Shown here: piece after piece, positions 1 through 64,000 of the stretch
Layout of the letters: the number at the start of each line of letters is the position of its first letter
Position numbering within the stretch: the first letter of the stretch is position 1
Assembly (NCBI GenBank): GCA_011620275.1
Contig: WOZK01000010.1
Location: 5,257-69,256, forward strand
DNA from: Candidatus Omnitrophota bacterium
GTDB lineage: Bacteria > Omnitrophota > Gorgyraeia > Gygaellales > Profunditerraquicolaceae
DNA length: 64,000 bases
Direction: 5' to 3'
Program-made: the position numbers and the translations under genes
Notes under the pieces: model-generated
What the model saw: the letters and a program-made list of their open reading frames with translations, nothing else
Told to the model about the DNA's origin: nothing
Database searches by the model: none

Positions 1-957
1 GGCGTCGGCGTAGTGCTTCTATTCTGGACGGTAATCAAAGTGCTGGGCAATATCGAAAGCTCATTCAACGATATCTGGGGGATAAAACGCATGCGCAGTA
101 TCAGCCGCAGATTTACCGATTATCTCTCGGTGATGCTGATCTGCCCGATTCTGCTCATCGCCAGCGGCAGCGCGACTATCTACATTACAGCGCAGGCAAA
201 GATGATCACCGAAAGGGTCGCTCTTTTGGGCGCGCTCAGCCCGTTGATAGGGGTGCTGCCTTATATAATGATTTGGTTCCTGTTTATATTCATTTATATT
301 TTTATACCCAACACCAAAGTCAACGTTTCTTCCGCCGTCCTCGGCGGCATAACCGCCGGTACGCTCTATCAGGTATCCCAGTGGATATACCTGCGTTTTC
401 AGGTGGGGGTGATGCAATACAACGCCATTTACGGTAGTTTTGCCGCTTTGCCTTTATTCTTATTATGGTTGCAGTTAAGTTGGCGGATTGTGCTTTTAGG
501 GGCGGAGATCTCTTTCGCGCACCAGAACGTGGATACTTATGAATTCGAGCCTGATTGTTTAAACGCCAGCCATACCTTTAAGAGGATGTTGAGTTTAAGG
601 CTGGTGAACCTCGCGGTAAAGAATTTCTCCGGAGCAAACAAACCCTTTACCGCGCAGAAGATATCGCACGAGCTGGGCGTGCCTATACGTTTAGTGCGGG
701 ATATCATCTTTGAATTGAACGAAGTGGGGATCCTTTCGACGGTCAGGGATGATGAACAGTGCGCCCCGGCCTACCAGCCGGCTGTCGATACCGGACTGCT
801 CACTATCAAATACGTCACGGATAAGCTGGATAACCGCGGGAGCGACGCGCTGCCGGTCACAAAGACAAAAGAGTTGGAGAGAATCAGGGAGAGTTTGCGT
901 AGTTTTGAAAAGTTGATCGAGGGGTCTCCGGCGAACCTTCCTTTGAAAGAGATATAG
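1..957 (+). CDS. YihY/BrkB-family inner-membrane protein, 5' partial. The frame is open from position 1, so the N-terminal ~100 aa lie off-window. It has a ~100-aa C-terminal soluble extension.
   Basis: Motifs typical of YihY (ribonuclease BN-like) membrane proteins: FAALPLFLLWLQLSWRIVLLGAEISFA, and a WGIKRMRSISRRF segment. No stop upstream in frame to the window edge. Confidence 0.6.
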   Translation, partial: GVGVVLLFWTVIKVLGNIESSFNDIWGIKRMRSISRRFTDYLSVMLICPILLIASGSATIYITAQAKMITERVALLGALSPLIGVLPYIMIWFLFIFIYIFIPNTKVNVSSAVLGGITAGTLYQVSQWIYLRFQVGVMQYNAIYGSFAALPLFLLWLQLSWRIVLLGAEISFAHQNVDTYEFEPDCLNASHTFKRMLSLRLVNLAVKNFSGANKPFTAQKISHELGVPIRLVRDIIFELNEVGILSTVRDDEQCAPAYQPAVDTGLLTIKYVTDKLDNRGSDALPVTKTKELERIRESLRSFEKLIEGSPANLPLKEI

Positions 958-996
958 CGAAAAGAAGAGTGGTTATCCGCAAAGCGGGAGGACAAA

Positions 997-2658
997 ATGA
1001 AAATACCGTTCACAAGGATAGGACGCATAGCGCTTAGAATCCTTATCGGTATCCTGCTTTTTTTCTTCTTTGTCATCTACATAGTTATTCCGCTGGGCGC
1101 TCCGTGGTTTATCCGAAGCCAGGGTTCAAAGATTCTGTCTCATCCGGTCAAGGTGCGTTCGGTCTGGGTGAATCCTTTCTTGCTGCGGTTAAGCGTGGAC
1201 AAGTTCAAGATCCTGACCCCGGATAAAAAAGGCACTCTGACAGGTTTCGACAAATTTTGGGTTGATTTTAGTTTCCTGGGATTATGCAAGAAAGAGTACC
1301 GGATCGAGTCCATCGGTTTGTCCGGGTTGGTCGTCAATGTAGAGCTATTGCCGGGCAACAAGATAAACCTGATGAATCTGCTGCCGGCCTCCAGCTATGC
1401 CGCGGCGGTAGAGAAAAAGCCGGCTATAAACAAGCAGGAAGGACAGGCTCCGCGGGAAAAAGCACTTTTAGCGCCCGTATTACCGAATATCAGGATCGAC
1501 AGTATCAAGCTGACCGGCGGCACTGTGACTTTCACCGACCGGACCTTAACTCCGCAATTCAGCAGCACGTTTAACGATCTAACGCTTACCATATGCGGTA
1601 TTTCAAGTAAACCGGAGGATACCACAACCGCGGTATTCTCCGTCAAGATAGACGATAAAGGAGTGATCAACGCCGAAGCCGAATTCAAACCTTTTGTGCA
1701 GCCCATAGAATTGAATTCGACCTTTTCAATGGATGGGTATCATCTTGACGTATTGACGCCCTATGTGGGTAAATACGCCGGTCATGGCGTAAAAAGCGGC
1801 AGAATGGGCCTGAAAATGGATTACAAGATATCGGATAACAAGCTTAATGCCTGGCATAAGCTGCTCATTCAGAACTTCGATTTCGGCGAGAAGGTGGAGA
1901 GTAAAGACGCATTGAACCTGCCCTTTGGCTTGGCCATAGCTCTTCTTGAGGACCCGCAAGGCCGCATTTCGATCTCTCTCCCGGTTAAAGGCGATATGAG
2001 CGATCCTCAATTCGAATACTGGCATCTTGTCGGGCAAGTCGTCACGAATTTCTTTATGAAGCTGGTAACTTCGCCGTTCTTGTCGCTGTTGTCCATGACG
2101 GGTATTGAAAGCGGGGCCGAGGAGATGAGCTCGGTCTCTTTTGAGCCCGGCAAGGCGGAGTTGACCGACAAAACCAAAGAGAAACTCACGCTTCTGCTGC
2201 AGGTGATAAAAGAGCGGCCTAAACTTTTCCTGGAGATCAACGGAAGTTATGATCCCAAAACAGACTGGGCCGCGATCAGAGCCGAGGCTTACACAACCGA
2301 ATTTTCCGGCAGGCAGAAGGAAAGCAGCCGCAGCGATTGGAAAATCATTAAAGATATATATGTTCTGGATTTCGGGATCTTGGATTTCTGGAAACTGGCC
2401 AAAAAGTTCACTGTCGGCAAAAAGATCGATGAGCTTGCGATGCAGCAGGAGATGAAACGTCTGATCATAGAGCGGGGAAAAAATGACAATGCCGCGCTTG
2501 AAATATTGGCTGATCAGCGGGCCCGGGCAGTATATGATTTTATCATCTCCGGAGGATTCGACTCAAGCCGGGTTAAGGTCGGAGCTGTGCGCCAGACACA
2601 GGAAACTATGGGCCTGATACCACTTGAATTTACCATAACGGTGTTTGAGGCAAAGTGA
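997..2658 (+). CDS. DUF748/AsmA-like domain protein with an N-terminal membrane anchor
   Basis: 553 aa with a single N-terminal TM helix (LRILIGILLFFFFVIYIVIPL) and a long periplasmic beta-rich region whose repeat architecture resembles AsmA/DUF748 proteins. The family call is from memory and unverified. Confidence 0.4.
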   Translation: MKIPFTRIGRIALRILIGILLFFFFVIYIVIPLGAPWFIRSQGSKILSHPVKVRSVWVNPFLLRLSVDKFKILTPDKKGTLTGFDKFWVDFSFLGLCKKEYRIESIGLSGLVVNVELLPGNKINLMNLLPASSYAAAVEKKPAINKQEGQAPREKALLAPVLPNIRIDSIKLTGGTVTFTDRTLTPQFSSTFNDLTLTICGISSKPEDTTTAVFSVKIDDKGVINAEAEFKPFVQPIELNSTFSMDGYHLDVLTPYVGKYAGHGVKSGRMGLKMDYKISDNKLNAWHKLLIQNFDFGEKVESKDALNLPFGLAIALLEDPQGRISISLPVKGDMSDPQFEYWHLVGQVVTNFFMKLVTSPFLSLLSMTGIESGAEEMSSVSFEPGKAELTDKTKEKLTLLLQVIKERPKLFLEINGSYDPKTDWAAIRAEAYTTEFSGRQKESSRSDWKIIKDIYVLDFGILDFWKLAKKFTVGKKIDELAMQQEMKRLIIERGKNDNAALEILADQRARAVYDFIISGGFDSSRVKVGAVRQTQETMGLIPLEFTITVFEAK

Positions 2659-2769
2659 CAGTTACAAAAGTAGCTATTACTTTAAACTTTACTACGGTAC
2701 GCAATGAATGAACCATATAACATAGCTGTTTCGGCCTTAGCTTCGGAGAAAGCGGATGGCAAACATAGG

Positions 2770-3235
2770 GTTATGATCATTGAATGACGGGATAAATGCC
2801 GTTGATCTGTTTAAAGCACCCCCTTGAAAGCGAAGGTTATCAGGTGCTGGCTTTATATTGAACGCCAAGGAGATCATTCCCGAGGTCCATCGTTTCCTGC
2901 CCGACATAATAATCCTGGATCTGCTGATGTCGGAATTAGCAGTCTGCTGAAAAAGTTCCACACGTAGTCATTCTGAGGCCGCAGGCCGAAGAATCTCATC
3001 GCGAGATGAGATTCTTCGCTGTGCTCAGGATGACAAATCAGGGTTTTTAGCAGACTGTTAGGCGGGTGGGGTGCCTGCGAAATGTTGGACAAGGATCCCG
3101 TCGGCCAAAGCACGCCGATCATCGTAGTGAACGGTTTGAATAAGGATATCGACAAGAAGAAGGCTTATGTAATGGGGATACAGGAGTCCTTCGCAAAACC
3201 CGTGGATATTTAGGCCCTGTTGCAAGCGATACGGA
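2770..3235 (+). pseudogene. Decayed response-regulator receiver-domain gene with multiple frameshifts and stops, interrupted by a palindromic element
   Basis: Receiver-domain peptide fragments in three frames: ...VMIIE.DGINAVDLFKAPLESEGYQVLAL..., ...AKEIIPEVHRFLPDIIILDLLMSE..., GISSLLKKFHT. After the inserted element comes ...DPVGQSTPIIVVNGLNKDIDKKKAYVMGIQESFAKPVDI(stop)ALLQAIRKY. There is no intact ORF. Confidence 0.6.
2967..3034. repeat. 68-bp palindromic element (GTCATTCTGAGG...CCTCAGGATGAC ends) inserted within the receiver-gene remnant. Its core is a perfect 30-bp palindrome at 2988..3017: GAAGAATCTCATC-GCGA-GATGAGATTCTTC.
   Basis: The perfect inverted repeat is read directly. Its translation gives the ...RDEILRCAQDDK... 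type peptide typical of spurious ORFs over palindromic elements. It splits the N-terminal and C-terminal halves of the receiver remnant. Confidence 0.6.
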
Positions 3236-3447
3236 AGTATACAAAGGAAAAAGAAGAAGATGGATAGCAGGCATAAACCATATTTCCCGCGGCCGGCCCA
3301 GCCCGGGAGTTTCATTAGTGTTGACTTCGCCGCGCGAAGATGTAAAATATCCCCTGGATTATCCGGAGACAGGCGGCTATCGGAAGGAAGAATTTGGATT
3401 GTTCGTACGGTATCCGGCGCCGGTAATTCTTGCGGACGGAGCGCGTT

Positions 3448-3816
3448 ATGAGAAAGATAAATTGCGATAAATGCAGTAAACCGAGCGCCTGCTGCAGCTT
3501 CGGGGCCTGGGTTGACCTGGAAGAAGCGAAAAGGATTGCCGCCCTGGGGCTGGAAGGCGAGTTTTACCATCTCGAAGTGGATAAGGATTTTCCTTCCGGG
3601 TACAGAGTGGGGACGAGTTATGGCAACAGCCCGTGTACCTTCCTTACCCCGAGAGGGTTGTGCTCCATTCATATGATAGATTACAAATTCAAGCCTTCCC
3701 ACTGCAAAGAATTCCCTTATGAGAACAAGAAACTCTCGCCGTTCGCCAGGCATCTTTGCCTTCAGGCCGGGCTTAAGAAGAAAAAGAAGAAAGTATCCCG
3801 CGTAGGCAAACATTGA
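3448..3816 (+). CDS. YkgJ-family (CxxCx(n)CC zinc/iron-chelating domain) protein
   Basis: CDKCSKPSACC motif near the N-terminus and a PCTFLTPRGLCSIH second motif, as in the YkgJ/PF03692 family. A GGAG lies 7 nt upstream of the ATG at 3448. The tracked ORF starts at 3430. Confidence 0.55.
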   Translation: MRKINCDKCSKPSACCSFGAWVDLEEAKRIAALGLEGEFYHLEVDKDFPSGYRVGTSYGNSPCTFLTPRGLCSIHMIDYKFKPSHCKEFPYENKKLSPFARHLCLQAGLKKKKKKVSRVGKH

Positions 3817-3822
3817 CCCGGC

Positions 3823-4533
3823 ATGAATCTTATCTCTTACGGTTTCCAGGACTCCAACCTTTTGCGGCATATGCCGCATTTCGAAGAGATATCTTACGCC
3901 GGCCACAATGAGGACAAGGTCCGCCTTTACAAAGCCCTTCACGAAGGACAGCCTTGCAGTATCCTTTCGCTGAATTTCATCCGCGGGGATGAAAAGATTC
4001 TCTGGGATGCGATAGAGGATTTCGTGAAGCGCGGCACGGCAAACGCCGCTTCCTCGGCCCGAGGCATATATATCTTCGACCTGCTTACCATAGATATACA
4101 TAAGGAAATAAAGACTTTTAATCAAGCCGAGCTCTCGGCTGTGATCGTTAACATCGCCCGGAAGATGTCTCCCGGAGAGATGAAGATGGTTAAATATTCC
4201 TCGCTTTACGCGTTGCTGCGAAAAACCGCCGACTACGACTGGGGAAAGATTACCTTCAAAAGCACGGTCAACGTGTTCAAGGATAAACCACAGTATTTGG
4301 ACCTGCTCATTAAGCAGCTTTTAAAAGATTATATATTCCCCCGAGAGCCGGTTATACTCCTGCTGAACGACATCAGCCAGAATCCGGTATTCGACCCCGG
4401 GAACGCGGCTCAACAGGAGAGACTGAAAAAGGTGATAACCGGTCTTGTCCCGAATTCGATGGAGTTTGTCCCGGAGGTCTATGTTCAGGATAAAAATGGG
4501 GCAAGAGAGCTTCTTTCAGGGTGTAATCTATGA
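3823..4533 (+). CDS. Hypothetical protein (236 aa), no recognised domain
   Basis: Clean ORF whose stop overlaps the start of the downstream S4-domain gene (ATGA overlap). Non-repetitive composition. The antisense 355-aa ORF at 3058..4125 is low-complexity and was rejected. Confidence 0.5.
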   Translation: MNLISYGFQDSNLLRHMPHFEEISYAGHNEDKVRLYKALHEGQPCSILSLNFIRGDEKILWDAIEDFVKRGTANAASSARGIYIFDLLTIDIHKEIKTFNQAELSAVIVNIARKMSPGEMKMVKYSSLYALLRKTADYDWGKITFKSTVNVFKDKPQYLDLLIKQLLKDYIFPREPVILLLNDISQNPVFDPGNAAQQERLKKVITGLVPNSMEFVPEVYVQDKNGARELLSGCNL

Positions 4534-4754
4534 CGGCAATGGGAGGTCCGGTGTATCTCGAGCTTAAGGGAGAATATATCGAACTGGACAATCTTTTGAA
4601 GAACGCCGGTATCGCCTCAAGCGGCGGCGAGGCCGGACAGTCTATTCGCTCCGGCTCGGTGAAGGTCAACGGAGAAACGGAAACGCGCGTCCGCCGCAAA
4701 CTGCGCCGGGGTGATAGCGTGGAGTCAGGCGGCCTACGGATAAATATCGTATAG
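4530..4754 (+). CDS. RNA-binding S4-domain protein (YbcJ-like)
   Basis: 74 aa ending in ...GSVKVNGETETRVRRKLRRGDSVE..., the small S4 fold of YbcJ-type ribosome-associated proteins. Confidence 0.7.
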   Translation: MTAMGGPVYLELKGEYIELDNLLKNAGIASSGGEAGQSIRSGSVKVNGETETRVRRKLRRGDSVESGGLRINIV

Positions 4755-4888
4755 CAGCAGCGCTTTCATAAAACGCAGCAGGAGGAGGCGCGGGCGTAAC
4801 CGGGAAATCGCGAAAAAATAGTTACCAAAACGGCGTTTTTCTTACTTGTAATAGTGTAAGGCACATCGGCGTGTAGGAATCAAACATA

Positions 4889-4918
4889 GGCGTTCTGCAG
4901 ACAGAACGCCGTTTTTTT
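4889..4918 (+). terminator. Rho-independent terminator after the S4-domain gene
   Basis: GGCGTTCTG-CAGA-CAGAACGCC, a 9-bp perfect stem, followed by TTTTTTT. Confidence 0.7.
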
Positions 4919-4987
4919 ACAGACGCGGGCGTCTTTTTAATCCAGGATGGATTATAAAGGCGTTTTTTTATTTAAAAAGGAGGGAGT

Positions 4988-6346
4988 ATGCGTAAAATCG
5001 TTTTACTGCTGTTGGCGGCAATGCTGGGGGAGACTGCTTTGTGTTTCGCCCAGGACCCGGCCGGGGCGGCCACTCTGGCAGCCAATGCTTCCGCGCCGAT
5101 CGATTATGTCTGGGTGCTTATTTGCGGTTTCCTTGTTTTTTTCATGCAGGCGGGATTTGCCATGGTGGAAACGGGTTTTTGCCGCGCCAAGAATGCCACC
5201 AACCTGATGGCCAAGAACACCATAGATTTCGTGGTGGCGTCTTTGGTCTTCATGGTTTTCGGTTTCGCTTTTATGATGGGGACGGATTTTAAAGGATTGA
5301 TAGGTATATCGGGCTGGTTCCTGCGTGGAGACAACTATGACGTTGGCAGGTACCTGTTGTTTTTCTGGCAGTTGGTTTTTGCCGGCACAGCCGCTACTAT
5401 CGTCTCTGGGGCGGTCGCGGAAAGGCTCAAATTCAAAGCTTATTTCCTTTACAGCCTCGCGGTCACCGCTATTATCTATCCTATATACGGGCATTGGGTC
5501 TGGGGAGGCGGCTGGCTTTCCAAGCTTCCTTTCGGAGCCGGGCACGTTGATTTCGCCGGTTCAGGCGTGGTGCATACCATAGGCGGTTTCGTGGGATTGG
5601 CCGGTACAATAGTGCTTGGCCCGCGTTTCGGCAAGTTCGGTAAGGACGGCAAGCCTAAAGCGATCCCCGGGCACAGCATTGTCCTGGCCACGCTGGGGAC
5701 TTTCATTCTCTGGTTCGGGTGGTTCGGTTTTAACCCCGGTTCGACTTTCTCGGCGCACCAGTTGAGGATAGCGGTGATCGCGGTGAATACCAACCTGGCC
5801 GCGGCCGCGGGCGCGGCGGTGGCGATATTGCTGGTTTTCGCCAAGACCAAGAAATGGGACGTCGGTATGATGTTAAACGGCTGTCTCGCCGGTCTGGTGG
5901 CGGTAACTGCTCCCTGCGCCTGGATCGAGGCATGGGCGGCCGTGGTCATCGGGGCGGTAGCCGGATTGCTCGTTGTATTGAGCATTTATTTCTGGGAGAA
6001 CGTTGGAGTTGATGACCCGGTAGGCGCGGTGAGCGTTCACGGTATAAACGGCATCTGGGGGCTTTTGAGCGTCGGCCTCTTCGCCGACGGCACTTACGGC
6101 CTCTGCACCAGCGAAGCGCCTCTGGTCAAAGGGCTTTTCTACGGCGGCGGCGCCGGACAATTGGCCGCCCAGGCGATAGGGGCGGCGGTCTGCGCCTGCT
6201 GGGCGTTCGGCCTCGGTTTCATAGTGTTCAAACTTATGGATAAATACTTCGGGATCAGGGTATCTCCTCATGAGGAGATTAAAGGCCTTGATCTGCAGGA
6301 ACACGGTACGCCTGCATACCCGAATTTTTACACCTTCAACAACTAA
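4988..6346 (+). CDS. amtB: Ammonium transporter (Amt family)
   Basis: 452 aa with a signal peptide and 11-12 TM helices. Amt-family blocks include DYVWVLICGFLVFFMQAGFAMVETGF and GAVAERLKF... RBS AAAGGAGGG precedes the start. A GlnK gene follows immediately. Confidence 0.93.
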   Translation: MRKIVLLLLAAMLGETALCFAQDPAGAATLAANASAPIDYVWVLICGFLVFFMQAGFAMVETGFCRAKNATNLMAKNTIDFVVASLVFMVFGFAFMMGTDFKGLIGISGWFLRGDNYDVGRYLLFFWQLVFAGTAATIVSGAVAERLKFKAYFLYSLAVTAIIYPIYGHWVWGGGWLSKLPFGAGHVDFAGSGVVHTIGGFVGLAGTIVLGPRFGKFGKDGKPKAIPGHSIVLATLGTFILWFGWFGFNPGSTFSAHQLRIAVIAVNTNLAAAAGAAVAILLVFAKTKKWDVGMMLNGCLAGLVAVTAPCAWIEAWAAVVIGAVAGLLVVLSIYFWENVGVDDPVGAVSVHGINGIWGLLSVGLFADGTYGLCTSEAPLVKGLFYGGGAGQLAAQAIGAAVCACWAFGLGFIVFKLMDKYFGIRVSPHEEIKGLDLQEHGTPAYPNFYTFNN

Positions 6347-6421
6347 AATGTTATTCGCGCCCTCCGTCAGCGTCCGGTTCCGGGCGCGGGCAGGGGGACT
6401 CCATAAGGAGGATATGACAAG

Positions 6422-6760
6422 ATGAAGAAAATAGAAGCTGTAATAAGAGTAGAGAAGCTGGATGAGATGACGGAGGCCCTTGAAAAATACGGCTGTCCGG
6501 GTATGATGGTAACTCATATCGAAGGGCACGGCCGCCAGAAAGGGATAACAGAGCAGTTCAGGGGCAGGGAATTCAAGCTCAATTTCATTCCCAAGGTGAA
6601 GATAGAGATAGTGCTTAAGGACTCGCAAGTGGATAGTATCCTGAAATTGATTACCGGTATAGCCAGGACCGGAGAGATCGGCGACGGAAAAATATTCGTC
6701 TGTCCCGTCGAAGACGCGGTCAGGATACGCACCGAGGAGAAAGGCGAGAGCGCGATTTGA
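6422..6760 (+). CDS. glnK: P-II nitrogen regulatory protein (GlnK/GlnB)
   Basis: 112 aa, aligns along its whole length to E. coli GlnB (MKKI.A.I......GRQKG.TE..RG.E....F.PKVKIEIV..D...GDGKIFV). Linked to amt. Position 51 is Phe rather than Tyr. Confidence 0.93.
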   Translation: MKKIEAVIRVEKLDEMTEALEKYGCPGMMVTHIEGHGRQKGITEQFRGREFKLNFIPKVKIEIVLKDSQVDSILKLITGIARTGEIGDGKIFVCPVEDAVRIRTEEKGESAI

Positions 6761-6816
6761 ACGTTGTATCCGGTGCCAGTGCGGGCAGCGAAGCGCGCGC
6801 AGCGGAGTAGCCGGCT

Positions 6817-6845
6817 AAAGGCGTCTCTTAAGGGACGCCTTTTCC
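6817..6845 (+). terminator. Hairpin plus short T-run after glnK (weak intrinsic terminator)
   Basis: AAAGGCGTC-TCTTAAG-GGACGCCTTTT. Confidence 0.4.
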
Positions 6846-7089
6846 GTATAAAGCAGGCGCGCCCAGCCCGGCGCGCACTTAGAATCCCACCCCCCTGTTC
6901 CTTCCGCGGGCGGCAGTCTGTTTTTTTCTTGTCCTTCTCCCATAAAAGCCTATAATAAAATCCGAACCGGTGCTCGCCCGTTTTCTAAGCGCCGTTTGTT
7001 CCCGCGCGAGGATGCTTTTTTTGTTTTTGCGGCGTATTGCGCGAATAGTCCTGCGCGTAGAACCGGGGATATTCCACCCGGAGAGAATT

Positions 7090-8151
7090 ATGAAAAGCGA
7101 CGTCTATTTTGTCAGGCTGGATTCCACCGATATTGAAATGCGTGTGGTAGCGTTGAAGAGGCTACTGAAGGCCGTGGATCCTTTCGTAGTTTACTCCCAA
7201 AACGAGATGGTTCCGGTTAAGCTCACGGTGGGCGATTATATGTCGGCCTATCATCTCGATCCCGAACTTGTGAAACAGGCGGCCGGCTGGCTGAAGGGAA
7301 AGAAGACCAGGCCGTTCCTCTTCGATACCTCCGTGATTTACAATGGGCAGAGACAGAACGCGGTGGACCATATGAACCTGGCGCAAAGCAAAGGTTTCGG
7401 CCATGACAGGACCGGGGCCCCATTCATCGTCGCCGATGGAGTGCTGGGGCAGGACGGCCGGGAGTATTCTATCGGTTCTCCGGAGATAAAACAAATAAAG
7501 GTCCCGTCTTTCGTCGGGATGCTGGACAGCCTGCTGGTTCTTTCTCATCCTACCGGGCACGTCGTTACCCAGTACGCCGGCGCGTTGAAGAATGTGGCGA
7601 TGGGGATGGTTTGCCGGCCTACCAAGCAGGTGCAGCATTCTTCTCTTAAACCGGCGGCGGTAGCAAAAAAATGCACCGGCTGCGGGTGCTGTGAAAGGAT
7701 ATGTCCGGCGGGGGCGGTATCTTTCAGGGGAGGAAAAGCCTTCATCGATAAGGAGCGCTGTCTTGGCTGTGGCGAATGTCTCTGCGCTTGCAAATTCGGC
7801 GCAATTTTCATCAACTGGGAGGAGGAGCCGTTAGTTCTCTGCAGGCGCATGGTGCACGTGGCGAAATTCATCCTTTCCCGTTTCAAGAACGTTTTCTTTA
7901 TCAATTTCGCTTTCGGTGTCACCAGGGACTGTGACTGTATCTCCGATAAGGACGACGTTATGTTAGCCGGAGACATCGGTATTTTGGCTTCTCGGGACAT
8001 CGTGAGCGTGGACAGGGCGACGCTGGACCAGATCGCCGCGCACAAGAAAGCGGCGTTAACGGGCAGACGCGGGGAATTGGCTTCGCGGATGTTAGAGTTT
8101 GCCGCGGAGAACGGACTGGGTAATTCGGAATATAATCTCATAGAATTATGA
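7090..8151 (+). CDS. DUF362-domain protein with two 4Fe-4S ferredoxin motifs
   Basis: CTGCGCCERICPAG and CLGCGECLCACKFGA (two CxxCxxCxxxCP clusters) inside a DUF362-like fold. GGAGAG RBS sits 6 nt before the ATG at 7090. The tracked ORF starts at 6970 and is probably over-extended. Confidence 0.7.
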   Translation: MKSDVYFVRLDSTDIEMRVVALKRLLKAVDPFVVYSQNEMVPVKLTVGDYMSAYHLDPELVKQAAGWLKGKKTRPFLFDTSVIYNGQRQNAVDHMNLAQSKGFGHDRTGAPFIVADGVLGQDGREYSIGSPEIKQIKVPSFVGMLDSLLVLSHPTGHVVTQYAGALKNVAMGMVCRPTKQVQHSSLKPAAVAKKCTGCGCCERICPAGAVSFRGGKAFIDKERCLGCGECLCACKFGAIFINWEEEPLVLCRRMVHVAKFILSRFKNVFFINFAFGVTRDCDCISDKDDVMLAGDIGILASRDIVSVDRATLDQIAAHKKAALTGRRGELASRMLEFAAENGLGNSEYNLIEL

Positions 8152-8184
8152 ATAACACCTTGCCCTTGTGTGAACCCAATTCCG

Positions 8185-8275
8185 GGGACACGATACTTAA
8201 TTCGATAACGGCTACGGTAAGCAACAGACCCCAACCAATCTTTCTTCCCCTCGATGGGGAGGATGGAGGGGGGAA
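8185..8275. repeat. Dispersed mosaic intergenic repeat. Module X is CCGGGGACACGATACTTAAT and module Y is CCTCCATCCTCCCCATCGAGGGGAAG.
   Basis: The reverse complement matches 52650..52776 and 63520..63636. The X module also occurs at 22519, 39783, 49932(-), 52755(-) and 63615(-). Confidence 0.75.
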
Positions 8276-8606
8276 TGAGTGCGCTGTTTTATAAGTTTTT
8301 TACAGCGCACAGAGCAATCGAAAATCGAGAATCGAAAGGTAGAGAAAAGAAACATTTCGATTACGGTCAAATTTCGGTTTTCGATTTTTAAATACCGACA
8401 GTACTTTGTTAAAAAACGGCTCAATTTAATGGTTTTATCTTCGAGAAGATGCGTTGAACTAACATGAAATCAAAGATAATCAACGCATTGAAATACGCAC
8501 AACGCTTCCAATGACAATGTGTTACAATAAGATGGTTTTTGGAAAGTAAACACAAAGAAATAAATTTTAACAAAGTACTGATACCGATAAGCGATAGACG
8601 AATTAT

Positions 8607-10160
8607 ATGATTATGAAGCGGACTACTCTGTTTTCTTTTTTGCTTATACTGTCGGTCGGGTTAGCATTGCGGCTGTATGGTTTCTTTGAACGTTCCCTGG
8701 GGACGGACGAATCCATAAGCCTTTTTCTTGCCTCCGGGCACGGTATGGATGTCAAGGCTTTTACCGAAAAGGCATCGGCGGCAGGCAATGGTTTCCATTG
8801 TACGGCAAAGGACCTTAAACGTTTCTTCAGGGCGGACCGCGCGCTTTCTTTGGGAGAGTATACCGGCAGTCTGGCGCGGCTTGACCCGCATCCACCGTTG
8901 TATCTTTGGCTTATGTTTTTTTTGATGCGGCTTTTTTCGGACAGCCTGGCGGCGGTCAGGGCTTTTTCGCTGTTGATGGGGCTTCTGTCCGTGTATCTGG
9001 CGTATCTCCTGGCAAAGGAGCTTTTTGATGAGCGGGCCGGGATCTTCGCGGCCGCCTTCTTGAGCGTCTCCGCGCTGGCGGTGCGTTATTCCCAGGAAGC
9101 GCGCTCTTACAGTCTGGTCCTTGCGCTGGGGTTGCTCGCCTGGCTCTTTCTGGCGCGGTTCGAGAAACGCGGCAAACTACCGGACGCCTTGTTCTTTGCC
9201 GTCTTCAACTGCCTGGGTATTTACGCGCATTATTTTTTCGGGTTTCCGGCCTTCGCATTTTTTGTTTATTTTACCTTGCTTTACAGAAGGAATAGCCGCC
9301 TGCTGGACAGGTTCTACGCGGCGTTACTTTTTTCTTTGTTGTGGTTGCTTCCCTGGGGTCTTTTTATGATGGGCCGCGGCTACCGTTTCGACCTGGTGGA
9401 ATGGATCTTCGCTTATCCGGGCGTAATCGATAAGATAGCCGGTTTTTTTAGCGGGATGGGCAGGCTTCTTTTCATCTTCCCCTCTTCTTCCGTTCTCTCA
9501 GCCGCTGGTTCGCTGTTTTTTTTACTATTGATGTTTTACGCCGGGAAAAGGCTTTTGAAGGAATGTCCCCGGCAGTTATTTTTCTGCGTCTGCGTATTAT
9601 TCATACCCTTGCTGGCAATGCTGGCGTTAGATCTCCTGCAGGGCGGGTTGATGCTCAGGCAGGAGCGTTTCTGGATTTTTCCTTTGCTGGGTATGATTCC
9701 GCTTGCCGGATATTCTTTCAGCCGTCTTTTCCGGGAAAAAAGGCCCGCCGTTTATTGTCTGCTTGCCTTGATGCTTCTTTCCTCTTTATTGACGGCCGGC
9801 AGGCAAATAGGTCCGGCGCCCCGGACGCTGTCGGAATGGATTAACGGCGAGTCTAAAGGGAAGACGGCCGCGGTGATAGTATATAACTTCAGGACGGTAA
9901 CCATGCCGCAGTCGTTTTACCTGGACGACGATATCCTGTTGTTCCCGGTCTTGAACGCGGAGCAGTTCATGGCGGCGCTGGAGGCTGGCGTGGGTCCGGC
10001 GGACAATGTTTTCGTGGTCAGACATCTTCATCACGCAGATCCTGCTTTGATGGACGAGCCGTTCATGCGGTCGGAGGTTAAAGAACCCGGTCTGCGGCTT
10101 AAAAGCAGGTTCTTTAGGGATAATATCTACGCGGTTGAATACGTAAAGGGGGCTTTCTGA
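8607..10160 (+). CDS. Integral-membrane glycosyltransferase, family 39/83 (ArnT/PMT-like, uses polyprenyl-phosphate-sugar donors)
   Basis: 517 aa and multi-TM, with an N-terminal block (LRLYGFF...DESISLFLA) and overall architecture typical of ArnT/PMT 4-amino-arabinose/mannosyl transferases. Confidence 0.65.
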   Translation: MIMKRTTLFSFLLILSVGLALRLYGFFERSLGTDESISLFLASGHGMDVKAFTEKASAAGNGFHCTAKDLKRFFRADRALSLGEYTGSLARLDPHPPLYLWLMFFLMRLFSDSLAAVRAFSLLMGLLSVYLAYLLAKELFDERAGIFAAAFLSVSALAVRYSQEARSYSLVLALGLLAWLFLARFEKRGKLPDALFFAVFNCLGIYAHYFFGFPAFAFFVYFTLLYRRNSRLLDRFYAALLFSLLWLLPWGLFMMGRGYRFDLVEWIFAYPGVIDKIAGFFSGMGRLLFIFPSSSVLSAAGSLFFLLLMFYAGKRLLKECPRQLFFCVCVLFIPLLAMLALDLLQGGLMLRQERFWIFPLLGMIPLAGYSFSRLFREKRPAVYCLLALMLLSSLLTAGRQIGPAPRTLSEWINGESKGKTAAVIVYNFRTVTMPQSFYLDDDILLFPVLNAEQFMAALEAGVGPADNVFVVRHLHHADPALMDEPFMRSEVKEPGLRLKSRFFRDNIYAVEYVKGAF

Positions 10161-10165
10161 CGGAC

Positions 10166-10891
10166 ACGAAGCTGATTTCCATAATTATACCTGCTTATAA
10201 CGAAGAACTGCGGATACCGCCTTATCTTCGGCGGTTATCTTCATATTGCGCTTCCGCCGGCGCCGGCCTGCGCTTCGAGATAATCGTGGTGGATGACGGC
10301 AGCAGCGATAATACGGCCGGAGTAGCCGCCGCCTGCCCTGGGGCGCGCGTTATCCGCCTGGAGAAAAACACAGGCAAGGGATACGCTGTGGCCAGGGGGC
10401 TGCTTGAGGCCGCAGGAGAAGTCCGTCTATTCCTGGACGCGGACGGCTCGGTCGCTCCTGAAGAGATCGGCAGGAACCTGCATTATATCTCTGAGGGCGG
10501 TTACTATGTTTTCGCCGGCTCTCGGGTGCTGACAGGCCGGGGATGCCGCCTTAAGGCGAAATGGTACAGAAAAGCGATGGGATGGGTTTTTAATCTTATC
10601 CTGCATGCCGTGCTGCCCTTAAAAGTGCGGGACACGCAGTGCGGTTTCAAGATGTTTCGCGCCGCCGCGGTCGGTCCTTTATTCGGGAACGGCTGCCTTT
10701 GCGGATACGCTTTCGATATCGAGATACTCCTGAAGGCGCAATATGCCGGCTACAGGATCAAAGAAGGGCCTGTTTCCTGGGAGCATATCGGAGGCTCCAA
10801 AGTCGATCTTTTTGCTGATTCGCTGCGTTTGCTGGCGGATATATTCCGGCTTAGGAAGAAGTATGCCGGCCGCAGCCGGGCCGGCTCATAA
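10166..10891 (+). CDS. GT2 polyprenyl-phosphate sugar synthase (ArnC/GtrB/DPM1-like). The start codon is unresolved: ACG at 10166 is only a proposal from SD spacing (the frame contains no ATG, GTG or TTG upstream of 10286), and the exact 5' end is uncertain.
   Basis: ...KLISIIIPAYNEE...EIIVVDDGSSDNT... is the canonical N-terminus of a GT2 family-2 transferase. The frame opens at 10139 right after an in-frame TGA. An AAAGGGGG SD lies 12 nt upstream of ACG 10166. The tracked ORF begins only at GTG 10286, inside the catalytic domain. Confidence 0.55.
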   Translation, partial: TKLISIIIPAYNEELRIPPYLRRLSSYCASAGAGLRFEIIVVDDGSSDNTAGVAAACPGARVIRLEKNTGKGYAVARGLLEAAGEVRLFLDADGSVAPEEIGRNLHYISEGGYYVFAGSRVLTGRGCRLKAKWYRKAMGWVFNLILHAVLPLKVRDTQCGFKMFRAAAVGPLFGNGCLCGYAFDIEILLKAQYAGYRIKEGPVSWEHIGGSKVDLFADSLRLLADIFRLRKKYAGRSRAGS

Positions 10892-10898
10892 AAACAAT

Positions 10899-10926
10899 TT
10901 GTCAAAAGTCCAAATATGTATATAAT
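10899..10926 (+). promoter_or_regulatory. Sigma70-like promoter: TTGTCA, 16-nt spacer, TATAAT
   Basis: TTGTCA at 10899-10904, spacer AAAGTCCAAATATGTA, TATAAT at 10921-10926, placed upstream of the rho-like gene. Confidence 0.5.
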
Positions 10927-10989
10927 AAAGCAATAACATTAAAATTACCTGCGTAAACACATTTCCGCAGTACCGTTAATATCACAAAT

Positions 10990-11958
10990 TTGAGTTATCC
11001 ATCTAATAACAATTATCGTCGTAACGGTCAGCCTGCCCAGCCGCGCAGATTCATTTCGTCAGCCGCTCCGCGCCAGGCTGATGAAAATGAGCGGAAATTC
11101 TTTTCCGGGACAGCCGTCGATCCCTCCCCGCGCATACGCCTGGAGAACGGCAGCAGTGAATTTACCATGCGGGCGATGGATTTGGTGTGTCCCATAGGTA
11201 TGGGACAGCGCGGGTTGATAGTCGCCCCGCCAGGTTCCGGCAAGACCACCTTTTTGAAACATATCTGCCGCGCGGTGGCGCAGAGCTGCCCGGAGATGAA
11301 GCTTTACTGCTTGCTTATAGACGAACGCCCGGAGGAAGTCACGGATATCAGGCGCAACGTCACCGCGGAGGTGCACGCCTCTTCTTCCGACCAGACTTAC
11401 GACAACCATCTGCGTACGGCGGACGAGTTGATGAAGAAAGTGTTCGCTCAAGCGGCCGAAGGCGCCGACATTATGGTTGTGATAGATTCCCTGACCAGGC
11501 TGGCGCGCGTGCACAACGCCGGCAGCGTCTCCAGCGGCAGGACACTCTCCGGAGGGGTGGACGCCAGGGCGCTGGAGGTCCCGCGGCGCATATTCGGGGC
11601 CGCGCGCAAGATCGAGAACGGAGGGTCGCTTTCCATAATGGCGACCATCCTGGTCGATACCGGAAGCCGTATGGATCAGGTGATATTCGAAGAATTCAAG
11701 GGGACCGGTAACATGGAGATAGTTCTTTCCCGGGATATCGCCAACCACCGTATCTTCCCGGCGATAGACATCGCCGCCAGCAACACCCGTAAAAAAGAAC
11801 TTTTGCTTTCTCCCGAAGAACTGGACTCTTCGGATAAGCTGCGGCGTCTTCTGCTCGAGCGTGATCCGCTGGAAAGCGGCAGGGAACTTGTGGAGATGCT
11901 GGGCAAATACCCTTCCAACAGCGAACTGCTCGCCGCTTTAAAAATTAAAAATCAATAA
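10990..11958 (+). CDS. rho: Transcription termination factor Rho, ATPase/RecA-like domain only. It lacks the N-terminal helix bundle and the OB-fold primary RNA-binding domain.
   Basis: Aligns to E. coli Rho from about residue 130 to the C-terminus: SPRIRLENGSSEF..MDLVCPIGMGQRGLIVAPPGSGKTT...GGVDARALEVPRRIFGAARKIENGGSLSIMATILVDTGSRMDQVIFEEFKGTGNMEIVLSR...FPAIDIAASNTRKKELLL. The earliest in-frame start is TTG 10990, and the frame closes at TAA 10954. Only 100 bp separate it from the upstream gene. Confidence 0.8.
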   Translation: MSYPSNNNYRRNGQPAQPRRFISSAAPRQADENERKFFSGTAVDPSPRIRLENGSSEFTMRAMDLVCPIGMGQRGLIVAPPGSGKTTFLKHICRAVAQSCPEMKLYCLLIDERPEEVTDIRRNVTAEVHASSSDQTYDNHLRTADELMKKVFAQAAEGADIMVVIDSLTRLARVHNAGSVSSGRTLSGGVDARALEVPRRIFGAARKIENGGSLSIMATILVDTGSRMDQVIFEEFKGTGNMEIVLSRDIANHRIFPAIDIAASNTRKKELLLSPEELDSSDKLRRLLLERDPLESGRELVEMLGKYPSNSELLAALKIKNQ

Positions 11959-11980
11959 AGGGCGTTTCTTCCGCGATAAA

Positions 11981-12925
11981 ATGTCCGATAGCACTATTTT
12001 GCGATTGCTGGAATCCGCCGCGCGTAGACGGGAAACACTGGCCCGCGCTACCGACGCCTTCCGCCTTGTGGACGGAGCTGGTGACGGGATGGACGGCCTC
12101 GTGATCGAACGTTACGGCCGGCACTTCAGCGCGCAGGTTTTCGACAGGCGCTGGCTATATAAGGGTGATATCCTGACAGCTTTTCTTAAAGAACATTTCG
12201 GCGCGCTGTATTTTATCGTCAAGGATAGGTGCGGACAGGTTTCTCCGGAAGATTTCGGGAAACTGCTTTGGCTGAACGAGGCTCCGGCGGCCACAGTGGT
12301 TCGGGAGAACGGGCTCAATTTCTCGGTTGACCTTGATGACGCGCTCAACTGCGGCCTTTTCCTTGACATGCGCCGCAACAGGGATATAGTTTCCGGATAC
12401 GCCGCCGGCAGGCGGGTGCTGAATTGTTTCGCTTACACCTGTTCGTTCGGCGTTTACTGCCGCGCCAGGGGGGCCCTGGCCGCGGTTAACGTTGACGTAA
12501 GCAGGAAATCGCTTGAACGAGGTAGAGCGAATTATAGATTAAACGGGTTGGAGCCGTCTCGCAATGAGATGATCCGCGCGGACGCCGCCGAATACCTGAA
12601 GCGGGCTCCGGGCAGAAGGAATAGTTTTGGACTGATAATCCTCGATCCTCCTTCTTTCGCCCGCCATGAAGGCGGTGTCTTCAGCGTAAGGAAAGACATG
12701 CCCGGGCTTGTTGCTTCGGCGATAGAGATCCTTGAGCCGGGCGGCTGCTTGTTCGTATCCACCAATCTAAGCGGGATGACGAAGAGCGCTCTGACGGAGA
12801 TGTTCAAAGCCGGTTCCGCAGGGCGTAAGTTTGAACGCCTGGATTCTTCCGGCCAGGATGTGGATTTTACCGGCAGCGGAACCGTCCGGCGTGGCTGTCT
12901 GACGACATTGCTGGCGAGGTTCTAA
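11981..12925 (+). CDS. Class I SAM-dependent rRNA (cytosine) methyltransferase, RlmI/YccW-like
   Basis: LNCFAYTCSFG...LDPPSFARHEGG...LFVSTN motifs of the RlmI/RlmK PUA-MTase family. Confidence 0.7.
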   Translation: MSDSTILRLLESAARRRETLARATDAFRLVDGAGDGMDGLVIERYGRHFSAQVFDRRWLYKGDILTAFLKEHFGALYFIVKDRCGQVSPEDFGKLLWLNEAPAATVVRENGLNFSVDLDDALNCGLFLDMRRNRDIVSGYAAGRRVLNCFAYTCSFGVYCRARGALAAVNVDVSRKSLERGRANYRLNGLEPSRNEMIRADAAEYLKRAPGRRNSFGLIILDPPSFARHEGGVFSVRKDMPGLVASAIEILEPGGCLFVSTNLSGMTKSALTEMFKAGSAGRKFERLDSSGQDVDFTGSGTVRRGCLTTLLARF

Positions 12926-13011
12926 GACGCGAAAAGGGTTGTTCCGGTCTCCTTAACGTCGTATAATTGGGTGTTCCGGGCGTTTAGGAATATTTCGAGG
13001 GTAACAGGCAG

Positions 13012-14736
13012 ATGATCACGCAGATGAATATCCGCAATTTCGGTCTGATCGACGAGCTCTCTCTCGAGTTCGGCGCGGCCTTGAACATTCTCACCGGAGA
13101 GACCGGCGCCGGGAAATCCATAATTATAGACGCTTTGCGTTTCGCCTTGGGGGAGACGCTCGGTCAGTCGCAGATACGCGATACCGCGTTCCCCTGCGCG
13201 GTAGAGGCGGTTTTCGATATCGTGTCCCCGGAATTGAGGGGCAATCCTCTTGTGGCCGAATTTCTCCTCGGGGAAGAAGATCCCCGGTTGATTATATACC
13301 GGGAGCAATCCTCCGACGGCCGTAAAAAGGTGAAGATCAACGGACGCTCCGTTACCGTTTCCCAGCTTAAAGCGCTCGGGAACAACCTGGTGGATTTTCA
13401 CGGCGCGCACGACCACCAATTGATACTTTCCGCCGACGCGCATCTTTCTATCCTGGACCGGCTGATAGATTTCGCTTCACTCAAGGATGAATACCGGGAG
13501 ATATTTTCCAGATACAGGCAGACAGTTTCCGGGCTTGAAGAGATAGCGCTGGCCAGACAGTCCCGCGAGCGCGACCTCGATTTCCTCGGCCACCAGATAA
13601 AAGAGCTGGAGCAGGTCCCTCTTGATCCGACCGTTTACGAAGAGACCCGCAGGAAACAGCTCCAGCTTAACAACGCGGAGAAACTTTTCGAGGAGGTCAA
13701 CGCTTTACTGGCGCTTTTCGAGAATGACGACGGCGGAGTCGGCCGCACACTTTCCGGCGCTTTCGTCCCCATGCGCCGCCTTAACCGCATAGATGCCTCC
13801 ACGGAGGAACTGGCGCGGTCCCTTGAGCGCCTTCAGAACGAGGCGGAGGAGTTTTCCAGCCGGCTCGCTCAATATAAGGACGGTCTTTCTTTCGATCCCG
13901 ACGAGGCAGGCCGGATCAACAGGAATTGCGATATATACGAAGACATCCTCAGAAAATACGGCCCCGGATTCGATGACGCGCAGAGAGTTTATAGTTCCGC
14001 GAAGGAGAAATACGGCCTGCTGGCGGACCTGGAGCATAACGACGCCTCACTACGGGCGGAGTCCGACAGACTGGAAAAGGAACTCCGCGCGGTCGCCGCC
14101 AAGATCACGCGCCTGCGAAAAAAAACCGCTCAGTTCCTGAAAGATACGATCGAAAAAGAACTTTCGGAACTGGGAATAGCCGGCGCTCGTTTTGAATGCC
14201 GGCTGGAGGCGGCGCCCTTGAACGCCGAGGGAGCGGATAGTGCTGTTTTCTATATCAGTCCCAACACGGGTGAGGCGCTTAAACCTCTGGCTGAGATAGT
14301 CTCTTCCGGAGAGGCGGCCAGGCTGATGCTCGCGCTCAAAAAGGCCCTGACAAAAGTGGACACCGTGCCGGTCTTGATTTTCGACGAGATAGACGCGCAG
14401 ATCGGTGGGAGGCTGGGCACGGTTACCGGACGGAAATTAAAAGAGCTTTCTTCCGACCGCCAGGTCATATTAATCACGCACCTGCCGCAGATAGCCTCTT
14501 TCGCGAACAGGCATTTTAAGGTATCCAAGAAGGTCGCCGGCGGACGGACATTTACGGAGGTCTGCCTGCTGGACCGCGATGCCAGCGTGCGCGAGATGGC
14601 CAAGATGATGAGCGGGGAAAAGGAAAGCCGCATTTCCCTGGAGCACGCGCGGGACATGGCGGCCGAAGCGGGGAAAGAGCGCGGGGACGAGGGGAAAAGT
14701 CAGAAGCAGGAGATAGACAAGAAGAGCGGGAGATGA
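13012..14736 (+). CDS. recN: DNA repair protein RecN
   Basis: MITQMNIRNFGLIDELSLEFGAALNILTGETGAGKSIIIDAL (Walker A), a long coiled-coil middle region, and a C-terminal ...LIFDEIDAQIGG... signature. Confidence 0.93.
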   Translation: MITQMNIRNFGLIDELSLEFGAALNILTGETGAGKSIIIDALRFALGETLGQSQIRDTAFPCAVEAVFDIVSPELRGNPLVAEFLLGEEDPRLIIYREQSSDGRKKVKINGRSVTVSQLKALGNNLVDFHGAHDHQLILSADAHLSILDRLIDFASLKDEYREIFSRYRQTVSGLEEIALARQSRERDLDFLGHQIKELEQVPLDPTVYEETRRKQLQLNNAEKLFEEVNALLALFENDDGGVGRTLSGAFVPMRRLNRIDASTEELARSLERLQNEAEEFSSRLAQYKDGLSFDPDEAGRINRNCDIYEDILRKYGPGFDDAQRVYSSAKEKYGLLADLEHNDASLRAESDRLEKELRAVAAKITRLRKKTAQFLKDTIEKELSELGIAGARFECRLEAAPLNAEGADSAVFYISPNTGEALKPLAEIVSSGEAARLMLALKKALTKVDTVPVLIFDEIDAQIGGRLGTVTGRKLKELSSDRQVILITHLPQIASFANRHFKVSKKVAGGRTFTEVCLLDRDASVREMAKMMSGEKESRISLEHARDMAAEAGKERGDEGKSQKQEIDKKSGR

Positions 14737-14807
14737 AAGGAAAAACGCGAAAAGATAAATAGTGTCCTTAAGCATTTTTTCCGTTTTCTCGGGAGACCTG
14801 GAGAAAA

Positions 14808-15632
14808 ATGAGCGAAACCGTTTTTGATGAGCATACCGGTATCGTGTACCGCAGATGGGCGGCCGCGGAGCCGCGCGCGGCGCTTTTGCTGGTACACGGG
14901 CTGGGATCTTACGGCGGCAGATGGAGTTTTCTCGTTGAGTTCTTGCTGAAAGTGGGTATCTCTTCTTACGCCATAGACCTGCGTGGTTTCGGAGAAACGC
15001 CCGGACTTAAAGGCCACGTCGATTCTTTCGGCGTTTATTACGAAGACATAAAGAGTTTGCGCGGTATCATCGCCAAGGATTGCCCGGGGAAGAAGATATT
15101 CCTCTGCGGCGAAAGCATGGGCGGGCTGATTTCTTTTACGTCCGCCTGCCTGGCTCCCGGCCTGTTCGACGGGCTGATCTGTCTGGCTCCGTCTTTCAGG
15201 AACAGGTTGAAGGTGAAATACACGGATTACTTAAGGATGTTTTTCTTCCGTGTGTTCGCCCCGCGAAAACAGATGCTCCTGCCTTTTACCGCGCAGATGT
15301 GCACGCGCGACTCCGCTTATCAGAAGGTGATGGAGTCCGACAAGCGCGAGATCAAGGTGGCCACCCCGGTGCTTTTGACCAATATACTGCTTGCCGAGGT
15401 GCGCGCGGGCGCGCTCAGTGGAAAACTCTCCTGCCCGGTTCTCTTTCAGGTCCCGCTCGACCTGGACAATTTCGTCGACCCGGAAGGGACTAGAAATATA
15501 TTCCGCGCTTTGAGGATTCCGGACAAGAGGATCATTTTTTATCCGCTGATGCTGCATTCCCTTTCCGTAGACCTGGGCAGGGAAGAGGTGTTTAACGATA
15601 TTCTGGACTGGCTCAATGGGAGGATAAGATGA
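14808..15632 (+). CDS. Alpha/beta-hydrolase (lysophospholipase/monoacylglycerol-lipase-like)
   Basis: HGLGSYGGRW..., the GESMGG nucleophile elbow, and a C-terminal His motif. Its stop overlaps the glpK start. Confidence 0.7.
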   Translation: MSETVFDEHTGIVYRRWAAAEPRAALLLVHGLGSYGGRWSFLVEFLLKVGISSYAIDLRGFGETPGLKGHVDSFGVYYEDIKSLRGIIAKDCPGKKIFLCGESMGGLISFTSACLAPGLFDGLICLAPSFRNRLKVKYTDYLRMFFFRVFAPRKQMLLPFTAQMCTRDSAYQKVMESDKREIKVATPVLLTNILLAEVRAGALSGKLSCPVLFQVPLDLDNFVDPEGTRNIFRALRIPDKRIIFYPLMLHSLSVDLGREEVFNDILDWLNGRIR

Positions 15633-17110
15633 GGTATGTTCTGGCCGTAGACCAGGGGACAACCGGGAGCCGCGCGGTATTATACGATAAAAACGGACGC
15701 AGGAAAGCCTCGGCTTACGAGGAGTTCAGGCAGTATTTCCCGCGCCCCGGCTGGGTGGAACACGACCCGCTGGAGATCTGGCGCAGCGTGGACAATTCCA
15801 TACAGAAGGTTCTTAAACAGGCGCCGGGCGCGGAGATCGCGGCAGTCGGCATCACCAATCAGCGCGAGACCACCGTCGTCTGGGACAGGGAGACCGGAAG
15901 GCCTGTGTATAACGCCATAGTTTGGCAGTGCCGGCGCACGGCGCGGCGCTGTCGGGAGTTGAAGAGGCGCGGAGGCGCCGCGCAATTCTTTTCCGGCAGG
16001 ACCGGTCTGCCTATAGACGCTTATTTCTCAGCCAGCAAGATCGAATGGATACTGAAGAATGTCCCCGGTGCTTCGGCCAAAGCCAGGCAAGGAAGGCTGT
16101 TTTTCGGCACCACCGACAGCTGGGTGCTTTGGAAACTCAGCGCCGGAGGCGCGCACGCCACGGATTTCACCAACGCTTCGCGCACCATGCTTTTTAACAT
16201 AGAAAAGATGAAATGGGACGCCGACATATTGAAGGAATTCGGCATACCGCCCGCGCTCCTGCCGGAGGTGAGGCGGTCGAGCGGTGAATTCGCGCGCACT
16301 GTCCGCCGCGGCAGGCTGGCCTCCGGCATACCGGTTTGCGGCATCGCCGGCGACCAGCAGGCTGCTTTGTTCGGGCAGGCGTGTTTCAGTCCGGGAACTC
16401 TCAAGAATACTTATGGAACCGGATGTTTTATGCTTTTGAACGCCGGCAAGAATAGGCCGGTATCAAAACACGGGTTGATCACTACCCTGGCCTGCGGGGA
16501 GGGCGGCGGCCCGGTCTACGCCCTGGAAGGAGCGGTTTTTATCGCCGGAGCGGCGATACAATGGCTGCGCGACGGCTTGAAGCTGTTGAAGTCTTCATCT
16601 GAGTCGGAAGGGATGGCGCGGTCGCTGAAAGATAATCAGGGGGTATATTTCGTTCCGGCCCTGACCGGTCTGGGGGCCCCTTACTGGGATCCCGACGCCA
16701 GGGGCGCGGTTTACGGGATAACCCGCGGCACAAAGGCGCAGCATCTGTCCAGGGCGGCGCTGGAGGCGATATGCTATCAGAGCAGAGATGTCCTCTCGGC
16801 GATACAGAAGGACTCCGGATTTAAGGTAAAGAGTTTGAAGGTGGACGGCGGCGCTGCCGCCAACGATTTTCTCTGCCAGTTCCAGGCGGACATACTGGGT
16901 ATCGAGGTGATCAGACCTAAGGTAATAGAAAGCACTTCCCTGGGGGCCGCCTATCTGGCCGGACTTGCCTGCGGCTACTGGAAAAGCACGGCTGAGATTG
17001 AAAGGCATTGGGAGAGGGAGAGGGTATTCAGGCCGCGTATGGAGAGGCGCGAGGCTGCGGCTTACTACAAGGGATGGCTTGAGGCGGTGCGAAGAACGCT
17101 CACCAGATGA
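15629..17110 (+). CDS. glpK: Glycerol kinase
   Basis: MRYVLAVDQGTTGSRAVLYD... with full-length similarity to the FGGY family GlpK (GITNQRETTVVWD, GTGCF..N). Confidence 0.93.
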   Translation: MRYVLAVDQGTTGSRAVLYDKNGRRKASAYEEFRQYFPRPGWVEHDPLEIWRSVDNSIQKVLKQAPGAEIAAVGITNQRETTVVWDRETGRPVYNAIVWQCRRTARRCRELKRRGGAAQFFSGRTGLPIDAYFSASKIEWILKNVPGASAKARQGRLFFGTTDSWVLWKLSAGGAHATDFTNASRTMLFNIEKMKWDADILKEFGIPPALLPEVRRSSGEFARTVRRGRLASGIPVCGIAGDQQAALFGQACFSPGTLKNTYGTGCFMLLNAGKNRPVSKHGLITTLACGEGGGPVYALEGAVFIAGAAIQWLRDGLKLLKSSSESEGMARSLKDNQGVYFVPALTGLGAPYWDPDARGAVYGITRGTKAQHLSRAALEAICYQSRDVLSAIQKDSGFKVKSLKVDGGAAANDFLCQFQADILGIEVIRPKVIESTSLGAAYLAGLACGYWKSTAEIERHWERERVFRPRMERREAAAYYKGWLEAVRRTLTR

Positions 17111-18540
17111 AGGCATACGATGTAATAATTATCGGAGCAGGGGTGACCGGCGCGGCGATCGCAAGGGAGTTGTCGCGCTATAAACTTCGTATCGCCGTCC
17201 TGGAAAAAGAAGAGGAATACGCTTTCGGCGTTTCTAAATCCAATTCCGGGATAATTCATCCCGGCACACAGAACTCTCACTGTTCTTTGAAGGGCCGGCT
17301 CTGCGTGCAGGGGAACCGCCTGGTGAGAAAGATAGCGCGCGAACTAGGAGTGGATTTCAAACAAACCGGAGAATTGATCGTCGCTTTCAACGGGGAAGAG
17401 ACCGGGCGCCTGCGGGAGTTGAAGCGCGAAGCCGAGATGCTCGGCGTGCCGGGCCTTCGTATCCTGAATAAACGCCGGCTTGTAGAAAAAGAGCCTAATC
17501 TCTCTCCGGAGGCGGTTGCCGCTCTCTACGCGCCCACCGCCGGTATCATCAGCCCTTACCGGCTGGTCTATGATCTCTGCGAGAACGCGCTCAAGAACGG
17601 GGTTGAGATACATACCGGCTGCGCTGTGAAGGCTGTCGGTACCGCCGGCGGCGAGTTCTCGGTTCTTACCGCAAAAGGCGAGTTCCGTTCCAGGTTCCTG
17701 GTCAACGCCGCCGGCCTTTTTGCCGACGACGTCGCCGCCATGTGCGGGATAAACGATTTTCGGATCACCCCGCGCAAGGGCGAAGAGTTCATCCTGGACA
17801 AGAAGCTGGAGAATATCTCGAGGCACCTTTTGTTCCCTCTTCCCAACAAGATTTCCAAAGGCGTGCTGGTGATCAAGACCGCCGACGGCAACCCGATGAT
17901 TGGCCCCACGGCTCAAGATGCCGCCGACAAGGAAGACCTGGGCACCAGTGATGCCGGACTTAAAGAGGCCCTAGACGGGGCACGCCGGTTGGTACCTTCC
18001 ATAGATGAAAAAGATATCATCGCCTATTTCGCCGGGCTGCGTCCGGCTGCGGGAGACGATTTCATCATCCGCCGAGAGGAGAAAGTCCCGGGGCTGGTTA
18101 CCGTCGCAGGCATACAGTCGCCCGGCTTGACCGCGGCGCCGGCAGCAGCGCTGATGGTTAGGGGGCTTTTGAGAGATTGCGGGCTGGTTTTGAAAAAGAA
18201 ATTATTTTTTCGCCCGCGGCAGTCGGAGATCCCGCATTTGTTTTCTCTTACGTTTAAAGCGGCGGAACGTCTGGTTAAGAAGGACCCGTCTTACGGGGAT
18301 ATCGTGTGCCGTTGCGAGATGGTTTCGGCCAAAGAGGTGAGGGATGCCGTCAAACGCGGCGCCTGCACCATGGACGGGATAAAATTCCGCACGCGCGCGC
18401 AGGCCGGACGCTGCCACGGGAGTTTCTGCACCGCCAGGATCATGCGCATACTCGCGCAAGAGCGCAAACTCCCGCTTACCGGGGTGAGCAAGAGAGGAAA
18501 AGGGTCGGAGCTGGTAAAAAAGGACAGGGCTGATGTCTGA
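17107..18540 (+). CDS. glpA: FAD-dependent glycerol-3-phosphate dehydrogenase (GlpA/GlpD-like) with a C-terminal BFD-like [2Fe-2S] domain
   Basis: N-terminal GAGVTGAAIA FAD dinucleotide-binding fold. C-terminal CRCEMVSAKEVRDAVKRGACTMDGIKFRTRAQAGRCHGSFC. Confidence 0.85.
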   Translation: MKAYDVIIIGAGVTGAAIARELSRYKLRIAVLEKEEEYAFGVSKSNSGIIHPGTQNSHCSLKGRLCVQGNRLVRKIARELGVDFKQTGELIVAFNGEETGRLRELKREAEMLGVPGLRILNKRRLVEKEPNLSPEAVAALYAPTAGIISPYRLVYDLCENALKNGVEIHTGCAVKAVGTAGGEFSVLTAKGEFRSRFLVNAAGLFADDVAAMCGINDFRITPRKGEEFILDKKLENISRHLLFPLPNKISKGVLVIKTADGNPMIGPTAQDAADKEDLGTSDAGLKEALDGARRLVPSIDEKDIIAYFAGLRPAAGDDFIIRREEKVPGLVTVAGIQSPGLTAAPAAALMVRGLLRDCGLVLKKKLFFRPRQSEIPHLFSLTFKAAERLVKKDPSYGDIVCRCEMVSAKEVRDAVKRGACTMDGIKFRTRAQAGRCHGSFCTARIMRILAQERKLPLTGVSKRGKGSELVKKDRADV

Positions 18541-19519
18541 ACGCGAACTGGTGATAGTCGGCGGCGGGCCGGCGGGAATGGCCGCGGCGCTTTCCGCCTA
18601 TGAGCACGGTGTCAGGGATATTCTGCTGCTGGAACGCGACCAGTATCTCGGCGGCATACTCAACCAGTGCATACATGCCGGTTTCGGGTTGAACTATTTC
18701 AAGGAGTCGCTCACCGGTCCGGAATACGCGCTGCGTTTTGCGCGCAGGATAACTGATATAAAGGGAATAGATGTGAGCCTTAAATCTTTCGCGGTCAGGC
18801 TCACACCGGACAAGACGCTGACTTATCTGAAACCGGGAAGGGTGGAAAAGGTGAAGGCAAAAGCCCTGATCATGGCCACCGGCTGCCGGGAGAAAACCAG
18901 GGAAATGGTGCATATAGCCGGCACTCGCCCGGCTGGTATTTTTTCAGCCGGTCTGGCGCAGAAGCTGATCAATATAGAGGGTCTGCTTCCTGGAAAAGAG
19001 GCGGTGATTCTGGGTTCCGGCGATATCGGTCTCATAATGGCGCGGCGTTTTATCCTGGAAGGCGCGAGGGTAAAAGGTGTCGTTGAGATCAGGGAGCAAA
19101 GCCGGGGCCTTACCCGTAACGTCGTGCAGTGCCTTGATGATTTCGATATACCTCTCTATCTGCGGCACAAGATCTCTCGCGTGCGCGGCAGGGATCGCGT
19201 GGAGGCGGTGGATGTGGCGCGGGTGGATGATCGTATAGAGCAAGTTCCGGGTTCGGAGTTCACCCTGGAATGCGATACCCTTCTGGTATCCGTGGGGTTG
19301 ATACCGGAGAACGAATTGATAGAAATGGCCGGGGTGCCGCTGGATAAAAAAACCAATTCTCCCCTTTCCGAAGGGTTGAATGAAACCTCAATTCCCGGGT
19401 TATTCGTCTGCGGCAACGCCTTTAAAGTGTACGACCTGGCGGACTCCGTCTCTACGGACAGCCTTGAAGCCGGCCGCATGGCCGCGGTATATTTGAGGCA
19501 GAAAGGCGAAGGACGGTAA
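18533..19519 (+). CDS. FAD/NAD(P)-binding oxidoreductase (pyridine-nucleotide-disulfide family), partner subunit of GlpA-type G3P dehydrogenase
   Basis: VIVGGGPAGMAAA... with a second Rossmann motif GSGDIGLIMA. Start and stop codons overlap its neighbours. Confidence 0.75.
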   Translation: MSERELVIVGGGPAGMAAALSAYEHGVRDILLLERDQYLGGILNQCIHAGFGLNYFKESLTGPEYALRFARRITDIKGIDVSLKSFAVRLTPDKTLTYLKPGRVEKVKAKALIMATGCREKTREMVHIAGTRPAGIFSAGLAQKLINIEGLLPGKEAVILGSGDIGLIMARRFILEGARVKGVVEIREQSRGLTRNVVQCLDDFDIPLYLRHKISRVRGRDRVEAVDVARVDDRIEQVPGSEFTLECDTLLVSVGLIPENELIEMAGVPLDKKTNSPLSEGLNETSIPGLFVCGNAFKVYDLADSVSTDSLEAGRMAAVYLRQKGEGR

Positions 19520-19524
19520 GTTTT

Positions 19525-19893
19525 ATGTTGAAGAAATTCGTTTGCATAGAATGTCCACAAGGATGCTTGTTGGAGACTGAGATCGAGAACGGCCGAATGG
19601 TAAAGGTTAACGGCAATAAATGCCCCAGGGGTGAAGATTATGCCCGCGGCGAGATAGAAAATCCGGCCCGCGTGCTGACCTCGACTATACCGGCGGAAGG
19701 GCTCCGGTTAAAGATGGTCTCCGTTAAGACAAACCGGCCGATAGCGAAATCCAGGGTGCTTGAGGCCGCGGCGGAGGTCAGGAAGCTGAAGGTGAAAAAG
19801 CCGGTGCGCGCGGGAGAGGTGATCGCGGAAAACTTTCTGGGGCTGGGAGCTGATCTGATTGCAACGAGGGACGTGCTGAAGGGCACTCCATAG
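19525..19893 (+). CDS. DUF1667-domain protein (third subunit of Firmicutes/Thermotoga-type G3P dehydrogenase clusters)
   Basis: CIECPQGC...GNKCPRGEDYARGEIENP... Cys-rich N-terminus and conserved tail. Family assignment is from memory of the conserved three-gene cluster. Confidence 0.65.
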   Translation: MLKKFVCIECPQGCLLETEIENGRMVKVNGNKCPRGEDYARGEIENPARVLTSTIPAEGLRLKMVSVKTNRPIAKSRVLEAAAEVRKLKVKKPVRAGEVIAENFLGLGADLIATRDVLKGTP

Positions 19894-19927
19894 CCCGCTA
19901 TCTACAGTTTTCGGAATAATACCCTGT

Positions 19928-21133
19928 GTGAAGATGAAGGAAGAAAAAGAACGTTACATAGTGCATGTGGATATGGACGCCTTCTTCGCCGCGGTGGAAC
20001 AACGGGACAACCCGGAATACTGCGGCAGGCCGGTGGTAGTCGGCGCCGACCCTAAGGGAGGCGGAGGCCGCGGCGTGGTATCGACTTGTTCCTACGAGGC
20101 GCGCAGGTACGGCGTGCATTCCGCTATGCCGATCTCGCAGGCCTATCGAAAATGCCCGCACGCGGTGTTCCTTCCGGTGGATATGGAGAAATACAGCCTG
20201 GTTTCGGAGAAAGTGCTCTCCATTCTGAATTCTTTTTCCCCTCTGGTGCAGCAGGTAAGCATAGACGAAGCGTTCCTTGACATAAGTTCCAGCTATAAGC
20301 TGCACAGCACTCCTTATCTGGCCTGCTTGGCGATGAAAAAACGGATAAAGGAGGAGACCGGTCTTACCGCCTCAGTGGGGCTTGCGCCGAATAAAATGGC
20401 TGCCAAGATAGCTTCGGATTTTTGCAAGCCAGACGGGCTGCTGGAAGTCACGGCTTCCGGATTACGCGAGTTCCTCGATCCCCTGGACGTGGGGCTGTTG
20501 TGGGGAGTAGGAGAAAAGACCAGGTTATCATTCAACGCCCTGGGTATCCGTACTATCGGCGACCTCGGCCGCAAAACGCGGCAGGAATTAACCGGGCTTT
20601 TCGGAAGGAACGGGGTCTGGTTCTGGGAGGCCGGACGCGGGGTGGACGACAGCGAGGTTGTCCCCGAACGCGAGGCCAAGTCTGTCGGTAACGAAAGCAC
20701 TTTCGAAGAGGATACCGGGGATAGGAAAATTGCGGAAGGCGAACTTTTCCGGCTTTGCGAACTTGTCTCCGATAGAATGCGGGAAAAAGGTGTGAAAGGC
20801 AGGACTGTGACTTTGAAGATACGGCTGGAAGGGTTTCTCACTTATACCCGTTCCAAGACTCTGACCGAGCCGACCAATTTCACTGAAGACTTGATCAGGG
20901 CGGCAAGATATTTATTCGGAGGATTTTCCTGCCGGGGGAAGAAAATCAGGCTCGTGGGCGTCAAGGTCTCAAACCTTTCGGAGGCGGATGAACTTTTGCT
21001 TTTCGAGCCGGAAGGCGGGCAGAAACGGGAAAAGGCGCACAGGGCAGTCGACAGGATAAAGAAAAAGTTCGGGAGGGAGTGTATTTCTCAGGCGTCCGGA
21101 GCAGTCTTGGGGAAATTTAGACTTTCCACGTAA
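19928..21133 (+). CDS. dinB: DNA polymerase IV (Y-family, DinB)
   Basis: VHVDMDAFFAAVEQRDNPEY...VSTCSYEARRYGVHSAMP...SIDEAFLD, the canonical DinB catalytic motifs. Confidence 0.93.
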   Translation: MKMKEEKERYIVHVDMDAFFAAVEQRDNPEYCGRPVVVGADPKGGGGRGVVSTCSYEARRYGVHSAMPISQAYRKCPHAVFLPVDMEKYSLVSEKVLSILNSFSPLVQQVSIDEAFLDISSSYKLHSTPYLACLAMKKRIKEETGLTASVGLAPNKMAAKIASDFCKPDGLLEVTASGLREFLDPLDVGLLWGVGEKTRLSFNALGIRTIGDLGRKTRQELTGLFGRNGVWFWEAGRGVDDSEVVPEREAKSVGNESTFEEDTGDRKIAEGELFRLCELVSDRMREKGVKGRTVTLKIRLEGFLTYTRSKTLTEPTNFTEDLIRAARYLFGGFSCRGKKIRLVGVKVSNLSEADELLLFEPEGGQKREKAHRAVDRIKKKFGRECISQASGAVLGKFRLST

Positions 21134-22404
21134 AAATATGTCGTCGCAAAGATCACGATTTCTATGATAGCGGTGGCCAGCGCGGCCCCGGTGTAGGAAA
21201 AGGCGTTTATCAGCAGGAATATCAGCGGCAGTCCGAAGAGCGCGGTTGTCACGTGTATCCGCGAATAGAGACCGGTCCTGCCGCAGACCAGCAGGAATTG
21301 TATCCTGAAGGCGTTGGCCGCCACGAAGAAAACGGCGATAAGAAGCAGTCTCAGCGACAATACCGTTTCGTCGTCCGCTCTGCCGCAGGCTATCTCCGTC
21401 AGCGGACGAGCGAAAAAGAATATCAGCGGCAGGCAGATCAACGATATGAGCGTGGTGACCAACTGTATCCTTTTCATCAAAAGGAACGCCTTCATCCTGT
21501 TTTTGTGGAATATCCTGCTCAGGCGCGGGAAGATCGCCTGGGAGAAGGAGTAGAGCGGGAACGTCTGCACGGCATTAGCTATTTTCTCCGCCATCGAGTA
21601 GAATCCTGTGGCGGTGTTATTGGTCAGCAGGCCGACCGCGAAGACCCTGGTTGTGGTGTAAGCGTTTATGGCGACATTGGAGATGAAAATGTCCCATCCG
21701 GCTTGGAGCTGCGAGCGGATGTCCGCGTACCCGGGGAACTTGAAGGAAACTCCGAATTTCCTGAAGACTATGTAAAGCCCCAGCACAGCGGTTATCATCA
21801 TTACCCCCGAATTTATCAGCGGCACCAGCAGGTAGTCCTGTGGCGTCTTCACGAAGGTGAATATGAGCAGAGCCAATATAACTCCCGCCAGTATGTTCAG
21901 GTCGGCTATGTGCCGCATTTTTTCTGTCCCCTGGAAGAACCAGACCGGGAAAAGGGTGTTGCCCGCTACCGTACCGAAGCTCAGCAGGTAAACCGGCCAG
22001 TCGCGCCTGAATTTCGGCACGAAATATACGAGCAATCCCAGGACCAGCAGACTCAAAACCGCCAGTAGTATCTTGACCGTTATCACGGAGGAGAATATGC
22101 AGGAGACCTTGCAGCGCTCTTCCCTGCAGAGGGATATCTCTTTTGTCGCGGATATACCGAAACCGTAATCGGTGACGATGGCGAAATACTGCACGAAGGC
22201 CTGGGCGAAAGCGATCAGTCCGAATTTTCCCGGGCCTATTATCCGGAAAAGGTAAGGCATTATTATCACCGGGAGGACGTAGGTGATAGCCTGCAGAGAG
22301 GTGAGGGAGGCGACATTGCCCATGACCACCCTGCGCTCATCCGGGTGGGCCATTCTGAAGGTCTTTTTTATCAATTTAATCAGGTAAGGCATTCTCTCAA
22401 TCAA
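21088..22404 (-). CDS. Polysaccharide/oligosaccharide flippase (Wzx/PST family)
   Basis: 438 aa with ~12 TM helices. N-terminus ...VMGNVASLTSLQAITYVLPVIIMPYLFRIIGPGKFGLIAFAQAFVQYF is typical of Wzx-like flippases. Convergent with dinB, with a 46-bp 3' overlap. Confidence 0.75.
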   Translation of the reverse strand: MIERMPYLIKLIKKTFRMAHPDERRVVMGNVASLTSLQAITYVLPVIIMPYLFRIIGPGKFGLIAFAQAFVQYFAIVTDYGFGISATKEISLCREERCKVSCIFSSVITVKILLAVLSLLVLGLLVYFVPKFRRDWPVYLLSFGTVAGNTLFPVWFFQGTEKMRHIADLNILAGVILALLIFTFVKTPQDYLLVPLINSGVMMITAVLGLYIVFRKFGVSFKFPGYADIRSQLQAGWDIFISNVAINAYTTTRVFAVGLLTNNTATGFYSMAEKIANAVQTFPLYSFSQAIFPRLSRIFHKNRMKAFLLMKRIQLVTTLISLICLPLIFFFARPLTEIACGRADDETVLSLRLLLIAVFFVAANAFRIQFLLVCGRTGLYSRIHVTTALFGLPLIFLLINAFSYTGAALATAIIEIVIFATTYFYVESLNFPKTAPDA

Positions 22405-22439
22405 AAGGATTACCCCGGGTTTGATCCTTCGACGGGCTT

Positions 22440-22560
22440 CAGTATTGAGCCTATCGAATTACTCTGGACATGCGCCCGGGGAGCTTCATTTTACAGTCGC
22501 CCGGTTGTTTAGTCAAGTTCGGGGCACGATACTTAATTAAACCGCTTATTGCCGGAAGCG
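22440..22560. repeat. Mosaic dispersed repeat: a Z-module fragment (GCGCCCGGGGAGCTTCATTTTA) plus the X module (CGGGGCACGATACTTAATT)
   Basis: Matches segments at 39905-39985, 26040-26110 and the X copies. Sits in the divergent intergenic region between the flippase and GH1 genes. Confidence 0.65.
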
Positions 22561-22689
22561 GCGCGCTTACTCCCAAAAAATCGGGAGTTGAGTGTATTTC
22601 GGGAATGAGGGAGTAAGGATCTATGGTATCTTTCCCAGTGCCACACGGTGCTTCTTGTCTTTCCCGTCTAATGATGTTATAATCGCTGC

Positions 22690-23907
22690 ATGATTAAATT
22701 CCCCCGCGGTTTTCTCTGGGGCGCGGCGACCTCCGCATACCAGGTGGAGGGAGGCAATTCCGCGTCCGACTGGTGGCTATGGGAGAAAATGACCGGACAC
22801 CGGCAATCCGGAGCGGCCTGCGATCACTACCGTCTCTATGAGCAGGACTTCGACCTGGCGCGCGGACTCTGTCATAACGCGCACCGCCTTTCCGTGGAAT
22901 GGAGCCGTATAGAGCCGCGCGAAGGCAGGTTCTCCCGCAAGGAGCTCAAACATTACCTTGACGTTATCCTTGCCTTGAGGGCGCGCGATATCGAGCCGGT
23001 GGTCACCCTGCATCATTTTACCAACCCGCTCTGGTTTTCCAGGTCCGGCCGCTGGGAAGAAAGCAGTTCGGTTAAGCGTTTCCTCAGGTATTGCGAAGAG
23101 GTCGTAGGGACACTGGCGAAACACGTCCATTACTGGATAACCATAAACGAACCTACCGTTTATATTTCGCACGGTTACATCCTCGGGGTCTGGCCGCCGC
23201 AGGCGCAGTCTTATCTGAAGGCGGTTCGGGTCGAGGAGAACCTGGCGGAGGCGCATATCCGCGTTTACCGTCTCATTCACCGCATTTACGAAAAACAAAA
23301 CCTGCCGCCGCCGGCGGTGAGTATAGCCCAGAACGTCACGGCCTTCGTGCCTTGCAAGCCTCTTTTCAAAAACCGGCTTGCCGCCGCTTTCCGGCATAAG
23401 CGGTATAATCTCGCTTTCCTGGAGAGGACCGCGCGAGAAAAGACGCTTGATTTCATCGGGCTTAATTATTATTCCCGCCAGTTGGTGCACCTGGCTGGCA
23501 GCGGTCCGGCCAACTTCGTTTTCGACGTCTGCAAAAAGAACCATCATCCGGTAAAAAAGAATTCCCTGGGATGGGATATCTATCCCAAAGGGCTTTGCGA
23601 TATCCTTATGGACATTAAAAGGTACCGCCTGCCCGTGATCATCACGGAAAACGGTATCTGCACTTCCGACGACGCGTTGCGCTGGGAATACATCCGCGGG
23701 CACCTGAAAAGCGTTCACCGCGCCGTTTCCGGAGGTGTTAACGTTAAAGGATATCTCTACTGGTCGCTGCTGGATAATTTCGAATGGGATAAAGGGTTTC
23801 GTCCGAGGTTCGGATTGATAGGCGTGGATTACAGGACGCAGAAGAGAAGGATACGCAAAAGCGCCAAAGAATTCGCTTCGGTTTGTTCGAGCGGGATCAT
23901 GAAATAG
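22690..23907 (+). CDS. Glycoside hydrolase family 1 beta-glucosidase
   Basis: [19 protein letters not shown]..., the ITENG nucleophile motif and the TxNEP acid/base region. Confidence 0.92.
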
Positions 23908-23990
23908 GCGGCGCTCCTTATTTTGCCGGTCGAGTCCGGGGCCTGCCTGGACATTACGCGCCGGCGCGGACTTTCTGAGGCTGGAAGAAA

Positions 23991-25574
23991 ATGGATAATA
24001 GCGAAAAGAAAACCGGTTGTTTTACCGCCTGCGATTTCCGGCAGTTGGTGGAGATCTCCGGCATATTGGTCTGGGTGACGGACAGCGAAGGCAGGTATAT
24101 TTATGTCAGCCGGGAGGTGTCCGATATACTCGGGATAGAGTCCCGGGAAATCATAGGCTGCAGTGTAAAGGATTTTCTGTTTTTCGGTCCGGAGGAGAAG
24201 CACGCGGTTTTGATTGCCGCAAAACTGTCCGCTAAGGAGGCTTTTTCCCGTCTTGAAATCGAAGGCCGGCGCAAGGACGGCAGTCAGGTTTTTCTTGAAA
24301 TAAGCGCTCTTCCCGTGTCGGACGATAAAGGCTGTTTTTGCGGGTTCAGCGGCATAGTCAAGGATATTACCGGATACAAACAGGCGGAAAACGGACTGCG
24401 CAGCAACCAGGAATTCATAAAATCCATAATACAGAATTCCGCCGTGGCTACCTTTGTCATTACCTCCGAGCATAAGGTCATCTACTGGAACAGGGCTTGC
24501 GAAGAACTTACCGGGATTAAAGCCTCCGAAGTTCTCGGTACCAATATGCATTGGAAGGCTTTCTACAAATCGCCGCGGCCATGCGTGGCGGACATCATAA
24601 TAGACGGTAGCGCCGCGGACATGGCCAAGCTTTATCCTGTGCAGTCGCGTTCCGAGTTCGTCGAAGGCGGGCTGCACTCGGAGGGATGGTATATAAATCT
24701 CGGCGGCAAGGACAGGTACATTATTTTCGACGCCGCCCCGATTCTCGACACGGCCGGGAGCGTGGTGGTCGCGATCGAGACCCTGCATGACATCACGGAG
24801 AGCAAGAAGGCGCAGGAAGAGCTTGCCGAGGCGTACCGCCAGCTTAAGGTTTATCAGGTCCAGCTTATCCAGGCGGCCAAGATGGACACCGTTGGGACGC
24901 TGGCCAGCGGAGTCGCGCATGAGGTAAAAAACCCGCTGGCGGTCATTCTGCAGGGCATTGAATATCTTTCCCGTAATATACCGCTTGATAACGAAGACAA
25001 CCGTATGGTGCTGGGTTTTATAAGCGAGGCGGTCGGCCGGGCGGACAGGATAATAAAGGGACTGCTGGATTTTTCCAGCCTGACCGAGATGCGCATTGAG
25101 TCTCAGCCGCTGGAGGCGGTGATAGACAGCGCCCTACTGCTGGTGAAGAACGCGCTGGACAGGAAAAAGATCCGGATCGCTAAACATCTGGCGCCGGATA
25201 TGCCCCCGGCCATGATAGACAGGAATAAATTTGAGCAGGTCCTGGTTAACCTTTTTATGAATGCCATAGATGTCATGCCTGAATACGGGGAATTGATTAT
25301 AAGAGGTTACGGGAGCTCGTCCGGAGTGAGAGAAGACGCGGGACCGGACAGCCGCGCGGCGGTGCTGGAGATAGAAGATAACGGTCCGGGGATACCGGAG
25401 GAAAATCTGGAGAAGGTTTTCGATCCGTTCTTTACCACCAAGCGCCGGAGAGGAGGCAGCGGTCTGGGGTTGTCCATAGTCCGCAACATAATAGATATGC
25501 ACGGAGGCAGGATCAGCTTGAACAACAGGGTCGGTTCGCGCGGTGTAATAGTTCAAATGGTGCTGGCAGTTTAA
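23991..25574 (+). CDS. PAS-domain sensor histidine kinase (cytoplasmic)
   Basis: Two or three PAS-like segments, then an H-box ([12 protein letters not shown]) and HATPase_c motifs ([22 protein letters not shown]...[10 protein letters not shown]). Confidence 0.85.
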
Positions 25575-25595
25575 TCAAAACGCTGGAGGGCAAGG

Positions 25596-25989
25596 TGCCC
25601 AAAAAAGTGTTTTTGATCTACGATGAAACGGCTTTTACTCAACTGGTTAAACTCAACCTGGAGAAGACCGGGAATACGTAGTGCGGGTGGAAAATCAGGG
25701 GGCAATGGGGTTGTCTTCAGCTATACAATTCAAACCGGACGTGATATTGCTGGATATCGTAATGCCGGAAACGGACGGTTCCGATGTGGCCATGCAGTTA
25801 TCCGAGAACAGCATGACCAGGGATATCCCGATAGTCTTTCTGACGGCGATAGTGGAAAAGGAGGAGGTTGACGGCAACGATAATATGATCGGCGGCAGGA
25901 AATTCCTTGCGAAACCGGTGAATCCGGCAATTGATAAGGTGCGTAGATTCGTCGGTTATATGACGGCTTACCGCGGCGGTAAGCATTGA
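25596..25989 (+). pseudogene. Single-domain response regulator (receiver) disrupted by a 1-nt frameshift near 25669
   Basis: Frame 0 from GTG 25596 (RBS GGAGGG) reads MPKKVFLIYDETAFTQLVKLNLEKTG and then hits TAG. The receiver continues in the next frame as EYVVRVENQGAMGLSSAIQFKPDVILLDIVMPETDG...FLTA...KP. The break falls in the CCGGG run. Confidence 0.6.
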
Positions 25990-26039
25990 CAAATGCCCGC
26001 TGGGAACTATAATAAAGAGTTAATCGAGAAAGAAACTCC

Positions 26040-26110
26040 GGGCGCATGTCCTGAGTAGTTTGGCAGGCTCACTACTGAAGCCCGTCGAAGGGTCAGCCCG
26101 GGGAGTTTCA
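26040..26110. repeat. Z-module dispersed repeat (GGCGCATGTCCTGAGTAGTT...CAGGCTCACT...TCGAAGG...GCCCGGGGAGTTTCA)
   Basis: About 75% identical to 39905-39985, including the outer CCGGGC/GCCCGG stem. Partial copies at 3290-3330, 22460-22500 and 56925-56950. Confidence 0.6.
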
Positions 26111-26299
26111 ATAATCGGCGGCCCGCGTTGGAAGGAATAAATCCGGGACCTTAAAAAACGGGACCAGAGCCTTTGGGTGGCGAAGTCCCGTCATCGGCGC
26201 CGTAAGGCGCCATAAAACCTTCGCTTTTAGAAGCGGAGGTTTTTGTTTTTTAAAAAGGAAGGGCGTTTTCCCGTCCGCCGCAAGAAAGGGGGCAGCCGC

Positions 26300-27436
26300 A
26301 TGGTTCTCATCAGGAAGATCCCTGATACCGGGGAGAAATTGAGCATACTTTCACGCGATTCGCAGTATGATCTTGCCTGCGCCTGCGCCACCCGGGAGGA
26401 CGAGCACCGCCGGCGTTCCAAAGATGGCAAATGGATATATCCGGTGACGCTGCCCGGCGGGGGGACGACCTTTCTTTTCAAGACGCTTCTTTCCAATCAA
26501 TGCGTTAACGACTGCAAATACTGTCCGCTGCGCGCCGGTTCTCCGGCCGCGCGTTGTTCCCTGGCGCCGGAAGAGGCGGCCAGTGTGTTTTTTTCGTATT
26601 ATAAAGCGGGGAAGGTCAGCGGTCTCTTTTTGAGCAGCGCGGTCTGCGGCAGCCCGGACGCCAGCATGGAGAATATCAATCGGGTTGCTCTTTTATTGCG
26701 CAGGGAGCGTTTCAGGGGATACATACATCTGAAGATAATCCCCGGGGCTTCGGAGAACGCTATTAGGCAGAGTCTTTCTTTGGCCAGCGCGGTTTCTCTG
26801 AATATAGAGACGGCCGGGGAAGGGAATTTCAAGTATTTCGGCAAAGGCAAGGATTATGTTAAGGATATAATCAGACCGCTGGAATTCATCAGTCGTTTTA
26901 GGCGCAGCTGCTCCGGCGGGTGCAGGATTAAACAGACCACGCAATTCGTGGTGGGCGTCTCCCGGGAGACGGACGGAGAGATTATCGGTTGTTCTTCCCG
27001 GCTATACCACAGCCTGGGGATGTCGAGGGTCTATTTCAGCGCTTACCAGAGGGGAGAAGGTGATCCTTCTTTGCCTGGGGAGAACTCCTCATACAGCAGC
27101 GCGGAAATGCTGACGCGCGAGCACCGGCTTTACCAGGCTGACTGGCTGATGCGTAAATACGGGTTTCGCGCCGACGAGATACCGCTGGACCCCGGGGGTA
27201 ATCTTTCTCTGGATGCCGATCCTAAAGCAGTGTGGGCGAGCAGACATCCGGAATTCTTCCCGGTGGAGGTGAACAGCGCCTCTGCGTCGCGGTTGCTGCG
27301 TGTGCCCGGACTGGGGCTGACGGCGGTGGAAAGGATAATGCAGTTGAGGCGGGAAGGCGTAAGGCTGCGGTCTCTTGCGACCGCGGTTAAACGCGGAAAA
27401 ATACTGGAGCAAGCGGAGAAATATGTTGTTTTTTAA
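26300..27436 (+). CDS. Radical SAM protein with a C-terminal helix-hairpin-helix region (putative DNA modification/repair radical SAM family)
   Basis: CVNDCKYCPL is a Cx3Cx2C radical-SAM cluster motif. C-terminal ...ASASRLLRVPGLGLTAVERIMQLRREG is HhH. GGGGG SD sits before ATG 26300. The tracked ORF from 26243 is probably over-extended. Confidence 0.55.
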   Translation: MVLIRKIPDTGEKLSILSRDSQYDLACACATREDEHRRRSKDGKWIYPVTLPGGGTTFLFKTLLSNQCVNDCKYCPLRAGSPAARCSLAPEEAASVFFSYYKAGKVSGLFLSSAVCGSPDASMENINRVALLLRRERFRGYIHLKIIPGASENAIRQSLSLASAVSLNIETAGEGNFKYFGKGKDYVKDIIRPLEFISRFRRSCSGGCRIKQTTQFVVGVSRETDGEIIGCSSRLYHSLGMSRVYFSAYQRGEGDPSLPGENSSYSSAEMLTREHRLYQADWLMRKYGFRADEIPLDPGGNLSLDADPKAVWASRHPEFFPVEVNSASASRLLRVPGLGLTAVERIMQLRREGVRLRSLATAVKRGKILEQAEKYVVF

Positions 27437-27470
27437 TCAAACCGCAGAAATCCCCGGGTTCAAAGAGGGT

Positions 27471-28571
27471 ATGCTAAGATTATTCCGTTGTTTTCTTATT
27501 CTGCAAATCGTTTTTTCTCCGGCGTCTTCCTCCGCGTCTGATCTGCCGCGCCGCGGCCTTTTCGTTTCGGTAATCCAGGATCCGCCTGTGCTCTCAAGCC
27601 GGGCGGATATGGAAAGGCTGCTGGACTTTGCGGTGAAAGCGCGCATAAACATTCTTTTCGTGCAGGTTTATCGGGCAGGCCTGGCGTGGTTTCCTTCCCG
27701 CTGTGCCGATGCGTCTCCTTATTATGAATGTCTGGATAAAACCGGAGTCGATCCGCTCGCGTTCCTCATAGAAGAGGCGCACAAAAGAGGGATAGAGGTG
27801 CACGCATGGATGAATATGCTCAGCCTTAGCCGTAACGAAAATGCGTTTCTTCTTCGTAAATACGGAACTGGCGTGCTGACCAGGAACACTCTGCCCAAGA
27901 AGGGCCTGCGCGACTACCGGATAGACGGCCAGTATTTTCTGGAACCGGGCGACCCTCGGGTGCGCGAAGAACTTTGCGATATCGTGGAAGAAGCGGCGTG
28001 TTATTATCCGGCACTGGACGGCATACAACTTGATTACATACGTTATCCCGATTCCATGCCTTTCTACGGGCATACGCCGGACAACGAGGCGCGCTTCAAG
28101 AAAGAAACCGGGATAGAGAGGATAACGGAAGATAACAGGCAGTGGCGCGGCTGGAAACGCGCCCAGGTAACAGACCTGCTGGATCTCCTCGTCAAGAGGA
28201 TTCGTTCAGTCCGGCCTGGGATCAAGGTCTCAGCCACCGGCTGTGTACCTTACTGCCGCGCCTACGAAGAGGCGTTTCAGGATTGGCCTTCCTGGTTATC
28301 CCGCGGGACGGTGGATTTCGTGACCCTGATGGATTATTCTCCTTATCCGCGGGAATTCAGGAAGTGCATTCTTGAACTGCAGGATAAATTCTCTTCCTGG
28401 GATAAGGTCACTATCGGTATAGGCGCTTATAAGCTGGTCGGTCTGCCGTTGACTTTTAGCGAAGAACTGGATTATTGCCGCCGGGAGAGAGGATTGTCGT
28501 ATGCTGTTTTTCATTACGGCAGCCTGCTGGAAGACCCGGCGATTGCCGGGTCGCTGGCCGCAGAGCATTAA
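27471..28571 (+). CDS. Glycoside-hydrolase-like family 10 (GHL10/DUF187, YngK-like) secreted or lipoprotein
   Basis: Signal peptide MLRLFRCFLILQIVFSPASSSAS, then ...ARINILFVQVYRAG...RGIEVHAWMNM..., characteristic of the GHL10 TIM-barrel family. The upstream part of the tracked ORF from 27375 overlaps the preceding gene and a dispersed repeat. Confidence 0.6.
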   Translation: MLRLFRCFLILQIVFSPASSSASDLPRRGLFVSVIQDPPVLSSRADMERLLDFAVKARINILFVQVYRAGLAWFPSRCADASPYYECLDKTGVDPLAFLIEEAHKRGIEVHAWMNMLSLSRNENAFLLRKYGTGVLTRNTLPKKGLRDYRIDGQYFLEPGDPRVREELCDIVEEAACYYPALDGIQLDYIRYPDSMPFYGHTPDNEARFKKETGIERITEDNRQWRGWKRAQVTDLLDLLVKRIRSVRPGIKVSATGCVPYCRAYEEAFQDWPSWLSRGTVDFVTLMDYSPYPREFRKCILELQDKFSSWDKVTIGIGAYKLVGLPLTFSEELDYCRRERGLSYAVFHYGSLLEDPAIAGSLAAEH

Positions 28572-28584
28572 GCGGAAATACCAT

Positions 28585-28613
28585 TTGACAAGTCTTCCGG
28601 GAACGGTATAATA
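28585..28613 (+). promoter_or_regulatory. Consensus sigma70 promoter (TTGACA, 17 nt, TATAAT)
   Basis: TTGACA at 28585-28590, 17-nt spacer AGTCTTCCGGGAACGGT, TATAAT at 28608-28613. It sits 180 nt upstream of the cold-shock gene. Confidence 0.6.
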
Positions 28614-28644
28614 ACAATGTGGATATTCATGGTGGAGTTTGAAT

Positions 28645-28688
28645 CCGGCAGGTCTCAACCATAGCGCCTGCCGGATTTTATTTTTTTA
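28645..28688 (+). terminator. Intrinsic-terminator-like hairpin plus T-tract: either the terminator of the GHL10 gene or an attenuator in the csp leader
   Basis: CCGGCAGG-(14-nt loop)-CCTGCCGG followed by ATTTTATTTTTTT. Located 30 nt downstream of the consensus promoter's -10 box. Confidence 0.6.
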
Positions 28689-28793
28689 CAGGGCGCGTAA
28701 TCAAAAAGAAAGGGGGCAGCCGGCCTCTGCAAAGAGTTCGCGGTACAAATGATAACATTGTGAGAAACGCAGCAGCTTTAATAAGGAGTATAC

Positions 28794-29006
28794 ATGCATA
28801 CAGGAAAAGTGAAGAAATTGGTGGCGGATAGAGGATTTGGTTTTATAAGCGACACCGACGGAAGAGAAGTGTTTTTTCATCAGTCCAGCCTGATAGACGC
28901 CAGATTCGATTCTCTAAGCGAGGGCCAGGACGTGGAGTTTGAAGTGGAGAAGTCTCCAAAAGGGCCCAGGGCTGTAAACGTTAAGATAGCGGCTAAACAG
29001 GAATAA
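28794..29006 (+). CDS. Cold-shock protein (CspA family)
   Basis: MHTGKVKKLVADRGFGFISDTDGREVFFHQSSL...VEFEVE...GPRAVNV, with the RNP1 (GFGFI) and RNP2 (VFFH) motifs. Confidence 0.93.
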   Translation: MHTGKVKKLVADRGFGFISDTDGREVFFHQSSLIDARFDSLSEGQDVEFEVEKSPKGPRAVNVKIAAKQE

Positions 29007-29157
29007 CGGCGGCGGTTTAACAAGGGGGGCGCGTCAAACCAGCGTGTATACGGCCGCCAGGGAAGGATCAATATCTTTATCCCTCCCGGCGTGACAAGAT
29101 TAGCGAATAAGGAGCCGTAAAGGGGCAGTTCACTAACCTTTACGGCTTTTTGTCATT

Positions 29158-30240
29158 ATGGACAGAGATTTCTCAAATTTCATGCTCGGCAATCTAAACG
29201 TAGAGATACCCATTATCCAGGGCGGGATGGGGGTGCGGGTTTCTTCTTTTGGATTGGCCTCCGCGGTTTCTAATGAGGGCGGATTGGGCGTTATCGCGGC
29301 CGTCGGCCTCGGCGAAGACGAGACCGGCGCCGGATGCGATTACAAGACCCGTTCCCGCAATTCCCTGATAGACAACATCAGAAAAACCCGCTCATTGACC
29401 GGGAACCCTTTCGGCGTGAACATAATGTGCGCTCTCAGCAATTATGATGATCTGGTCGACGCTTCCCAATCGGAAGAGGTGGATGTTATAATTTCCGGGG
29501 CCGGACTGCCGTTGAAACTGCCTGCTTTGATAAAGAACGGCAGGACCAAACTTGTGCCTATCGTGTCTTCGGCGAGGGCCGCGCATTTGATTTGCAGCGT
29601 GTGGCAGCGGAGGTATAACCGGATTCCGGACGCTTTGATCGTGGAAGGTCCGCTGGCCGGAGGTCATCTCGGATTCAGCAATGAGGAGTTGGCGGACGGG
29701 GACAATGTCCACCTAGACGGCATACTCAGCGAAGTGATCTCTATCTCTTCCGGCTTCTCCGGGTCCGAAAAGCAGATACCGGTGATAGCAGCCGGCGGTA
29801 TCTTTGACGGAGAGGATATTTCCAGGGTCATACGCCTGGGCGCCGGAGCAGTGCAGATGGCCACCAGATTCGTGTGCACCCATGAGTGCGATGCGGATTA
29901 CGGGTATAAAGCGGCGTATTTATCGGCAGGGAGGGAAGATATCACGGTCATTCGAAGTCCTGTCGGCCTGCCAGGCAGGGTTATACGCAATCAATTCGTG
30001 GAGAGAATAAACAGGGGAGAACGTGTCGATTTCGGCTGCGCTTATAAATGTCTTTCTACTTGTGACCCGGAAAAAGCCAATTATTGTATCGCCAAGGCGT
30101 TGATTAACGCCTCCAAAGGCAGGATGGATAACGGATTCGCGATGTGCGGGAGCAACGCTTACCGCATAAATAAGATCGTATCCGTCAAGGAATTGTTCCG
30201 TGAATTAGTGGAAGGGGCGCGTAAATGTTTAAGAAAGTAA
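29158..30240 (+). CDS. Nitronate monooxygenase / enoyl-ACP reductase II (FabK)-like FMN TIM-barrel enzyme
   Basis: ...PIIQGGMGVRVSSFGLASAVSNEGGLGVIA... is the NMO/FabK family signature. Confidence 0.8.
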   Translation: MDRDFSNFMLGNLNVEIPIIQGGMGVRVSSFGLASAVSNEGGLGVIAAVGLGEDETGAGCDYKTRSRNSLIDNIRKTRSLTGNPFGVNIMCALSNYDDLVDASQSEEVDVIISGAGLPLKLPALIKNGRTKLVPIVSSARAAHLICSVWQRRYNRIPDALIVEGPLAGGHLGFSNEELADGDNVHLDGILSEVISISSGFSGSEKQIPVIAAGGIFDGEDISRVIRLGAGAVQMATRFVCTHECDADYGYKAAYLSAGREDITVIRSPVGLPGRVIRNQFVERINRGERVDFGCAYKCLSTCDPEKANYCIAKALINASKGRMDNGFAMCGSNAYRINKIVSVKELFRELVEGARKCLRK

Positions 30241-30392
30241 AAAGCTATCCCAAAGGCCGGAAATGCCGTTTCCCTGCCTGCGGCAAGATCCTGAGTATAT
30301 ATAATCAGGGAGAATATTGCCACGTGCACCAGGGATACGTCGACAACGCCGCCTTTAAAAAAACCGGGAAGATCCGTTCCGGCCGCAAATAG
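30225..30392 (+). CDS. Possible small zinc-ribbon protein (55 aa), unannotated in the ORF track
   Basis: ATG 30225 is preceded by GAAGGGG, 7 nt upstream. It encodes MFKKVKSYPKGRKCRFPACGKILSIYNQGEYCHVHQGYVDNAAFKKTGKIRSGRK (CxxxxC...CxHxH). Overlaps the last 16 nt of the upstream gene. Confidence 0.3.
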   Translation: MFKKVKSYPKGRKCRFPACGKILSIYNQGEYCHVHQGYVDNAAFKKTGKIRSGRK

Positions 30393-30735
30393 ACGATTTA
30401 CGATACCTCACAAGAAGGAAGCCGGATCGTGAGCCTTCCGCTCCGGCATTCTTGTCCAATATCACGTTATCTCTGACGTCGATTCGGTTACCAAACCTTC
30501 CTGAGTTTTAATTGTATATATAAGGCTTATGGACGGATGTGCCGCGCGCTGTCCGGTAAAAGAGTGCGGTTTCCCAAAGCGAATACTAAGTGGCTTAATC
30601 TCACCCGCGGCATAAAGGGCGTGTTTCTCTATCCGCGGATGCATAAGTTCTCGTCTGAAAGACAGTCGGGAGAAATGCTTTTATATGTTGACCGCTTCGC
30701 GGCCGGCTGAGCGGCGGGGCGGTAACGGTAGAGCG

Positions 30736-31425
30736 ATGATATTGGTCATTAAGCACATAGATGTAGAAGGTCCCGGGACCCTCGGCGATTTTTTTGCCGC
30801 AGGCGGCATGGATGTTCTCCAGGCGGATGTCTATTCCGGCGCGCCTCTTCCGCGCGGCCTTCGTGGTATCGACGCCGTCGTCTCTCTGGGTGGCCCGATG
30901 AACGTTTATGAAGATAAGAAATACCCTTTTCTCCTGGAAGAAGAGAGGATACTAAAACAAGCGGTGGAGAATGGGTTGTCTGTGCTGGGGATATGCATGG
31001 GGGCGTAGTTGCTCGCTAAGTCCTGCGGCGCGGAAGTCTCGAAGTCGCCGATAAGAGAGATCGGCTGGCGCAGGGTAACGCTTACCGCTGAGGGTAGGCG
31101 CGACCGTTTGTTTTCCGGCATTCCGGAGCGTCCGGAGGTTTTTGAATGGCATGAGGATACCTTCGGGATTCCCGAAGGCGGGGCCCTGCTGGCTCGGGGG
31201 GAGGACTGCAGGAACCGGGCATTTAGAGTGGGACGTAACGCCTACGGCCTGCAGTTTCACGTCGAGGTAACTCCAGTTATGATACACGGCTGGATCGGGC
31301 GTTATGCCGGCGCCGGATGCCCGGATACGGCGGAAATAACCGGGAGGCAGTGCGGCAAGGACAGCGGTTTCTACCGGATGGCGCAAAAGATATACGCCAA
31401 TTTCGCGAATATCATCAAGGATTAA
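30736..31425 (+). pseudogene. Class I glutamine amidotransferase (GATase1) interrupted by an in-frame TAG at 31006..31008, replacing the conserved Gln after the catalytic Cys
   Basis: ...LSVLGICMGA(TAG)LLAKSCGAEV...: the GxCxGxQ nucleophile-elbow motif reads TAG where CAG is expected. The downstream frame continues as a GATase1 (His/Glu region ...GLQFHVEV...). Confidence 0.6.
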
Positions 31426-31487
31426 CATCTTGTCTTTCCCCGTGAGATATGTAAAATAATAAAATAAAGGGGATTATTCTTGATTCG

Positions 31488-31530
31488 ATAAGAGCCCGGT
31501 ACAATCCCGGTTCTTATTATCTGCTTTTTT
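31488..31530 (+). terminator. Candidate intrinsic terminator after the GATase gene
   Basis: ATAAGAGCCCGG-TACAATC-CCGGTTCTTAT imperfect stem, then ...CTGCTTTTTT. Confidence 0.35.
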
Positions 31531-31622
31531 CGTCCTTACTCCTTTATTTTTATTTAAGGCCATGACATAGCCTGTCCGCAGGCACCCAGGCCGGTTATTC
31601 GTTCCACCCAAGACCGGAAGAG

Positions 31623-32738
31623 GTGTCTGTGCTCGTCAATCTGCAATTCGAACGCCGCCCGTTTTTATTCGATTCTCCTGTTTCTCTTATCACCGCATAT
31701 ACTCCGGAAGGACTGCGTGGTTGTTTTCGCGGTATGGAGGAAGCGACGCGCGCCGGATATCATCTCGCCGGGTTTCTCTCTTACGAGGCGGGGTATTGTC
31801 TCGAGGAAGGCTTCTCTTATCCCGGTAAAAGCGATTTCCCGCTTATTCTGATGGGTGTTTACCGTCCGCCGCGCCGTATGATTTATCGGGAACACGGCCG
31901 TTCCGATTTCTCGGTCAAACACCGAAGAATGGATACAGAAAAAGAAAAATATTCGGCCAATATTTCTTTAATTAGGGATTTCATTTCCGCGGGAGAGATA
32001 TATCAGCTTACTTACTGTAATAAGCTTTTTTTTGACTTCTCCGGCAGCGCGTCCGCCCTCTACGCCCTACTTTTGAAAAAACAGCCCGTGCCTTACCCTG
32101 CGTATCTCCGCTGGCAGGACACGCACATCTGTTCGCTCTCCCCGGAGTTGTTCTTCAGAAAAAGCAGCGGTTTCATTCTTGCCAAGCCGATGAAAGGAAC
32201 ATGGCGCAGAGGCAGGGGGCTGTTGGCTGACCTGCGTGAATACCGCAGGTTCCGCGTCGATCACAAGAACAGGGCGGAGAACGTGATGATCGCCGACCTG
32301 CTACGCAACGATCTGGGCAGGATAGGAAGCCGCGTCAGGACGCCGGGATTGTTCGAGATCGGAGCCTATTCCACTCTTTTCCAGATGACTTCTACCGTGA
32401 CCGCCGTGATACCGGAGGATATCCCTTTTTATGAGATATTCCGCGCGCTTTTTCCCTCCGGTTCTGTGACCGGCGCCCCGAAACTGCGCGCCATGCGGAT
32501 CATCCGTGATATCGAGAACGGGCCGCGCAATATCTACACAGGCGCCATAGGCTGTATCACTCCCGGAAGGGAGATGTTTTTCAACGTCCCCATCCGCACC
32601 CTGCTTATACGCGGCGGACACGGGGAGATGGGCATAGGCGGGGGGATAGTTTGGGATTCCACCTCCGAGGGGGAGTGGGAGGAAAGCATGCTGAAGGCTG
32701 AGTTTTTTACCGCCGGAGCGGCAGACTTTGAAAAATAA
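31623..32738 (+). CDS. Chorismate-binding enzyme, aminodeoxychorismate/anthranilate synthase component I-like (PabB/TrpE family)
   Basis: ...LSPELFF...KGT..R......D...LL.D.K...EN.MI.DL.RND......G..K.RAM.II...E...R..Y.G.IG... blocks of the chorismate-binding fold. Confidence 0.75.
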   Translation: MSVLVNLQFERRPFLFDSPVSLITAYTPEGLRGCFRGMEEATRAGYHLAGFLSYEAGYCLEEGFSYPGKSDFPLILMGVYRPPRRMIYREHGRSDFSVKHRRMDTEKEKYSANISLIRDFISAGEIYQLTYCNKLFFDFSGSASALYALLLKKQPVPYPAYLRWQDTHICSLSPELFFRKSSGFILAKPMKGTWRRGRGLLADLREYRRFRVDHKNRAENVMIADLLRNDLGRIGSRVRTPGLFEIGAYSTLFQMTSTVTAVIPEDIPFYEIFRALFPSGSVTGAPKLRAMRIIRDIENGPRNIYTGAIGCITPGREMFFNVPIRTLLIRGGHGEMGIGGGIVWDSTSEGEWEESMLKAEFFTAGAADFEK

Positions 32739-32823
32739 CGGTTAGATTTTCGTTTTACCCTTCGTCTATTAATATGGGAGAACGCCTAAGTGATCCGATT
32801 CCGGAAAGACAGAGGAGGGGGAT

Positions 32824-33519
32824 ATGGAAAAAAAGAGAGTTGCTCTGAACGACCTGGAGCGCGTGCAGCGTCCGCGGGAGAAGCTCGCGCGTTACGGGCA
32901 GGGACGCCTGTCCGACACTGAACTGCTGGCGGTGCTCCTGCGCACCGGCAGTAGAAAGGAGAACGTGCTGGAATTGGCGGGGCGGTTGTTGAAAAGCGGA
33001 GGCCTGTCGGGGATAGCGCAATTTAACCTTGAGCAACTGCGGAAGATACCCGGCGTCGGACAGGTCAAAGCCGGGGGCATACTCGCGGCCCTGGAAATCG
33101 GCAGACGCGTTTTCGGCGGACAAAAGACGGAATTGAAACAGATGCTTTCTCCCGAGGACGTCTTCGAGAGCCTGAAAGACATAAGGGAGAGCAGGAAAGA
33201 GCATTTTGTCGTTTTCTACCTTGATTCCCGCAACCAGCAGATACGCCGGGAAGTTGTATCTATGGGGACCATCAATTCAAGCCTGGTGCATCCGCGGGAG
33301 GTCTTCGAAGGGGCTGTGAAATATCTGGCGACCAACGTAATCGTGGCGCATAATCATCCTTCCGGGGAACTGAGGGCTTCGGAAAAAGACATCGCCGTTA
33401 CCAGACGCCTGCGTGATTCCGGCATCCTGCTGGGCATAGAACTGTTGGACCATATTATCGTCAGCAAAGGGGGATACCTGAGTTTGAGAGAGGCCAATGC
33501 CTGCGAGTTCACGGAATGA
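32824..33519 (+). CDS. radC: RadC-family JAB/MPN domain protein (UPF0758)
   Basis: N-terminal HhH-like region, and C-terminal HNHPSG...IVSKGGY JAMM motif. Confidence 0.9.
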   Translation: MEKKRVALNDLERVQRPREKLARYGQGRLSDTELLAVLLRTGSRKENVLELAGRLLKSGGLSGIAQFNLEQLRKIPGVGQVKAGGILAALEIGRRVFGGQKTELKQMLSPEDVFESLKDIRESRKEHFVVFYLDSRNQQIRREVVSMGTINSSLVHPREVFEGAVKYLATNVIVAHNHPSGELRASEKDIAVTRRLRDSGILLGIELLDHIIVSKGGYLSLREANACEFTE

Positions 33520-33619
33520 TAAGAGGGGGATTAGCATTTTTTTATCTTTCCTTTCTTCTTTCTGTATTTCTTGTTTCTTTTTCTGTTCCGCAGTATAATA
33601 ATCCTCATTCGGAGGGAAT

Positions 33620-35431
33620 ATGAAAATATTAAAGGTAGTTTTGCTGTCTTTGCTCGGTCTTACGCTGGCGTTGCTCGCGGCAGTCTTCGTATTTATTAAA
33701 ACGTTCGACGGCAGTCGCTATAAACCGCAAATTATCGGCGCGATCAAAAGCGTCATCGACCGCGACGTGGATTTCGCCAGGGCCGGATTGGACATTTCCT
33801 GGGGCCTGGATATCAGTTTCAAGATCAGCGACCTGGCGGTGTCGGAAAACAGGACTTTCGGAGGAGGAGATTTTCTGCATATCAAGGATATCTCCGTTTC
33901 TCTGGACATCCCGGCGTTTATTTTCAAGAAACAGTTGCTGGTTTCCGCGGTCAACATTATGGGGCCGCGGTTGACCATCATCCGGAATAAGGATGGGGCG
34001 GTCAACGCTGCCACTCTGGTAAAGCAACCGCCGCAGAACGCGGGAACGGATACCGGGGCAGATACTCCGGCGGTGGGAGCGGCACTGCCGCTTCCTTTAT
34101 CGGTTTCGGCGTTGAATATATACGACGGCACCATAGTTTACCTGGACAAGTCGTTCCAGCCGCCGTTGTCCGTGAGCGTGGATGGACTGGAATTTAAAGC
34201 CTCGGGGGTATCCTTGGGCGGGCCTTTTCCTTTTACGGTAAAGGCGGGCGTTTTGAGCAGCAGGAAAAATTTACGCCTGCAAGGTAAAGCTGCTTTCGAC
34301 CCGTCCAGGGGGGAAGTTTGTATTTCGGATACGGAAGGCAGAACCGATCTCTCCGAACTGGATATGCAAAGGGTAGCCGCGCTTTTGCCCGCGGATCTGC
34401 GGGCATTCCTGCCTGCCGGCCTAAAAGGTAAAGCCGATATAACTCTCTCCAGGATGACGGCCGGGGCGAAAGGTTTGAGCGCCCTGCAGATGGAACTCGG
34501 TTTAAACGATGGGGAAGCCGGGATCAAAGACCTTGTTCTTCCTCTTGAGAATATCTCCGCTTCGGTCAGCGTCACCGAATCCGATATTAAACTTAAAAGC
34601 TTTTCCACGGCCGCGGGAGGCGGCAGGATTACCGCTTCCGGAGGGCTCAACGATTACGCTGCCGGCCGGGTTTTTAATGTGAATGCCTCCATATCAGGAG
34701 TAAAATTGCAAAAATTCCTGGCGCAGGACAAGATGCCTCTGAAGACGGAGGGCGACGTAACGGGCAAGATAATTCTCGACGGCAAAGGATTCTCCCCGGA
34801 TGAAACGTTGTCCGGGCTCTCCGGAGAAGCAGACATCGTAGTGCAGCAGCCGGCGCTGAAGGATATAAACATCCTGCGCGCGGCGCTGGACAAGATCACG
34901 GTATTGCCTTTTCTGACTGATAGGGTGGTCGCCGCCATGCCGGACAAGTATCGCGAGCGGTTTAACAGCAAGGACACGATGTTGAAGAAAATAGAACTAC
35001 CGGTGAAGATCTCCGACGGCAAGGCCACGGCGGAAAATACCCTGGTAGCCGGGGAGGATTTCATTCTCGCCGGCAAGACCGAAGCCGGGATGGACGGTTC
35101 TTTCTCCCTGGAAGGGCAGCTGGAGATTTCCGAAGAGCTCTCGGCGCTGATGACCAAGGCGGTAAAAGAACTGGAATACTTTTTTAACAAGGATAAACAG
35201 ATCATTATTCCTTTGAAGCTATCCGGAAAAGCCGGTTCAGCGAAAGTGGAGATTGACTCCGGCTATATAGCCGACAGGCTCCTGTCCGGAGGAATCGGCA
35301 CCCAGTTGATTGGCGCCGTAGGTAAAACCCTGGATAGAGACGATGTCTCTTCCGGCGCAGACGGGGAAAAGAGCGGTTCTGTGACGGACCTGGTGAATAG
35401 CGTGATAGACAGCCTGTTGCATAAAAAATAA
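33620..35431 (+). CDS. AsmA-family protein (N-terminal anchor plus long periplasmic domain)
   Basis: MKILKVVLLSLLGLTLALLAAVFVFIKTFDGSRYKPQIIGAIKSVIDRDVDFARAGLDISWGLDISFKISDLAVSEN is a typical AsmA N-terminus. Confidence 0.55.
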   Translation: MKILKVVLLSLLGLTLALLAAVFVFIKTFDGSRYKPQIIGAIKSVIDRDVDFARAGLDISWGLDISFKISDLAVSENRTFGGGDFLHIKDISVSLDIPAFIFKKQLLVSAVNIMGPRLTIIRNKDGAVNAATLVKQPPQNAGTDTGADTPAVGAALPLPLSVSALNIYDGTIVYLDKSFQPPLSVSVDGLEFKASGVSLGGPFPFTVKAGVLSSRKNLRLQGKAAFDPSRGEVCISDTEGRTDLSELDMQRVAALLPADLRAFLPAGLKGKADITLSRMTAGAKGLSALQMELGLNDGEAGIKDLVLPLENISASVSVTESDIKLKSFSTAAGGGRITASGGLNDYAAGRVFNVNASISGVKLQKFLAQDKMPLKTEGDVTGKIILDGKGFSPDETLSGLSGEADIVVQQPALKDINILRAALDKITVLPFLTDRVVAAMPDKYRERFNSKDTMLKKIELPVKISDGKATAENTLVAGEDFILAGKTEAGMDGSFSLEGQLEISEELSALMTKAVKELEYFFNKDKQIIIPLKLSGKAGSAKVEIDSGYIADRLLSGGIGTQLIGAVGKTLDRDDVSSGADGEKSGSVTDLVNSVIDSLLHKK

Positions 35432-35539
35432 CGCGCGATAAGACTGGAACAGGTGTTCCGCGCGTTGGTCGACAGGCCTAACCGCCGGTATGTGTCAGAA
35501 AAGGGGTTATACTTCCGGATTAAGCCGTCAGGAACGGGA

Positions 35540-36070
35540 TCAAAAAGCGGTTTTGAATATGTAGTGTATTTGGTTGTCGTCGAATTTCGGTTTGCCTTTT
35601 ATTTTGTAAACGTGCACGCTGGCCTTTTCGCTGATCCATTCTTCGGCTTCCTTGGCTTTGAAATAAGGCATGAATACGTCTAACCCGAGGAACTCTTCCC
35701 ATTCTTTGCGGCTGCGCGACTTTTCTTCCTTTTCGTGCTGTTTTTTGTTTCTCACGGAAGTGTAGCTTTTGCCGTTAAGATACGCCAGGAAGACGCGTTC
35801 TTTCTTTTCTCTGGAGTAGACTACGGTCGTCCTGAAACTTACCGTCAGTTCCGGTCTCACGAGCAGTTCGGCGTTTGTATGTTGTCCGGAAGCGGTGAGG
35901 CTGGTATATCCGCCTATGATAGGCTGGGCGTACGCGTTCACTCCCGCCGTAATTGCCAGGAGAAAGACAGCCGCTGCGGCTGGGCAGAGCTTATACTTCA
36001 GCCGAGCTAAAACCGCGGCCTTAAATTCGTATTTCTTATCGGTGCAGAACATTTCCCCTCTTTCCGTCAC
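35540..36070 (-). CDS. Hypothetical exported protein (signal-peptide-like N-terminus)
   Basis: Clean 176-aa ORF on the minus strand in an otherwise ORF-poor interval. Hydrophobic N-terminal segment, Lys/Glu-rich C-terminus, no recognised domain. Confidence 0.4.
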   Translation of the reverse strand: MTERGEMFCTDKKYEFKAAVLARLKYKLCPAAAAVFLLAITAGVNAYAQPIIGGYTSLTASGQHTNAELLVRPELTVSFRTTVVYSREKKERVFLAYLNGKSYTSVRNKKQHEKEEKSRSRKEWEEFLGLDVFMPYFKAKEAEEWISEKASVHVYKIKGKPKFDDNQIHYIFKTAF

Positions 36071-36299
36071 TATGATTCGCGTTTTTTTTCTACCTATATA
36101 AAATATAACACAAACACGGCCTTTTTACCCGTAGACAGGCGAAATCGTCCTCGAAAGATTCCGGTCGCAACCTTCTGTCGGACAGGGTGTTGTGATCTCA
36201 TTTATCTGCCGAGGCCGGCGCATGCGTGTTGCGTAAATAATTATTTCCGTGAAGTCGGCAGGAGGTATAATAGAAACAGGCCCGGGGTATGGTTATCAA

Positions 36300-37200
36300 T
36301 TTTAGAAAGAAGATGACGCAGTATCATTTTTTATCTTTGTTTTCTTTCTGGGCCTAAAATCCGACACCAGCAACTTGTTTCACCGGTTATGCTTGCCGCT
36401 GCGTTGGCAAAGAAATACGTTTTCCCTGGCCGTGATTTTAATGCATTCAGGCGCAAATCTGATCAACGATTACTACGATTTCCGCAAGGGAGTGGATAAG
36501 CCTGAGGCGTACGGCTCAGGCTGCGCTTTGACGCAGGGGCAGCTTTCCCCGCGTCGGGCGCGCATGTGCTCTTATCTCTGTTTTCTGGCGGCCTTTATCC
36601 CGGGTGTGTTTCTTGCCGCGCTGCGTGGTCCAGTTTTCATGTCCTTTGGGTTTGCCGGATTCCTGGGAGGTTACGGCTATACCGGCAGGCCATTCGGTTT
36701 CAAATATCTCGCGCTCGGCGAGGTTCTGGTTTTTCTTCTTTTGTGACCGCTGTTGGTTGTAAGCGGTTACTTCGCTTTTTCGGGCAGACTGTCGCTTTCT
36801 GTCGTTTATGTATCACTGCCGGCGGGATTGCTGGCCGCCGCTATTCTGCATTCCAACAATCTGCGCGATATGCGTCTGGACAGGGTAGCCGGGATCAACA
36901 CTATGGCGCTTTGGCTCGGCCTACGGGGAGCGAAAAACGGAATATTACCTCCTGTTTGTTTCTTTGTACCTCTGCATACCGGTAATGTGTTTCCTGGGTG
37001 TCGTTCCGCCTGCGGCGTTCTTGACCTGGTTGATCCTGCCTGCCACGGTCTCCTGCGCGTTGTCGGTGCGGAATGCCGAAGCCGGGCTGTCCCCCGGTAT
37101 CGCGAACATAGACGTGCGTACGGCCGGTCTGCATTTAGCGTTCGGGCTTATTTATGCGGTTTCTTTCCTGGCGCCGTTGTTGTCCCGCCGTTTATGAGCG
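36300..37200 (+). pseudogene. menA: UbiA-family prenyltransferase (MenA-like, 1,4-dihydroxy-2-naphthoate octaprenyltransferase) fragmented across three reading frames
   Basis: Four overlapping ORF pieces (36375-36746, 36566-36985, 36753-37241, 36964-37197) together carry NDYYDFRKGVD (the UbiA Asp-rich motif) and successive TM segments. At least three frame changes. Confidence 0.5.
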
Positions 37201-37213
37201 AATTCCATACTTA

Positions 37214-37242
37214 TTGCGTTAGTTCTTTTCATAACATATAAT
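37214..37242 (+). promoter_or_regulatory. Candidate sigma70 promoter for phoB-phoR (TTGCGT, 17 nt, TATAAT)
   Basis: TTGCGT at 37214-19, 17-nt spacer, TATAAT at 37237-42. Confidence 0.35.
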
Positions 37243-37303
37243 AGGCTAATCAAACCGTAGAATCCCCAGGACGGGCAGGTTTTCGCGGCGGCAAGGAGAA
37301 GCG

Positions 37304-38002
37304 ATGGCGGGAGAGAGGATATTGATAGTAGAGGATGACAAGAATATTTCCAGATTGCTGCGTTATAATCTGGAGAAAGAAGGCTATGTGTGTTCGCTGG
37401 CGTCGAATGCCGGAGAAGCGCTGGAAACGCTTTCTAGAGATAAGACGTCGTTGATCATCCTGGATATAATGCTGCCGGGCGGGGTAGACGGTTTTGAATT
37501 ATGCCGCAGAATTAAAAGAGAGCAGTCGTTGAAGGAGATACCTGTTATTATGCTCACTGCCCGGGGAGAGGAAGTGGACAGGGTGGTCGGATTGGAGCTT
37601 GGCGCCGACGACTATGTGGTCAAGCCTTTCAGCCCTCGGGAACTTACCCTGCGCGTTAAAGCCGTCTTGCGCAGACAAAACGCGCCTGAACAAGGCAGGG
37701 ATATCTTCTCCTGCGGGGGGCTGTATGTGAACCTCCCTGAGCATAAAGCGGAGGTGAACGGGAAAAACGTGGAGCTTACGCTTATGGAGTTCAAACTCCT
37801 GGCGGTCCTGGTAGCCAGGAAAGGCCGCGTGCAGACGCGCGACAAACTTCTTTCCGAGGTCTGGGATATGCACGCCGACGTGTACACGCGCACCGTGGAC
37901 ACCCATATAAAAAGGCTCAGGGAAAAACTCGGCCTCGCCGGCAGGATGATCGAAACCGTCAGGGGCGTCGGTTACCGTTTTAACTCCGCATATGAAGATT
38001 AG
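37304..38002 (+). CDS. phoB: OmpR/PhoB-family response regulator, close to PhoB
   Basis: ...[43 protein letters not shown] matches E. coli PhoB [43 protein letters not shown] nearly residue for residue. Winged-helix C-terminus. Confidence 0.85.
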   Translation: [232 protein letters not shown]

Positions 38003-39764
38003 GCTGCATTGGAAGCTTACCGCTTTTTTTTCCTGCGTTTTTATTTTCACATTCCTTGCAGGATACCTTTATCTTTCCGGGCAGGTGAAGGCCTTCCTGC
38101 GGGAGAATTTCTACTCGGACATTAAAAGCCAACTATTCATAAATAAAGCCGTCCTGGAAAGCCGTTTCTCCGGTAAAGTGCCGGTTGATTTGCAGGATAC
38201 GGCCGGGGTTATCGGTAAGGCGCTGTCCCTGCGGGTGTCGATTATCGGTACGGACGGACGCCTGTTGGGCGATTCCGGATTGACGCCGGAGCTGCTGCTG
38301 GCGGCGGACAACCACGCCGGCAGGCCGGAAGTCGCCGAGGCGTTTAGGAACGGCTTCGGGATGAGCAGGCGGTTCAGTCATACCCTGCGGCAGCAGATGC
38401 TCTATATGGCAGTGCCTTTCGGCAAGGGTGAGGTTAGCGGGGTACTGCGGTTCTCGGTGCCGGAGCGCCAAGTAGCATCTTTAGGAAGGCGCGGAGTGAA
38501 TGTTGCCGGGGCGGGGCTGATTTTGATACTTTTTTCCAGCCTGTTTATCACTTTCGTCACGTCCTTTTATGTCTCCAGGCCGCTTGTCTCCATCTCCAGG
38601 ACAGCCGAACTTATGGCAAAGGGAGACCTTTCCCGCAAGGCCCTGGTGAATTCCGGTGACGAGATAGGAGATCTCGCGGCGTCACTTAATTCATTGGCCG
38701 AGGAGATAAAAGGAAGGATAGACGGCATCAGTTCCGAGAAAGCCAAGCTGGACGCCGTTCTTGCCAGTATGTTCGAGGGGCTGGTAGTTATCGATGAACA
38801 GGAAAAGGTCGTCTTGATGAACCCCTCTCTGCGCGGGCTATTTTCCGTAAAAGAAGATCCGCAGGGCAGTAAACTGATCGAGGTGGTGCGTAATACCTCC
38901 GTTCAGGAGATGGCCGATAAGGTAATCTCGGAGAAAGAGCGTCTTGTCACCGGAGAGATCAGGATATTCGTTCCCGAAGAGAAGGTATTGCGCGTTAACG
39001 GCGTTCCTATAATTCGGAGGGGGAGGCTTGAAGGCGCCGTAATGGTTTTTCACGATATTACGGAGTTGAGGCGTCTGGAAAAGATTCGCCAGGATTTTGT
39101 CGCCAACGTCTCTCATGAATTGCGCACGCCTCTTTCCAGCATAAAGGGGTACGCCGAAACTTTGCTGGATGGGGCGGTCGACGATAAAGGGCACGCGCGG
39201 GAGTTTATCGGTATCATCCATCAGGAAAGCGACAGGCTGGCAAATCTGATCAACGACCTTCTCGATCTCGCCAGAATAGAGTCCGGGAATATGGAACTGT
39301 CCAAAGCGCCTTTTGATGTTTTGGCCGTCGCGAAACGGGTAGTAGAAAGCATGGGCGTCCAGGCGCGGGCTAAGTCCATAAAGCTGGGGATAACCGCTAC
39401 CTCCGGCGTCTTACCCTTAGCCGCCGGGGATGAGTTTGGATTCCGCCAGGTCTTGACCAATCTGCTTGATAACGCCTTGAAATACACTTCTGAAGGAGGC
39501 GACGTGACGATCTCCATAGAAGCGGCCGGAGGTTTTCTACAGGTCAACGTCGCGGATACCGGTATAGGTATTTCTCCGTCGGACATCCCTCGTATCTTTG
39601 AACGCTTTTACCGGGTGGACAAGGCCCGTTCGCGGGAAGCCGGCGGAACAGGCCTGGGATTGTCCATAGTAAAGCACATCGTGCAGGCCCACGGCGGCCG
39701 CGTATGGGTGGAATCCGAGCTCGGCTCCGGCTCCGTCTTCAGTTTTACCATCCCTTTAGCATAA
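37992..39764 (+). CDS. phoR: Sensor histidine kinase, PhoR-like (TM, HAMP, PAS, HisKA, HATPase)
   Basis: Overlaps phoB by 11 nt. H-box SHELRTPL, N-box, G-boxes (GGTGLGLSIVKHIV). In pst/phoU context. Confidence 0.8.
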   Translation: MKIRLHWKLTAFFSCVFIFTFLAGYLYLSGQVKAFLRENFYSDIKSQLFINKAVLESRFSGKVPVDLQDTAGVIGKALSLRVSIIGTDGRLLGDSGLTPELLLAADNHAGRPEVAEAFRNGFGMSRRFSHTLRQQMLYMAVPFGKGEVSGVLRFSVPERQVASLGRRGVNVAGAGLILILFSSLFITFVTSFYVSRPLVSISRTAELMAKGDLSRKALVNSGDEIGDLAASLNSLAEEIKGRIDGISSEKAKLDAVLASMFEGLVVIDEQEKVVLMNPSLRGLFSVKEDPQGSKLIEVVRNTSVQEMADKVISEKERLVTGEIRIFVPEEKVLRVNGVPIIRRGRLEGAVMVFHDITELRRLEKIRQDFVANVSHELRTPLSSIKGYAETLLDGAVDDKGHAREFIGIIHQESDRLANLINDLLDLARIESGNMELSKAPFDVLAVAKRVVESMGVQARAKSIKLGITATSGVLPLAAGDEFGFRQVLTNLLDNALKYTSEGGDVTISIEAAGGFLQVNVADTGIGISPSDIPRIFERFYRVDKARSREAGGTGLGLSIVKHIVQAHGGRVWVESELGSGSVFSFTIPLA

Positions 39765-39781
39765 CCCCCGTTTTTTTCCTT

Positions 39782-39908
39782 CCGGACACGATACTTAATC
39801 AAGCCGGGTTACCTGTCGGAATAGCACTCTGTCTTCAAGGAGAGGCAGGTGTTCACTCGTGTGAAAATGCGGCGCAGACTTGCCCTTAGTTTATCTAAGG
39901 GGTACCCC
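39782..39908 (+). repeat. 127-bp dispersed repeat, left copy of an inverted pair
   Basis: About 96% identical to the reverse complement of 49827..49953. Contains the X module and internal hairpins (GTTCAC-TCGT-GTGAAC). Confidence 0.85.
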
Positions 39909-40048
39909 GGGCGCTTGTCCTGAGCAGTTCAACAGGCTCACTGTCAATGCATTGTCGAAGGATCCGCCCGGGGAGCTTCATTTATCAGCAACAGAAACGC
40001 TAACCAACAGGTTCAATAATTCCCGCCTTCAAACCCTGGAAACGTAAT

Positions 40049-40100
40049 TTCACCATAATTTCACATGTTCTTACCTGTTCCGTCACATAGCGGTAATATA
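40049..40100 (+). promoter_or_regulatory. Array of five phased hexamer direct repeats (TTCACC, TTCACA, TTACCT, GTCACA, GTAATA) at exact 11-bp spacing, followed by a -10-like TAATAT: putative Pho boxes (PhoP/PhoB-type)
   Basis: Hexamers at 40049, 40060, 40071, 40082, 40093. Located 70 bp upstream of the single-domain RR gene that heads the giant-protein operon. Confidence 0.55.
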
Positions 40101-40167
40101 TTCTGATTAGGGGCGGCGTGATTCTTTTAAAGCGTCCGCCGGAGCAGAATACAAACCGGGAGGTTTC

Positions 40168-40599
40168 ATGGGCATTGTCAGGAGCGAGAGAGGCAACTGT
40201 TCCGTGGCCAGGAAGAGAATAATGGTCGTGGAGGATGAACAGGAGATAAGAAGGCTTATGTCTTTTCATATAGCCATAAGCGGTTACGATGCGGTTCCGG
40301 TAAGCGATGGCGCTGAAGCAGTGAAAAGCATCAGGGAAAGACTTCCCGATCTCATAGTCCTTGATATACTCATGCCGCGCATGAACGGTTGGGAACTGCT
40401 GGCCTGTCTGCGTAGGGAATTTCGAGGTAGCGATATCCCGGTGATCGTGGTAAGCGCGCTCGGTGAGGTGGACGACAAATTGCGCGCGTTTGCTTCCGGC
40501 GCAGAGGATTACATGACCAAGCCTTTCAGCCCGAGGGAATTGGTAGCCCGGATACAAAGGATACTTGAACGGCGCGGGGACGCCGGAATCGGGGTTTGA
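40168..40599 (+). CDS. Single-domain response regulator (receiver only)
   Basis: ...[15 protein letters not shown]...[18 protein letters not shown]...[11 protein letters not shown]...[23 protein letters not shown]. Its stop lies 17 nt before the giant ORF. Confidence 0.85.
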   Translation: [143 protein letters not shown]

Positions 40600-40616
40600 A
40601 AGCGGCTATCTAAGGG

Positions 40617-43600
40617 TTGGAACAATGCGCAGACATCCCCGGATCCGGAAATATTAGGCTTATGAGCAATTCGTTTCGTGAATATGGTTTTTTTCGCCGC
40701 GCGGTAACGTTTTTTACTTTCTTGTCCTGCATTTTCGCTTTCTGTCTTCCTTTTTCATTCAGCGCTCCGTCTATCCCTCTAAATCCCGCCGTTTCAGAAC
40801 GACCGGTTTTTGTTTTTCGGTCACTGACTGTAGAAAACGGCAATAAGTTTTTGCGTCTGCCGGTTTTCTCCGCGTCATCCGGACCAACAAGCAGGGAATC
40901 CTGTCTTGAAGAGGAAGCCGGGCGTTTGACACAGTATTTTCTCACAGGTCTTAACGCGCCGTCCGGGGATCTTTGGGTAAATCTTTCGCCGCGTGATCCG
41001 GGCAGAATCGTCGGCCCGGCGTTGAAAGGCACGGAAGCCGGCAAGGTCATGCTCGATGCCGACATACAGCTCAAAAAGGACTTTGCCGCCCTTATATCTC
41101 CTTATACGAACAGGGGAAGTAATTTTTGGGTGCGAGTGAGGATGAAGAGCGGCGAGCTGTTCGGCGCCGGTGGAATGCAAATCCCTCTGGAGATAAGGCT
41201 CTGGATAGAGCCGTCGGAAGTCGTGATAAAAGAAAGCAATGAGAGCGCTTTCATAGAGAGGGCCGTGCTGAAAGTTTCTTTTGAACCGGTTTTCGGGCCC
41301 GGGGCGGACAGCCGCCTTATCCTTTTCGGCAACTACGCCTGCGGTCTGCTTTCGCCTTCAGTTTCGGAAGAGTTGACCGCGGCGGTCAATTCCGCCCCGC
41401 GTTATTGTCGGCTGAGGCAGGTTTTCAATTCCCTGGTGTTGGCACAATGGTTAAAACAGAGATCCGCCTCCCGAGAGGCGTATAACGAACTTGCCGCACG
41501 CGGCGTGCTCTGTGGTTTAGTCTCCGGCGCGCGCTGGTCGGCGCAGGACTACTTCAGGCAGTACAAAAAACTGGCGCAGAAGCACTCCGTAGATTTTTCT
41601 TCCATTAGTTTTTTGTCGACGGGCGAGATAAGTGTTATCTCCGGCTTCAGCGGGGGAGTTTCTTTCGCTCTACCGGCGTTTCCGCCTCCTGGAACGGTAG
41701 CCCTGCCGTTCCATGCCGGAGCGGTTACCGTCAAACCGGCCTCAGGGAATGAGACCGATAAATTGTGCAGGTCCGTGGTCGAGGCAAGCATAAAAACAGG
41801 GGCTTCCGGAGGCGTGCCGGAATTGGGGATAACCGTTCATCCTCTGCCGGACAGGACTCCCGCTGACACGGATAAGCTGTTCGTTTATGTTCATCCCGCC
41901 GCATCGGACGGCGGAGAAAGCGGAGCAGGAACCGATTCCCAGTCCGTCGATAATAACGTTGAGCGTTCAGGGATCAGCCGGCAGGAATATTTTGATAGAT
42001 TGCTGCGTTCCTGGGCCGGGATACTGGATTCAAACGAGAGGAAGGAGTTCCATGCGTCAATACGCAACGATATTCTCAATATTTCCAGTCAATGCGTAAC
42101 AATCATGCCTTTTATCCCTGAACGGGCAACCGGTAAGGCAGAGTCTCTGGCTTCTGATATACGGCTGATCGTTGACTTGCTCCGCGAGACCGTTCGCAGG
42201 ATCGATTATAACGTTGTCCCTGCGGATGAAGAAGAAAGAAAATCGGTTGCCGCGGAACGGGAGGAATTGCTGGCGGCCATCGAGTATTTCGCGGAATACG
42301 AATATGCCCTGAATTTCGTGGTGAATATCCCGAAGATCGAGCCGTATAGATTCAAACGGGGAGGGCGTTTCTGGCGTGCTTGTGAAACGGCGGTAAGGAG
42401 GGTCTTTCTCTTTGAGTACGGGCTAAGACGGTCGAGGCAGCTGCTGCTGGAGCAGACGGATAAAGTTATCAGCTTGGGGAACCGGCTGAACCGCGCCTAT
42501 ACCGGTAAAGAGAAATACGTTAGAGAAGAATGGAAGAAGTGGATCGCCGAGCAGGACATCCTGAACGGCGGAGTTAAACGCGCAGCGGGCGTGAAGAACA
42601 AAAGCAGCGTTCCGCTTGGTATCAACCGGACATGGAAGACCACCGGGACCACTACCCGTTTTGTGAGTTTGATATCGGTGTGTTTGTTCCTGTTTGTATC
42701 CATGCTTGATTTCGGGCACATTCTTGCCGGCATTTCGTTATTCCTGCTCAAACTGGGCCTGGTCGGCATGTCTTTTTTTATTTCCTGGTACAGTATCGCC
42801 TGGGTCGGATTCAACGACGTTTGGTATAAGCAGCGCATATCGGAACTTGAGTCATTGAGGAACAACGAAGCCGTTTGCGATTTCAGAAGAGAGCGGATTA
42901 AATCCGAGATCACGCAGACTTTAAACAGTTTCAAGAGAGAGAAACGTGCCCCCAGCGTTGATTACATACTTGTTTTTTGCAAGCCGGGGATGAAAAAAAA
43001 CGTCCGGCTGAACCCCGAACTGCTCAGAGATGATGTTCTTCTGGAAATAACGGAAGCCGATTCCGGAAGCGGCGGGGTTTACGCGCAGGCGTGCAGCGAT
43101 CTTCTGTCCGGCAGGTACGATTCGTCATTTGAGAGAACGGCGAGGCTCAAAGGTAAAAGTGTTTCCGATATGCGCGGCATCGTGATTGTCCTTGAGCGCT
43201 TCTTTTCAGTTTCCGAGACGGACGGATATCTGGATAAAGCGGCATCCGGCGCCGTATTGCCGGCAGGCTGGGGCCCTTTGAATAATCTGGAGATGGCTTT
43301 GTTGAACGGTTATAAATCCACTCAGGAAATGGGTGCTTTGGGCAGGAGCGGGATGGTTTTTGTATTTGCCGATAACTTTCTAATCAGCCCCGCGACAATA
43401 AAGGGCGATATAACGTTGATAGGTTCATGGGACAGCTATCGGCATATAAAAGATTGGGGATTGGGGCTGCTTGTCGCCGATATCGGCAGCGGCGACAAGC
43501 TGGTTAAATTGTATGAAAAGGCGGATACTCCTCGTTTGCATAAGAAGCTTCGCAGGTCTTTTCTTTACACGGCGTTGGATTGGGAGAATGAGGACAAGAC

Positions 43601-46600
43601 CCAGATGCTGGGGTTCACCGGTATGACGATCTTCAGCTTCAAAGATCCGGGGCAGTACAGGCGTTTCCTTGGACTGATGGCGGAGATAAATACGTTAATC
43701 AAGCCGCAGAAATCCCCGGTTTTCACAGATCGGGAAGCTTCATTATCTCCCGTGCCCGGGCGTTATTCATTCGTGCCTGAAATCATGGTGCCTTTGGTCA
43801 TGACCGGTAACGGCGAGAATCCGTATACCTATCTGGATACTCGTTTCAGTAACGGGGAATTTTCCGGCGGTGATCACGGCCGGGAATACAAGGTAAGAAA
43901 AGAACTGATAAACAGAATTTTCGCGCAAAGGAACACTTTGCGCCCGGAGGTCAAGGTTTGCGCCGGCACCAATTCATTGTTCTTCAGACCGTGGAATGAC
44001 TCCGGACAAGAAACGGCGGGTATCCCTGACAAGAAAGATGGTGATAGTGCCGATGAAGACAAGTTTCAGGATATCCTGCTTTACTTTGCCGATCTGCTGT
44101 CCGGCAAGAGGGGTCAGCATCTTGATAAAAAGGCGCGCAATGAAATATTGAATATCGTGCACCGCTGCGTAATCCGCAATCCTTTTACTACGGAATGCGC
44201 GGCGGACAATCCGGAGAGAACGGCCGCCGATATATACATCCTGGCGGAACTGTTGAAAAAAAGTATAAGCATACTGGGCGAACAAGCCGGGAGCGCCGGG
44301 ACGCGGGAAGCGGAGGAACTCTTGTCGGACAGGGACCATCTATTGGCGGTATTCGAGTATTTTTCCCGATATGAATACGCGCTTAACTTTGTGGCCAACA
44401 TCTCGAAAATAGAGCCGTATAAATTCAAGAGGGCGGATCCCTTATCCAGCCGGTTGAGCTGGTTGGTGAGGCGTCTTTTTTCTTTCGAAACAGGTCTGCG
44501 AAAGTCGCGGGAGAGACTGTATAAGCAACTGGATGAGGTGATGGAATACGGCAATCTCGTGAACGGACTGTATTATGGCAGGGAAGAGGATATCAGACGA
44601 GAGTGGAAAGAGTGGGTGAACCGGTATTCATTATTGAAACGCGAAGACAGAGCGGCAGGACGGTTGAGCGGGCAGGTCCCCCCGCTCTCCGACAAGTGTA
44701 TGACAAGATTCATGCATAGGCAGAAGGTTCAATTGGGTGTCAACCGTATCTGGGACAGCGATAGAGGAATGATGTCGAGATTGCTGAGCTTGATCTCCCT
44801 GACCTTATTTGCCGTATTGACTATCGCGCCGTTTATCGGCGCCGGCAGTTTGTCATTATTCTGGGGGGCGATGCAGTCTCCCGGCAGTTTTATCGCCGCC
44901 TCTTATGCAAACGGGGATATTACGGCTTTCGTTCTCACCTCGATCAGATTTTGTCTCGGCGTCATTCCCCTGATCTTTTCCTGGTATAACCTCAGTTTCG
45001 TAAGCGTAAGCGATCCTTGGTACGAGTCCAATATGAAGCTTATAGCGGATTTTAGGCACGCCGGGGCGGGGAAATACGCTTCGGAAAGCGGCTTATCTAA
45101 AGAATTCAACGCCCTTGTCCGGGCGTATGAGGCCGAGATATCGGCTCCTCTTCCGTCGGCAGACTTCTTGATAGTAGTCGGCAGCGGCTCGCCGGATAGT
45201 AAAAAATATTTCACGGGAAACGGAATGCCGATCCGGGATAAAGGTGTGTTTCTGAAATATCTCACCGGAAGCCGCGGCAGCGGGAATGCCTGGTTGTCCG
45301 CGGTCAGATACCTGGAATCGGATTTTATGAAGGAGAGCGGCCGGTCTCCACAGGGGCTTAAAGGAATAATAATCCTCGCTGATGACATCGAGACCCCCGT
45401 TCGCCTCCCGTTCTCTCTTCCGCAGAGAACCCTGAAGCGATCCGGGCGCCCTTTGAGCAATATAGATCTTGCTATTCTTAACGGTTACAAATTGACGCAG
45501 CAGATGGCGTCGGAAGGCAGGGGCGGCCTTGTGGTTACCTATGCGGATAGCCTGTTGATAAGTCCGATGCAGATAGACGGTGATATCACGGTGTCCGGCG
45601 TATGGACGGATTATGAACAGTTGCGCGAACAAAACCCCGGATTGCTTATTGCCGATGTGGGCAAAGGAAATCGTCTCAGGAAGATGTATGAAAAAGCCGA
45701 TTTGCATAGAGTACGCGGCAAGATAGAAAAAGCGGCCGGTCCGGGCGCGATAAACTGGGCTGAAATGAAACGCAGGCAGCTGCTTGTTTTCGCAGGAACG
45801 GTCGTCATCAGTTTTAAGGACGATGTGCGTTATGCCGGTTTCCTCAAGATGATGGCTGAAGCGGCCGTCTTCTCCACGCCCCGGGGCAATAAAGAGGATA
45901 AATTGTCGTTCGTTTCCGATATCTTCATTCCTTTATTGATGTTGATGAACAATGAGAATCCTTACACGTACCTGGATGCGGTATCGCTCGGGCAGAACAG
46001 GGAATTTGTCATGAACGAAGAGGGATGCGTCTTGAGAAGAAGAATAATACGGTTGTTTGAAAAGCAGCGGGATATTCTGCCGGGTATGGCGAGGGTATGT
46101 GTTCATCCTCAGGGGACATATCTGAGGCTGGACCATAGCCCTTTTGCCGGCAAGAGACTCGCTTATTTAAATGCCCGCATGCGGCAAGAGACGTCCGGCG
46201 TGTCGGTTTCGCATTCGTCTCTGGAGAATCGAGCGCCGGATACCGCGCGGGAAAAGGGAGTTCGGACTGAGTGGAAGAATGACTGCAGGGATAAACCGGC
46301 ATTCAGGCCGGCCGGGAACGCCGCCGGCCGGGCATTCGCGGTTTCCTCCGCGTTTCCGTTATCCGTTGATTTCTTATGGAATACGGACAGGCTGCAGACC
46401 GTCTTAAGGGATAGGTTGGACAAGGAGCTCCTGAGAGAATGGCGTTATCGGCGTGCTTGGGATGTATTGTCTGTGAAGTCCAAGGTATGCCGTAGGGATG
46501 TTTTGTCCGCAGGGGAAGTGTTGGGAGAAGAATTTGAGGTTTTTCCGCAGGCAGAAAACCGCCGGCGGGAAGATGTTTTCGGACGGGCAATAGGTTATGC

Positions 46601-47276
46601 CGTCATGGACGGATGGCGGGCCCCCCTGGACGGATGGCGGGCCCCCGATGCATTTTACAGCTCGGTCCAGCCGCCGCAAGAAGGGTTTCCCGGTCCTCTG
46701 CCGCTTGACAGCGGCGGTCCCTGGTCCTCAAGATATAAGTTCCAATATGGAGGGACTTATTCTGGGGCCGGAATGTTCACGAGACCCGGCGGCGGAGAAA
46801 GAGCTGTCCTTTCAGATAAGCCGGGGCAGGAGGCGTATTTGTTCGTTCCCGCGCCGCTTCTTAAGCCGGCGAACAGACTTAAGGAGAATGAAGAATGCGT
46901 TTATAACCTTTGGGCAAAACCTAAGAATGGAGGAGAAGGATTCATGCTTTTGGGAGGGCTTGGCGGACTTTCAGCTCTCTCGGAAGGGCTGATAGAAAAA
47001 GCCCTGCAGGCGCTCGCGAATGCCGGTAAGGATGCTTCCGGATTCAATTTCTTTCTTGTCAGCAGTTGTGATCTCTCCAACCGAATAGACGTGACCCCTC
47101 AGTTATACGCGTCCGCCGGAGACGGTTGTTTTTCGCGAGGCGATTACAAAGGCGCTTTAAAATATTACGATCTCTGCCTCGATCTCTACGGCAAAGCCGG
47201 CCTGTCCCCGTCTCTTTATGAAAGGATCGCGGCGGGAAAACAAAAGGCCGGTGAGATGCTGAAAACGGGGGCCTGA
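40617..47276 (+). CDS. Giant (2219-aa) exported/membrane protein of unknown function with two tandem ~700-aa paralogous modules, each with a TM hairpin, and a TPR-like C-terminus
   Basis: Uninterrupted 6.66-kb ORF. Signal/anchor at residues ~20-50. Module A (nt ~42040-44130) and module B (~44130-46200) share about 45-50% identity (EYFAEYEYALNFVVNIPKIEPYRFKR vs EYFSRYEYALNFVANISKIEPYKFKR, LNGYKSTQEMG vs LNGYKLTQQMA, NENPYTYLD in both). TM pairs at ~42655-42830 and ~44760-45010. DGWRAPL tandem repeat at 46606-46647. No confident catalytic family. Confidence 0.75.
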   Translation: MEQCADIPGSGNIRLMSNSFREYGFFRRAVTFFTFLSCIFAFCLPFSFSAPSIPLNPAVSERPVFVFRSLTVENGNKFLRLPVFSASSGPTSRESCLEEEAGRLTQYFLTGLNAPSGDLWVNLSPRDPGRIVGPALKGTEAGKVMLDADIQLKKDFAALISPYTNRGSNFWVRVRMKSGELFGAGGMQIPLEIRLWIEPSEVVIKESNESAFIERAVLKVSFEPVFGPGADSRLILFGNYACGLLSPSVSEELTAAVNSAPRYCRLRQVFNSLVLAQWLKQRSASREAYNELAARGVLCGLVSGARWSAQDYFRQYKKLAQKHSVDFSSISFLSTGEISVISGFSGGVSFALPAFPPPGTVALPFHAGAVTVKPASGNETDKLCRSVVEASIKTGASGGVPELGITVHPLPDRTPADTDKLFVYVHPAASDGGESGAGTDSQSVDNNVERSGISRQEYFDRLLRSWAGILDSNERKEFHASIRNDILNISSQCVTIMPFIPERATGKAESLASDIRLIVDLLRETVRRIDYNVVPADEEERKSVAAEREELLAAIEYFAEYEYALNFVVNIPKIEPYRFKRGGRFWRACETAVRRVFLFEYGLRRSRQLLLEQTDKVISLGNRLNRAYTGKEKYVREEWKKWIAEQDILNGGVKRAAGVKNKSSVPLGINRTWKTTGTTTRFVSLISVCLFLFVSMLDFGHILAGISLFLLKLGLVGMSFFISWYSIAWVGFNDVWYKQRISELESLRNNEAVCDFRRERIKSEITQTLNSFKREKRAPSVDYILVFCKPGMKKNVRLNPELLRDDVLLEITEADSGSGGVYAQACSDLLSGRYDSSFERTARLKGKSVSDMRGIVIVLERFFSVSETDGYLDKAASGAVLPAGWGPLNNLEMALLNGYKSTQEMGALGRSGMVFVFADNFLISPATIKGDITLIGSWDSYRHIKDWGLGLLVADIGSGDKLVKLYEKADTPRLHKKLRRSFLYTALDWENEDKTQMLGFTGMTIFSFKDPGQYRRFLGLMAEINTLIKPQKSPVFTDREASLSPVPGRYSFVPEIMVPLVMTGNGENPYTYLDTRFSNGEFSGGDHGREYKVRKELINRIFAQRNTLRPEVKVCAGTNSLFFRPWNDSGQETAGIPDKKDGDSADEDKFQDILLYFADLLSGKRGQHLDKKARNEILNIVHRCVIRNPFTTECAADNPERTAADIYILAELLKKSISILGEQAGSAGTREAEELLSDRDHLLAVFEYFSRYEYALNFVANISKIEPYKFKRADPLSSRLSWLVRRLFSFETGLRKSRERLYKQLDEVMEYGNLVNGLYYGREEDIRREWKEWVNRYSLLKREDRAAGRLSGQVPPLSDKCMTRFMHRQKVQLGVNRIWDSDRGMMSRLLSLISLTLFAVLTIAPFIGAGSLSLFWGAMQSPGSFIAASYANGDITAFVLTSIRFCLGVIPLIFSWYNLSFVSVSDPWYESNMKLIADFRHAGAGKYASESGLSKEFNALVRAYEAEISAPLPSADFLIVVGSGSPDSKKYFTGNGMPIRDKGVFLKYLTGSRGSGNAWLSAVRYLESDFMKESGRSPQGLKGIIILADDIETPVRLPFSLPQRTLKRSGRPLSNIDLAILNGYKLTQQMASEGRGGLVVTYADSLLISPMQIDGDITVSGVWTDYEQLREQNPGLLIADVGKGNRLRKMYEKADLHRVRGKIEKAAGPGAINWAEMKRRQLLVFAGTVVISFKDDVRYAGFLKMMAEAAVFSTPRGNKEDKLSFVSDIFIPLLMLMNNENPYTYLDAVSLGQNREFVMNEEGCVLRRRIIRLFEKQRDILPGMARVCVHPQGTYLRLDHSPFAGKRLAYLNARMRQETSGVSVSHSSLENRAPDTAREKGVRTEWKNDCRDKPAFRPAGNAAGRAFAVSSAFPLSVDFLWNTDRLQTVLRDRLDKELLREWRYRRAWDVLSVKSKVCRRDVLSAGEVLGEEFEVFPQAENRRREDVFGRAIGYAVMDGWRAPLDGWRAPDAFYSSVQPPQEGFPGPLPLDSGGPWSSRYKFQYGGTYSGAGMFTRPGGGERAVLSDKPGQEAYLFVPAPLLKPANRLKENEECVYNLWAKPKNGGEGFMLLGGLGGLSALSEGLIEKALQALANAGKDASGFNFFLVSSCDLSNRIDVTPQLYASAGDGCFSRGDYKGALKYYDLCLDLYGKAGLSPSLYERIAAGKQKAGEMLKTGA

Positions 47277-47311
47277 AGCGGAGAAAAGGCCGCAAAACCG
47301 GGGAAAAAGAG

Positions 47312-47365
47312 TTCACACGGATTTCACAAATGCTTAATTCAGTTGTAACGGAGTGGTTTTATACT
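47312..47365 (+). promoter_or_regulatory. Phased TTCACA, TTCACA, TTAATT, GTAACG repeats (11-bp period) plus a TATACT -10: putative Pho-box promoter of the porin-pstS1 operon
   Basis: Hexamers at 47312, 47323, 47334, 47345. TATACT at 47360-47365. 110 bp upstream of the porin start. Confidence 0.55.
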
Positions 47366-47476
47366 CTGGATGAGAAGCGGAAAACCACTGCCGCGGATAA
47401 GTGCGGCGTATATCCATAGATCGAAGGTAAAAGAGGGATAAACCCAGCATAACCTGTAGCAAACGAGGAGGAGTAA

Positions 47477-48778
47477 ATGAAAAAATGGTATTTATTGTTT
47501 ACGGCGGCAGCGGTATTCGCAACAGCGCCGGTATCCAACGTCCGCGCCGGGGAGATCGACATCCTGCTGGATAAACTGGTTGATAAAGGAGTGCTTACCG
47601 CAGGGGAGGCGCGGCAGATAGCAGCCGAGACCAAGGAGGACGTTCGTAAAGAGGTCGCGGCCGGCAAGTCGGACATCCTGCCGAAATGGGTGCAGAACAC
47701 GAAATTGAAGGGTGATTTCCGCCTGCGTTATCAAATGGACCATGCCAAGAGTTCTCATAATCAAACAAAGAACAGACAGCGCGGACGCATCAGGGCGCGC
47801 CTGGGGCTTGAATCGAAAGTGAATGAGAAACTGCTCGTGGCGGTTGGAATAGCCACCGGCTTGAACGAATACACGACGTCCAACAAAGACACCATCCGTT
47901 CCACAAACCAGACGCTCGGCGCTTCCTGGTCTAAGAAGCCGTTTAACCTGGATTACGCCTACGCTAAATACACCCCGATGCCCGGGTTCGCGGTGATCGG
48001 CGGTAAAATGCTGCTTAAGGATGCGATTTGGGAGCCGGGCGACCTGATGTGGGATACCGATATTACCCCGGAAGGCGTGGCTTTTGATTTCGCCAGAAAT
48101 GTAAACAGCGATATGAGCGTTTTCCTGAAGAGCGGTTTCTTCCTGTTTGAAGAGATCAGCTCCAGCAACGACGACCCGTATTCCATACATATCCAGCCAG
48201 GTATGGACGTGAAGATCGCCGACGGTATCTCTCTGCGCGCTTCGGTGGCGGCAGACTATTTCCGGGTGCGCGATTTTACTTTAAAAGGCAGTTCGGTGAG
48301 CAACACCGGGTCGTATAAGAGCGGGGATAACAGCTACGCGGTCCCCATGGCAAACTACACCAATATAATGCCTGCCCTTGAATTGAAATTTAGCGATCCA
48401 TTCAAGGCGTTCCATATCAACGTGCCGCAGTTGAGACTCTTCGGAGAATACATCAGGAACTTCGCAGACATCGATCCTTACACCGGTAAGAGCGGTTATA
48501 TGCTCGGGTTCGGCCTCGGCGCCGACAAGGTCGCCAAATTCGGAGACTGGGTGTTGAAATATAACTACGCCAGGCTGGAAAAGAACGCCGTGCTTGATAT
48601 CCTGCCGGATTCCGACCGTTACGAGGGGAAGACCAATATCCGCGCGCACGAGATCGCGCTCGATTTCGGACTGGGTGAGAATACCTGGCTTGGCCTCGAC
48701 GTTTACAGAGCACAGTTGTTGACTGCTCCAAGAGCTCCTTCTACGGTAGTGCAGGTTGACTGGAATATGAAGTTCTAA
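47477..48778 (+). CDS. Outer-membrane beta-barrel porin, probably phosphate-selective (OprO/OprP-like)
   Basis: Signal peptide MKKWYLLFTAAAVFATAPVSNVRA, an N-terminal helical segment, alternating amphipathic beta-strand pattern, and a C-terminal aromatic (..VDWNMKF). Sits immediately upstream of pstS behind putative Pho boxes. Confidence 0.55.
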   Translation: MKKWYLLFTAAAVFATAPVSNVRAGEIDILLDKLVDKGVLTAGEARQIAAETKEDVRKEVAAGKSDILPKWVQNTKLKGDFRLRYQMDHAKSSHNQTKNRQRGRIRARLGLESKVNEKLLVAVGIATGLNEYTTSNKDTIRSTNQTLGASWSKKPFNLDYAYAKYTPMPGFAVIGGKMLLKDAIWEPGDLMWDTDITPEGVAFDFARNVNSDMSVFLKSGFFLFEEISSSNDDPYSIHIQPGMDVKIADGISLRASVAADYFRVRDFTLKGSSVSNTGSYKSGDNSYAVPMANYTNIMPALELKFSDPFKAFHINVPQLRLFGEYIRNFADIDPYTGKSGYMLGFGLGADKVAKFGDWVLKYNYARLEKNAVLDILPDSDRYEGKTNIRAHEIALDFGLGENTWLGLDVYRAQLLTAPRAPSTVVQVDWNMKF

Positions 48779-48841
48779 GCCAGGGTTGAAGCGGGATGCC
48801 CGGTGAAACGGACAACGAAAATAATTAAGGAGGAAAAACAA

Positions 48842-49657
48842 ATGAGAGCTAAAACGTTAATCTTATGCGCCGCCGCGGCGATCTTTCTGGCGGCAGCGGC
48901 ACCCTGTTACGCCGGCAAGGTCGTGGTGGAAGGTTCCACCACGGTATTGCCGATAGCCCAGCGCGCCGCGGAAGTCTTTATGGACGATAACCCGCAGGTA
49001 GACATTTCGGTGCGGGGCGGAGGGTCAGGGGTCGGCATAGCTTCTTTGCTGGCCGGCACCTGCGATATCGCCGATTCGTCCCGTCCCATAAAGGAAAAGG
49101 AACTTGAAGACGCTGTGAGCCGCGGCAAAGACCCCAAGGCTAACGTAATCGCGATGGACGGAATAGCCGTGATAGTAAACCCTTCCAATCCCGTCAAGTC
49201 CATGACTAAGAAACAGTTAAAGGATATTTATACGGGAAAGATATCTTCGTGGTCTGCCTTGGGAGGCAGCGGTTCGATAGTGGCGGTTTCCCGGGACAGC
49301 TCTAGCGGGACCTTTGAAGCGTTCGGCGAGCTCGCTCTGGACAAGGAGAAGGTTAGGCCGGACGCGCTTATGGAAGCATCCAACCAAGCTGTCGCCTCGG
49401 TGGTGGCCAAGACACCGGGCGCGATAGGTTACGTCGGGATCGGCTACATAAACGATTCCGTGAAGGCGCTTGAGCTTAACGGCGTCTATCCTTCCAAAGA
49501 AACGGTTTTGCGCAACCGTTATGCGCTTTCCCGTCCATTATTTATGTATACGAACGGCAAGCCTGACGGTGATTGCAAATCCTTTCTTGATTTCATCATG
49601 AGCAAACAAGGACAGATTCTGGTGGAAAAAGAGGGTTACATCCCGCTGGGCGGATAG
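48842..49657 (+). CDS. pstS: Phosphate ABC transporter substrate-binding protein PstS
   Basis: AAGGAGG RBS before ATG 48842. Signal peptide, then GSTTVLPIAQRAAEVF...GGGSGVGIASLLAGTCDIADSSRPIK..., the PstS family signature. Confidence 0.9.
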   Translation: MRAKTLILCAAAAIFLAAAAPCYAGKVVVEGSTTVLPIAQRAAEVFMDDNPQVDISVRGGGSGVGIASLLAGTCDIADSSRPIKEKELEDAVSRGKDPKANVIAMDGIAVIVNPSNPVKSMTKKQLKDIYTGKISSWSALGGSGSIVAVSRDSSSGTFEAFGELALDKEKVRPDALMEASNQAVASVVAKTPGAIGYVGIGYINDSVKALELNGVYPSKETVLRNRYALSRPLFMYTNGKPDGDCKSFLDFIMSKQGQILVEKEGYIPLGG

Positions 49658-49826
49658 CCGGGCCACGGAAGGCGTATAAGTGTAAACCATGTACCCGGTC
49701 TATAGTGTAAAGTATGTTACCAGTTTGTACCATTATCGCCTCTTCCGTCATCCTCCCCATCAAGGTGAGGAAAGAAGCGAATACTTGGCCTTCCGATAGG
49801 CCAAGGTAAATCCCCGGCACTCTACA

Positions 49827-49953
49827 GGGTACCCCTTAGATAAACTAAGGGCAAGTCTGAGCCGCATTTTCACACGAGTGAACACCTGCCTCTCCTTGAA
49901 GGCAGAGTGCTATTCCGAGAGGTAACCCGGCTTGATTAAGTATCGTGTCCCCG
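49827..49953 (-). repeat. 127-bp dispersed repeat, right (inverted) copy
   Basis: Reverse complement of 39782..39908 with about five mismatches. Ends 17 bp before the pstC start. Confidence 0.85.
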
Positions 49954-49969
49954 GAAGAAAAAATCTACT

Positions 49970-50860
49970 ATGAAAAGATTATTCTCCAAAGAAAGCGTTT
50001 ACGCCTCTGTCTTCGGCATACTGGCCTTTGCCTGTTTGATCTTTCTGGCGGGAATAACCCTGGTACTTTTTAAAGAAGGACTGCCGTTGTTCGCCAAGGT
50101 AAGCCTGTGGGATTTCCTTTCCGGTACCGCGTGGTATCCCACGCACGAAGACCCCGAGTTCGGGATACTGTCGCTGTTGGCCGGCTCGTTATGGGTTACC
50201 GCGGGAGCGATGCTGGTTTGTCTTCCTTTGGGCATAGGCAGCGCCCTTTATATAAACGAGATCGCCGGCAATACCCAGAAGGCGGTGTTGAAACCGCTGG
50301 TGGAATTGCTGGCGGGTATCCCTTCCATAGTGTTCGGTTTTTTCGGGATGGTGGTGGTCGCGCCGTTCCTGCAGAGGCTGCTGCATATTCCTACAGGGCT
50401 TTGCGCCTTTACCGCCAGCCTCATCCTGGGTATCATGGCGGTCCCCACTGTCTGCAGTCTTTCCGAGGATGCCTTGAGCTATGTTCCTGCCAGTTACCGG
50501 GAGGCGTCCCTTGCGCTCGGCGCCACCCGCTGGGAGACTTTAATCAAGGTCGTTCTACCGGCTGCCGGTTCAGGTATATCCACGGCCGCCATACTCGGTG
50601 TCAGCAGGGTGATGGGCGAAACGATGACGGTCCTGATGGTCTCCGGAGGGGCGGCTATAATCCCGCATTCTTTTTTTCAGCCGGTAAGGCCGTTGACGTC
50701 CACTATCGCCGCGGAGATGGGGGAGGCCGCCGTGGGCAGCACGCATTACCAAGCGCTCTTCGCCATAGCCATGGTGCTTTTCACGCTTACTTTCATTTTT
50801 AATATCGCCGCCGAGATCTTAAGCCGCAGATACCGGTTAAAGCTGGGAATACAAAGATGA
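49970..50860 (+). CDS. pstC: Phosphate ABC transporter permease PstC
   Basis: Six TM helices and the EAA-like loop ...LGATRWETLIKVVLPAAGSGI... Confidence 0.9.
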   Translation: MKRLFSKESVYASVFGILAFACLIFLAGITLVLFKEGLPLFAKVSLWDFLSGTAWYPTHEDPEFGILSLLAGSLWVTAGAMLVCLPLGIGSALYINEIAGNTQKAVLKPLVELLAGIPSIVFGFFGMVVVAPFLQRLLHIPTGLCAFTASLILGIMAVPTVCSLSEDALSYVPASYREASLALGATRWETLIKVVLPAAGSGISTAAILGVSRVMGETMTVLMVSGGAAIIPHSFFQPVRPLTSTIAAEMGEAAVGSTHYQALFAIAMVLFTLTFIFNIAAEILSRRYRLKLGIQR

Positions 50861-51804
50861 GAAGAAAGATTTGCGTTACAGGAGTCTTCCGGAAGCTTTT
50901 TGAGCGGACGTTCGCGCGGAGCGCCGGGAACGTTTCGGTATCGGCCGGATCCTATAGGAACAAGCAGGCCGCGCAGAAAGCCGGGTTTTTCCTGTTGTTC
51001 TGCTGTATCCTCGCGACGCTGCTGTTCCTCGGCAGTATCGTTTATTTCATTTTTGCGGGGGGAAGTAAAGTCGTCACTTGGGGTTTCCTCACCCAGTGGC
51101 CGCGCAACGCTATGACCGAAGGCGGGATATTCCCGGCTCTGTTGGGGACTTTTTATCTTACCCTTGGGGCGGTAACGGTCGCTTTACCGCTGGGGCTGGC
51201 GTGTGCCGTGTATCTATGCGAATATACGCCCGGCAGCCTGGCGCTTAACGCCATTCGCATCGGCATAAACAATCTTGCCGGAGTGCCGTCGGTCGTCTTC
51301 GGGCTTTTCGGCCTGGCGGTGTTTGTGAAATTCTTTGGTTTCGGGGTTTCGGTGCTTTCCGGGAGCCTGACTTTGGGAATACTTATTCTGCCGGGAATAA
51401 TATCGGCTTCACAGGAGGCGCTTATGGCCGTGCCTAATTCCCTCAGGGAGGCTTCTTTCGCTTTGGGAGCTACCCGCTGGCAGACAATCAAGAAAATAGT
51501 CGTCCCACAGGCGTTGCCGGGTATATTGACCGGCGTGATCTTGAGCATCGGCAGGGCGGCGGGCGAGACCGCTCCCATACTTTTTACCGCCGCGGCTTTT
51601 TATACGCGGAGGTATCCGCAGTCTCCGTTTTCTGAAGTCATGGCGCTGCCTTATCATATTTACGCCCTGATGACTGAAGGGACGCATCCGCGCCAGCAAA
51701 CGGTTATAGCCTACGGCAGCGCGCTGGTTTTGCTTATACTGGTGCTGCTGATTTCCGGGACCGCGGTTTTCATACGCCAGAGACATAGGAGTTACAATGG
51801 ATAA
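50857..51804 (+). CDS. pstA: Phosphate ABC transporter permease PstA
   Basis: ...[48 protein letters not shown]... Confidence 0.9.
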
Positions 51805-52558
51805 AGAAATAAGGATGCGCGCGGAAGGAGTAAACTTTTTTTACGGCAGCCGTCCGGCGTTGAAGGACGTCAACCTGGAGATATACCGTAACCAGGTCAC
51901 CGCGATAATAGGCCCGTCGGGATGTGGTAAGTCCACTTTTATCCGTCTGCTTAACCGGATGAACGATATGGTCCCCAAGAGCCGGCTTGAGGGCAGAATA
52001 TTTCTGGACGGAGATGATATTCACGACCCCGAGACGGACGTGGTGGATATCAGACGCAGGGTGGGGATGGTTTTCCAGAAGCCGAACCCCTTTCCGAAAA
52101 GCATTTTTGAGAATATCAAATACGGCCTGGAGATAAACGGGATGCGCGACAAGTCGGTTATAGAAGACAAGGTGGTGGATTCTCTGAAGAAAGCCGCTTT
52201 GTGGGAGGAGGTCAAGGGCAGACTCTACGACAGCGCGCTCAGGCTTTCCGGCGGTCAGCAGCAGCGGCTTTGCATAGCCAGGTGCCTGGCGGTTGAGCCG
52301 GAAGTCATACTTTTCGACGAGCCTTGCGCCAGCCTGGACCCGATTTCCACTGCCCGGATCGAAGAACTGTTGATGGAGCTCAAACAGGAATATACGATAG
52401 TGATCGTAACTCACAATATGCAACAGGCGGCAAGGGTCTCCGGTAACACCGCTTTCTTCCTACTGGGGGAGATTGTGGAGTTCGGCAAGACCCAGGATAT
52501 TTTCACAAAACCGCGGGACTCCAGGACAGAAGCGTATATCACGGGAAGATTCGGATAA
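51797..52558 (+). CDS. pstB: Phosphate ABC transporter ATP-binding protein PstB
   Basis: [32 protein letters not shown], and the PstB-specific C-terminus ...EAYITGRFG. Confidence 0.93.
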
Positions 52559-52639
52559 TCGGTTATCTTTTGCCCGGTCGCGATACTTTATTTCAGTTTC
52601 ACCGATGCTTTAATCGGATACGGCTATTACGACCCCTGC

Positions 52640-52790
52640 TTCATCTTTCTTGACTGTCATCCCTCCTTCATCCTCCCCATCGAGGGGAGGAAAGATTGGA
52701 GGTATCCATTGGGGAGGAAAGATAGCTTGAATTCTGTTGGTTACCGTAACCGAATTAAGTATCGTGTCCCCGGAAGAAAGGATGCGTGGA
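52640..52790. repeat. Mosaic repeat (Y module, with the inverted repeat CTCCCCATCGAGGGGAG, plus the X module) immediately upstream of phoU
   Basis: Near-identical copies at 63520..63636 and, in reverse complement, 8185..8275. Confidence 0.8.
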
Positions 52791-52791
52791 T

Positions 52792-53466
52792 ATGTTAAGA
52801 CATTTTGATTTGGAACTGGATGAGCTCAAGAGACAACTGTTGGGAATGGGAAGGCTGGTGGAGATGGCGATTTCCGCTTCGCTGGAGGCGCTGGAAACAC
52901 TGAATGCCGTCGCCGCCAGCAATGTCGTCGCCGCTGACCGCGCCATAGACGAACTGGAGAACGCACTTGATGAACGTTGTTTCGATCTGCTGGCGCTCAA
53001 ACAGCCCATGGCGGTTGACTTGCGTTTCATCGCCATGTCGATGAAAATATCCACCGATCTGGAAAGGATGGCTGATCTTGCCGTGGACATCGCCCAGAGA
53101 GTAATCGAGCTTGCCGGTAAACCGCTTCTGAAACCGCTGGTGGACATTCCCAAGCTTGCCGCGCTGTCCAAGCGCATGACCTCCGAGGCCCTTCTGGCGT
53201 TCGTGGAGAAAGACGCCGATGCCGCCGCGGGTATAATCATTATGGACAGGGAGGCGGACAGGTTGCGTAATCTAATCCAGAAGGAATTAATGGAAGATTT
53301 TATGGCCAAAGACACTTCGGTCGCCCCGCGCGCCATACCTTTGCTTTTGATCGCCCGCCACCTGGAGCGCATCTGCGACCACGCTACTAACATAGCCGAA
53401 GACGTGATTTATATGGTGCGTGCAGACATCGTCAAGCACCATCCGGAACGTCTGAATCCGGAATAA
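52792..53466 (+). CDS. phoU: Phosphate signalling complex protein PhoU
   Basis: MLRHFDLELDELKRQLLGMG... and two PhoU repeats (...ERMADLAVDIA... / ...ERICDHATNIAEDVIYMV...). Confidence 0.9.
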   Translation: MLRHFDLELDELKRQLLGMGRLVEMAISASLEALETLNAVAASNVVAADRAIDELENALDERCFDLLALKQPMAVDLRFIAMSMKISTDLERMADLAVDIAQRVIELAGKPLLKPLVDIPKLAALSKRMTSEALLAFVEKDADAAAGIIIMDREADRLRNLIQKELMEDFMAKDTSVAPRAIPLLLIARHLERICDHATNIAEDVIYMVRADIVKHHPERLNPE

Positions 53467-53657
53467 GCCACATCCTTGCCGCCGGCCGTTTTGCGGTGAA
53501 CCGGGGTGAGCTTTCCTCCCGGCGTGCCGCATGCCCTTCAATATTCCGCATACATTCGGTTCCGTCAGTGCAACAAAGAAGCCCGGGGTAATCCTTAGAC
53601 AAATTAATGACAAGTCCGGCTTGAAAGCCTGGAATTTCTGCGGTTTGATTAAAAGAG

Positions 53658-53702
53658 TTGACAGAATTCTGAAAAGCGGCATAATTAGTAATGGAAACCA
53701 TT
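53658..53702 (+). promoter_or_regulatory. Sigma70-like promoter (TTGACA, 16 nt, CATAAT) with a 5-3-5 palindrome AATGGAAACCATT in the leader: candidate Fur-family autoregulatory operator
   Basis: TTGACA at 53658-63, CATAAT at 53680-85, AATGG-AAA-CCATT at 53690-53702, which lies between the -10 box and the AAGGAGGAGG RBS. Confidence 0.45.
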
Positions 53703-53720
53703 TTCAATAAGGAGGAGGTT

Positions 53721-54191
53721 ATGCCGCGAGGTCATTGCAGGGGACAGTGGTGGTGGCGGGGAAGAGTCTATGGCTGCGGTTACCGGCTTACGGCCGGCAG
53801 AGAGGCTATCCTCGGCCTGCTTTCCACGTCCAAAGAACATATGAGTGCCGAGGATATCTATATGAAGATACATACCGCTTATTCCAATGTGGGGTTGACC
53901 ACGGTTTACAGGACTCTGGAGCTTCTTTCCGATCTCGGAATGATCTGCAAGCTGGATTTCGGTGACGGACGGGCCCGTTATGAGCTTGCCGAAGGGGTGC
54001 AGGGCGTTCGGCATCACCATCATCTGGTCTGTACGGGATGTAACAGGGTAGTCGAATACACCGACTTCATAGACAAAGAGGTCGAGCTTCTCAAAGAGAC
54101 GGAAAAAGGGCTGGAAGAGAAATATCATTTTAAGATCACGGGTCATGTTATCCAGTTTTCCGGTTTGTGCGATAGATGCAGCTGTAAATAA
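53721..54191 (+). CDS. Fur-family metalloregulator (Fur/Zur/PerR) with an unusual Cys/Trp-rich N-terminal extension
   Basis: ...LTAGREAILGLLSTSKEHMSAEDIYMKIH...VGLTTVYRTLELLSDLGMICK...HHHHLVCTGCNRVVEY...CDRC. Strong RBS before ATG 53721. The tracked ORF starts at 53691. Confidence 0.8.
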   Translation: MPRGHCRGQWWWRGRVYGCGYRLTAGREAILGLLSTSKEHMSAEDIYMKIHTAYSNVGLTTVYRTLELLSDLGMICKLDFGDGRARYELAEGVQGVRHHHHLVCTGCNRVVEYTDFIDKEVELLKETEKGLEEKYHFKITGHVIQFSGLCDRCSCK

Positions 54192-54230
54192 AACCATTTT
54201 GGGGGTTTCAACAGTCGAAAGGAAGCGCGT

Positions 54231-54486
54231 TATGCCGGGATTAGACGGAACAGGACCTGCCAGTCAGGGATCCATGACCGGCGGCGGCAGGGGATATTGC
54301 GCGGTCAATATGAAGGGCCAGGGAAAGGCGATGGCTGGATTCCGGGGAAGGGGCCGCGGATGCGGCGCCGGATACGGGAGGTTTTTCTACGGCGGCGGGC
54401 GTCCTTGCCGGATGCGGGCGGGCGGCCGGCCTGTGTTTCCGGGCGGCTTCGCAGGGTCTGCGTACCCTCAAGAGAAAGCGGAATAA
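54231..54486 (+). CDS. DUF5320-family small Gly/Arg-rich protein
   Basis: MPGLDGTGPASQGSMTGGGRGYC... matches the MPxxDGTGPxGxGPMTGRGxGYC N-terminus of the DUF5320 family, which is usually found beside NifX-like or Fe-S ATPase genes. Confidence 0.6.
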
Positions 54487-54601
54487 AATTTGTTCGGGTT
54501 TGAGCCCGGGAAGTTTCACTCGAAGCTTGGCGGTTTGAAGCAGCGGTCTGCTCATGGTTTCGACGCCGTCGAAGTATAGAATAAGAAAGGAGTTTCGCAT
54601 T

Positions 54602-54982
54602 ATGAGGATCGGGATCGTTCTGGAAGAGGATAAAGGGGTGCACGGTAATGTCTGCCCTCATTTCGCCCAAGCCGGTTTTTTTCTTCTGGCGGACATAGAC
54701 CCGGATAAGAAAAAGATCGTTCATCTGCGTACTGTTCCCAATACCGTATCTCACGGCGGAGGAGGGTGCGTAGCGGTTGAAGAGATATTGAAACACGGCG
54801 TCACTCATGTAATCGCCGGCGGCATGGGGTTTGCCGCTCAGCAGAAACTGGCGCAGTCCGGGGTCAAGGTCTTCGGATATTCCGGGAACGTGCAGAAAGC
54901 CCTGGATGATCTTATGAATAACGCGCTGGGCGGATTAGGCGCCTGCAAAGGGCACGGCGAAACAGGCGGATGCCTTCATTAA
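54602..54982 (+). CDS. NifX/NifB-C-terminal-like dinitrogenase FeMo-cofactor-binding domain protein (PF02579)
   Basis: MRIGIV...GNVCPHFAQAGFFLLADID...VTHVIAGGMGFAAQQKLAQSGVKVF. Confidence 0.65.
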   Translation: MRIGIVLEEDKGVHGNVCPHFAQAGFFLLADIDPDKKKIVHLRTVPNTVSHGGGGCVAVEEILKHGVTHVIAGGMGFAAQQKLAQSGVKVFGYSGNVQKALDDLMNNALGGLGACKGHGETGGCLH

Positions 54983-54999
54983 GGAAGAGGGTGTGAATT

Positions 55000-55377
55000 A
55001 TGAAGATATGCGTTACTTCTGAAGGAAAGAGCCTGGATTCTCCGGTCGATTCGCGGTTCGGCCGTTGCAGTAATTTCATATTTTTCGATACGGACACCGA
55101 AGGATTCGAGGCGCAAGAGAATTCCGGTTTTCAATTTCAGGGAGGCGCCGGCATACAGGCAGGACAACTGGCGGTTTCAAAAGGCGTCACGGCAGTGCTC
55201 ACCGGTAACGTCGGACCCAACGCCTACCGGGTTTTAGCGTCTGCCGGCATAAGCGTGTTCACCGGAGTCTCCGGGACGGTCAAAGAGGCTATTGAAGGTT
55301 ACAGGAACGGCAAATACAAGGCGGCGGAAGCGCCAAGCGTGGCTCTCAAGTCCGGCACGCAGGTTAAAAATGAATGA
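55000..55377 (+). CDS. Second NifX/NifB-like FeMo-cofactor-binding domain protein
   Basis: MKICVTSEGKSLDSPVDSRFGRCSNFIFFDTDT...VTAVLTGNVGPNAYRVLASAGISVF. Confidence 0.65.
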   Translation: MKICVTSEGKSLDSPVDSRFGRCSNFIFFDTDTEGFEAQENSGFQFQGGAGIQAGQLAVSKGVTAVLTGNVGPNAYRVLASAGISVFTGVSGTVKEAIEGYRNGKYKAAEAPSVALKSGTQVKNE

Positions 55378-55406
55378 GGAAGTGTCATATAAACGCAGAA
55401 TAACGT

Positions 55407-56054
55407 ATGCCGGTATGCGTATCGGAGATTTGCTCTGTGAATAAGAAAATCACGGATAATTACTGCAGATACCTGGAACGTCAGGCTCTTTACAAGAGTT
55501 TCGGCTACGGCGTGGAAAAGGAAAGGGACTTTATACTCGCCGCGGCCGCTCCGATTCGGGGCAGGATCATAGAGGCGGGCACGGGAAAAGGGCATTTCGC
55601 GCTCGCCCTGGCAAAGGCCGGTCATTCCTTCGTCAGCTTCGACATATCGGCGCAAGAGCAGTATTTCGCCGGGCTGCTGCTGGAATATTTCGGGCTGCGG
55701 GAGCGGGCCGACCTCAGGATAGAGAACGGTGAACGCACGTCTTTTCCTGCCGGCGCGTTCGATACCGTTTTTTCGGTCAACGTCCTGCATCATCTCTCCA
55801 ATCCTTATCTGGTCATTGACGAGCTTATCCGTCTGGTGTCGCCTGGGGGCAGGTTGGTACTGGCTGACTTCACGCCCGAAGGATTCAAGGTGATGGATAA
55901 AATACACAGTCTGGAAGGTAACGTGCATGAGACCGGCAAAGTCGGAATGGCGGAGGCGGAAACGTATCTTGTAAATATGGAATTTTCGATCGGGAAAGTT
56001 TCCAGCGTTTATCAAACCGTACTCGTAGCCGGGAAAAACGGCGGTGCGTCATGA
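55407..56054 (+). CDS. Class I SAM-dependent methyltransferase
   Basis: IIEAGTGKGHFALALA (motif I) ... VLHHL. Start codon choice is uncertain. Confidence 0.6.
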   Translation: MPVCVSEICSVNKKITDNYCRYLERQALYKSFGYGVEKERDFILAAAAPIRGRIIEAGTGKGHFALALAKAGHSFVSFDISAQEQYFAGLLLEYFGLRERADLRIENGERTSFPAGAFDTVFSVNVLHHLSNPYLVIDELIRLVSPGGRLVLADFTPEGFKVMDKIHSLEGNVHETGKVGMAEAETYLVNMEFSIGKVSSVYQTVLVAGKNGGAS

Positions 56055-56908
56055 TCATTTCGGTCGCCAGCGGTAAAGGCGGCACCGGCAAGACCACGAT
56101 TGCGGTCAACCTGGCGCTTTCTCTCGGGGATGTGCAGTTTCTCGACTGCGACGTGGAAGAACCGAACGCCCATATATTTCTGAAACCGCGTCTTACCGAC
56201 GAACGCAGGATCTTCGTCCCGGTTCCCGAAATAGACGAATCTAAATGCACTTATTGCGGCAAGTGTCGCGAGGTCTGCGCGTTTAACGCCATAGCGGTCC
56301 TGGGCGGAACCGGCCCGGGCGGAGGGAGCGTTCTTGTATTCCCTCATCTTTGCCACGGCTGCGGCGCCTGCAGTATTTTCTGTCCGGAAAAAGCGATAAA
56401 AGAAATCGGCAGGGAGATCGGGATGGTCGAGAGCGGAATTAGAGACGGGATGGGATTTGTCCATGGGCGGTTGAACGTGGGAGAAGCTATGTCTCCGCCT
56501 TTGATCAGGAAGGTCAAAGAGCGCGCGGATTCGGCAAGAACGGTAATCATTGACGCCCCCCCGGGGATATCCTGTCCGGTAATCACGGCGGTGGAAGGTA
56601 GCGATTTCTGCCTGCTGGTTACTGAACCCACGCCTTTCGGGCTCAACGATCTTGTCCTGGCGGCCGGGATGCTGCGCGAATTGAAAATACCTTTCGCGGT
56701 CGCCGTCAACCGCGACGGCATCGGCGACGGGAAAGTGGACGATTATTGCGCCGGGGAGAAAATCCCGATCTTGATGCGTATACCTTTCAGTAAAGAGATA
56801 GCCGGAGCGTATTCCCGCGGAGAACCGGCAGTTTCGCTGTTTCCGGAGCTTGCCGGGCAGTTTCGGGATCTTTTCTCGCGTATCAGGACCGTATCAGGCA
56901 GCAGTTGA
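56051..56908 (+). CDS. MinD/Mrp-superfamily P-loop ATPase with an inserted 2x[4Fe-4S] ferredoxin domain
   Basis: SGKGGTGKTT deviant Walker A. CTYCGKCREVCAFNAI and CHGCGACSIFCPEKAI. Confidence 0.8.
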   Translation: MIISVASGKGGTGKTTIAVNLALSLGDVQFLDCDVEEPNAHIFLKPRLTDERRIFVPVPEIDESKCTYCGKCREVCAFNAIAVLGGTGPGGGSVLVFPHLCHGCGACSIFCPEKAIKEIGREIGMVESGIRDGMGFVHGRLNVGEAMSPPLIRKVKERADSARTVIIDAPPGISCPVITAVEGSDFCLLVTEPTPFGLNDLVLAAGMLRELKIPFAVAVNRDGIGDGKVDDYCAGEKIPILMRIPFSKEIAGAYSRGEPAVSLFPELAGQFRDLFSRIRTVSGSS

Positions 56909-56949
56909 TCAAGACGCAGAAATCCCGGGTTTTCAGGGGAGCTTCATTT

Positions 56950-57294
56950 ATGATAGAGGAAGCAAGGAACAATTTCCTTGGGAAAACCGGTGCTCGTTAT
57001 AACTGCGCTCAAGCGGTGATCAAGGCGTATGCCGAACTGTTCGGCCTGCCGGCCGGAACGGTGGAGGCACATGCCGGTTTTGGGGGCGGTAATGCCCCGC
57101 ATGGTTATTGCGGCGCGTTGTATGCCGCTTTATACATTCTGGCGTTCAAAGACAGCGGAAAATCGCAAAAATGTAAAGATTTTTTTCGCGGACATTCAGG
57201 GGCGTTGACCTGCCGGGAAATAAGGTCTGGGAGAAAGATTACCTGTTTATCCTGCGTTGAGAAAGCCGCGGAATTCCTAAAAAGGGAGCTTTAA
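56950..57294 (+). CDS. C_GCAxxG_C_C-family-like small putative redox protein
   Basis: ...YNCAQAVIKAY...GYCGALYAAL...CKDFF...CREI...CLSC. The pattern of conserved Cys positions resembles PF09719. The tracked ORF's first 15 codons overlap a dispersed repeat. Confidence 0.45.
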   Translation: MIEEARNNFLGKTGARYNCAQAVIKAYAELFGLPAGTVEAHAGFGGGNAPHGYCGALYAALYILAFKDSGKSQKCKDFFRGHSGALTCREIRSGRKITCLSCVEKAAEFLKREL

Positions 57295-57302
57295 TAAGAG
57301 AT

Positions 57303-58154
57303 ATGAAGAAGATAGCAGTTGTCAGCGGCAAGGGAGGAACCGGCAAGACGGTGGTCGCCGCCTCTTTCGCCGCGTTGCCGGGGAGTAAGGTCATGGTAGA
57401 TTGTGACGTTGATGCCGCCGACCTGCATCTTTTGCTGCATCCGGAGGTCAAAGAGCGGCATGAATTCAGGGGCGGCAGTACTGCCGTCATCGACCGCGGA
57501 CTCTGCCGACAATGCGGTAAATGTTCTGCCGTCTGCAGGTTCAAAGCGGTGAAATCCGGCCCTCGTGTGGAACGTTTCTTTTGCGAGGGGTGCGGATTAT
57601 GCGCCCGTCTTTGTCCTTACGGGGCGATAAGCATGGGGGAGACCGTATCCGGAGAATGGTTTGTCTCCGACACCCGCCGCGGGCCTTTCGTGCACGCCAG
57701 GCTTGGCGTCGCGCAGGGGAATTCCGGCAGGCTCGTTGCGCAGATACGCCGGGCCGCCGAGCGTATCGCCGCCGAAGAGAAACTGGAATATGTCGTGATC
57801 GACGGCCCCCCAGGAATAGGATGCCCGGTGATAGCTTCTCTCTCTGGAGTAGACTGCGCCCTTGTCGTTACTGAACCTACGCTTTCCGGCCTGCATGACG
57901 CCCGGCGCGTCATGGAAACGGCAGCTCATTTCGCCATTCCGGTTAAACTGGCGGTAAACAAATACGACCTCAATCCGGAGATGAGCGGTGAGATAGAGGA
58001 TTTCTGCCGTGAAAATGGCATACAGTTCGCCGGTAGAATATCTTTCGACCCGGCCGTGGTCGAAGCGTTGTCCGCAGGGCAGACTATAATCGACAGCGGG
58101 AACCGCACCGTAGGAGATGAAATAAGGAAGATATGGGAACTCTTGATACGGTAG
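57303..58154 (+). CDS. Second MinD/Mrp-type ATPase with a 4Fe-4S ferredoxin insert
   Basis: SGKGGTGKT. CRQCGKCSAVCRF and CEGCGLCARLCPYGAI. Confidence 0.8.
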   Translation: MKKIAVVSGKGGTGKTVVAASFAALPGSKVMVDCDVDAADLHLLLHPEVKERHEFRGGSTAVIDRGLCRQCGKCSAVCRFKAVKSGPRVERFFCEGCGLCARLCPYGAISMGETVSGEWFVSDTRRGPFVHARLGVAQGNSGRLVAQIRRAAERIAAEEKLEYVVIDGPPGIGCPVIASLSGVDCALVVTEPTLSGLHDARRVMETAAHFAIPVKLAVNKYDLNPEMSGEIEDFCRENGIQFAGRISFDPAVVEALSAGQTIIDSGNRTVGDEIRKIWELLIR

Positions 58155-58268
58155 ATAAACCGGCCGCCGCTTTTTACGAACCTCATCCTTGAAAACCTCC
58201 GGCGTAATAATCGCCTGCCGCATCCGCCGGCTGCCTGCCGCGGAAAATCCTCTTTCTTTTTATTGAGC

Positions 58269-58291
58269 CTTGTCCGAACTTGTTGTATAAT
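58269..58291 (+). promoter_or_regulatory. Direct repeats CTTGTCC / CTTGTTG abutting a TATAAT: candidate PhoB-dependent (E. coli-type Pho-box-like) promoter for the second pst operon
   Basis: CTTGTCC at 58269, CTTGTTG at 58279, TATAAT at 58286-58291. About 95 bp upstream of pstS2. Confidence 0.3.
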
Positions 58292-58385
58292 TGCAGAGAA
58301 ATCGGTTGTTCTCCATAAAATACCGGATTAACGTTTTTTCTGCGCTTATGGATCGCCATTCCCGCCGGTCCTAAAAGGAGTCATA

Positions 58386-59237
58386 ATGAAAAGTCTGATA
58401 TTGTCTCTATTTTTTCTCGCCTGTTTCTCTGTCCAGTCATCGGCCGCCGTGAATAATTCGGTGCGGATAAAAGGGTCTGATACTATGGTCAACCTGGCGC
58501 AGTCCTGGGCCGAAAAATACATGGAGATAAAACCGGAAGTCTTTCTGGCCGTGACCGGCGGAGGCTCGGGCACCGGGTTCTCCAGCCTGATCAGCGGCAC
58601 CTGCGAGATCGCCATGAGTTCAAGGGAAATAAAGGAAAAAGAGATCGCTCTGGCGGAGAAAAGAGGCATACATCCTTACGAGATAAAGGTCGCCCTGGAC
58701 GGGCTGGCGGTGGTCGTCAATCCGCAGAACCCGGTAGAAAAGCTGACCATGGAACAGTTGGCCGGGATATTCACCGGCGCTATCCGCAACTGGAAAGAAT
58801 TGGGGGGGCATGACGAAAAGATCGTGGTGTTGTCCCGCGAGGTGAATTCCGGGACCCACGTTTATTTTAAAGAGCACGTTCTCAGGAGGGGCAACCCGCA
58901 GGGGACGGAGGAGTTCGCCCCTTCGGCGCTGTTATTGTCTTCTTCGCAGGCGATAGCGGACGAGATCGCCCAGAACCCGGGAGCCATCGGTTATTATGGC
59001 ATGGGATACGTCTGCGCCAAACAAAAGGCGGTCCTAGTGGCCAAGGACGCGAAGTCGCTTTATGAAGCCCCGACGATCGACAACGTGATAAGCGGCCGAT
59101 ATCCGATATCCAGGCCGCTCTTCTTTTATCTCAACGGCAGCCCGCAGGGGATGTTGAAGGATTTTATAGATTATTGTCTTTCCGGAGACGGGCAGGAGAT
59201 AGTGGTGAAAACCGATTTCGTCCCTTTAAAACGTTAG
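58386..59237 (+). CDS. pstS: Phosphate ABC transporter substrate-binding protein PstS (second copy)
   Basis: Signal peptide, then IKGSDTMVNLAQSWAEKYM...GGGSGTGFSSLISGTCEIAMSSREIK. Confidence 0.9.
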   Translation: MKSLILSLFFLACFSVQSSAAVNNSVRIKGSDTMVNLAQSWAEKYMEIKPEVFLAVTGGGSGTGFSSLISGTCEIAMSSREIKEKEIALAEKRGIHPYEIKVALDGLAVVVNPQNPVEKLTMEQLAGIFTGAIRNWKELGGHDEKIVVLSREVNSGTHVYFKEHVLRRGNPQGTEEFAPSALLLSSSQAIADEIAQNPGAIGYYGMGYVCAKQKAVLVAKDAKSLYEAPTIDNVISGRYPISRPLFFYLNGSPQGMLKDFIDYCLSGDGQEIVVKTDFVPLKR

Positions 59238-59243
59238 AAGTCT

Positions 59244-60110
59244 GTGCGTAAACTAAAAGAATTCGTCATAGAGAAACTGATACTCTTCTGCGGGTTGGCG
59301 TCCATCTTTTTCGTGGTGCTTATTTTTCTTTTCCTGCTTAAAGAAGGCCTGGCGGTTTTTAAAACGGTAACTCCTCCCCAATTTCTTTTCGGAAAAAGCT
59401 GGTATCCGATTTCCGAACCGCCTCATCTCGGCATCCTGCCGTTGATCTTGGGGTCTTTAATGGTCACGCTCGGCGCGGCACTGATCTCCATACCCATCGG
59501 CGTGGCCTGCGCTGTTTACATCGCGGAGGTCGCCCCCCTGAAAATAAAGGAAATACTTAAAAGCGGCATAGAACTACTGGCCGCCATCCCGAGCGTGGTC
59601 CTTGGGTTCATCGGTATGGTCACCATAGTTCCCTGGATAAAAAGCATTTTTCATCTTCCCACCGGCCTCACCGCGCTTTCCGGGGCGGTGATGCTGGCTT
59701 TTATGGCCATGCCTACCATAGTCTCCATCGCGGAGGATGCCCTTTATTCCGTGCCCAAGACATATAAGGAAGGGGCCCTCGCGCTGGGCGCCACTCACTG
59801 GCAGGCTATCCACAGGGTGATCCTGCCCGCCGCTTCCTCCGGCATAATGGCGGCGGTGATGTTGGGAATAGGCAGGGTCATAGGAGAGACCATGGCGGTG
59901 ATGATGATCACCGGAAACGCCGCGGTGATCCCGCATTCCATACTTCAGCCGGTGCGGACGCTCACCGCTACCATAGCCGCCGAGATGGGGGAGGCGGTGG
60001 TAGGCAGCGAACATTATTTCGCCCTTTTCGCCGTCGGCATCGTGCTGTTCGTGATAAGTTTCATCGTAAACGTGGGCGCCGACCTTTTTCTGCATAAGAA
60101 AGAACAATGA
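59244..60110 (+). CDS. pstC: PstC permease (second copy)
   Basis: ...LGATHWQAIHRVILPAASSGIMAAVMLGIGRVIGETMAV... Confidence 0.9.
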   Translation: MRKLKEFVIEKLILFCGLASIFFVVLIFLFLLKEGLAVFKTVTPPQFLFGKSWYPISEPPHLGILPLILGSLMVTLGAALISIPIGVACAVYIAEVAPLKIKEILKSGIELLAAIPSVVLGFIGMVTIVPWIKSIFHLPTGLTALSGAVMLAFMAMPTIVSIAEDALYSVPKTYKEGALALGATHWQAIHRVILPAASSGIMAAVMLGIGRVIGETMAVMMITGNAAVIPHSILQPVRTLTATIAAEMGEAVVGSEHYFALFAVGIVLFVISFIVNVGADLFLHKKEQ

Positions 60111-61015
60111 ACGATAGTAACGTCACGGAATGTCCGGCGTCGCCGGCGCTTAAATTGAAGAAGAGATCCAGGGACCCGGTTCTGACCCAGCGTCTGGCCT
60201 TCGCGTTCCTTTTTGTTTCCACTCTTCTGATCATCGTGCCGGTGGGATTGATCATAGTGATCATAGTCCAGAAAGGCCTGCCGGGGATAACCTGGCAGTT
60301 CCTTTCCGACATCCCCAGGCAGGGGATGCGCAGCGGAGGGATATTTCCGGCGATCCTTGGTACCATTTACCTGGTGAGCGGGGCCATCGTCTTCGCGTTA
60401 CCCATCGGGCTGCTCTCCGCCGTTTATCTCAGCGAATACGCCCGCGGGAATTTTCTTACCCGCCTGATAAAGCTCGCCATCGTCAACCTCGCCGGCGTGC
60501 CTTCCGTGGTCTACGGGCTTTTCGGCCTGGCGCTTTTCGTTACCTTTTTCAAGTTCGGGGCGTCGATACTCTCCGGGGCTTTGACGCTCGGGATAATGAT
60601 ACTGCCTATAATAATCACGGCTTCCCTGGAGGCGCTGGAGAGCGTGCCGCATTCTTTCCGCGAGGCGAGCCGTTCGCTTGGCGCCAGCAGGTGGCAGACC
60701 ATAAGATACGTGGTGCTTCCCAACGCCATCTCCGGGATAATCACCGGGACCATTCTCGGTCTAGGCAGGGCGGCGGGCGAGACCGCCCCCATACTTTTTA
60801 CGGTGGCGGCTTTTTATCTTCCGCAGCTTCCCGGCTCCATATTCGACCAGGTCATGGCGCTGCCGTATCACCTTTACGTCATTTCCACCCAGGTACCCAA
60901 TGTGGACGAGAAGATCCGTTACGGCACGGCGCTGGTGCTGCTTGCGATGGTGCTTTTTATGAACCTTGCCGCGGTGGTGATACGCTGCCGCTTCAGAAAG
61001 AAGAAGAAATGGTAG
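60107..61015 (+). CDS. pstA: PstA permease (second copy)
   Basis: ...[42 protein letters not shown]... Confidence 0.9.
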   Translation: MNDSNVTECPASPALKLKKRSRDPVLTQRLAFAFLFVSTLLIIVPVGLIIVIIVQKGLPGITWQFLSDIPRQGMRSGGIFPAILGTIYLVSGAIVFALPIGLLSAVYLSEYARGNFLTRLIKLAIVNLAGVPSVVYGLFGLALFVTFFKFGASILSGALTLGIMILPIIITASLEALESVPHSFREASRSLGASRWQTIRYVVLPNAISGIITGTILGLGRAAGETAPILFTVAAFYLPQLPGSIFDQVMALPYHLYVISTQVPNVDEKIRYGTALVLLAMVLFMNLAAVVIRCRFRKKKKW

Positions 61016-61755
61016 AGTTCCTCATAAAAGACCTGAACATCTGGTTCGGCCAGATACACGCCATGAAGAACGTGAACATGGAGATTGGCTCGAAACAGAT
61101 ATTGAGCGTGATCGGCCCGGCCAACAGCGGCAAGACGACCTTCCTGCGTATGCTTAACCGGCTTAACGAATTGAACGACAATTTCCGTATGACGGGGGAG
61201 GTGCTTTTCGGCGGCAGGGACATCGTCGAGATGGACCCGGAAACGGTGAGAAAAAAGATAGGAATGGTTTTCGCGCTCCCGCTTCCCTTGCCTATGTCGA
61301 TATTCGACAACGTTGCCTACGGGGTAAAAGTCTCCGGGGTTAGGAACAGGAAACTTCAGGCGGCTGCGGTAGAAAAGGCGTTGAAGCAGGCGTATCTTTG
61401 GGACGAGGTCAAAGACAGGCTGGACACCTCGGCTTTTAAACTCTCCGGCGGCCAGCAGCAGCGGCTTTGCATAGCCAGGACCTTGGCGGTGGAGCCGCGC
61501 GTCATTCTTTTTGACGAACCGTGTTCGGGGCTGGACCCGATCTCGACGGCCAAGGTGGAAGAGGCGATGCTCGTGCTCAAGAAGGATTATACGATAATCC
61601 TGGTTACCAATAACGTCAAGCAGGCCGCGCGCGTGGGGGACAGGACGGCCTTTTTCCTTTCCAGCGAGCTTGTCGAGATGGACGGCACGGATAAGATATT
61701 CACGGCGCCGCGGGACAAGCGCACCGATGATTACATAAGGGGGAAATTTGGATAA
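61009..61755 (+). CDS. pstB: PstB ATPase (copy 2a), with a divergent Q-loop/Walker B neighbourhood
   Basis: ATG 61009 overlaps the pstA stop. [33 protein letters not shown], ...DDYIRGKFG. The tracked ORF from 60691 is an antisense-style over-extension. Confidence 0.85.
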
Positions 61756-62506
61756 TCCGGCGATTCTGGTCAAGTCCCTCGATCTCTGGTACGGTGATTT
61801 CAAGGCGTTGAAGGGGATAAATGCATCCTTCCGCGGGAAGATGATTACTTCCATCATCGGCCCGTCGGGGTGCGGCAAGTCCACGCTTTTGCGCGTCTTC
61901 AACCGCATGAATGACCTGGCTGAGGGAGTGCGCACTTCCGGAGAGATTATTATAAACGGGGCGGATATCCTGCGCAGGGACGCCGACCTGGTGGCTTTGC
62001 GCAAGAGAGTGGGAATGGTCTTTCAGCGTCCGAATCCATTCCCGCTGTCCATATACGAAAACATCGTCTTCGGCGCGCGCATACACCTGGAGGCGAAGAA
62101 GAAAGATCTGGACTACCTGGTGGAGCAGAGCCTGCGCTCGGTACTGCTCTGGGATGAGCTTAAGGATAGGCTGGGCCGTTCCGCCCTGGGGCTTTCACTG
62201 GAGCAGAAACAGCGGCTTTGTATCGCGCGCCTGCTGGCCGTCAAGCCGGAGATACTGCTTATGGACGAGCCGTGTTCGGCGCTTGACCCGCAGGCTACCC
62301 AGCGTATTGAGGAATTGATGCGCGAGCTGAAGCGCGATTATACCATCGTGATCGTTACGCACAACATGCAGCAGGCGGCGCGCATCTCCGACGAGACGGG
62401 TTTTATCCTGATGGGGGAATTGGTGGAGTTCGGCAGGACGGAGACGATATTCACCAAACCGTCGGACCGCCGCACCGAAGATTACATAACCGGCAGGTAC
62501 GGATAA
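61748..62506 (+). CDS. pstB: PstB ATPase (copy 2b), tandem to copy 2a
   Basis: [20 protein letters not shown] ... [13 protein letters not shown] (signature motif LSGGQ replaced by LSLEQ) ... EDYITGRYG. Confidence 0.85.
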
Positions 62507-62736
62507 ATCCGGGGAGGGGCCGGTCTTGGCGGCGGTCGGCTACCGGAATATGTCTTGTGTGCTATACTATATAATATATGGCGGCCGCGCGGTGTTTTAA
62601 TCAGATTGCTGCTTCGGCAGGCGCACTGTCAAGACTTGCCGAAGAATGAGCAGTGGAGCGCCGGAATGACGCGGCTAAGCAGGATGGGCATTGAAGAATA
62701 CTAATTCCCGGATACGACAAGTTTGAAAGAGAGGTC

Positions 62737-63405
62737 ATGATGGAGAGACATTTTGACGAAGAACTCGCTAATCTGCGCAAAGGAATACTTAGGATGGCGG
62801 CCATGGCCCAGGAAGCCATTTTTAATTCGATCGAGGCGCTGAAGAACCGCGATAAAGGCCGTGCGCAGGCAGTGATCGATACCGACGACAAGATTGATAT
62901 GCTGGAACTGGAAGTGGACGAGAAGTGCATAGATCTTATAGCCAGGCACCAGCCGATGGCCGGAGACCTGCGGTTTATTACCACCGGGATGAAGATAAAT
63001 TCGGAACTGGAACGTATAGCTGACCTGGCCGTGGATATTTCCCAGCGCGTCCAGGACCTGATAGATAAGCCGATACTCAAGCCTTTGATAGACATCCCCA
63101 AGCTCTCCGTAGTGGCGCAGAATATGGTGCGGGACGCGATCGACGCTTTCGTGAAGCGCGACGTCTCCCTGGCCAAGCAGGTGATGTGCTCGGACTGCGA
63201 GGCGGATCGGCTGCGTAACCTCGTTCAGGAAGAGCTGATCAATGATTTCATGGCAAAGGACATCGGCACCGCTTCCAGGGCCGTGCCCTTGCTGCTCATC
63301 GCGCGCCACCTCGAGCGCATCTGCGACCACGCCACGAACATAGCCGAGGACATAATTTACATGGTAGAAGGTAAAGTGGTCAAGCATCATAGCGAGGATT
63401 TATAG
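62737..63405 (+). CDS. phoU: PhoU (second copy)
   Basis: MMERHFDEELANLRKGILRMA... plus two PhoU repeats. About 60% identical to the first PhoU. Confidence 0.9.
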   Translation: MMERHFDEELANLRKGILRMAAMAQEAIFNSIEALKNRDKGRAQAVIDTDDKIDMLELEVDEKCIDLIARHQPMAGDLRFITTGMKINSELERIADLAVDISQRVQDLIDKPILKPLIDIPKLSVVAQNMVRDAIDAFVKRDVSLAKQVMCSDCEADRLRNLVQEELINDFMAKDIGTASRAVPLLLIARHLERICDHATNIAEDIIYMVEGKVVKHHSEDL

Positions 63406-63439
63406 TAGTTCACTCTCGGTTACGGTTACGTTGTCTTTA

Positions 63440-63640
63440 TTTTAGTCACCCCTCTTTAATTCTCCCCATCGGATGACAGGGAAGATGATCACCCTTCCTA
63501 AGTCTCCTTAGTTATCACCCCTCCATCATTCTCCCCATCGAGGGGAGGAAAGATTGGAGGTCCCCATTCGAGAGGAAAGATAGGTTGAACTCTGTTGGTT
63601 ACCGTAACCGTTACCGAACTAAGTATCGTGTCCCCGAATA
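63440..63640. repeat. Mosaic repeat (two Y-like units plus the X module) downstream of phoU2
   Basis: ...CCTCCATCATTCTCCCCATCGAGGGGAGGAAAGATTGGAGG...GTTGGTTACCGTAACCG...AAGTATCGTGTCCCC, same order and orientation as 52650..52776. Confidence 0.8.
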
Positions 63641-63641
63641 T

Positions 63642-64000
63642 GGACTTCACCTTCAGAGATATAAAGATCATCCGCAGCCGGCGCAGGAGGACCTGCGCGT
63701 TGATCGTCTGCCCGGACGGAACGGTCTTAATGCGTGTTCCCTCCGCTTTTTCAATTCACTCCGCGGAGCGATTGGCGTCTTCCAGAATGGGATGGATAAC
63801 GCGTAAGCGTTTTTTAGCTCTGCGTGAGGAAGAGCGCCGCAGGGAAATTAGCTCGGGAGTCCCTTATCTGGGTGAGGTTTACAAAATAACGTTTCTCGAA
63901 GGGAGTCCGGAAGGCTTGTCTTTCGACGGAAGAGAATTCAGGCTGGGAGGACTCCTGCGCGGGAACGCCGCCGGAGTGTTCGGCTCATGGTACAGGCGCC
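63642..64000 (+). CDS. YgjP/DUF45-family (M48-like, SprT/WLM-related) metal-dependent hydrolase, 3' partial
   Basis: MDFTFRDIKIIRSRRRRTCALIVCPDGTVLMRVPSAFSIHSAERLASSRMGWI... matches the ...Y.L.RS.RRKT..I.V.PDG.V.V.AP......I..F.....WI N-terminal pattern of YgjP proteins. The ORF runs off the window end. Confidence 0.6.

Follow-up and report, generated by a model that had tools for sequence, protein, structure and literature searches.

Gene, upstream signals and protein architecture

The window, by which we mean the whole stretch of 64,000 nucleotides analysed here, carries a short rho gene with a TTG start (10990-11958, forward strand; Table 1) whose product is 322 amino acids long. An in-frame TAA (10954-10956) closes the frame 33 nt before the start, and the upstream gene, encoding a GT2 glycosyltransferase, ends at 10891. 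The original prediction had read this arrangement as leaving no place for an N-terminal domain, and ORF, Pfam and tblastn analyses all agree. It had also named TTG 10990 as the only start, lacking a Shine-Dalgarno sequence. Indeed, no ATG, GTG or TTG occurs in the rho frame between the TAA and this codon, and direct reading of the sequence revealed no AGGAGG-like motif ahead of it. Starting at the next in-frame start, Met60, would remove part of the conserved core. The TTG is conserved across the subclade of the window and is equivalent to ATG in other family members.

The TTGTCA-16-TATAAT promoter proposed earlier was recovered as a putative sigma-70-type element that is conserved in independent assemblies; four promoter-like sites were found around it, against 0.8 expected. 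The predicted leader, whose transcription start is placed from the promoter position, holds the in-frame TAA and a 5-bp inverted repeat (10949-10953/10966-10970), and its fold is no better than that of shuffled sequence (z = -1.25). Rfam and tRNA scans over the 64-kb window gave zero matches. Promoter, leader, TAA and TTG are all kept in four independent assemblies (L082, L084, L165).

Table 1. Features of the short rho locus (window positions; aa, amino acids of the short Rho).
Feature	Position	Strand	Remarks
Putative sigma-70-type promoter, TTGTCA-16 nt-TATAAT	10899..10926	+	11/12 consensus positions matched; conserved in L082, L084, L165
Predicted 5' leader, ~55 nt	10934..10989	+	Near base-for-base conservation in L082, L084, L165
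N-terminal tail, aa 1-36 (MSYPSNNNYRRNGQPAQPRRFISSAAPRQADENERK)	10990..11097	+	Basic, low complexity, predicted disordered; occupies the place of the N-terminal domain
Rho connector and RecA-type ATPase core, aa 37-322, then stop codon	11098..11958	+	Alignment to Rho models and structures from ~127-136 to the C-terminus
Walker A/P-loop PPGSGKTT, aa 80-87	11227..11250	+	Invariant in family; K85, T86 = E. coli K184, T185
DERPEE, aa 111-116, catalytic Glu and Arg valve (E. coli E211, R212)	11320..11337	+	Invariant
Walker B VVIDS, aa 163-167	11476..11490	+	Invariant; D166 = E. coli D265
Q-loop, secondary (translocation) RNA site, SVSSGRTLSGGVDA, aa 179-192	11524..11565	+	G183, R184, T185, S187, G188, G189, D191 invariant
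R-loop DTGSR, aa 223-227	11656..11670	+	Invariant or nearly so; R227 = E. coli K326
Arginine finger R267 (E. coli R366)	11788..11790	+	Invariant
SAM-dependent methyltransferase (PF10672, RlmI-like)	11981..12925	+	Pfam; begins 22 nt past the rho stop

The only significant Pfam domain of the window protein is PF00006. Neither the Rho_N helix bundle (PF07498) nor the OB-fold Rho_RNA_bind (PF07497), which forms the primary RNA-binding site, was matched by Pfam, and Rho_N is absent at all 86 loci examined. NCBIfam PRK09376 matches with 365 bits over positions 127-412 of 413, and Rho chains are the best solved-structure matches, the alignment beginning at residue about 129-136. With E. coli Rho as tblastn query, residues 129-417 align to window positions 11086-11943, in keeping with an earlier estimate that similarity starts near residue 130; residues 1-130 match nothing anywhere in the 64 kb (best E 0.28). 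We found neither a remnant nor a stand-alone copy of the N-terminal domain in the window, and an exact look-up of the window protein gave no match.

Across the family, the 69 distinct tails have a median length of 38 aa and a median net charge of +5, and are composed of 18% R, 12% P, 10% S, 7.5% N and 6.7% H. The AlphaFold2 monomer model of the window protein, built from a 30-sequence alignment, is of low confidence (pLDDT 62.9), with pLDDT below 50 over aa 1-27.

The 22-nt gap suggests that the short rho and the methyltransferase gene are probably co-transcribed; no terminator-like site lies between them. RecN follows at 13012-14736. This gene order is confined to the window's subclade (L082-L086, L165), and the methyltransferase is local context, not a family-wide partner.

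A family of short Rho proteins in Omnitrophota and its place among known Rho classes

The tail-plus-core layout is common to more than 190 proteins and loci from the databases, none of them with room for an N-terminal domain. The best 120 protein matches are all 263-376 aa long, contain PF00006 alone and are named Rho of Omnitrophota or Omnitrophica. The 71 complete short ORFs encode 293-363 aa (median 322), and at 86 loci the frame is shut at most a few dozen codons upstream of the start. dN/dS amounts to 0.09-0.12 overall, 0.07-0.10 in the core and 0.17-0.21 in the tail; as judged from these substitution rates, the short rho is under purifying selection. Among 112 members, the equivalents of Walker A and B, E211/R212, R269, Q-loop, R-loop, R347, R353 and R366 are 97-100% conserved. 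The Q-loop residues R184 and S187 stand in place of E. coli K283 and T286, and canonical Rho of many other bacteria has the same R and S.

The connector and the entire RecA-type motor are homologous to those of canonical Rho (E. coli type; TIGR00767/PRK09376; PF07498 + PF07497 + PF00006), with a core identity of 47-53% and the same Walker motifs, catalytic Glu, Arg valve, Arg finger, Q-loop and R-loop. However, the short form is a second gene whose product carries a basic tail of about 35 aa instead of the helix bundle and OB-fold. Moreover, 15 positions are fixed otherwise than in all canonical Rho (e.g. TF to SS at E. coli 231-232), which could reflect an altered partner or substrate. Other family-specific fixed changes are IV to YC at E. 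coli 205-206 and M219 to F or I. Positions 205-206 and 231-232 may belong to the NusG-KOW binding pocket, a point to which we give no evidential weight.

The window protein scores 341.9 bits against TIGR00767, below the cut-off of 509.45, and passes that of PRK09376 (365 vs 315), which explains why databases name the short proteins 'Rho'. No model of FliI/T3SS ATPases or F1 beta scored it above 81 bits, the cut-offs being about 380-750.

The closest described counterparts are 'Group B' or Type 4 Rho (D'Heygere 2013, as cited in Moreira 2024, PMC11347177) and NF041509 'Rho, short form (paralog_Rho2)', also shorter, divergent second Rho proteins with conserved catalytic residues. Their co-existence with a full-length Rho is likewise encountered in three contigs from relatives of the window (see below). 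Nevertheless, NF041509/Type 4 proteins lose the helix bundle alone and keep the OB-fold, whereas the Omnitrophota short form has neither. Position 3 of the 360-position NF041509 model corresponds to canonical residue 56; the window protein aligns to positions 70-359, and alignments of other family members start at position 56-79. Scores against this model are 319 bits for the window protein and 307-325 for other members, with a cut-off of 628. In a neighbour-joining tree, the short family is placed loosely among divergent short Rhos, deep nodes having at most 48% support.

The short form also fits the definition of the 'Rho-like' single-domain bin of Moreira et al. (2024; PMC11347177), since only the Rho ATPase domain is detected. 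These authors did not count the bin as 'functional Rho', and the 2730 genomes that they surveyed included no Omnitrophota, a word absent from their text. The Omnitrophota class is shown here to be a large family, marked by its basic tail and, by its dN/dS, under purifying selection. Surveys that define 'functional Rho' by the RNA-binding domain discard the short proteins, and databases label them plain 'transcription termination factor Rho', an annotation that the present analysis corrects. Neither the label nor the exclusion reflects a conserved second motor beside the canonical factor.

Similar to the short form, Type 2 Rho with Arg/Asn/Gln-rich insertions (Bacteroides, Mycobacterium, Clostridium) has a basic, low-complexity and disordered N-terminal segment, and in both cases this segment could bind RNA unspecifically. 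However, in Type 2 Rho the disordered region has been added to an intact N-terminal domain, whereas in the Omnitrophota short Rho the domain has been replaced.

Canonical rho genes beside the short form

We identified 240 canonical Rho proteins (397-477 aa) that combine Rho_N and Rho_RNA_bind with an ATPase domain; those with a named source come mostly from Omnitrophota MAGs. A scan of a genome collection with whole-protein alignment likewise turned up canonical Rho in Omnitrophota MAGs, together with at least three short-form loci; the pattern IFEEFKGT is common to all Rho. In Omnitrophota, the canonical three-domain rho resides in a conserved block, polA-glgA-coaE-rho-rpmE-prfA-prmC-murA, and the short rho is a second, variable locus.

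Short and canonical rho occur together on three independent contigs of relatives (20 kb, 121 kb and 1.59 Mb). Both genes are found on the contig of L151, on JAJVIE010000003.1 (GCA_022072175.1), and on CAYSKO010000007.1 (GCA_964431835.1) and the independent JGI contig Ga0163149_10000082. In addition, P0104 (short, GCA_001874025.1) and P0471 (canonical, 'CG1_02_46_14') may derive from one genome. Other searches for pairs were negative: adjacent GenBank accession numbers yielded no short and canonical pair from one MAG among 20 clusters, in three NCBI MAGs the 10 kb on either side of canonical rho contain no short gene, and no canonical rho adjoins the closest relatives of the L151 short gene. 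As to per-genome rho counts, the table of Seymour 2023 gives presence only and the limonene-enrichment paper nothing.

The cores of short Rho proteins are 74% identical to each other, 50.5% to Omnitrophota canonical Rho and 49.7% to canonical Rho of other phyla, and canonical Rho proteins are 64-66% identical across phyla. The short proteins form a clade in the neighbour-joining tree (97% bootstrap support) that falls outside the canonical cluster. That they are no closer to the canonical Rho of Omnitrophota than to that of other phyla argues against the recent truncation of an orthologue.

Possible roles of the short Rho

To our knowledge, every accepted model of Rho has it find its targets through the primary RNA-binding site of the N-terminal domain. 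Here, a large phylum-wide family keeps the complete motor and has discarded this site. Because canonical Rho co-exists with the short form, this does not overturn the need for the N-terminal domain in general termination. It does offer a natural experiment on the capabilities of a Rho ring that lacks rut recognition, and on the way in which such rings are loaded.

The reading that we favour, with a probability of roughly 55%, is that the short rho is an old functional paralogue encoding a ring-shaped RNA translocase that lacks the rut-recognition site and works beside canonical Rho. The residues for ATP hydrolysis, the inter-subunit arginine finger and the Q and R loops are all retained, which suggests that the protein would assemble into a hexameric ring and act as an ATP-driven 5'-to-3' RNA translocase or helicase. 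In E. coli Rho, the N-terminal domain contributes to ring contacts, and we assume that the ring can form without it. Classical recognition of YC-rich rut sites is impossible since the primary site is missing; the basic, disordered tail of about 35 aa may substitute for the helix bundle and OB-fold. Loading would then either rely on the Arg-rich tail and be unspecific, or need the help of a partner. For the cell, the result could be a second, sequence-relaxed RNA-remodelling or termination activity alongside that of canonical Rho. This reading is also in keeping with the RNA-related genes (ABC-F, cold-shock-domain and DEAD-box; details below) that in relatives adjoin the short rho unusually often.

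Alternatively, the short protein could be a regulatory subunit with little activity of its own, forming mixed hexamers with canonical Rho that have fewer primary RNA-binding sites per ring and thereby tuning the strength or specificity of termination. Both genes are present in the same genomes, the arginine finger and the residues of the cross-interface nucleotide site are conserved in both proteins, and hetero-hexamers have been proposed for species with two rho genes (PMC11347177). We nevertheless consider this unlikely: the cores are only about 50% identical with 15 positions fixed differently, the short gene sits in many different operons with no consistent linkage or co-regulation, and the fully conserved Q and R loops fit an active translocase.

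It is also conceivable, though rather improbable, that Rho has been split, with a free-standing cold-shock-domain protein capturing RNA in trans and loading the motor ring, the basic tail helping, in an RNA or translation stress module with ABC-F and DEAD-box proteins. If so, an exchangeable adaptor would determine the specificity of this termination or RNA-remodelling system. The cold-shock domain and the Rho OB-fold are of the same fold type and share the GFGF RNP1 motif. At 10 loci (8 non-redundant), a csp gene is found no more than 7 kb from the short rho, in about six arrangements, two of them directly upstream. An ABC-F ATPase gene is near the short rho in 12 loci, mostly immediately downstream, and a DEAD-box helicase gene in three. 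All these neighbours share the strand of the short rho, and none was found near canonical rho in a control of 901 kb, which consists of 769 kb from other phyla and 132 kb from Omnitrophota and so says little about the background csp density of Omnitrophota. The original prediction had suggested such an OB-fold or cold-shock partner and pointed to a CspA homologue at 28794. The homologue is real (28794-29006; a 70-aa cold-shock-domain protein, PF00313, E 4e-22, carrying RGFGF), and the proximity in relatives, far more frequent than in the controls, lends the idea weak, indirect support. However, in the window the csp gene and the short rho are 17 kb apart, most short-rho loci have no csp gene nearby, and cold-shock proteins are abundant general RNA chaperones. 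More generally, no operon partner is conserved family-wide, the commonest neighbour occurring at 11-12 of 76 loci, which leaves the functional context soft. Small ORFs immediately downstream of the short gene in L001 and L175 have no mutual homology.

Still more doubtful is a motor that has switched from nascent RNA to another substrate, for instance in repair-linked processing of DNA or R-loops, with no role left in termination. The family-specific fixed substitutions would suit such a change, as would the repair and replication genes nearby (RecN and DinB in the window, LexA-DinB in L001, DnaE, HU and RecO in L175). However, these neighbours vary by locus and are mostly restricted to single subclades, and the RNA-contacting Q and R loops are unchanged.

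We attach slightly less weight again to the short gene being the only rho of the window's genome, a minimal factor responsible for all factor-dependent termination. The 64-kb window lacks a canonical rho, and none could be matched to any contig of the window's 86-97% relatives. Nevertheless, the window represents a small fraction of its genome, and the short clade is no nearer to the canonical Rho of Omnitrophota than to that of any other phylum. Moreover, both genes share one contig in three relatives that are spread over the family, which makes this reading unlikely. We therefore infer that the window's own genome also has a canonical rho, and the short form is probably not the cell's only Rho. 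Of the two possibilities raised originally, a naturally minimal Rho or a non-functional remnant, the motor-only form itself thus stands and its role as sole Rho very probably does not.

A remnant or an assembly artefact (a mis-join near 10950), suggested at most by the absence of the domain and by a TTG start that lacks a Shine-Dalgarno sequence, is refuted by a dN/dS of about 0.1, invariant catalytic residues, more than 190 intact homologues and the same promoter-leader-start junction in independent assemblies. A full-length rho elsewhere had been expected to mark the short gene as a decaying paralogue; the two do co-exist, yet the size of the family, the invariant residues and the low dN/dS speak against decay.

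Tail-plus-core Rho proteins were also observed in MAGs of Sericytochromatia and Hydrogenedentes, and this architecture may therefore have arisen in other candidate phyla too.

Architecture and conservation of the short Rho

Among Pfam domains, the window protein matches only PF00006, a generic ATPase domain. Model PRK09376, the NCBIfam entry for Rho, covers it from model position 127 to 412/413 (365 bits), and alignments with solved Rho structures begin at residue ~129–136. In tblastn searches with E. coli Rho as query, residues 129–417 aligned to the window, while residues 1–130 left no trace in the whole 64 kb. Together with the promoter match (see table), these results therefore bear out the original description of an ATPase-only Rho ORF with a closed frame and a promoter just upstream.

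Coordinates of the short rho gene, its neighbours and related loci
Sequence	Feature	Position	Strand	Remarks
Window	ORF	3058–4125	−	355 aa; no Pfam match at E ≤ 1e-5
Window	Family-2 glycosyltransferase gene	ends 10891		upstream neighbour of short rho
Window	Putative promoter	10899–10926		TTGTCA-16-TATAAT; 11/12 consensus positions matched
Window	Short rho leader	10934–10989
Window	Inverted repeat	10949–10953 / 10966–10970		5 bp; flanks frame-closing TAA
Window	In-frame TAA	10954–10956	+	upstream of short rho start
Window	Short rho ORF	10990–11958	+	322 aa; TTG start
Window	RecN	13012–14736
Window	DinB	19928–21133
Window	ORF	26243–27436	+	397 aa; no Pfam match at E ≤ 1e-5
Window	Cold-shock-domain gene	28794–29006	+	70 aa; PF00313, E 4e-22; RGFGF RNP1 motif
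Window	ORF	40617–47276	+	2219 aa; no Pfam match at E ≤ 1e-5
L151 (Ga0247727_10007740, 20.3 kb)	Canonical rho	1359–2621		inside conserved block
L151	Short rho	9632–10621		directly after guaA
JAJVIE010000003.1 (1,594,128 bp, GCA_022072175.1)	Short rho (P0084)	~443 kb
JAJVIE010000003.1	Canonical rho (P0524)	~1.09 Mb
CAYSKO010000007.1 (121,410 bp, GCA_964431835.1)	Canonical rho (P0485)	~60 kb
CAYSKO010000007.1	Short rho (P0063)	~101.5 kb
L161	Protein upstream of short rho	1454–2491
L145	Protein upstream of short rho	3582–4589
L001	LexA-DinB	11718–13611
L175	DnaE, HU, RecO	11435–14875

The conserved core of the short Rho begins near residue 28–37 (PR..DExERxF.AGTAVDPSPRIRLE), the counterpart of the Rho connector. 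It is preceded by a variable tail (median 38 aa, median net charge +5; 18% Arg, 12% Pro, 10% Ser, 7.5% Asn and 6.7% His), whose pLDDT is below 50 in the AlphaFold2 model. Across 112 members, Walker A and Walker B, DERPEE (catalytic Glu, Arg valve), R269, the Q-loop (SSGRTLSGGVDA), the R-loop (DTGSR) and the equivalents of R347, R353 and the arginine finger R366 (E. coli numbering) are 97–100% conserved. At fifteen positions the family has fixed a residue that differs from the one in all canonical Rho, as in the changes from STFDEP to SSSDQ and from PIGKGQRG to PIGMGQRG.

The best 120 protein-database matches to the window protein are all 263–376 aa long with PF00006 only. Their contigs reach 1.59 Mb, and all named matches are annotated as 'transcription termination factor Rho' from Candidatus Omnitrophota/Omnitrophica. 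Scanning metagenomes for a short-form-specific motif added 80 loci. The frame is closed at most a few dozen codons 5' of the start in 86/86 short rho loci, and the 71 complete ORFs encode 293–363 aa (median 322). A contig mis-join near the frame closure is excluded, since the TTG start, the TAA, the leader and the promoter are all retained in the nearest relatives (L082–L084, 95.6% amino acid identity; L165/L085, 86%); most other members have ATG at the homologous start position. Against these nearest relatives dN/dS is 0.09–0.12 overall (0.07–0.10 in the core, 0.17–0.21 in the tail); the gene is therefore not decaying, which refutes its reading as a non-functional remnant. Judged from sequence comparison, the short Rho belongs to the Rho family, is conserved and under selection, and retains a complete motor despite having no N-terminal domain.

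The leader is near-identical in bases among relatives with 86–96% protein identity; its predicted fold is not significant. Short forms also occur on contigs binned as Paraglaciecola (L004, NZ_JBDVBQ010000029.1, 59% identity) and Planctomycetales (L002, CAYNGE010000208.1, 67%), and the short-form protein P0087 carries a Verrucomicrobiae label. These cases may reflect mis-binning or mislabelling, or an extension of the family beyond Omnitrophota.

Coexistence with canonical Rho

Unexpectedly, the matches listed in a genome scan included full-length rho in three Omnitrophota-labelled MAGs (L035, L050, L077). Two protein searches listed 240 canonical Rho proteins (397–477 aa, Rho_N, Rho_RNA_bind and ATPase domain), and those with a named source come mostly from Omnitrophota/Omnitrophica MAGs. 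The canonical gene of Omnitrophota always lies in the block polA-glgA-coaE-rho-rpmE-prfA-prmC-murA-rpsP-trmD-rplS-rnhB(-guaA) (L162–L164, L171–L174, L151), no part of which falls within the 64-kb window. Three independent contigs carry both forms (see table). Base composition is uniform over the whole of L151, and the P0485/P0063 pair recurs on a separately assembled JGI contig (Ga0163149_10000082). The short proteins of these contigs share 65–73% identity with the window protein, so that the three represent the family broadly. The two forms thus coexist in relatives, and we infer a canonical rho in the window's own genome as well; that the short form serves as a sole, minimal Rho is unlikely, given the shared contigs.

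Over 286 core columns, short Rhos share 74% identity with one another, 50.5% with canonical Rho of Omnitrophota and 49.7% with that of other phyla; the Rho of their own phylum is thus no nearer to them than that of other phyla. Omnitrophota canonical Rho shares 66% with Rho of other phyla, and the latter 64% among themselves, so the distance of the short form to every canonical group exceeds that between the canonical groups. Neighbour-joining places the short family in one clade (97% bootstrap) together with P0241, the Sericytochromatia protein P0244, L004 and P0291. Omnitrophota canonical Rho falls within the canonical cluster and the short clade outside it; the latter associates only loosely with other divergent short Rhos (support ≤48%). 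An old paralogue accounts for these data better than a recent truncation would, although the deep nodes are beyond what a long-branched distance tree can settle.

The Type 4 or 'Group B' Rho lacks the N-terminal helix bundle and keeps the RNA-binding domain; ATPase-only proteins were left out of 'functional Rho' as 'Rho-like' and placed in the supplement, and Omnitrophota are not mentioned (Moreira et al., 2024, PMC11347177). [quoted passage not shown] The NCBIfam 'Rho, short form' (NF041509) is an OB-fold-retaining type, whereas the Omnitrophota protein aligns to it only from model position 70–79, with half the cut-off score. Tail-plus-core architecture is not exclusive to Omnitrophota: a search of cluster representatives found divergent Rho-core proteins with Arg-rich N-termini and no detectable OB-fold in P0244 (a Sericytochromatia MAG), P0247 (on contigs of 4.4–4.9 Mb), P0258, P0291 and P0300 (Hydrogenedentes MAGs). 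The short Rho adds a new, uncharacterised variant to the Rho paralogues already known. A cell terminating transcription with a Rho devoid of an RNA-binding domain is not what we found; the feature is real and less radical than proposed.

Genomic neighbourhood and putative role

No operon partner is common to the whole family. The window subclade has the order short rho, RlmI-like methyltransferase, RecN; elsewhere the gene follows a sulfate permease, a peptidyl-prolyl isomerase, KdpD/KdpE or other genes, and its start frequently overlaps the upstream stop. Three kinds of RNA-related gene recur near short rho on its own strand: an ABC-F ATPase (12 loci, usually 7–150 nt downstream), a gene for a cold-shock-domain protein at a distance of up to 7 kb (10 loci, 8 non-redundant, directly upstream in two) and a DEAD-box helicase (three loci, adjoining in L091 and L151). 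All three are absent from 769 kb surrounding canonical rho in other phyla and from 132 kb surrounding its Omnitrophota counterpart. The pattern hints at a role in RNA or translation stress, with imperfect controls and several loci of common ancestry. The proposed cold-shock partner is kept as a low-probability lead; the window gene lies 17 kb away, and the nearby genes in the 10 loci lend the idea weak, indirect support.

The short Rho would form a ring and translocate RNA. As it lacks the primary site, loading might be unspecific and rely on the basic tail, or might involve a partner; the outcome would be an accessory activity in termination or RNA remodelling. The chief alternative to such an independent activity is a role in mixed rings, as a subunit alongside canonical Rho.

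The ABC-F neighbours (two ABC_tran, ABC_tran_Xtn and ABC_tran_CTD) lie directly 3' of short rho in L087, L109, L115, L147, L155, L158, L161 and others, and are followed by the cold-shock gene in several loci. In one subclade (9/76 loci: L161, L145 and 7 more), an uncharacterised protein of ~290–345 aa without Pfam match lies immediately 5' of short rho, overlapping its start, and is itself preceded by KdpD/KdpE-like two-component genes. DNA repair or replication genes lie near short rho in several unrelated loci, namely the window, L001 and L175 (see table), perhaps by chance.

The window has a G+C content of 53.3%, and its 64 kb contain no tRNA genes and no Rfam families at the gathering threshold. 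Three of its ORFs lack a Pfam match (see table), the longest encoding 2219 aa; very long proteins are reported to be an Omnitrophota trait (bioRxiv 10.64898/2026.06.07.730766; 10.1101/2023.11.21.568195).

What the first reader, a model, noticed from the sequence alone, without database searches (positions are those of the whole stretch)
40049..47276. Phased TTCACA repeat arrays (putative Pho boxes) drive an operon of a single-domain response regulator plus a 2219-aa membrane protein
Two separate promoters in this window carry the same architecture: 4-5 hexamers of the form TT(C/A)ACN at exact 11-bp spacing, ending about 10 bp before a -10-like hexamer.
- 40049-40098: TTCACC, TTCACA, TTACCT, GTCACA, GTAATA.
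- 47312-47350: TTCACA, TTCACA, TTAATT, GTAACG.

This is the organisation of PhoP/PhoB-dependent promoters. B. subtilis PhoP uses TT(A/T/C)ACA repeats with 11-bp periodicity in place of a -35 box. A near-canonical phoB-phoR pair lies immediately upstream (37304-39764), and the second array drives an OprP-like porin and pstS.

The first array therefore places a receiver-only regulator and a giant unknown protein in the phosphate-starvation regulon. Large Pho-regulated envelope proteins of this kind are not a described family, which makes this the best candidate for a novel phosphate-limitation response module. Candidate roles include a surface polymer or lipid remodelling scaffold, or phosphate scavenging.
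Basis: partly seen in the sequence, partly recalled or inferred. Interest (0 to 1): 0.78.

Follow-up and report, generated by a model that had tools for sequence, protein, structure and literature searches.

The report
Phosphate-starvation promoters driving an Omnitrophota giant protein
Two promoters in an uncultivated Omnitrophota bacterium carry the repeat pattern typical of phosphate-starvation control: one drives the phosphate uptake genes, and the other drives a small signalling protein plus a 2204-residue membrane protein of unknown function built around two degenerate sugar-nucleotide-enzyme folds.

Summary
TTCAC-N6-TTCACA occurs exactly twice in 64 kb (0.02 expected). Both copies belong to one 52-bp architecture: TTCACN-N5-TTCACA-N5-(weak unit)-N5-GT(A/C)AC-N10-TATA. 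It has four 11-bp units and no -35 box, ending 9 bp before TATATT or TATACT.

Array 2 drives Porin_5-pstSCAB. Array 1 drives a receiver-only regulator (40168-40599) and a giant ORF, probably 40662-47276 (2204 aa, not 2219).

Both arrays and the gene order phoB-phoR-RR-giant-porin-pstSCAB-phoU recur in every orthologous locus recovered, although the giant is only 47-49% identical while its neighbours are 73-87%.

All 25 matches on Omnitrophota-labelled contigs lie upstream of an ORF: 9 phoB-like regulators, 6 Porin_5, 2 receiver-only regulators, 4 further large proteins with the same N-terminal domain, and 4 small ORFs.

Pho-regulon membership is well supported in silico. The function is inferred only.

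The parts
37304..38002 (+). phoB-like OmpR-family response regulator (232 aa)
   Evidence: Pfam Response_reg plus Trans_reg_C. The best NCBIfam hit is PhoB TIGR02154, 247 bits, below the 296 cut-off.
37992..39764 (+). phoR-type sensor kinase (590 aa; HAMP-PAS-HisKA-HATPase)
   Evidence: Pfam. NCBIfam PnpS equivalog 435 bits, at or above the 400 cut-off; PhoR_proteo 311 bits.
39903..39985 (+). GC-rich hairpin element between phoR and array 1. It is not part of the promoter and may end the phoBR transcript.
   Evidence: MFE -41 kcal/mol, z = -3.5. Related copies occur in L002 at the same place and between the RR and the giant. No Rfam match.
40049..40087 (+). Array 1: four 11-bp-phased units (TTCACC, TTCACA, TTACCT, GTCACA), equal to two putative PHO boxes
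   Evidence: Conserved in L001, L002, L003, L039, L121 and L122.
40097..40102 (+). -10 hexamer TATATT, 9 bp after unit 4
   Evidence: Invariant TATA in the alignment of 13 promoters. No -35 consensus is present.
40168..40599 (+). Receiver-only response regulator (143 aa)
   Evidence: Pfam Response_reg only, residues 18-130. It is 38% identical to the PhoB of its own genome and 45-51% identical to the receivers of array-driven full-length regulators in other Omnitrophota.
40662..47276 (+). Giant ORF, 2204 aa, with no Pfam or NCBIfam hit
   Evidence: Intact orthologues at 94, 85, 49, 48 and 47% identity.
40692..40775 (+). N-terminal hydrophobic segment (residues 11-38), either a signal peptide or a signal anchor
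   Evidence: Hydropathy. Positive n-region (R6, R12, R13) read from the sequence.
40884..41681 (+). N-domain (residues ~75-340), shared with about 40 other Omnitrophota proteins of 1.2-3.8 kaa
41982..43997 (+). Module 1 (residues 441-1112): helical part with the EYEYALNFVVNIPKIEPY motif, a TM hairpin (residues 664-717, nt 42651-42812) and a nucleotidyltransferase-fold domain (residues 760-1112, nt 42939-43997)
44055..46136 (+). Module 2 (residues 1132-1825): the same three parts, with TM hairpin at residues 1374-1449 (nt 44781-45008) and nucleotidyltransferase-fold domain at nt 45144-46136
46137..47273 (+). C-terminal region. Residues 1826-2076 are poorly conserved (16-19% identity to the distant orthologues). 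The last 128 residues are conserved (62-70%) and carry a TPR-like motif (residues 2128-2190).
47312..47350 (+). Array 2: TTCACA, TTCACA, TTAATT, GTAACG at 11-bp spacing
   Evidence: Conserved in L001, L002, L029, L047, L052, L121 and L122.
47360..47365 (+). -10 hexamer TATACT, 9 bp after unit 4
47477..48778 (+). Porin_5-family outer-membrane porin (433 aa)
   Evidence: Pfam PF16930, E 2e-41.
48803..52558 (+). pstS (48803-49657), pstC (49970-50860), pstA (50857-51804), pstB (51797-52558)
   Evidence: Pfam and NCBIfam.
52786..53466 (+). phoU
   Evidence: Pfam PhoU, E 5e-41.

Best explanation
The window holds the Pho locus of a Candidatus Omnitrophota bacterium.

Regulation. Two activator-dependent promoters lack a -35 box. 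Each carries four head-to-tail 11-bp units (two PHO boxes, core TTCAC) ending 9 bp before the -10. Under phosphate limitation PhoR would phosphorylate PhoB, and PhoB dimers would occupy the units and recruit RNA polymerase. One promoter then turns on Porin_5-pstSCAB. The other turns on a two-gene unit: a single-domain receiver and a 2204-aa membrane-anchored protein.

Shown by computation:
- the architecture, its non-random occurrence, its conservation and its association with Pho genes across species;
- the domain make-up of the giant.

Inferred: PhoB binding, Pi dependence and co-transcription of the two genes.

The giant protein. In order, it has a signal-peptide-like N-terminus, an Omnitrophota-specific N-domain, two copies of a module (helical domain, TM hairpin, GDP-fucose-pyrophosphorylase-like nucleotidyltransferase fold) and a conserved TPR-like C-terminus. 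Both nucleotidyltransferase-fold domains have lost the NTP-binding GGxGTR loop but keep the Asp of the 'GD' motif and the Glu-Lys of the 'EKP' motif.

Most likely role (low confidence, about 0.25). The giant is a starvation-induced membrane scaffold. Its two pseudo-enzyme domains bind, rather than synthesise, a sugar phosphate or nucleotide sugar, as the inactive paralogue GMPPA does. This would couple envelope glycan or organophosphate handling to phosphate status. The phosphorylated receiver would serve either as its on-switch or as a phosphate sink for PhoR.
For: - Positions and spacing of the units are as reported.
- The dimer occurs 2 times against 0.02 expected. The full architecture occurs 2 times against 0 expected.
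- No -35/-10 consensus lies at either site, and no terminator-like site lies between the RR and the giant.
- phoB/phoR lie upstream and Porin_5-pstSCAB-phoU downstream.
- Loci found through the protein alone (L001, L002, L121, L122) keep both arrays and the synteny. In L122 the giant is 47.5% identical while its neighbours are 73-87%.
- The genome-collection scan returned 118 or more loci against about 2 expected by chance.
- All 25 matches on Omnitrophota-labelled contigs lie 6-192 nt upstream of an ORF: 9 phoB-like regulators, 6 Porin_5, 2 receiver-only regulators, 4 large N-domain proteins and 4 small ORFs.
- L048 reads phoR, array, a 1265-aa protein with the same nucleotidyltransferase-fold domain, array, regulator.
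- Domain evidence.
Against: - No experimental or expression data exist. PhoB binding is inferred from position and analogy.
- The window's phoB scores below the NCBIfam PhoB cut-off.
- phoB itself, phoU and the second pstSCAB operon (58386-62506) have no array, so the arrays mark only part of the expected regulon.
- The loci from the pattern scan were selected by the pattern, so their internal conservation is partly circular. Only the identity of the downstream genes is independent evidence.
- About 85 of the scan hits are an unrelated multi-copy element in Lachnospiraceae, so the pattern alone is not specific to Pho.
- In L002 a hairpin element followed by a T-rich tract lies between the RR and the giant and could attenuate read-through.
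- Membrane topology is unresolved. A signal-peptide-like N-terminus plus TM hairpins would place the nucleotidyltransferase folds outside the cytoplasm.
- The proposed ligand-binding role has no direct support.
Confidence: 0.72

Rival explanations
1. The arrays are operators of a different OmpR-family regulator, not PhoB. In this reading the receiver-giant unit belongs to another stress regulon, such as envelope stress or a second Pho-like system, that also controls the porin-pst operon.
For: - In other Omnitrophota the architecture precedes full-length regulators that are only 38-43% identical to the window's PhoB. For one of the four tested, RpaB was the best NCBIfam hit rather than PhoB.
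- The receiver-only protein is closer to that clade (45-51%) than to PhoB (38%).
- The window's own phoB has no array.
Against: - The only full-length OmpR-type regulator in the conserved locus is the phoB next to phoR.
- The architecture drives pstS-containing operons in every species examined.
- PhoB is the best family hit for 3 of the 4 array-driven regulators.
- The window clade has only the truncated, DNA-binding-less copy of the second regulator clade, so that copy cannot be the binder here.
Confidence: 0.15
2. The giant gene is not co-transcribed with the receiver. Array 1 controls only the receiver gene, and the giant has its own, unrecognised promoter. Its linkage to the Pho locus would then be positional rather than regulatory.
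For: - The RR-giant gap is 62 bp here but 117-163 bp in L001 and L002.
- In L002 the gap holds a hairpin element followed by a T-rich tract.
- The giant has no Shine-Dalgarno sequence.
Against: - No promoter-like or terminator-like site lies in the gap.
- Both genes are on the same strand in all orthologous loci.
- In four other species the architecture lies directly (8-71 nt) upstream of a large N-domain protein with no intervening gene. In L048 it lies directly upstream of a protein with the same nucleotidyltransferase-fold domain.
Confidence: 0.08
3. The phased hexamers are a chance or compositional feature of AT-rich promoter DNA and have no regulatory meaning.
For: - Each hexamer is short.
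- The third unit is poorly conserved.
- With one mismatch allowed, the dimer is only weakly enriched (2 against 0.67 expected).
Against: - The exact dimer occurs 2 times against 0.02 expected, and the full architecture 2 times against 0.
- Conservation is base-for-base in register across loci whose flanking intergenic DNA has diverged.
- The genome scan gave 118 or more loci against about 2 expected.
Confidence: 0.02

Closest known systems
PHO boxes of PhoB/PhoP-dependent promoters (E. coli CTGTCAT units; Streptomyces GTTCACC direct-repeat units; B. subtilis PhoP TT(A/T/C)ACA repeats)
   Same: Head-to-tail 11-bp direct-repeat units, two or more per operator, replacing the -35 box about 10 bp upstream of the -10, and placed in front of pstS. 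The definition is taken from PMC4415409. The core TTCAC(A/C) is nearly the Streptomyces core. The B. subtilis consensus is from my own knowledge.
   Different: This is a new phylum with its own consensus: TTCACA, TTCACA, TTAAKK, GT(A/C)AC. The fourth unit is consistently G-initial and the third is weak. No binding data exist.
FKP, the L-fucokinase / L-fucose-1-phosphate guanylyltransferase; specifically its GDP-fucose pyrophosphorylase domain (PDB 9iis, 9iit; Pfam PF07959)
   Different: Identity is 13%. The window copies give no Pfam hit and lack the GGxGTR loop (LERFFS and LADDIE in its place). They are embedded after a TM hairpin in a 2204-aa protein and have no kinase domain.
Catalytically inactive nucleotidyltransferase-fold paralogues (GMPPA in the GMPPA/GMPPB complex; eIF2B gamma and epsilon)
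   Different: There is no sequence relationship beyond the fold. Loss of activity here is inferred from motif loss only.
Omnitrophota long membrane-anchored 'multi-enzyme' and 'tandem-repeat' proteins (preprints 10.64898/2026.06.07.730766 and 10.1101/2023.11.21.568195)
   Same: Same phylum. Signal peptide plus scattered TM helices, internal domain repeats, and relatives with fused metabolic enzymes such as PEPCK, PPDK, transketolase, PGM and NUDIX.
   Different: Those studies treat proteins of 10 kaa or more, or giant genes. This protein is 2.2 kaa. A text search of both found no mention of phosphate regulation, PhoB or nucleotidyltransferases, and (first preprint only) none of promoters. They were not searched for the shared N-domain.
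Pho-controlled switching of cell-surface glycopolymers (B. subtilis tua operon for teichuronic acid; S. meliloti galactoglucan genes activated by PhoB)
   Same: A Pho regulon that includes envelope glycan functions with sugar-nucleotide enzymes. This is a functional precedent (my knowledge; PMC6232261 appeared in the result list but was not opened).
   Different: There is no homology to those gene products, no glycosyltransferase or polymerase is encoded next to the giant, and the nucleotidyltransferase folds look inactive.

Membership tests
PhoB/PhoP-dependent (PHO-box) promoter | Two or more direct-repeat units with 11-bp periodicity | tested here: met
   Four units at an exact 11-bp step in both arrays. 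The exact dimer occurs 2 times against 0.02 expected.
PhoB/PhoP-dependent (PHO-box) promoter | The operator replaces the -35 box and ends about 10 bp upstream of a -10 hexamer | tested here: met
   Unit 4 ends 9 bp before TATATT or TATACT. The scan finds no sigma-70 -35/-10 pair at either site.
PhoB/PhoP-dependent (PHO-box) promoter | The same operator lies in front of core Pho genes (pstS, phoB) in the genome and in relatives | tested here: met
   Array 2 precedes Porin_5-pstSCAB. Across species it precedes 9 phoB-like regulators, 6 Porin_5 genes and 1 PstS. It is absent from the window's phoB, phoU and second pst operon.
PhoB/PhoP-dependent (PHO-box) promoter | A cognate PhoR-PhoB two-component system is encoded | tested here: met
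   Genes at 37304-39764. The kinase passes the PnpS equivalog cut-off. The regulator's best hit is PhoB but falls below the cut-off.
PhoB/PhoP-dependent (PHO-box) promoter | Binding by the phosphorylated regulator and Pi-dependent transcription | not testable with these tools
   This needs EMSA or footprinting and expression data.
Sugar-1-phosphate nucleotidylyltransferase (NTP_transferase PF00483 / Fucose_pyrophosphorylase PF07959) | The nucleotidyltransferase (Rossmann-like alpha/beta) fold | tested here: met
Sugar-1-phosphate nucleotidylyltransferase (NTP_transferase PF00483 / Fucose_pyrophosphorylase PF07959) | A match to the family profile | tested here: not met
   The giant gives no Pfam or NCBIfam hit. 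Only 2 of 32 aligned family members hit PF07959 or PF00483, at E about 1e-6.
Sugar-1-phosphate nucleotidylyltransferase (NTP_transferase PF00483 / Fucose_pyrophosphorylase PF07959) | The NTP-binding signature loop G-G-x-G-T-R | tested here: not met
   The window copies read LERFFS and LADDIE at the columns where distant members read AGGFGTR or AGGKGTR.
Sugar-1-phosphate nucleotidylyltransferase (NTP_transferase PF00483 / Fucose_pyrophosphorylase PF07959) | The metal and sugar-phosphate motifs (Asp of 'GD', Glu-Lys of 'EKP') | tested here: inconclusive
   FADNF and YADSL keep the Asp. YEKA keeps Glu-Lys but not Pro. The functional meaning is unknown.
Single-domain (CheY-like) response regulator | A receiver domain only, with the acidic pocket, phospho-acceptor Asp, Ser/Thr and Lys | tested here: met
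   Pfam Response_reg covers residues 18-130 of 143, with no output domain. E22-D23, D66 (LIVLDI), S95 (VVSA) and K117 (TKPF) were read from the translation.
Omnitrophota long membrane-anchored proteins | An N-terminal signal peptide or TM, sparse TM helices and internal domain repeats; named homologues are all from Omnitrophota | tested here: met
   Described in the preprint read. The length (2.2 kaa) is below that study's 10-kaa threshold.
OprO/OprP phosphate-specific porin | Membership of the OprO/P porin family | tested here: not met
   The only Pfam hit is Porin_5 PF16930. There is no NCBIfam hit. Phosphate specificity was not tested.

The most novel reading that the evidence does not exclude
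The receiver and the giant form a previously unrecognised phosphate-limitation effector module specific to Omnitrophota. PhoR-dependent phosphorylation of the stand-alone receiver would switch a membrane-anchored protein whose two pseudo-nucleotidyltransferase domains capture or sense nucleotide sugars or sugar phosphates, possibly host-derived, at the cell envelope. More broadly, a subset of the phylum's enigmatic large membrane proteins would be nutrient-starvation effectors under PhoB control.
Probability: 0.2. Interest if true: 0.75.

Novelty: new variant of a known kind. Interest (0 to 1): 0.58.

Why it matters
Omnitrophota are almost entirely uncultivated. Their many large membrane proteins have no assigned function and no known regulation.

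This locus gives a concrete, testable handle. A recognisable PhoB-type operator, defined here with a phylum-specific consensus, sits in front of one conserved large protein and in front of related large proteins in several other species. That predicts these proteins are induced by phosphate limitation. The prediction can be checked in existing metatranscriptomes or metaproteomes and with purified PhoB.

The work also identifies the repeated core of the protein as a degenerate GDP-fucose-pyrophosphorylase-like fold. This narrows the search for a ligand. The regulatory part itself is an ordinary Pho regulon, so the value lies in the cargo.

Tried and rejected
- A word-indexed homologue search with the isolated nucleotidyltransferase-fold domain returned nothing, not even the orthologues. 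This is a limit of the tool. The exhaustive profile search replaced it.
- The N-domain alignment was too diverse to seed a metagenome scan. The module alignment found only three loci.
- PDB sequence searches gave only a C-terminal TPR-like match.
- Rfam found nothing in the window or in the Lachnospiraceae loci.
- I tried to derive the membrane topology from the positive-inside rule. The result was contradictory. The flanks of the hairpins carry K/R, but a conserved K697/R1429 lies just before the last helix, and the N-terminus looks like a Sec signal. I make no topology claim.
- I looked for weaker arrays upstream of phoB, phoU and the second pstS and found none.
- I looked for an internal promoter in the RR-giant gap. 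A TTGAAC-N18-TTTTAT is shared by L001 and L002 but is not conserved in spacing in the window, so I rejected it.
- The hairpin element at 39903-39985 was checked against the hammerhead core by eye and does not fit.
Full report
**Observation.**
- Array 1: TTCACC 40049, TTCACA 40060, TTACCT 40071, GTCACA 40082.
- Array 2: TTCACA 47312, TTCACA 47323, TTAATT 47334, GTAACG 47345.

In both promoters the fourth unit is followed by 9 bp and then TATATT (40097-40102) or TATACT (47360-47365). The exact dimer TTCAC-N6-TTCACA occurs twice in the window against 0.02 expected. The whole 52-bp architecture, TTCAC-N6-TTCACA-N16-GTMAC-N10-TATA, occurs twice against none expected, even with two mismatches allowed. 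A sigma-70 consensus scan finds no -35/-10 pair at either site and no terminator-like site between the receiver gene and the giant gene.

**Context.** The window is a Pho locus of a Candidatus Omnitrophota bacterium.
- phoB-like regulator: 37304-38002.
- phoR-type kinase: 37992-39764. It passes the NCBIfam PnpS equivalog cut-off.
- Array 1, then the receiver-only regulator (40168-40599) and the giant ORF.
- Array 2, then a Porin_5 porin, pstS, pstC, pstA, pstB and phoU.

The giant most likely starts at ATG 40662 (2204 aa), as its orthologues do. It gives no Pfam or NCBIfam hit.

**Conservation found independently of the DNA pattern.** Homologues of the giant were found by protein search and their contigs fetched.
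- L001, L002, L121 and L122 all have the order phoB-phoR-receiver-giant-porin-pstSCAB-...-phoU. L001 and L002, which extend further, continue into a second pstSCAB.
- All four have both arrays in the same register relative to the -10.
- Units 1, 2 and 4 and the -10 are conserved. Unit 3 is weak in array 1.
- In L122 the neighbours are 73-87% identical to the window's proteins but the giant is only 47.5% identical. The promoter is therefore held constant while its largest cargo evolves quickly.
- Within the giant, the N-domain (67%), the first TM hairpin (70%) and the last 128 residues (62-70%) are the best conserved parts. Residues 1826-2076 are nearly free to vary, at 16-19%.

**Regulon test across species.** I scanned one genome per species (185,579 species) for the full architecture. 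My own estimate of chance matches is about 2. The scan stopped at its cap with 118 loci.
- About 85 hits are an unrelated, near-identical multi-copy element in Lachnospiraceae.
- All 25 matches on contigs labelled Omnitrophota lie 6-192 nt upstream of an ORF on the same strand. The ORFs are 9 full-length phoB-like regulators, 6 Porin_5 genes, 2 receiver-only regulators orthologous to the window's, 4 large proteins with the same N-terminal domain as the giant (L007 at 1872 aa; L024, L031 and L075 cut off by the locus or contig end), and 4 small ORFs of 61-72 aa.
- A PstS gene follows the architecture on a contig labelled Syntrophobacterales (L091).
- In L048 a slightly relaxed array follows phoR and precedes a 1265-aa protein. 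That protein has a different N-terminus but carries the same repeated globular domain, and it is followed by a second array and a regulator.

The pattern-selected loci cannot be used to prove conservation of the pattern itself. The identity of the genes downstream is independent evidence, and it is what a Pho operator predicts. The architecture matches the published definition of PHO boxes: two 11-nt direct-repeat units per box, with a species-specific core such as CTGTCAT in E. coli or GTTCACC in Streptomyces (PMC4415409).

**Limits of the regulatory inference.** The window's phoB, phoU and second pstSCAB operon (58386-62506) have no array. The second operon has instead a TTGAGC-N17-TGtTATAAT promoter at 58263-58291. 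The phoB-like regulator scores below the curated PhoB cut-off. Nothing here shows binding or phosphate dependence.

**The receiver.** The 143-aa protein is a receiver domain only, with the usual acidic pocket, acceptor Asp, Ser and Lys. It is 38% identical to the PhoB of its own genome. It is 45-51% identical to the receivers of the array-driven full-length regulators of other Omnitrophota. In those species a full-length regulator under an array lies next to the large protein (L007, L048, L024). The window clade therefore seems to keep a truncated copy of that second regulator, placed in the same transcription unit as the giant. In L030 a receiver-only reading frame runs directly into the porin gene under an array. 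The stand-alone receiver is thus a Pho-locus component in its own right.

**The giant protein.**
- Hydropathy shows an N-terminal hydrophobic segment (residues 11-38) and two hydrophobic hairpins (664-717 and 1374-1449).
- Residues 441-1112 and 1132-1825 are a tandem duplication (33% identity, E 5e-113). Each copy has a helical part with an invariant EYEYALNFVxNIxKIEPY motif, a TM hairpin and a globular domain of about 340 aa.
- An exhaustive profile search of 1.84 billion representative proteins found this module in only 100 clusters, mostly proteins of more than 1000 residues, up to 5,600 aa.
- Two distant family members still hit Pfam Fucose_pyrophosphorylase and NTP_transferase and keep AGGxGTR and EKP. 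The window's two copies read LERFFS and LADDIE in place of the GGxGTR loop, but keep the Asp of 'GD' and the Glu-Lys of 'EKP'. I therefore do not file them as nucleotidyltransferases. They have the fold but fail the profile and the signature loop.
- The C-terminus carries a TPR-like motif. In L007 a separate TPR protein follows the large gene.

**Topology is unresolved.** The N-termini of this protein and its relatives look like Sec signal peptides. With hairpins, that would place all large domains outside the cytoplasm. The charge distribution around the hairpins is ambiguous. Published work on Omnitrophota long proteins notes the same difficulty: metabolic-enzyme domains are predicted to be extracellular, possibly through missed TM helices.

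**Mechanism.** The regulatory half is the best supported, at about 0.7-0.8. Under phosphate limitation PhoR phosphorylates PhoB. PhoB dimers bind the two boxes head to tail and activate transcription of porin-pstSCAB and of the receiver-giant unit.

For the cargo I commit, at about 0.25, to a starvation-induced membrane scaffold. Its two pseudo-enzyme domains would bind a sugar phosphate or nucleotide sugar rather than make one. The phosphorylated receiver would act as its switch or as a phosphate sink for PhoR. Precedents, from my own knowledge, are the inactive paralogue GMPPA and the Pho-controlled glycopolymer switches of B. subtilis (tua) and S. meliloti (galactoglucan).

**Rivals.**
- A different OmpR-type regulator binds the arrays (0.15).
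- The giant has its own promoter (0.08).
- The arrays are chance (0.02).

**Novelty.** The operator is a new, phylum-specific member of a well-known kind. The cargo is a lineage-restricted protein family whose Pho control and pyrophosphorylase-like core I did not find described. The two preprints on Omnitrophota long proteins mention none of phosphate regulation, PhoB or nucleotidyltransferases, and the first, which was also searched for the word, does not mention promoters. I rate it a new variant of a known kind, with interest 0.58.

Noticed in passing
window 39903-39985; L002 ~9200-9250 and ~9908-9965: A GC-rich hairpin element of about 80 nt (CCCGGGC..CTGTCCTGAGCA..GAAGGAT..GCCCGGGG, then CTTCATTT). 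It lies after phoR in the window and in L002, and again between the receiver and the giant in L002. It is absent from L001. MFE -41 kcal/mol, z -3.5. There is no Rfam match and only one copy in the window. It may be a mobile palindromic element or a terminator.
   Followed up: partly
L004, L008, L009, L014-L016, L026, L041 and about 80 other loci (Lacrimispora, Hungatella, Clostridium): The genome scan also picked up a near-identical multi-copy element in Lachnospiraceae: TTCACAAACTCTTCACAGATCCATCAAATTCCCGTCACAATTTCCCGGTATA. It has up to 3 copies per 8 kb, usually no ORF within 200-350 nt downstream, and no Rfam match. It has the same phased TTCACA/GTCACA units, so it may be the operator of an OmpR/PhoP-type regulator in front of long leaders.
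   Followed up: partly
L033, L094, L111 (61-67 aa); L059, L081, L087 (65-77 aa): In several Omnitrophota or mis-binned contigs the same promoter architecture precedes small ORFs of two types. One is a single-TM peptide (..IAAASLLAISLFLLFRYVKPRR..DFIIDLLN..). The other is a helical peptide (..LNTLLTNMEEQ..D..). They are possible small Pho-regulon proteins.
   Followed up: no
L030 ~1957-3680: Under an array, a receiver-only reading frame (about 128 aa) continues without a stop codon into the signal peptide and body of a Porin_5 gene, giving one ORF of 574 aa. This is either a true fusion, an assembly error, or two genes with the second using an internal start.
   Followed up: no
L048 676-4581: The order is phoR, a relaxed array (TTCACA-N5-TTCACA-N5-TTAAAG, fourth unit divergent), a 1265-aa protein carrying one copy of the nucleotidyltransferase-fold domain but a different N-terminus, a full array, and a regulator. 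This links the domain, not only the N-domain, to Pho promoters.
   Followed up: partly
window 58263-58291 and 58386-62506: A second pstSCAB operon has no array. It has a sigma-70-type extended -10 promoter instead (TTGAGC-N17-TGtTATAAT). This suggests one constitutive and one PhoB-induced phosphate transporter. The duplication is conserved in L001 and L002.
   Followed up: partly
window 36321-37241: The UbiA-family prenyltransferase gene just upstream of phoB is intact (305-307 aa) in L001 and L002. In the window it carries an in-frame stop (..VFLLL*PLLVV..) and an apparent frameshift in its second half. It is either a pseudogene or an assembly error.
   Followed up: partly
window 40662-47276 compared with L122: The giant is 47.5% identical between lineages whose flanking Pho proteins are 73-87% identical. 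A 250-residue stretch (1826-2076) is almost unconstrained, at 16-19% identity. The giant evolves much faster than the rest of the locus.
   Followed up: yes
P0123, P0127: Family members with an intact AGGxGTR loop also begin with classic signal peptides (..ALITPTPAWA|L....CAGSVSA|AD..). One has a pyruvate-kinase-like stretch between the signal peptide and the nucleotidyltransferase domain. Enzymes of apparently cytoplasmic type sitting behind Sec signals look like a phylum-wide puzzle.
   Followed up: no
window 53691-58154: Between phoU and the second pst operon lie a Fur-family regulator, a dinitrogenase FeMo-cofactor-binding-like protein (PF02579), a methyltransferase, and two CbiA/ParA-type P-loop proteins with 4Fe-4S ferredoxin inserts.
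   Followed up: no

What the first reader, a model, noticed from the sequence alone, without database searches (positions are those of the whole stretch)
40617..47276. Giant ORF built from an ancient tandem duplication of a ~700-aa module with its own TM hairpin; no recognisable catalytic domain
Direct reading shows two co-linear paralogous modules, about 45-50% identical:
- Module A: aa ~475-1170, nt ~42040-44130.
- Module B: aa ~1170-1865, nt ~44130-46200.

Each module contains:
- a helical segment (EYF[AS].YEYALNFV.NI.KIEPY.FKR);
- a two-helix membrane hairpin;
- a globular region with conserved blocks: LNGYK.TQ.M, [VI]SP..I.GDIT, LL[VI]AD[IV]G.G..L.K.YEKAD, ISFKD, NENPYTYLD.

The hydrophobic and acidic pattern (FVFADNFLISP, LLVADIGSGD) loosely recalls sugar-nucleotidyltransferase or GT-A-like folds. 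I cannot assign a family.

The N-terminal 450 aa and the C-terminal 350 aa are unique. The C-terminal part has a DGWRAPL x2 tandem repeat at 46606-46647 and a TPR-like tail. Topology would put four TM helices around large soluble domains on alternating sides.
Basis: seen in the sequence. Interest (0 to 1): 0.7.

Follow-up and report, generated by a model that had tools for sequence, protein, structure and literature searches.

The report
Phosphate-regulon giant membrane protein, Omnitrophota
A real 2,200-residue gene of an uncultured Omnitrophota bacterium sits inside its phosphate-starvation gene cluster and carries two ancient copies of a membrane-anchored module whose globular part has the fold of sugar-nucleotide-making enzymes; no protein-family database describes the module, and what it does chemically is still unknown.

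Summary
The ORF (40617/40662..47276, +) is real and under purifying selection (dN/dS 0.25). Full-length orthologs at 47-94% identity come from independent assemblies. The internal duplication is confirmed (aa 476-1124 vs 1167-1837, E 2e-104), but identity is 33%, not 45-50%. It arose once in the ancestor of this clade.

Two of its inferences were wrong:
- The "unique" N-terminus is a signal peptide plus a domain shared by at least 663 Omnitrophota protein clusters.
- Hairpins place the soluble domains on the same side of the membrane, not alternating sides.

New here:
- The gene lies between phoBR and porin-pstSCAB-phoU, as do relatives in 7 of 8 informative loci.
- It shares a Pho-box-like repeat with the pst operon (2 matches in the window, 0.03 expected).

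Most likely it is a phosphate-starvation envelope protein with non-canonical nucleotidyltransferase-fold domains. Chemistry and membrane topology are unresolved.

The parts
37304..39764 (+). PhoB-like response regulator (37304-38002) and PhoR/PnpS-like histidine kinase (37992-39764)
   Evidence: Pfam Response_reg + Trans_reg_C, and HAMP-PAS-HisKA-HATPase_c. NCBIfam best hits are PhoB (1.3e-73, below the equivalog cut-off) and PnpS (2e-130, above the cut-off).
40048..40099 (+). Pho-box-like tandem repeat TTTCAC-N5-TTTCAC (40048-40064), with weaker half-sites at 40070 and 40081 and a -10-like TAATAT at 40094-40099
   Evidence: The pattern KTTCAC-N5-KTTCAC has exactly 2 matches in 64 kb, against 0.03 expected. 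It occupies the same position in L001, L002/3, L008 and L009. Sequence read. Binding by the PhoB-like regulator is inferred.
40168..40599 (+). Single-domain receiver (REC) gene, probably co-transcribed with the giant ORF (gap of 17-62 nt)
   Evidence: Pfam Response_reg 8.8e-28. The same gene precedes the orthologs in L001 and L009.
40617..47276 (+). Giant ORF (2219 codons from TTG 40617; probable start ATG 40662, giving 2204 aa)
   Evidence: Orthologs P0001-P0005 at 94-47% identity. dN/dS is 0.25 against the P0002 gene.
40662..40772 (+). Sec-type signal peptide (MSNSFREYGFFRR + hydrophobic core + FSFS|AP)
   Evidence: Hydropathy peak at aa 30-48. Essentially all full-length family members begin with a signal peptide that has an AxA|Q-like c-region. 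Cleavage is inferred.
40812..41756 (+). N-domain (aa 66-380), an Omnitrophota-wide N-terminal domain with no solved structural neighbour
41982..44060 (+). Module A (aa 456-1148): helical bundle 41982-42644, TM hairpin 42645-42815, nucleotidyltransferase-fold domain about 42954-43991
44061..46205 (+). Module B (aa 1149-1863): helical bundle, TM hairpin 44766-45011, nucleotidyltransferase-fold domain about 45114-46151
   Evidence: dN/dS of the alpha/beta domain is 0.24. The fold is inferred from homology to module A (33% identity).
46212..46841 (+). Fast-evolving C-terminal linker (aa 1866-2075), including the strain-specific 21-nt tandem duplication at 46599-46640 (DGWRAP x2)
   Evidence: dN/dS 0.55. 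Repeat D5. The close orthologs have a single copy.
46842..47273 (+). Conserved C-terminal tail (aa 2076-2219) with one weak TPR-like motif
   Evidence: dN/dS 0.14. Conserved in all five orthologs. Pfam TPR_2 E 0.026, below threshold.
47311..47327 (+). Second Pho-box-like repeat (GTTCAC-N5-ATTTCAC), upstream of the porin-pst operon
47477..53466 (+). Porin_5 porin (47477-48778), PstS (48803-49657), PstC (49970-50860), PstA (50857-51804), PstB (51797-52558), PhoU (52786-53466)
   Evidence: Pfam and NCBIfam hits.

Best explanation
Shown:
- This is a genuine, conserved gene of a Candidatus Omnitrophota bacterium.
- It sits between phoB/phoR and porin-pstSCAB-phoU.
- Together with a small receiver-domain gene, it lies behind a Pho-box-like direct repeat. 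The only other copy in the window is in front of the porin-pst operon.
- The protein consists of a Sec-type signal peptide, a phylum-specific N-domain, two copies of a ~690-aa module and a conserved C-tail.
- Each module is a helical bundle, a two-helix membrane hairpin and an alpha/beta domain with the sugar-1-phosphate nucleotidyltransferase fold, closest to the GDP-fucose pyrophosphorylase domain of FKP.

Inferred:
- The gene is switched on by phosphate limitation through the PhoB-like regulator. The protein works in the cell envelope alongside the porin, PstS and, in relatives, a neighbouring exported TPR protein.
- The nucleotidyltransferase-fold domains are not canonical NTP + sugar-1-P pyrophosphorylases. 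By a tentative mapping, the glycine/arginine loop that holds the leaving pyrophosphate is missing in both copies. The Asp (FAD/YAD) and Glu-Lys (YEKAD) positions, which in FKP bind Mg2+ and the sugar phosphate, are kept.
- The domains therefore most likely bind, and perhaps cleave or transfer, a nucleotide-linked phospho-compound such as an NDP-sugar. This would serve phosphate scavenging or phosphate-sparing envelope remodelling.
- The two modules of one chain replace the homodimer that single-module relatives would form.
For: Gene reality:
- Orthologs at 47-94% identity.
- dN/dS 0.25 overall, 0.12 and 0.24 for the two alpha/beta domains.

Duplication:
- E 2e-104.
- Present in all orthologs.
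- A+B monophyletic 100/100.

Fold:
- AF2 pLDDT 72.6 overall and 80-93 in the alpha/beta domain.
- Foldseek: 9iis E 6.9e-4 (prob 1.00), AGPase 2.8e-3, GMPPA/B 0.012, eIF2B 0.034.

Pho link:
- Neighbouring genes.
- The same neighbourhood for P0004, P0006, P0051, P0055, P0060 and P0074.
- Pho-box-like repeat: 2 matches against 0.03 expected, at conserved positions in relatives.

Export:
- Signal peptides across the family.
- The neighbouring TPR proteins also carry signal peptides.

Active-site pattern:
- Alignment A3, compared with the FKP residues D136, Q186/K187, G75-R80 and K89 (PMC11982464; G75-Q-S-R-R-L from the primer).
Against: - No sequence profile links the domain to any nucleotidyltransferase, so the fold assignment rests on a model built from 9 sequences.
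- Residue equivalences with FKP were mapped by secondary-structure order, not by superposition.
- Across the wider family the Asp and Lys are not invariant. This fits a binding or scaffold role as well as catalysis.
- Topology is contradictory. The signal peptide, with no further hydrophobic segment before aa 677, puts everything outside the cytoplasm. The positive-inside rule (K+R of 4.3 and 3.3 per 20 flanking residues against 2.1 per 55-residue core, over 55 hairpins) puts the module's soluble parts inside.
- Pho regulation is inferred from position and a cis-motif, not from expression data.
Confidence: 0.5

Rival explanations
1. Canonical cytoplasmic enzyme. Each alpha/beta domain is an active sugar-1-phosphate nucleotidyltransferase held at the inner face of the membrane by its hairpin. 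It makes an NDP-sugar for phosphate-free glycolipids or polysaccharides during phosphate starvation, analogous to teichuronic-acid or glycolipid replacement.
For: - The fold match is to active pyrophosphorylases.
- Asp and Glu-Lys motifs are retained in both window modules.
- The positive-inside rule favours cytoplasmic module domains.
- The Pho context fits phosphate-sparing remodelling.
Against: - The G-rich GGxGxR loop is absent in both modules. By tentative mapping it reads VLERFFS in A and ILADDIE in B, and there is no conserved basic residue there across the family.
- No profile similarity to PF00483 or PF07959.
- The signal peptide predicts export.
- No glycosyltransferase partner gene lies in any of the loci.
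Confidence: 0.15
2. Non-catalytic scaffold or sensor. The nucleotidyltransferase-fold domains are pseudoenzymes, like eIF2B gamma/epsilon or GMPPA. They bind a metabolite or partner protein and organise or regulate the Pst/porin/PhoR machinery. Alternatively they are simply another building block of the Omnitrophota surface-associated long proteins.
For: - Catalytic-position residues vary across the family.
- eIF2B and GMPPA/B are among the fold matches.
- The module is reused, in 1 to 4 copies, in many long multi-domain proteins.
- A receiver-domain gene is co-transcribed and a TPR partner is conserved in relatives.
Against: - Many polar residues are conserved family-wide (SAD, GSG, NGYK, RxGG, GDIT, YEK, RQ, DILVPL).
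- Purifying selection on both alpha/beta domains is strong.
- Together these suggest a specific ligand or active site rather than a mere spacer.
Confidence: 0.27
3. Ion or phosphate channel. The long helices plus two-helix hairpin form a CorA/ZntB-like oligomeric pore, and the alpha/beta domain acts as a cytoplasmic regulatory domain.
Against: - There is no GMN-type loop motif; the loop is DFGH in module A and a long uncharged loop in module B.
- pLDDT in the hairpin is only 33-57.
Confidence: 0.04
4. Artefact: a mis-assembled chimera of two paralogous genes, or a spurious long ORF.
For: None found.
Against: - The same two-module, full-length architecture occurs in five orthologs from independent assemblies, and in a 98%-identical NCBI MAG contig.
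- The modules share only about 71% identity over 108 nt.
- dN/dS is 0.25.
Confidence: 0.01

Closest known systems
GDP-fucose pyrophosphorylase (N-terminal) domain of Bacteroides fragilis FKP (PDB 9iis/9iit), and the wider sugar-1-phosphate nucleotidyltransferase superfamily (AGPase, UGPase, GMPP, HddC, RmlA)
   Same: - An N-terminal extension precedes the core strand, as in FKP.
- An Asp after the central strand (FAD/YAD) and a Glu-Lys after a later strand (YEKAD) sit where FKP has D136 and Q186-K187.
- A GSG loop sits where FKP has G38-S39.
   Different: - Only 11-12% identity, with no profile-level similarity.
- The pyrophosphate-binding GGxSRR loop is missing.
- There is no beta-helix domain and no kinase domain.
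- The domain is fused to a helical bundle and a membrane hairpin, duplicated in tandem, preceded by a signal peptide, and encoded in a Pho locus rather than a sugar-salvage or polysaccharide locus.
Long/giant multi-domain membrane proteins of Omnitrophota (West-Roberts et al. 2023 bioRxiv 10.1101/2023.11.21.568195; Nielsen & Lui 2026 bioRxiv 10.64898/2026.06.07.730766; Seymour et al. 2023 PMC10066038)
   Same: - Same phylum.
- A signal peptide plus scattered TM helices at roughly one per 400 residues.
- Internal domain repeats that are old at the nucleotide level.
- Enzyme-like domains predicted on the 'wrong' side of the membrane.
- The N-domain heads relatives that carry PEPCK, PGM, PGK, aldolase, PPDK, NUDIX and HEAT domains.
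   Different: - Only 2.2 kAA, whereas those catalogues start at 10 kAA or 20-30 kb.
- A defined two-module architecture with true orthologs, whereas the giants are mostly sequence-unique.
- Conserved in a phosphate-regulon neighbourhood, not next to the type II secretion, pilus or PilZ genes reported for the giants.
- In the sections of those papers I read or searched, I found no description of the shared N-domain or of this module.
Pho-regulon envelope proteins of other bacteria (PhoA/PhoX/PhoD phosphatases, UshA UDP-sugar hydrolase, PhoE/OprP porins). Comparison from general knowledge.
   Same: - Located in or next to the pst-phoU and phoBR genes.
- A Pho-box-type direct repeat with 11-bp period, resembling the B. 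subtilis PhoP TT(A/T/C)ACA repeats.
- Signal-peptide-bearing product.
   Different: - A different fold from any known Pho-regulon hydrolase.
- No demonstrated hydrolytic motif.
- Very large and membrane-tethered by internal hairpins.
Catalytic/regulatory paralogue pairs of nucleotidyltransferases (plant AGPase small/large subunits, GMPPB/GMPPA, eIF2B epsilon/gamma)
   Same: Duplication of a nucleotidyltransferase-fold unit, followed by divergence of the two copies. These are among the fold matches.
   Different: Here the two copies are in one polypeptide, each with its own membrane hairpin. Neither copy shows the full catalytic signature.

Membership tests
Sugar-1-phosphate nucleotidyltransferase superfamily (Pfam NTP_transferase PF00483; FKP-type GFPP domain) | Rossmann-like alpha/beta nucleotidyltransferase fold | tested here: met
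   [not shown]
Sugar-1-phosphate nucleotidyltransferase superfamily (Pfam NTP_transferase PF00483; FKP-type GFPP domain) | Significant match to the family's sequence profile | tested here: not met
   - No Pfam or NCBIfam hit for the window protein.
- Only one faint PF00483 hit (E 0.23) in one relative.
- PDB profile searches with A1 and A3 find no nucleotidyltransferase.
Sugar-1-phosphate nucleotidyltransferase superfamily (Pfam NTP_transferase PF00483; FKP-type GFPP domain) | Glycine-rich NTP/pyrophosphate loop G-G-x-G/S-x-R (FKP G75-R80) plus a downstream Lys (K89) | tested here: not met
   At the strand that aligns with the canonical first strand, some relatives keep 'LAGG'. The window modules read VLERFFS (A) and ILADDIE (B), and no basic residue is conserved there. 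The mapping is by secondary-structure order plus a non-significant hhalign, so it is tentative.
Sugar-1-phosphate nucleotidyltransferase superfamily (Pfam NTP_transferase PF00483; FKP-type GFPP domain) | Mg2+-binding Asp (FKP D136) and phosphate-binding Lys of the E/Q-K motif (FKP K187) | tested here: inconclusive
   Both window modules have FAD/YAD and YEKAD at the expected places. Across 32 diverse family members the Asp and Lys are each present in only about 60-70%. Equivalence was not checked by superposition. FKP residues are from PMC11982464.
Sugar-1-phosphate nucleotidyltransferase superfamily (Pfam NTP_transferase PF00483; FKP-type GFPP domain) | NTP + sugar-1-P -> NDP-sugar + PPi activity | not testable with these tools
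   Requires biochemistry.
Omnitrophota long/giant multi-domain membrane proteins | Encoded by Omnitrophota | tested here: met
   A 98%-identical locus lies in 'MAG: Candidatus Omnitrophota bacterium isolate SO_2017_LW3_111'. Nearly all source-named homologs are Omnitrophota/Omnitrophica; the exceptions are one 'Sciscionella sp.' MAG fragment and two hydrothermal-vent metagenome entries.
Omnitrophota long/giant multi-domain membrane proteins | Signal peptide and/or TM helices scattered through a long multi-domain chain, with old internal repeats | tested here: met
   Signal peptide plus two hairpins in 2204 aa. Duplicated module with only 71% identity over 108 nt at the DNA level. Compare Nielsen & Lui sections 8-9.
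Omnitrophota long/giant multi-domain membrane proteins | Length threshold used in the literature (>=10,000 aa, or ORF >20-30 kb) | tested here: not met
   2,204-2,219 aa.
Pho (phosphate-starvation) regulon | Location in the phoBR / pstSCAB-phoU locus, conserved across relatives | tested here: met
   Window, L001, L002/3, L004, L005, L006 and L014. One weaker module-bearing relative (P0018) is elsewhere. One contig is too short to judge.
Pho (phosphate-starvation) regulon | Pho box (direct repeats with 11-bp period) in the promoter region | tested here: met
   KTTCAC-N5-KTTCAC occurs at 40048-40064 and 47311-47327 only, with 0.03 expected. Positions are conserved in relatives. That the PhoB-like protein binds it is inferred.
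Pho (phosphate-starvation) regulon | Induction by phosphate limitation, dependent on PhoB | not testable with these tools
   Needs transcriptomics or reporter assays in an uncultured lineage.
CorA/ZntB/Mrs2 metal-ion channels | GMN-type loop motif between the two TM helices, and specific fold similarity | tested here: not met
   [not shown]
PhoU | Profile similarity to the PhoU domain | tested here: not met
   [not shown]
TPR repeat proteins (C-terminal tail) | Pfam TPR match above threshold, or similarity to the neighbouring TPR proteins of related loci | tested here: not met
   TPR_2 E 0.026 at 15 bits, against a cut-off of 27. BLASTP finds nothing below E 0.3 and hhalign gives probability 4.8% against the four neighbouring TPR proteins.

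The most novel reading that the evidence does not exclude
The module is a previously undescribed, Omnitrophota-specific branch of the nucleotidyltransferase fold that works outside the cytoplasm. Under this reading the protein is Sec-exported and hairpin-tethered. It is induced by phosphate starvation and captures or cleaves nucleotide-linked phospho-compounds (NDP-sugars, nucleotides, possibly from a host or prey cell) in the periplasm, feeding phosphate to the adjacent porin/PstS system. More broadly, the shared signal peptide plus N-domain would be a phylum-wide export or anchoring leader. That leader would place 'cytoplasmic-type' enzyme domains (PEPCK, PGM, PGK, aldolase and others) in the envelope of these episymbiotic bacteria.
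Probability: 0.15. Interest if true: 0.85.

Novelty: new variant of a known kind. Interest (0 to 1): 0.58.

Why it matters
- It gives a concrete, testable handle on the poorly understood long membrane proteins of Omnitrophota. This one has true orthologs, a defined domain plan, a recognisable fold and a clear regulatory setting (phosphate starvation).
- It defines two protein families absent from Pfam and NCBIfam. One is a membrane-hairpin-linked, FKP-like nucleotidyltransferase-fold module with about 118 representative clusters among 1.84 billion. The other is an abundant N-terminal domain behind a conserved signal peptide, with no solved structural neighbour.
- It sharpens an open puzzle already noted in the literature: why enzyme domains of cytoplasmic type sit behind signal peptides in this phylum.
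- If the domains act in the envelope on nucleotide-linked substrates, that would be a new kind of Pho-regulon function.

Tried and rejected
- **Profile search with A1:** a word-indexed protein search with the module alignment A1 returned nothing, not even the orthologs. I treated this as a limit of the tool. The exhaustive HMMER search replaced it.
- **PDB sequence searches:** profile searches with A1, A2 and A3 gave no meaningful hit.
- **hhalign against RmlA:** It aligned only the putative G-loop strand.
- **PhoU homology of the helical region:** rejected.
- **CorA-like channel:** rejected as a family assignment (loop motifs).
- **Fusion idea:** the C-terminal tail is not a fused copy of the separate TPR gene seen in related loci. 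There is no significant similarity.
- **Libraries and scans:**
  - The AlphaFold-database fold library was unavailable, so the N-domain was compared with the PDB only.
The single-protein scan found only the near-identical MAG contig.
  - The sigma-70 promoter and terminator scan gave nothing above chance.
  - Rfam found no match in the window.
- **Stand-alone N-domain genes:** their context showed no consistent neighbours.
- **Trees:** the first tree script timed out. The second had saturated distances. Only one search is used.

Full report
**1. The observation**

The window has one uninterrupted ORF at 40617..47276 on the + strand, 2219 codons. The orthologs start at the ATG at 40662 (MSNSF...), giving 2204 aa.

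A BLASTP of the first half against the second half aligns aa 476-1124 with aa 1167-1837. Identity is 33% (232/700) and E is 2e-104. An HMM built from the modules places the two copies at aa 456-1148 and 1148-1863.

At the DNA level the copies share only one 108-nt stretch at 71% identity (42253-42360 vs 44326-44433). There is therefore no repeat that could cause a mis-assembly.

Five full-length orthologs at 94, 85, 49, 48 and 47% identity, from JGI, ENA, Logan and NCBI assemblies, all carry both modules. A 98%-identical contig belongs to 'MAG: Candidatus Omnitrophota bacterium isolate SO_2017_LW3_111'.

Against the 85% ortholog, dN/dS values are as follows:

| Region | dN/dS |
|---|---|
| Whole gene | 0.25 |
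| Alpha/beta domain, module A | 0.12 |
| Alpha/beta domain, module B | 0.24 |
| Hairpins | 0.16-0.20 |
| C-terminal linker | 0.55 |
| C-terminal tail | 0.14 |

Both copies are therefore maintained by selection.

In a neighbour-joining tree of 30 full-length modules, the A copies, the B copies, and A+B together are each monophyletic in 100/100 bootstraps. The duplication thus happened once, in the ancestor of this clade. That was after the split from single-module relatives and before the orthologs diverged to about 47% identity. Another protein (P0049) duplicated its module independently.

**2. What the module is**

No Pfam or NCBIfam model hits the protein.

An AlphaFold2 model of module A, built from a 9-sequence alignment, has mean pLDDT 72.6 and pTM 0.74. 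It shows:
- seven helices;
- a poorly resolved two-helix hydrophobic hairpin;
- an alpha/beta domain (module residues ~325-670, protein aa ~780-1125) with pLDDT mostly 80-93.

Foldseek independently puts 9iis first (E 6.9e-4, probability 1.00). It is followed by potato AGPase (2.8e-3), GMPPA/B (0.012), eIF2B (0.034) and HddC.

It is not supported at the sequence level:
- PDB profile searches find nothing.
- Only one relative gives a faint PF00483 hit, at E 0.23.
- hhalign against RmlA is not significant.

**3. Is the nucleotidyltransferase-like domain catalytic?**

In FKP the pyrophosphorylase site uses these residues (PMC11982464; the G75-Q-S-R-R-L sequence is visible in a mutagenic primer):
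- D31, G38 and S39 for guanosine;
- the loop H73/G75/G76/S78/R79/R80 plus K89 for the phosphates;
- D136 for Mg2+;
- Q186-K187 for the sugar phosphate.

I compared these with a 32-sequence alignment of the alpha/beta domain (A3).
- Both window modules keep an Asp after the central strand (FVFAD, VTYAD), an invariant-in-orthologs YEKAD, and a GSG loop.
- At the strand corresponding to the canonical first strand, some relatives read 'LAGG'. The window reads VLERFFS (A) and ILADDIE (B), and no conserved Arg or Lys follows.
- Across the family the Asp and Lys are present in only about two thirds of members.
- Other polar blocks are strongly conserved: SAD, NGYK, RxGG, GDITLLGSW, RQ..FTG and DILVPL.

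This mapping rests on secondary-structure order, not on superposition, and is tentative. My reading is that the domain descends from an FKP-like nucleotidyltransferase. It retains a conserved ligand site but has lost the pyrophosphate-handling loop. A canonical NTP + sugar-1-P reaction is therefore unlikely.

**4. Family and distribution**

An exhaustive HMMER search of 1.84 billion representatives with the module profile finds only 118 proteins at E <= 1e-3, and 48 at E <= 1e-30. Nearly all are 1,000-5,400 aa long and carry one to four module copies. About a third of them also have the N-domain. The commonest simple form is N-domain plus one module, 1,100-1,670 aa.

Residues ~66-380 match the N-termini of about 40 other long Omnitrophota proteins. 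Their remaining sequence carries PEPCK, isocitrate lyase/malate synthase, aldolase, PGM, PGK, transketolase, PPDK, NUDIX, GT2, HEAT, receiver or kinase domains.

A search with a more typical member finds at least 663 clusters. Nearly all that have a source name are Omnitrophota/Omnitrophica, and some are stand-alone proteins of 350-520 aa. Essentially every full-length member begins with a Sec-type signal peptide with a conserved c-region (..FEQSGFAQ..AYAQ).

**5. Genomic setting**

Upstream lie a PhoB-like regulator and a PnpS/PhoR-like kinase (37304-39764), then a single-domain receiver gene (40168-40599) that ends 17-62 nt before the giant ORF. Downstream lie a Porin_5 porin, PstS, PstC, PstA, PstB and PhoU (47477-53466). 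A second pst-phoU set follows further on.

The same neighbourhood holds for:
- the 48% ortholog (L001);
- the distant single-module relatives P0006 (L002/3), P0051 (L004), P0055 (L005) and P0060 (L006);
- P0074, which has HEAT repeats inserted (L014).

In these relatives a separate ~250-aa TPR protein, with its own signal peptide (checked in L002 and L004-L006), is always adjacent. In two loci His_Phos_1-Ppx-PPK1-CHAD genes are next door. One weaker module-bearing protein (P0018) lies elsewhere, and one contig is too short to judge. That makes 7 of 8 informative loci.

Scanning the intergenic regions for 11-bp-periodic repeats revealed KTTCAC-N5-KTTCAC. It occurs exactly twice in the 64-kb window, against 0.03 expected, with 0 of 100 shuffles reaching 2:
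- at 40048-40064, about 100 nt upstream of the receiver gene, followed by weaker half-sites and a -10-like TAATAT;
- at 47311-47327, upstream of the porin gene.

The same two positions carry the motif in L001, L002/3, L008 and L009, and the porin position does in L006. The repeat resembles the B. subtilis PhoP TT(A/T/C)ACA direct repeats (general knowledge).

I conclude that the receiver-giant pair and the porin-pst operon share a cis-element and are probably co-regulated by the PhoB-like protein. Binding and induction are inferred, not shown.

**6. Topology, the unresolved point**

Hydropathy finds the N-terminal signal sequence (aa 27-49), hairpin A (677-733) and hairpin B (1384-1465). Nothing reaches TM-like hydrophobicity between aa 50 and 677.

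Which side is unclear.
- The signal peptide, the exported TPR neighbour and the envelope character of the operon argue for the periplasm.
- The positive-inside rule argues for the cytoplasm. Over 55 hairpins, K+R averages 4.3 and 3.3 in the 20-residue flanks against 2.1 in the ~55-residue core.

The same contradiction, cytoplasmic-type enzyme domains predicted outside, is noted for Omnitrophota giant proteins by West-Roberts et al.. It is also implicit in the SP+TM class of Nielsen & Lui.

**7. Explanation and rivals**

Best supported: this is a phosphate-starvation-regulated envelope protein. Its two non-canonical nucleotidyltransferase-fold domains bind, and possibly process, a nucleotide-linked phospho-compound. 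The two modules would act as an intramolecular pair. Overall confidence is 0.5. It is high for architecture, fold and Pho linkage, and low for chemistry.

Rivals:
- an active cytoplasmic NDP-sugar synthase for phosphate-free envelope polymers (0.15);
- a non-catalytic scaffold or sensor, like GMPPA or eIF2B (0.27);
- a CorA-like channel (0.04);
- an artefact (0.01).

**8. Comparison with what is known, and novelty**

The alpha/beta domain is a very divergent member of a known fold superfamily. It fails the family's sequence and G-loop criteria, so I do not file it as a nucleotidyltransferase enzyme.

The protein belongs to the recently described phenomenon of long multi-domain membrane proteins of Omnitrophota. 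It is much smaller than those catalogued, has real orthologs, and has a conserved Pho-regulon context. In the sections I read or searched, those papers do not report such a context, this module, or the shared N-domain.

I rate it a new variant of a known kind, with interest 0.58. The function is still open, but the locus makes a puzzling class of proteins experimentally approachable.

Noticed in passing
window 39784-39907 and 49827-49950: A 124-nt inverted repeat, 98% complementary, brackets the 9.9-kb segment holding the receiver gene, the giant ORF, the porin and pstS. One copy, partly conserved, is found in the near-identical MAG contig L008, whose 13.4 kb may not reach the second arm; it is absent from more distant orthologous loci. 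It has no Rfam match, and its folding energy is not unusual, with z -1.3 and -0.9. It could be a MITE/REP-like element or the boundary of an invertible or mobile segment.
   Followed up: partly
window 40048-40064 and 47311-47327; also L001, L002, L003, L006, L008, L009: A candidate Omnitrophota Pho box, KTTCAC-N5-KTTCAC with an 11-bp period. It is found only upstream of the receiver-giant pair and the porin-pst operon. With one mismatch allowed, only one extra site appears, at 20781-20797 on the - strand.
   Followed up: yes
N-termini of P0006-P0162 family members (e.g. P0052, P0071, P0074, P0087): The signal peptides of the N-domain family share an unusually conserved c-region (LLCF..LLFEQSGFAQ / ..PAYAQ) across paralogues with unrelated downstream domains. 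This hints at a dedicated sorting or processing signal rather than a generic Sec leader.
   Followed up: no
P0009, P0013, P0014, P0019, P0025, P0038, P0041: Long Omnitrophota proteins that start with the same signal peptide and N-domain carry central-metabolism Pfam domains: PEPCK, isocitrate lyase, malate synthase, aldolase, PGK, PGM, transketolase/transaldolase and PPDK. Several of them (P0009, P0013, P0038) have no predicted TM helix at all, so the signal peptide alone would place these enzyme domains outside the cytoplasm.
   Followed up: partly
window 51260-53466 vs 58386-63405: The window holds two paralogous pst-phoU clusters, with repeats at 71-84% nucleotide identity (Pfam). A Fur-family regulator (53691-54191) and two ParA/NUBPL-like Fe-S P-loop NTPase genes (56051-58154) lie between them. 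The duplicated pst set is also seen in L001, L004 and L005.
   Followed up: partly
L002/L003 1436-5909 and L006 13902-18935: In two related loci a His_Phos_1 - Ppx/GppA - PPK1 - CHAD polyphosphate gene set lies directly next to the Pho cluster that holds the module protein. The window has no such set within the region examined.
   Followed up: no
window 33620-35431: An AsmA/DUF748-like protein (603 aa) lies upstream of the Pho locus, as in L001. It is a marker of an outer-membrane-bearing (diderm) envelope.
   Followed up: no
window 1-64000: The Rfam gathering-threshold scan found no RNA family match anywhere in the 64-kb window, including no tRNA. ARAGORN was not run.
   Followed up: no
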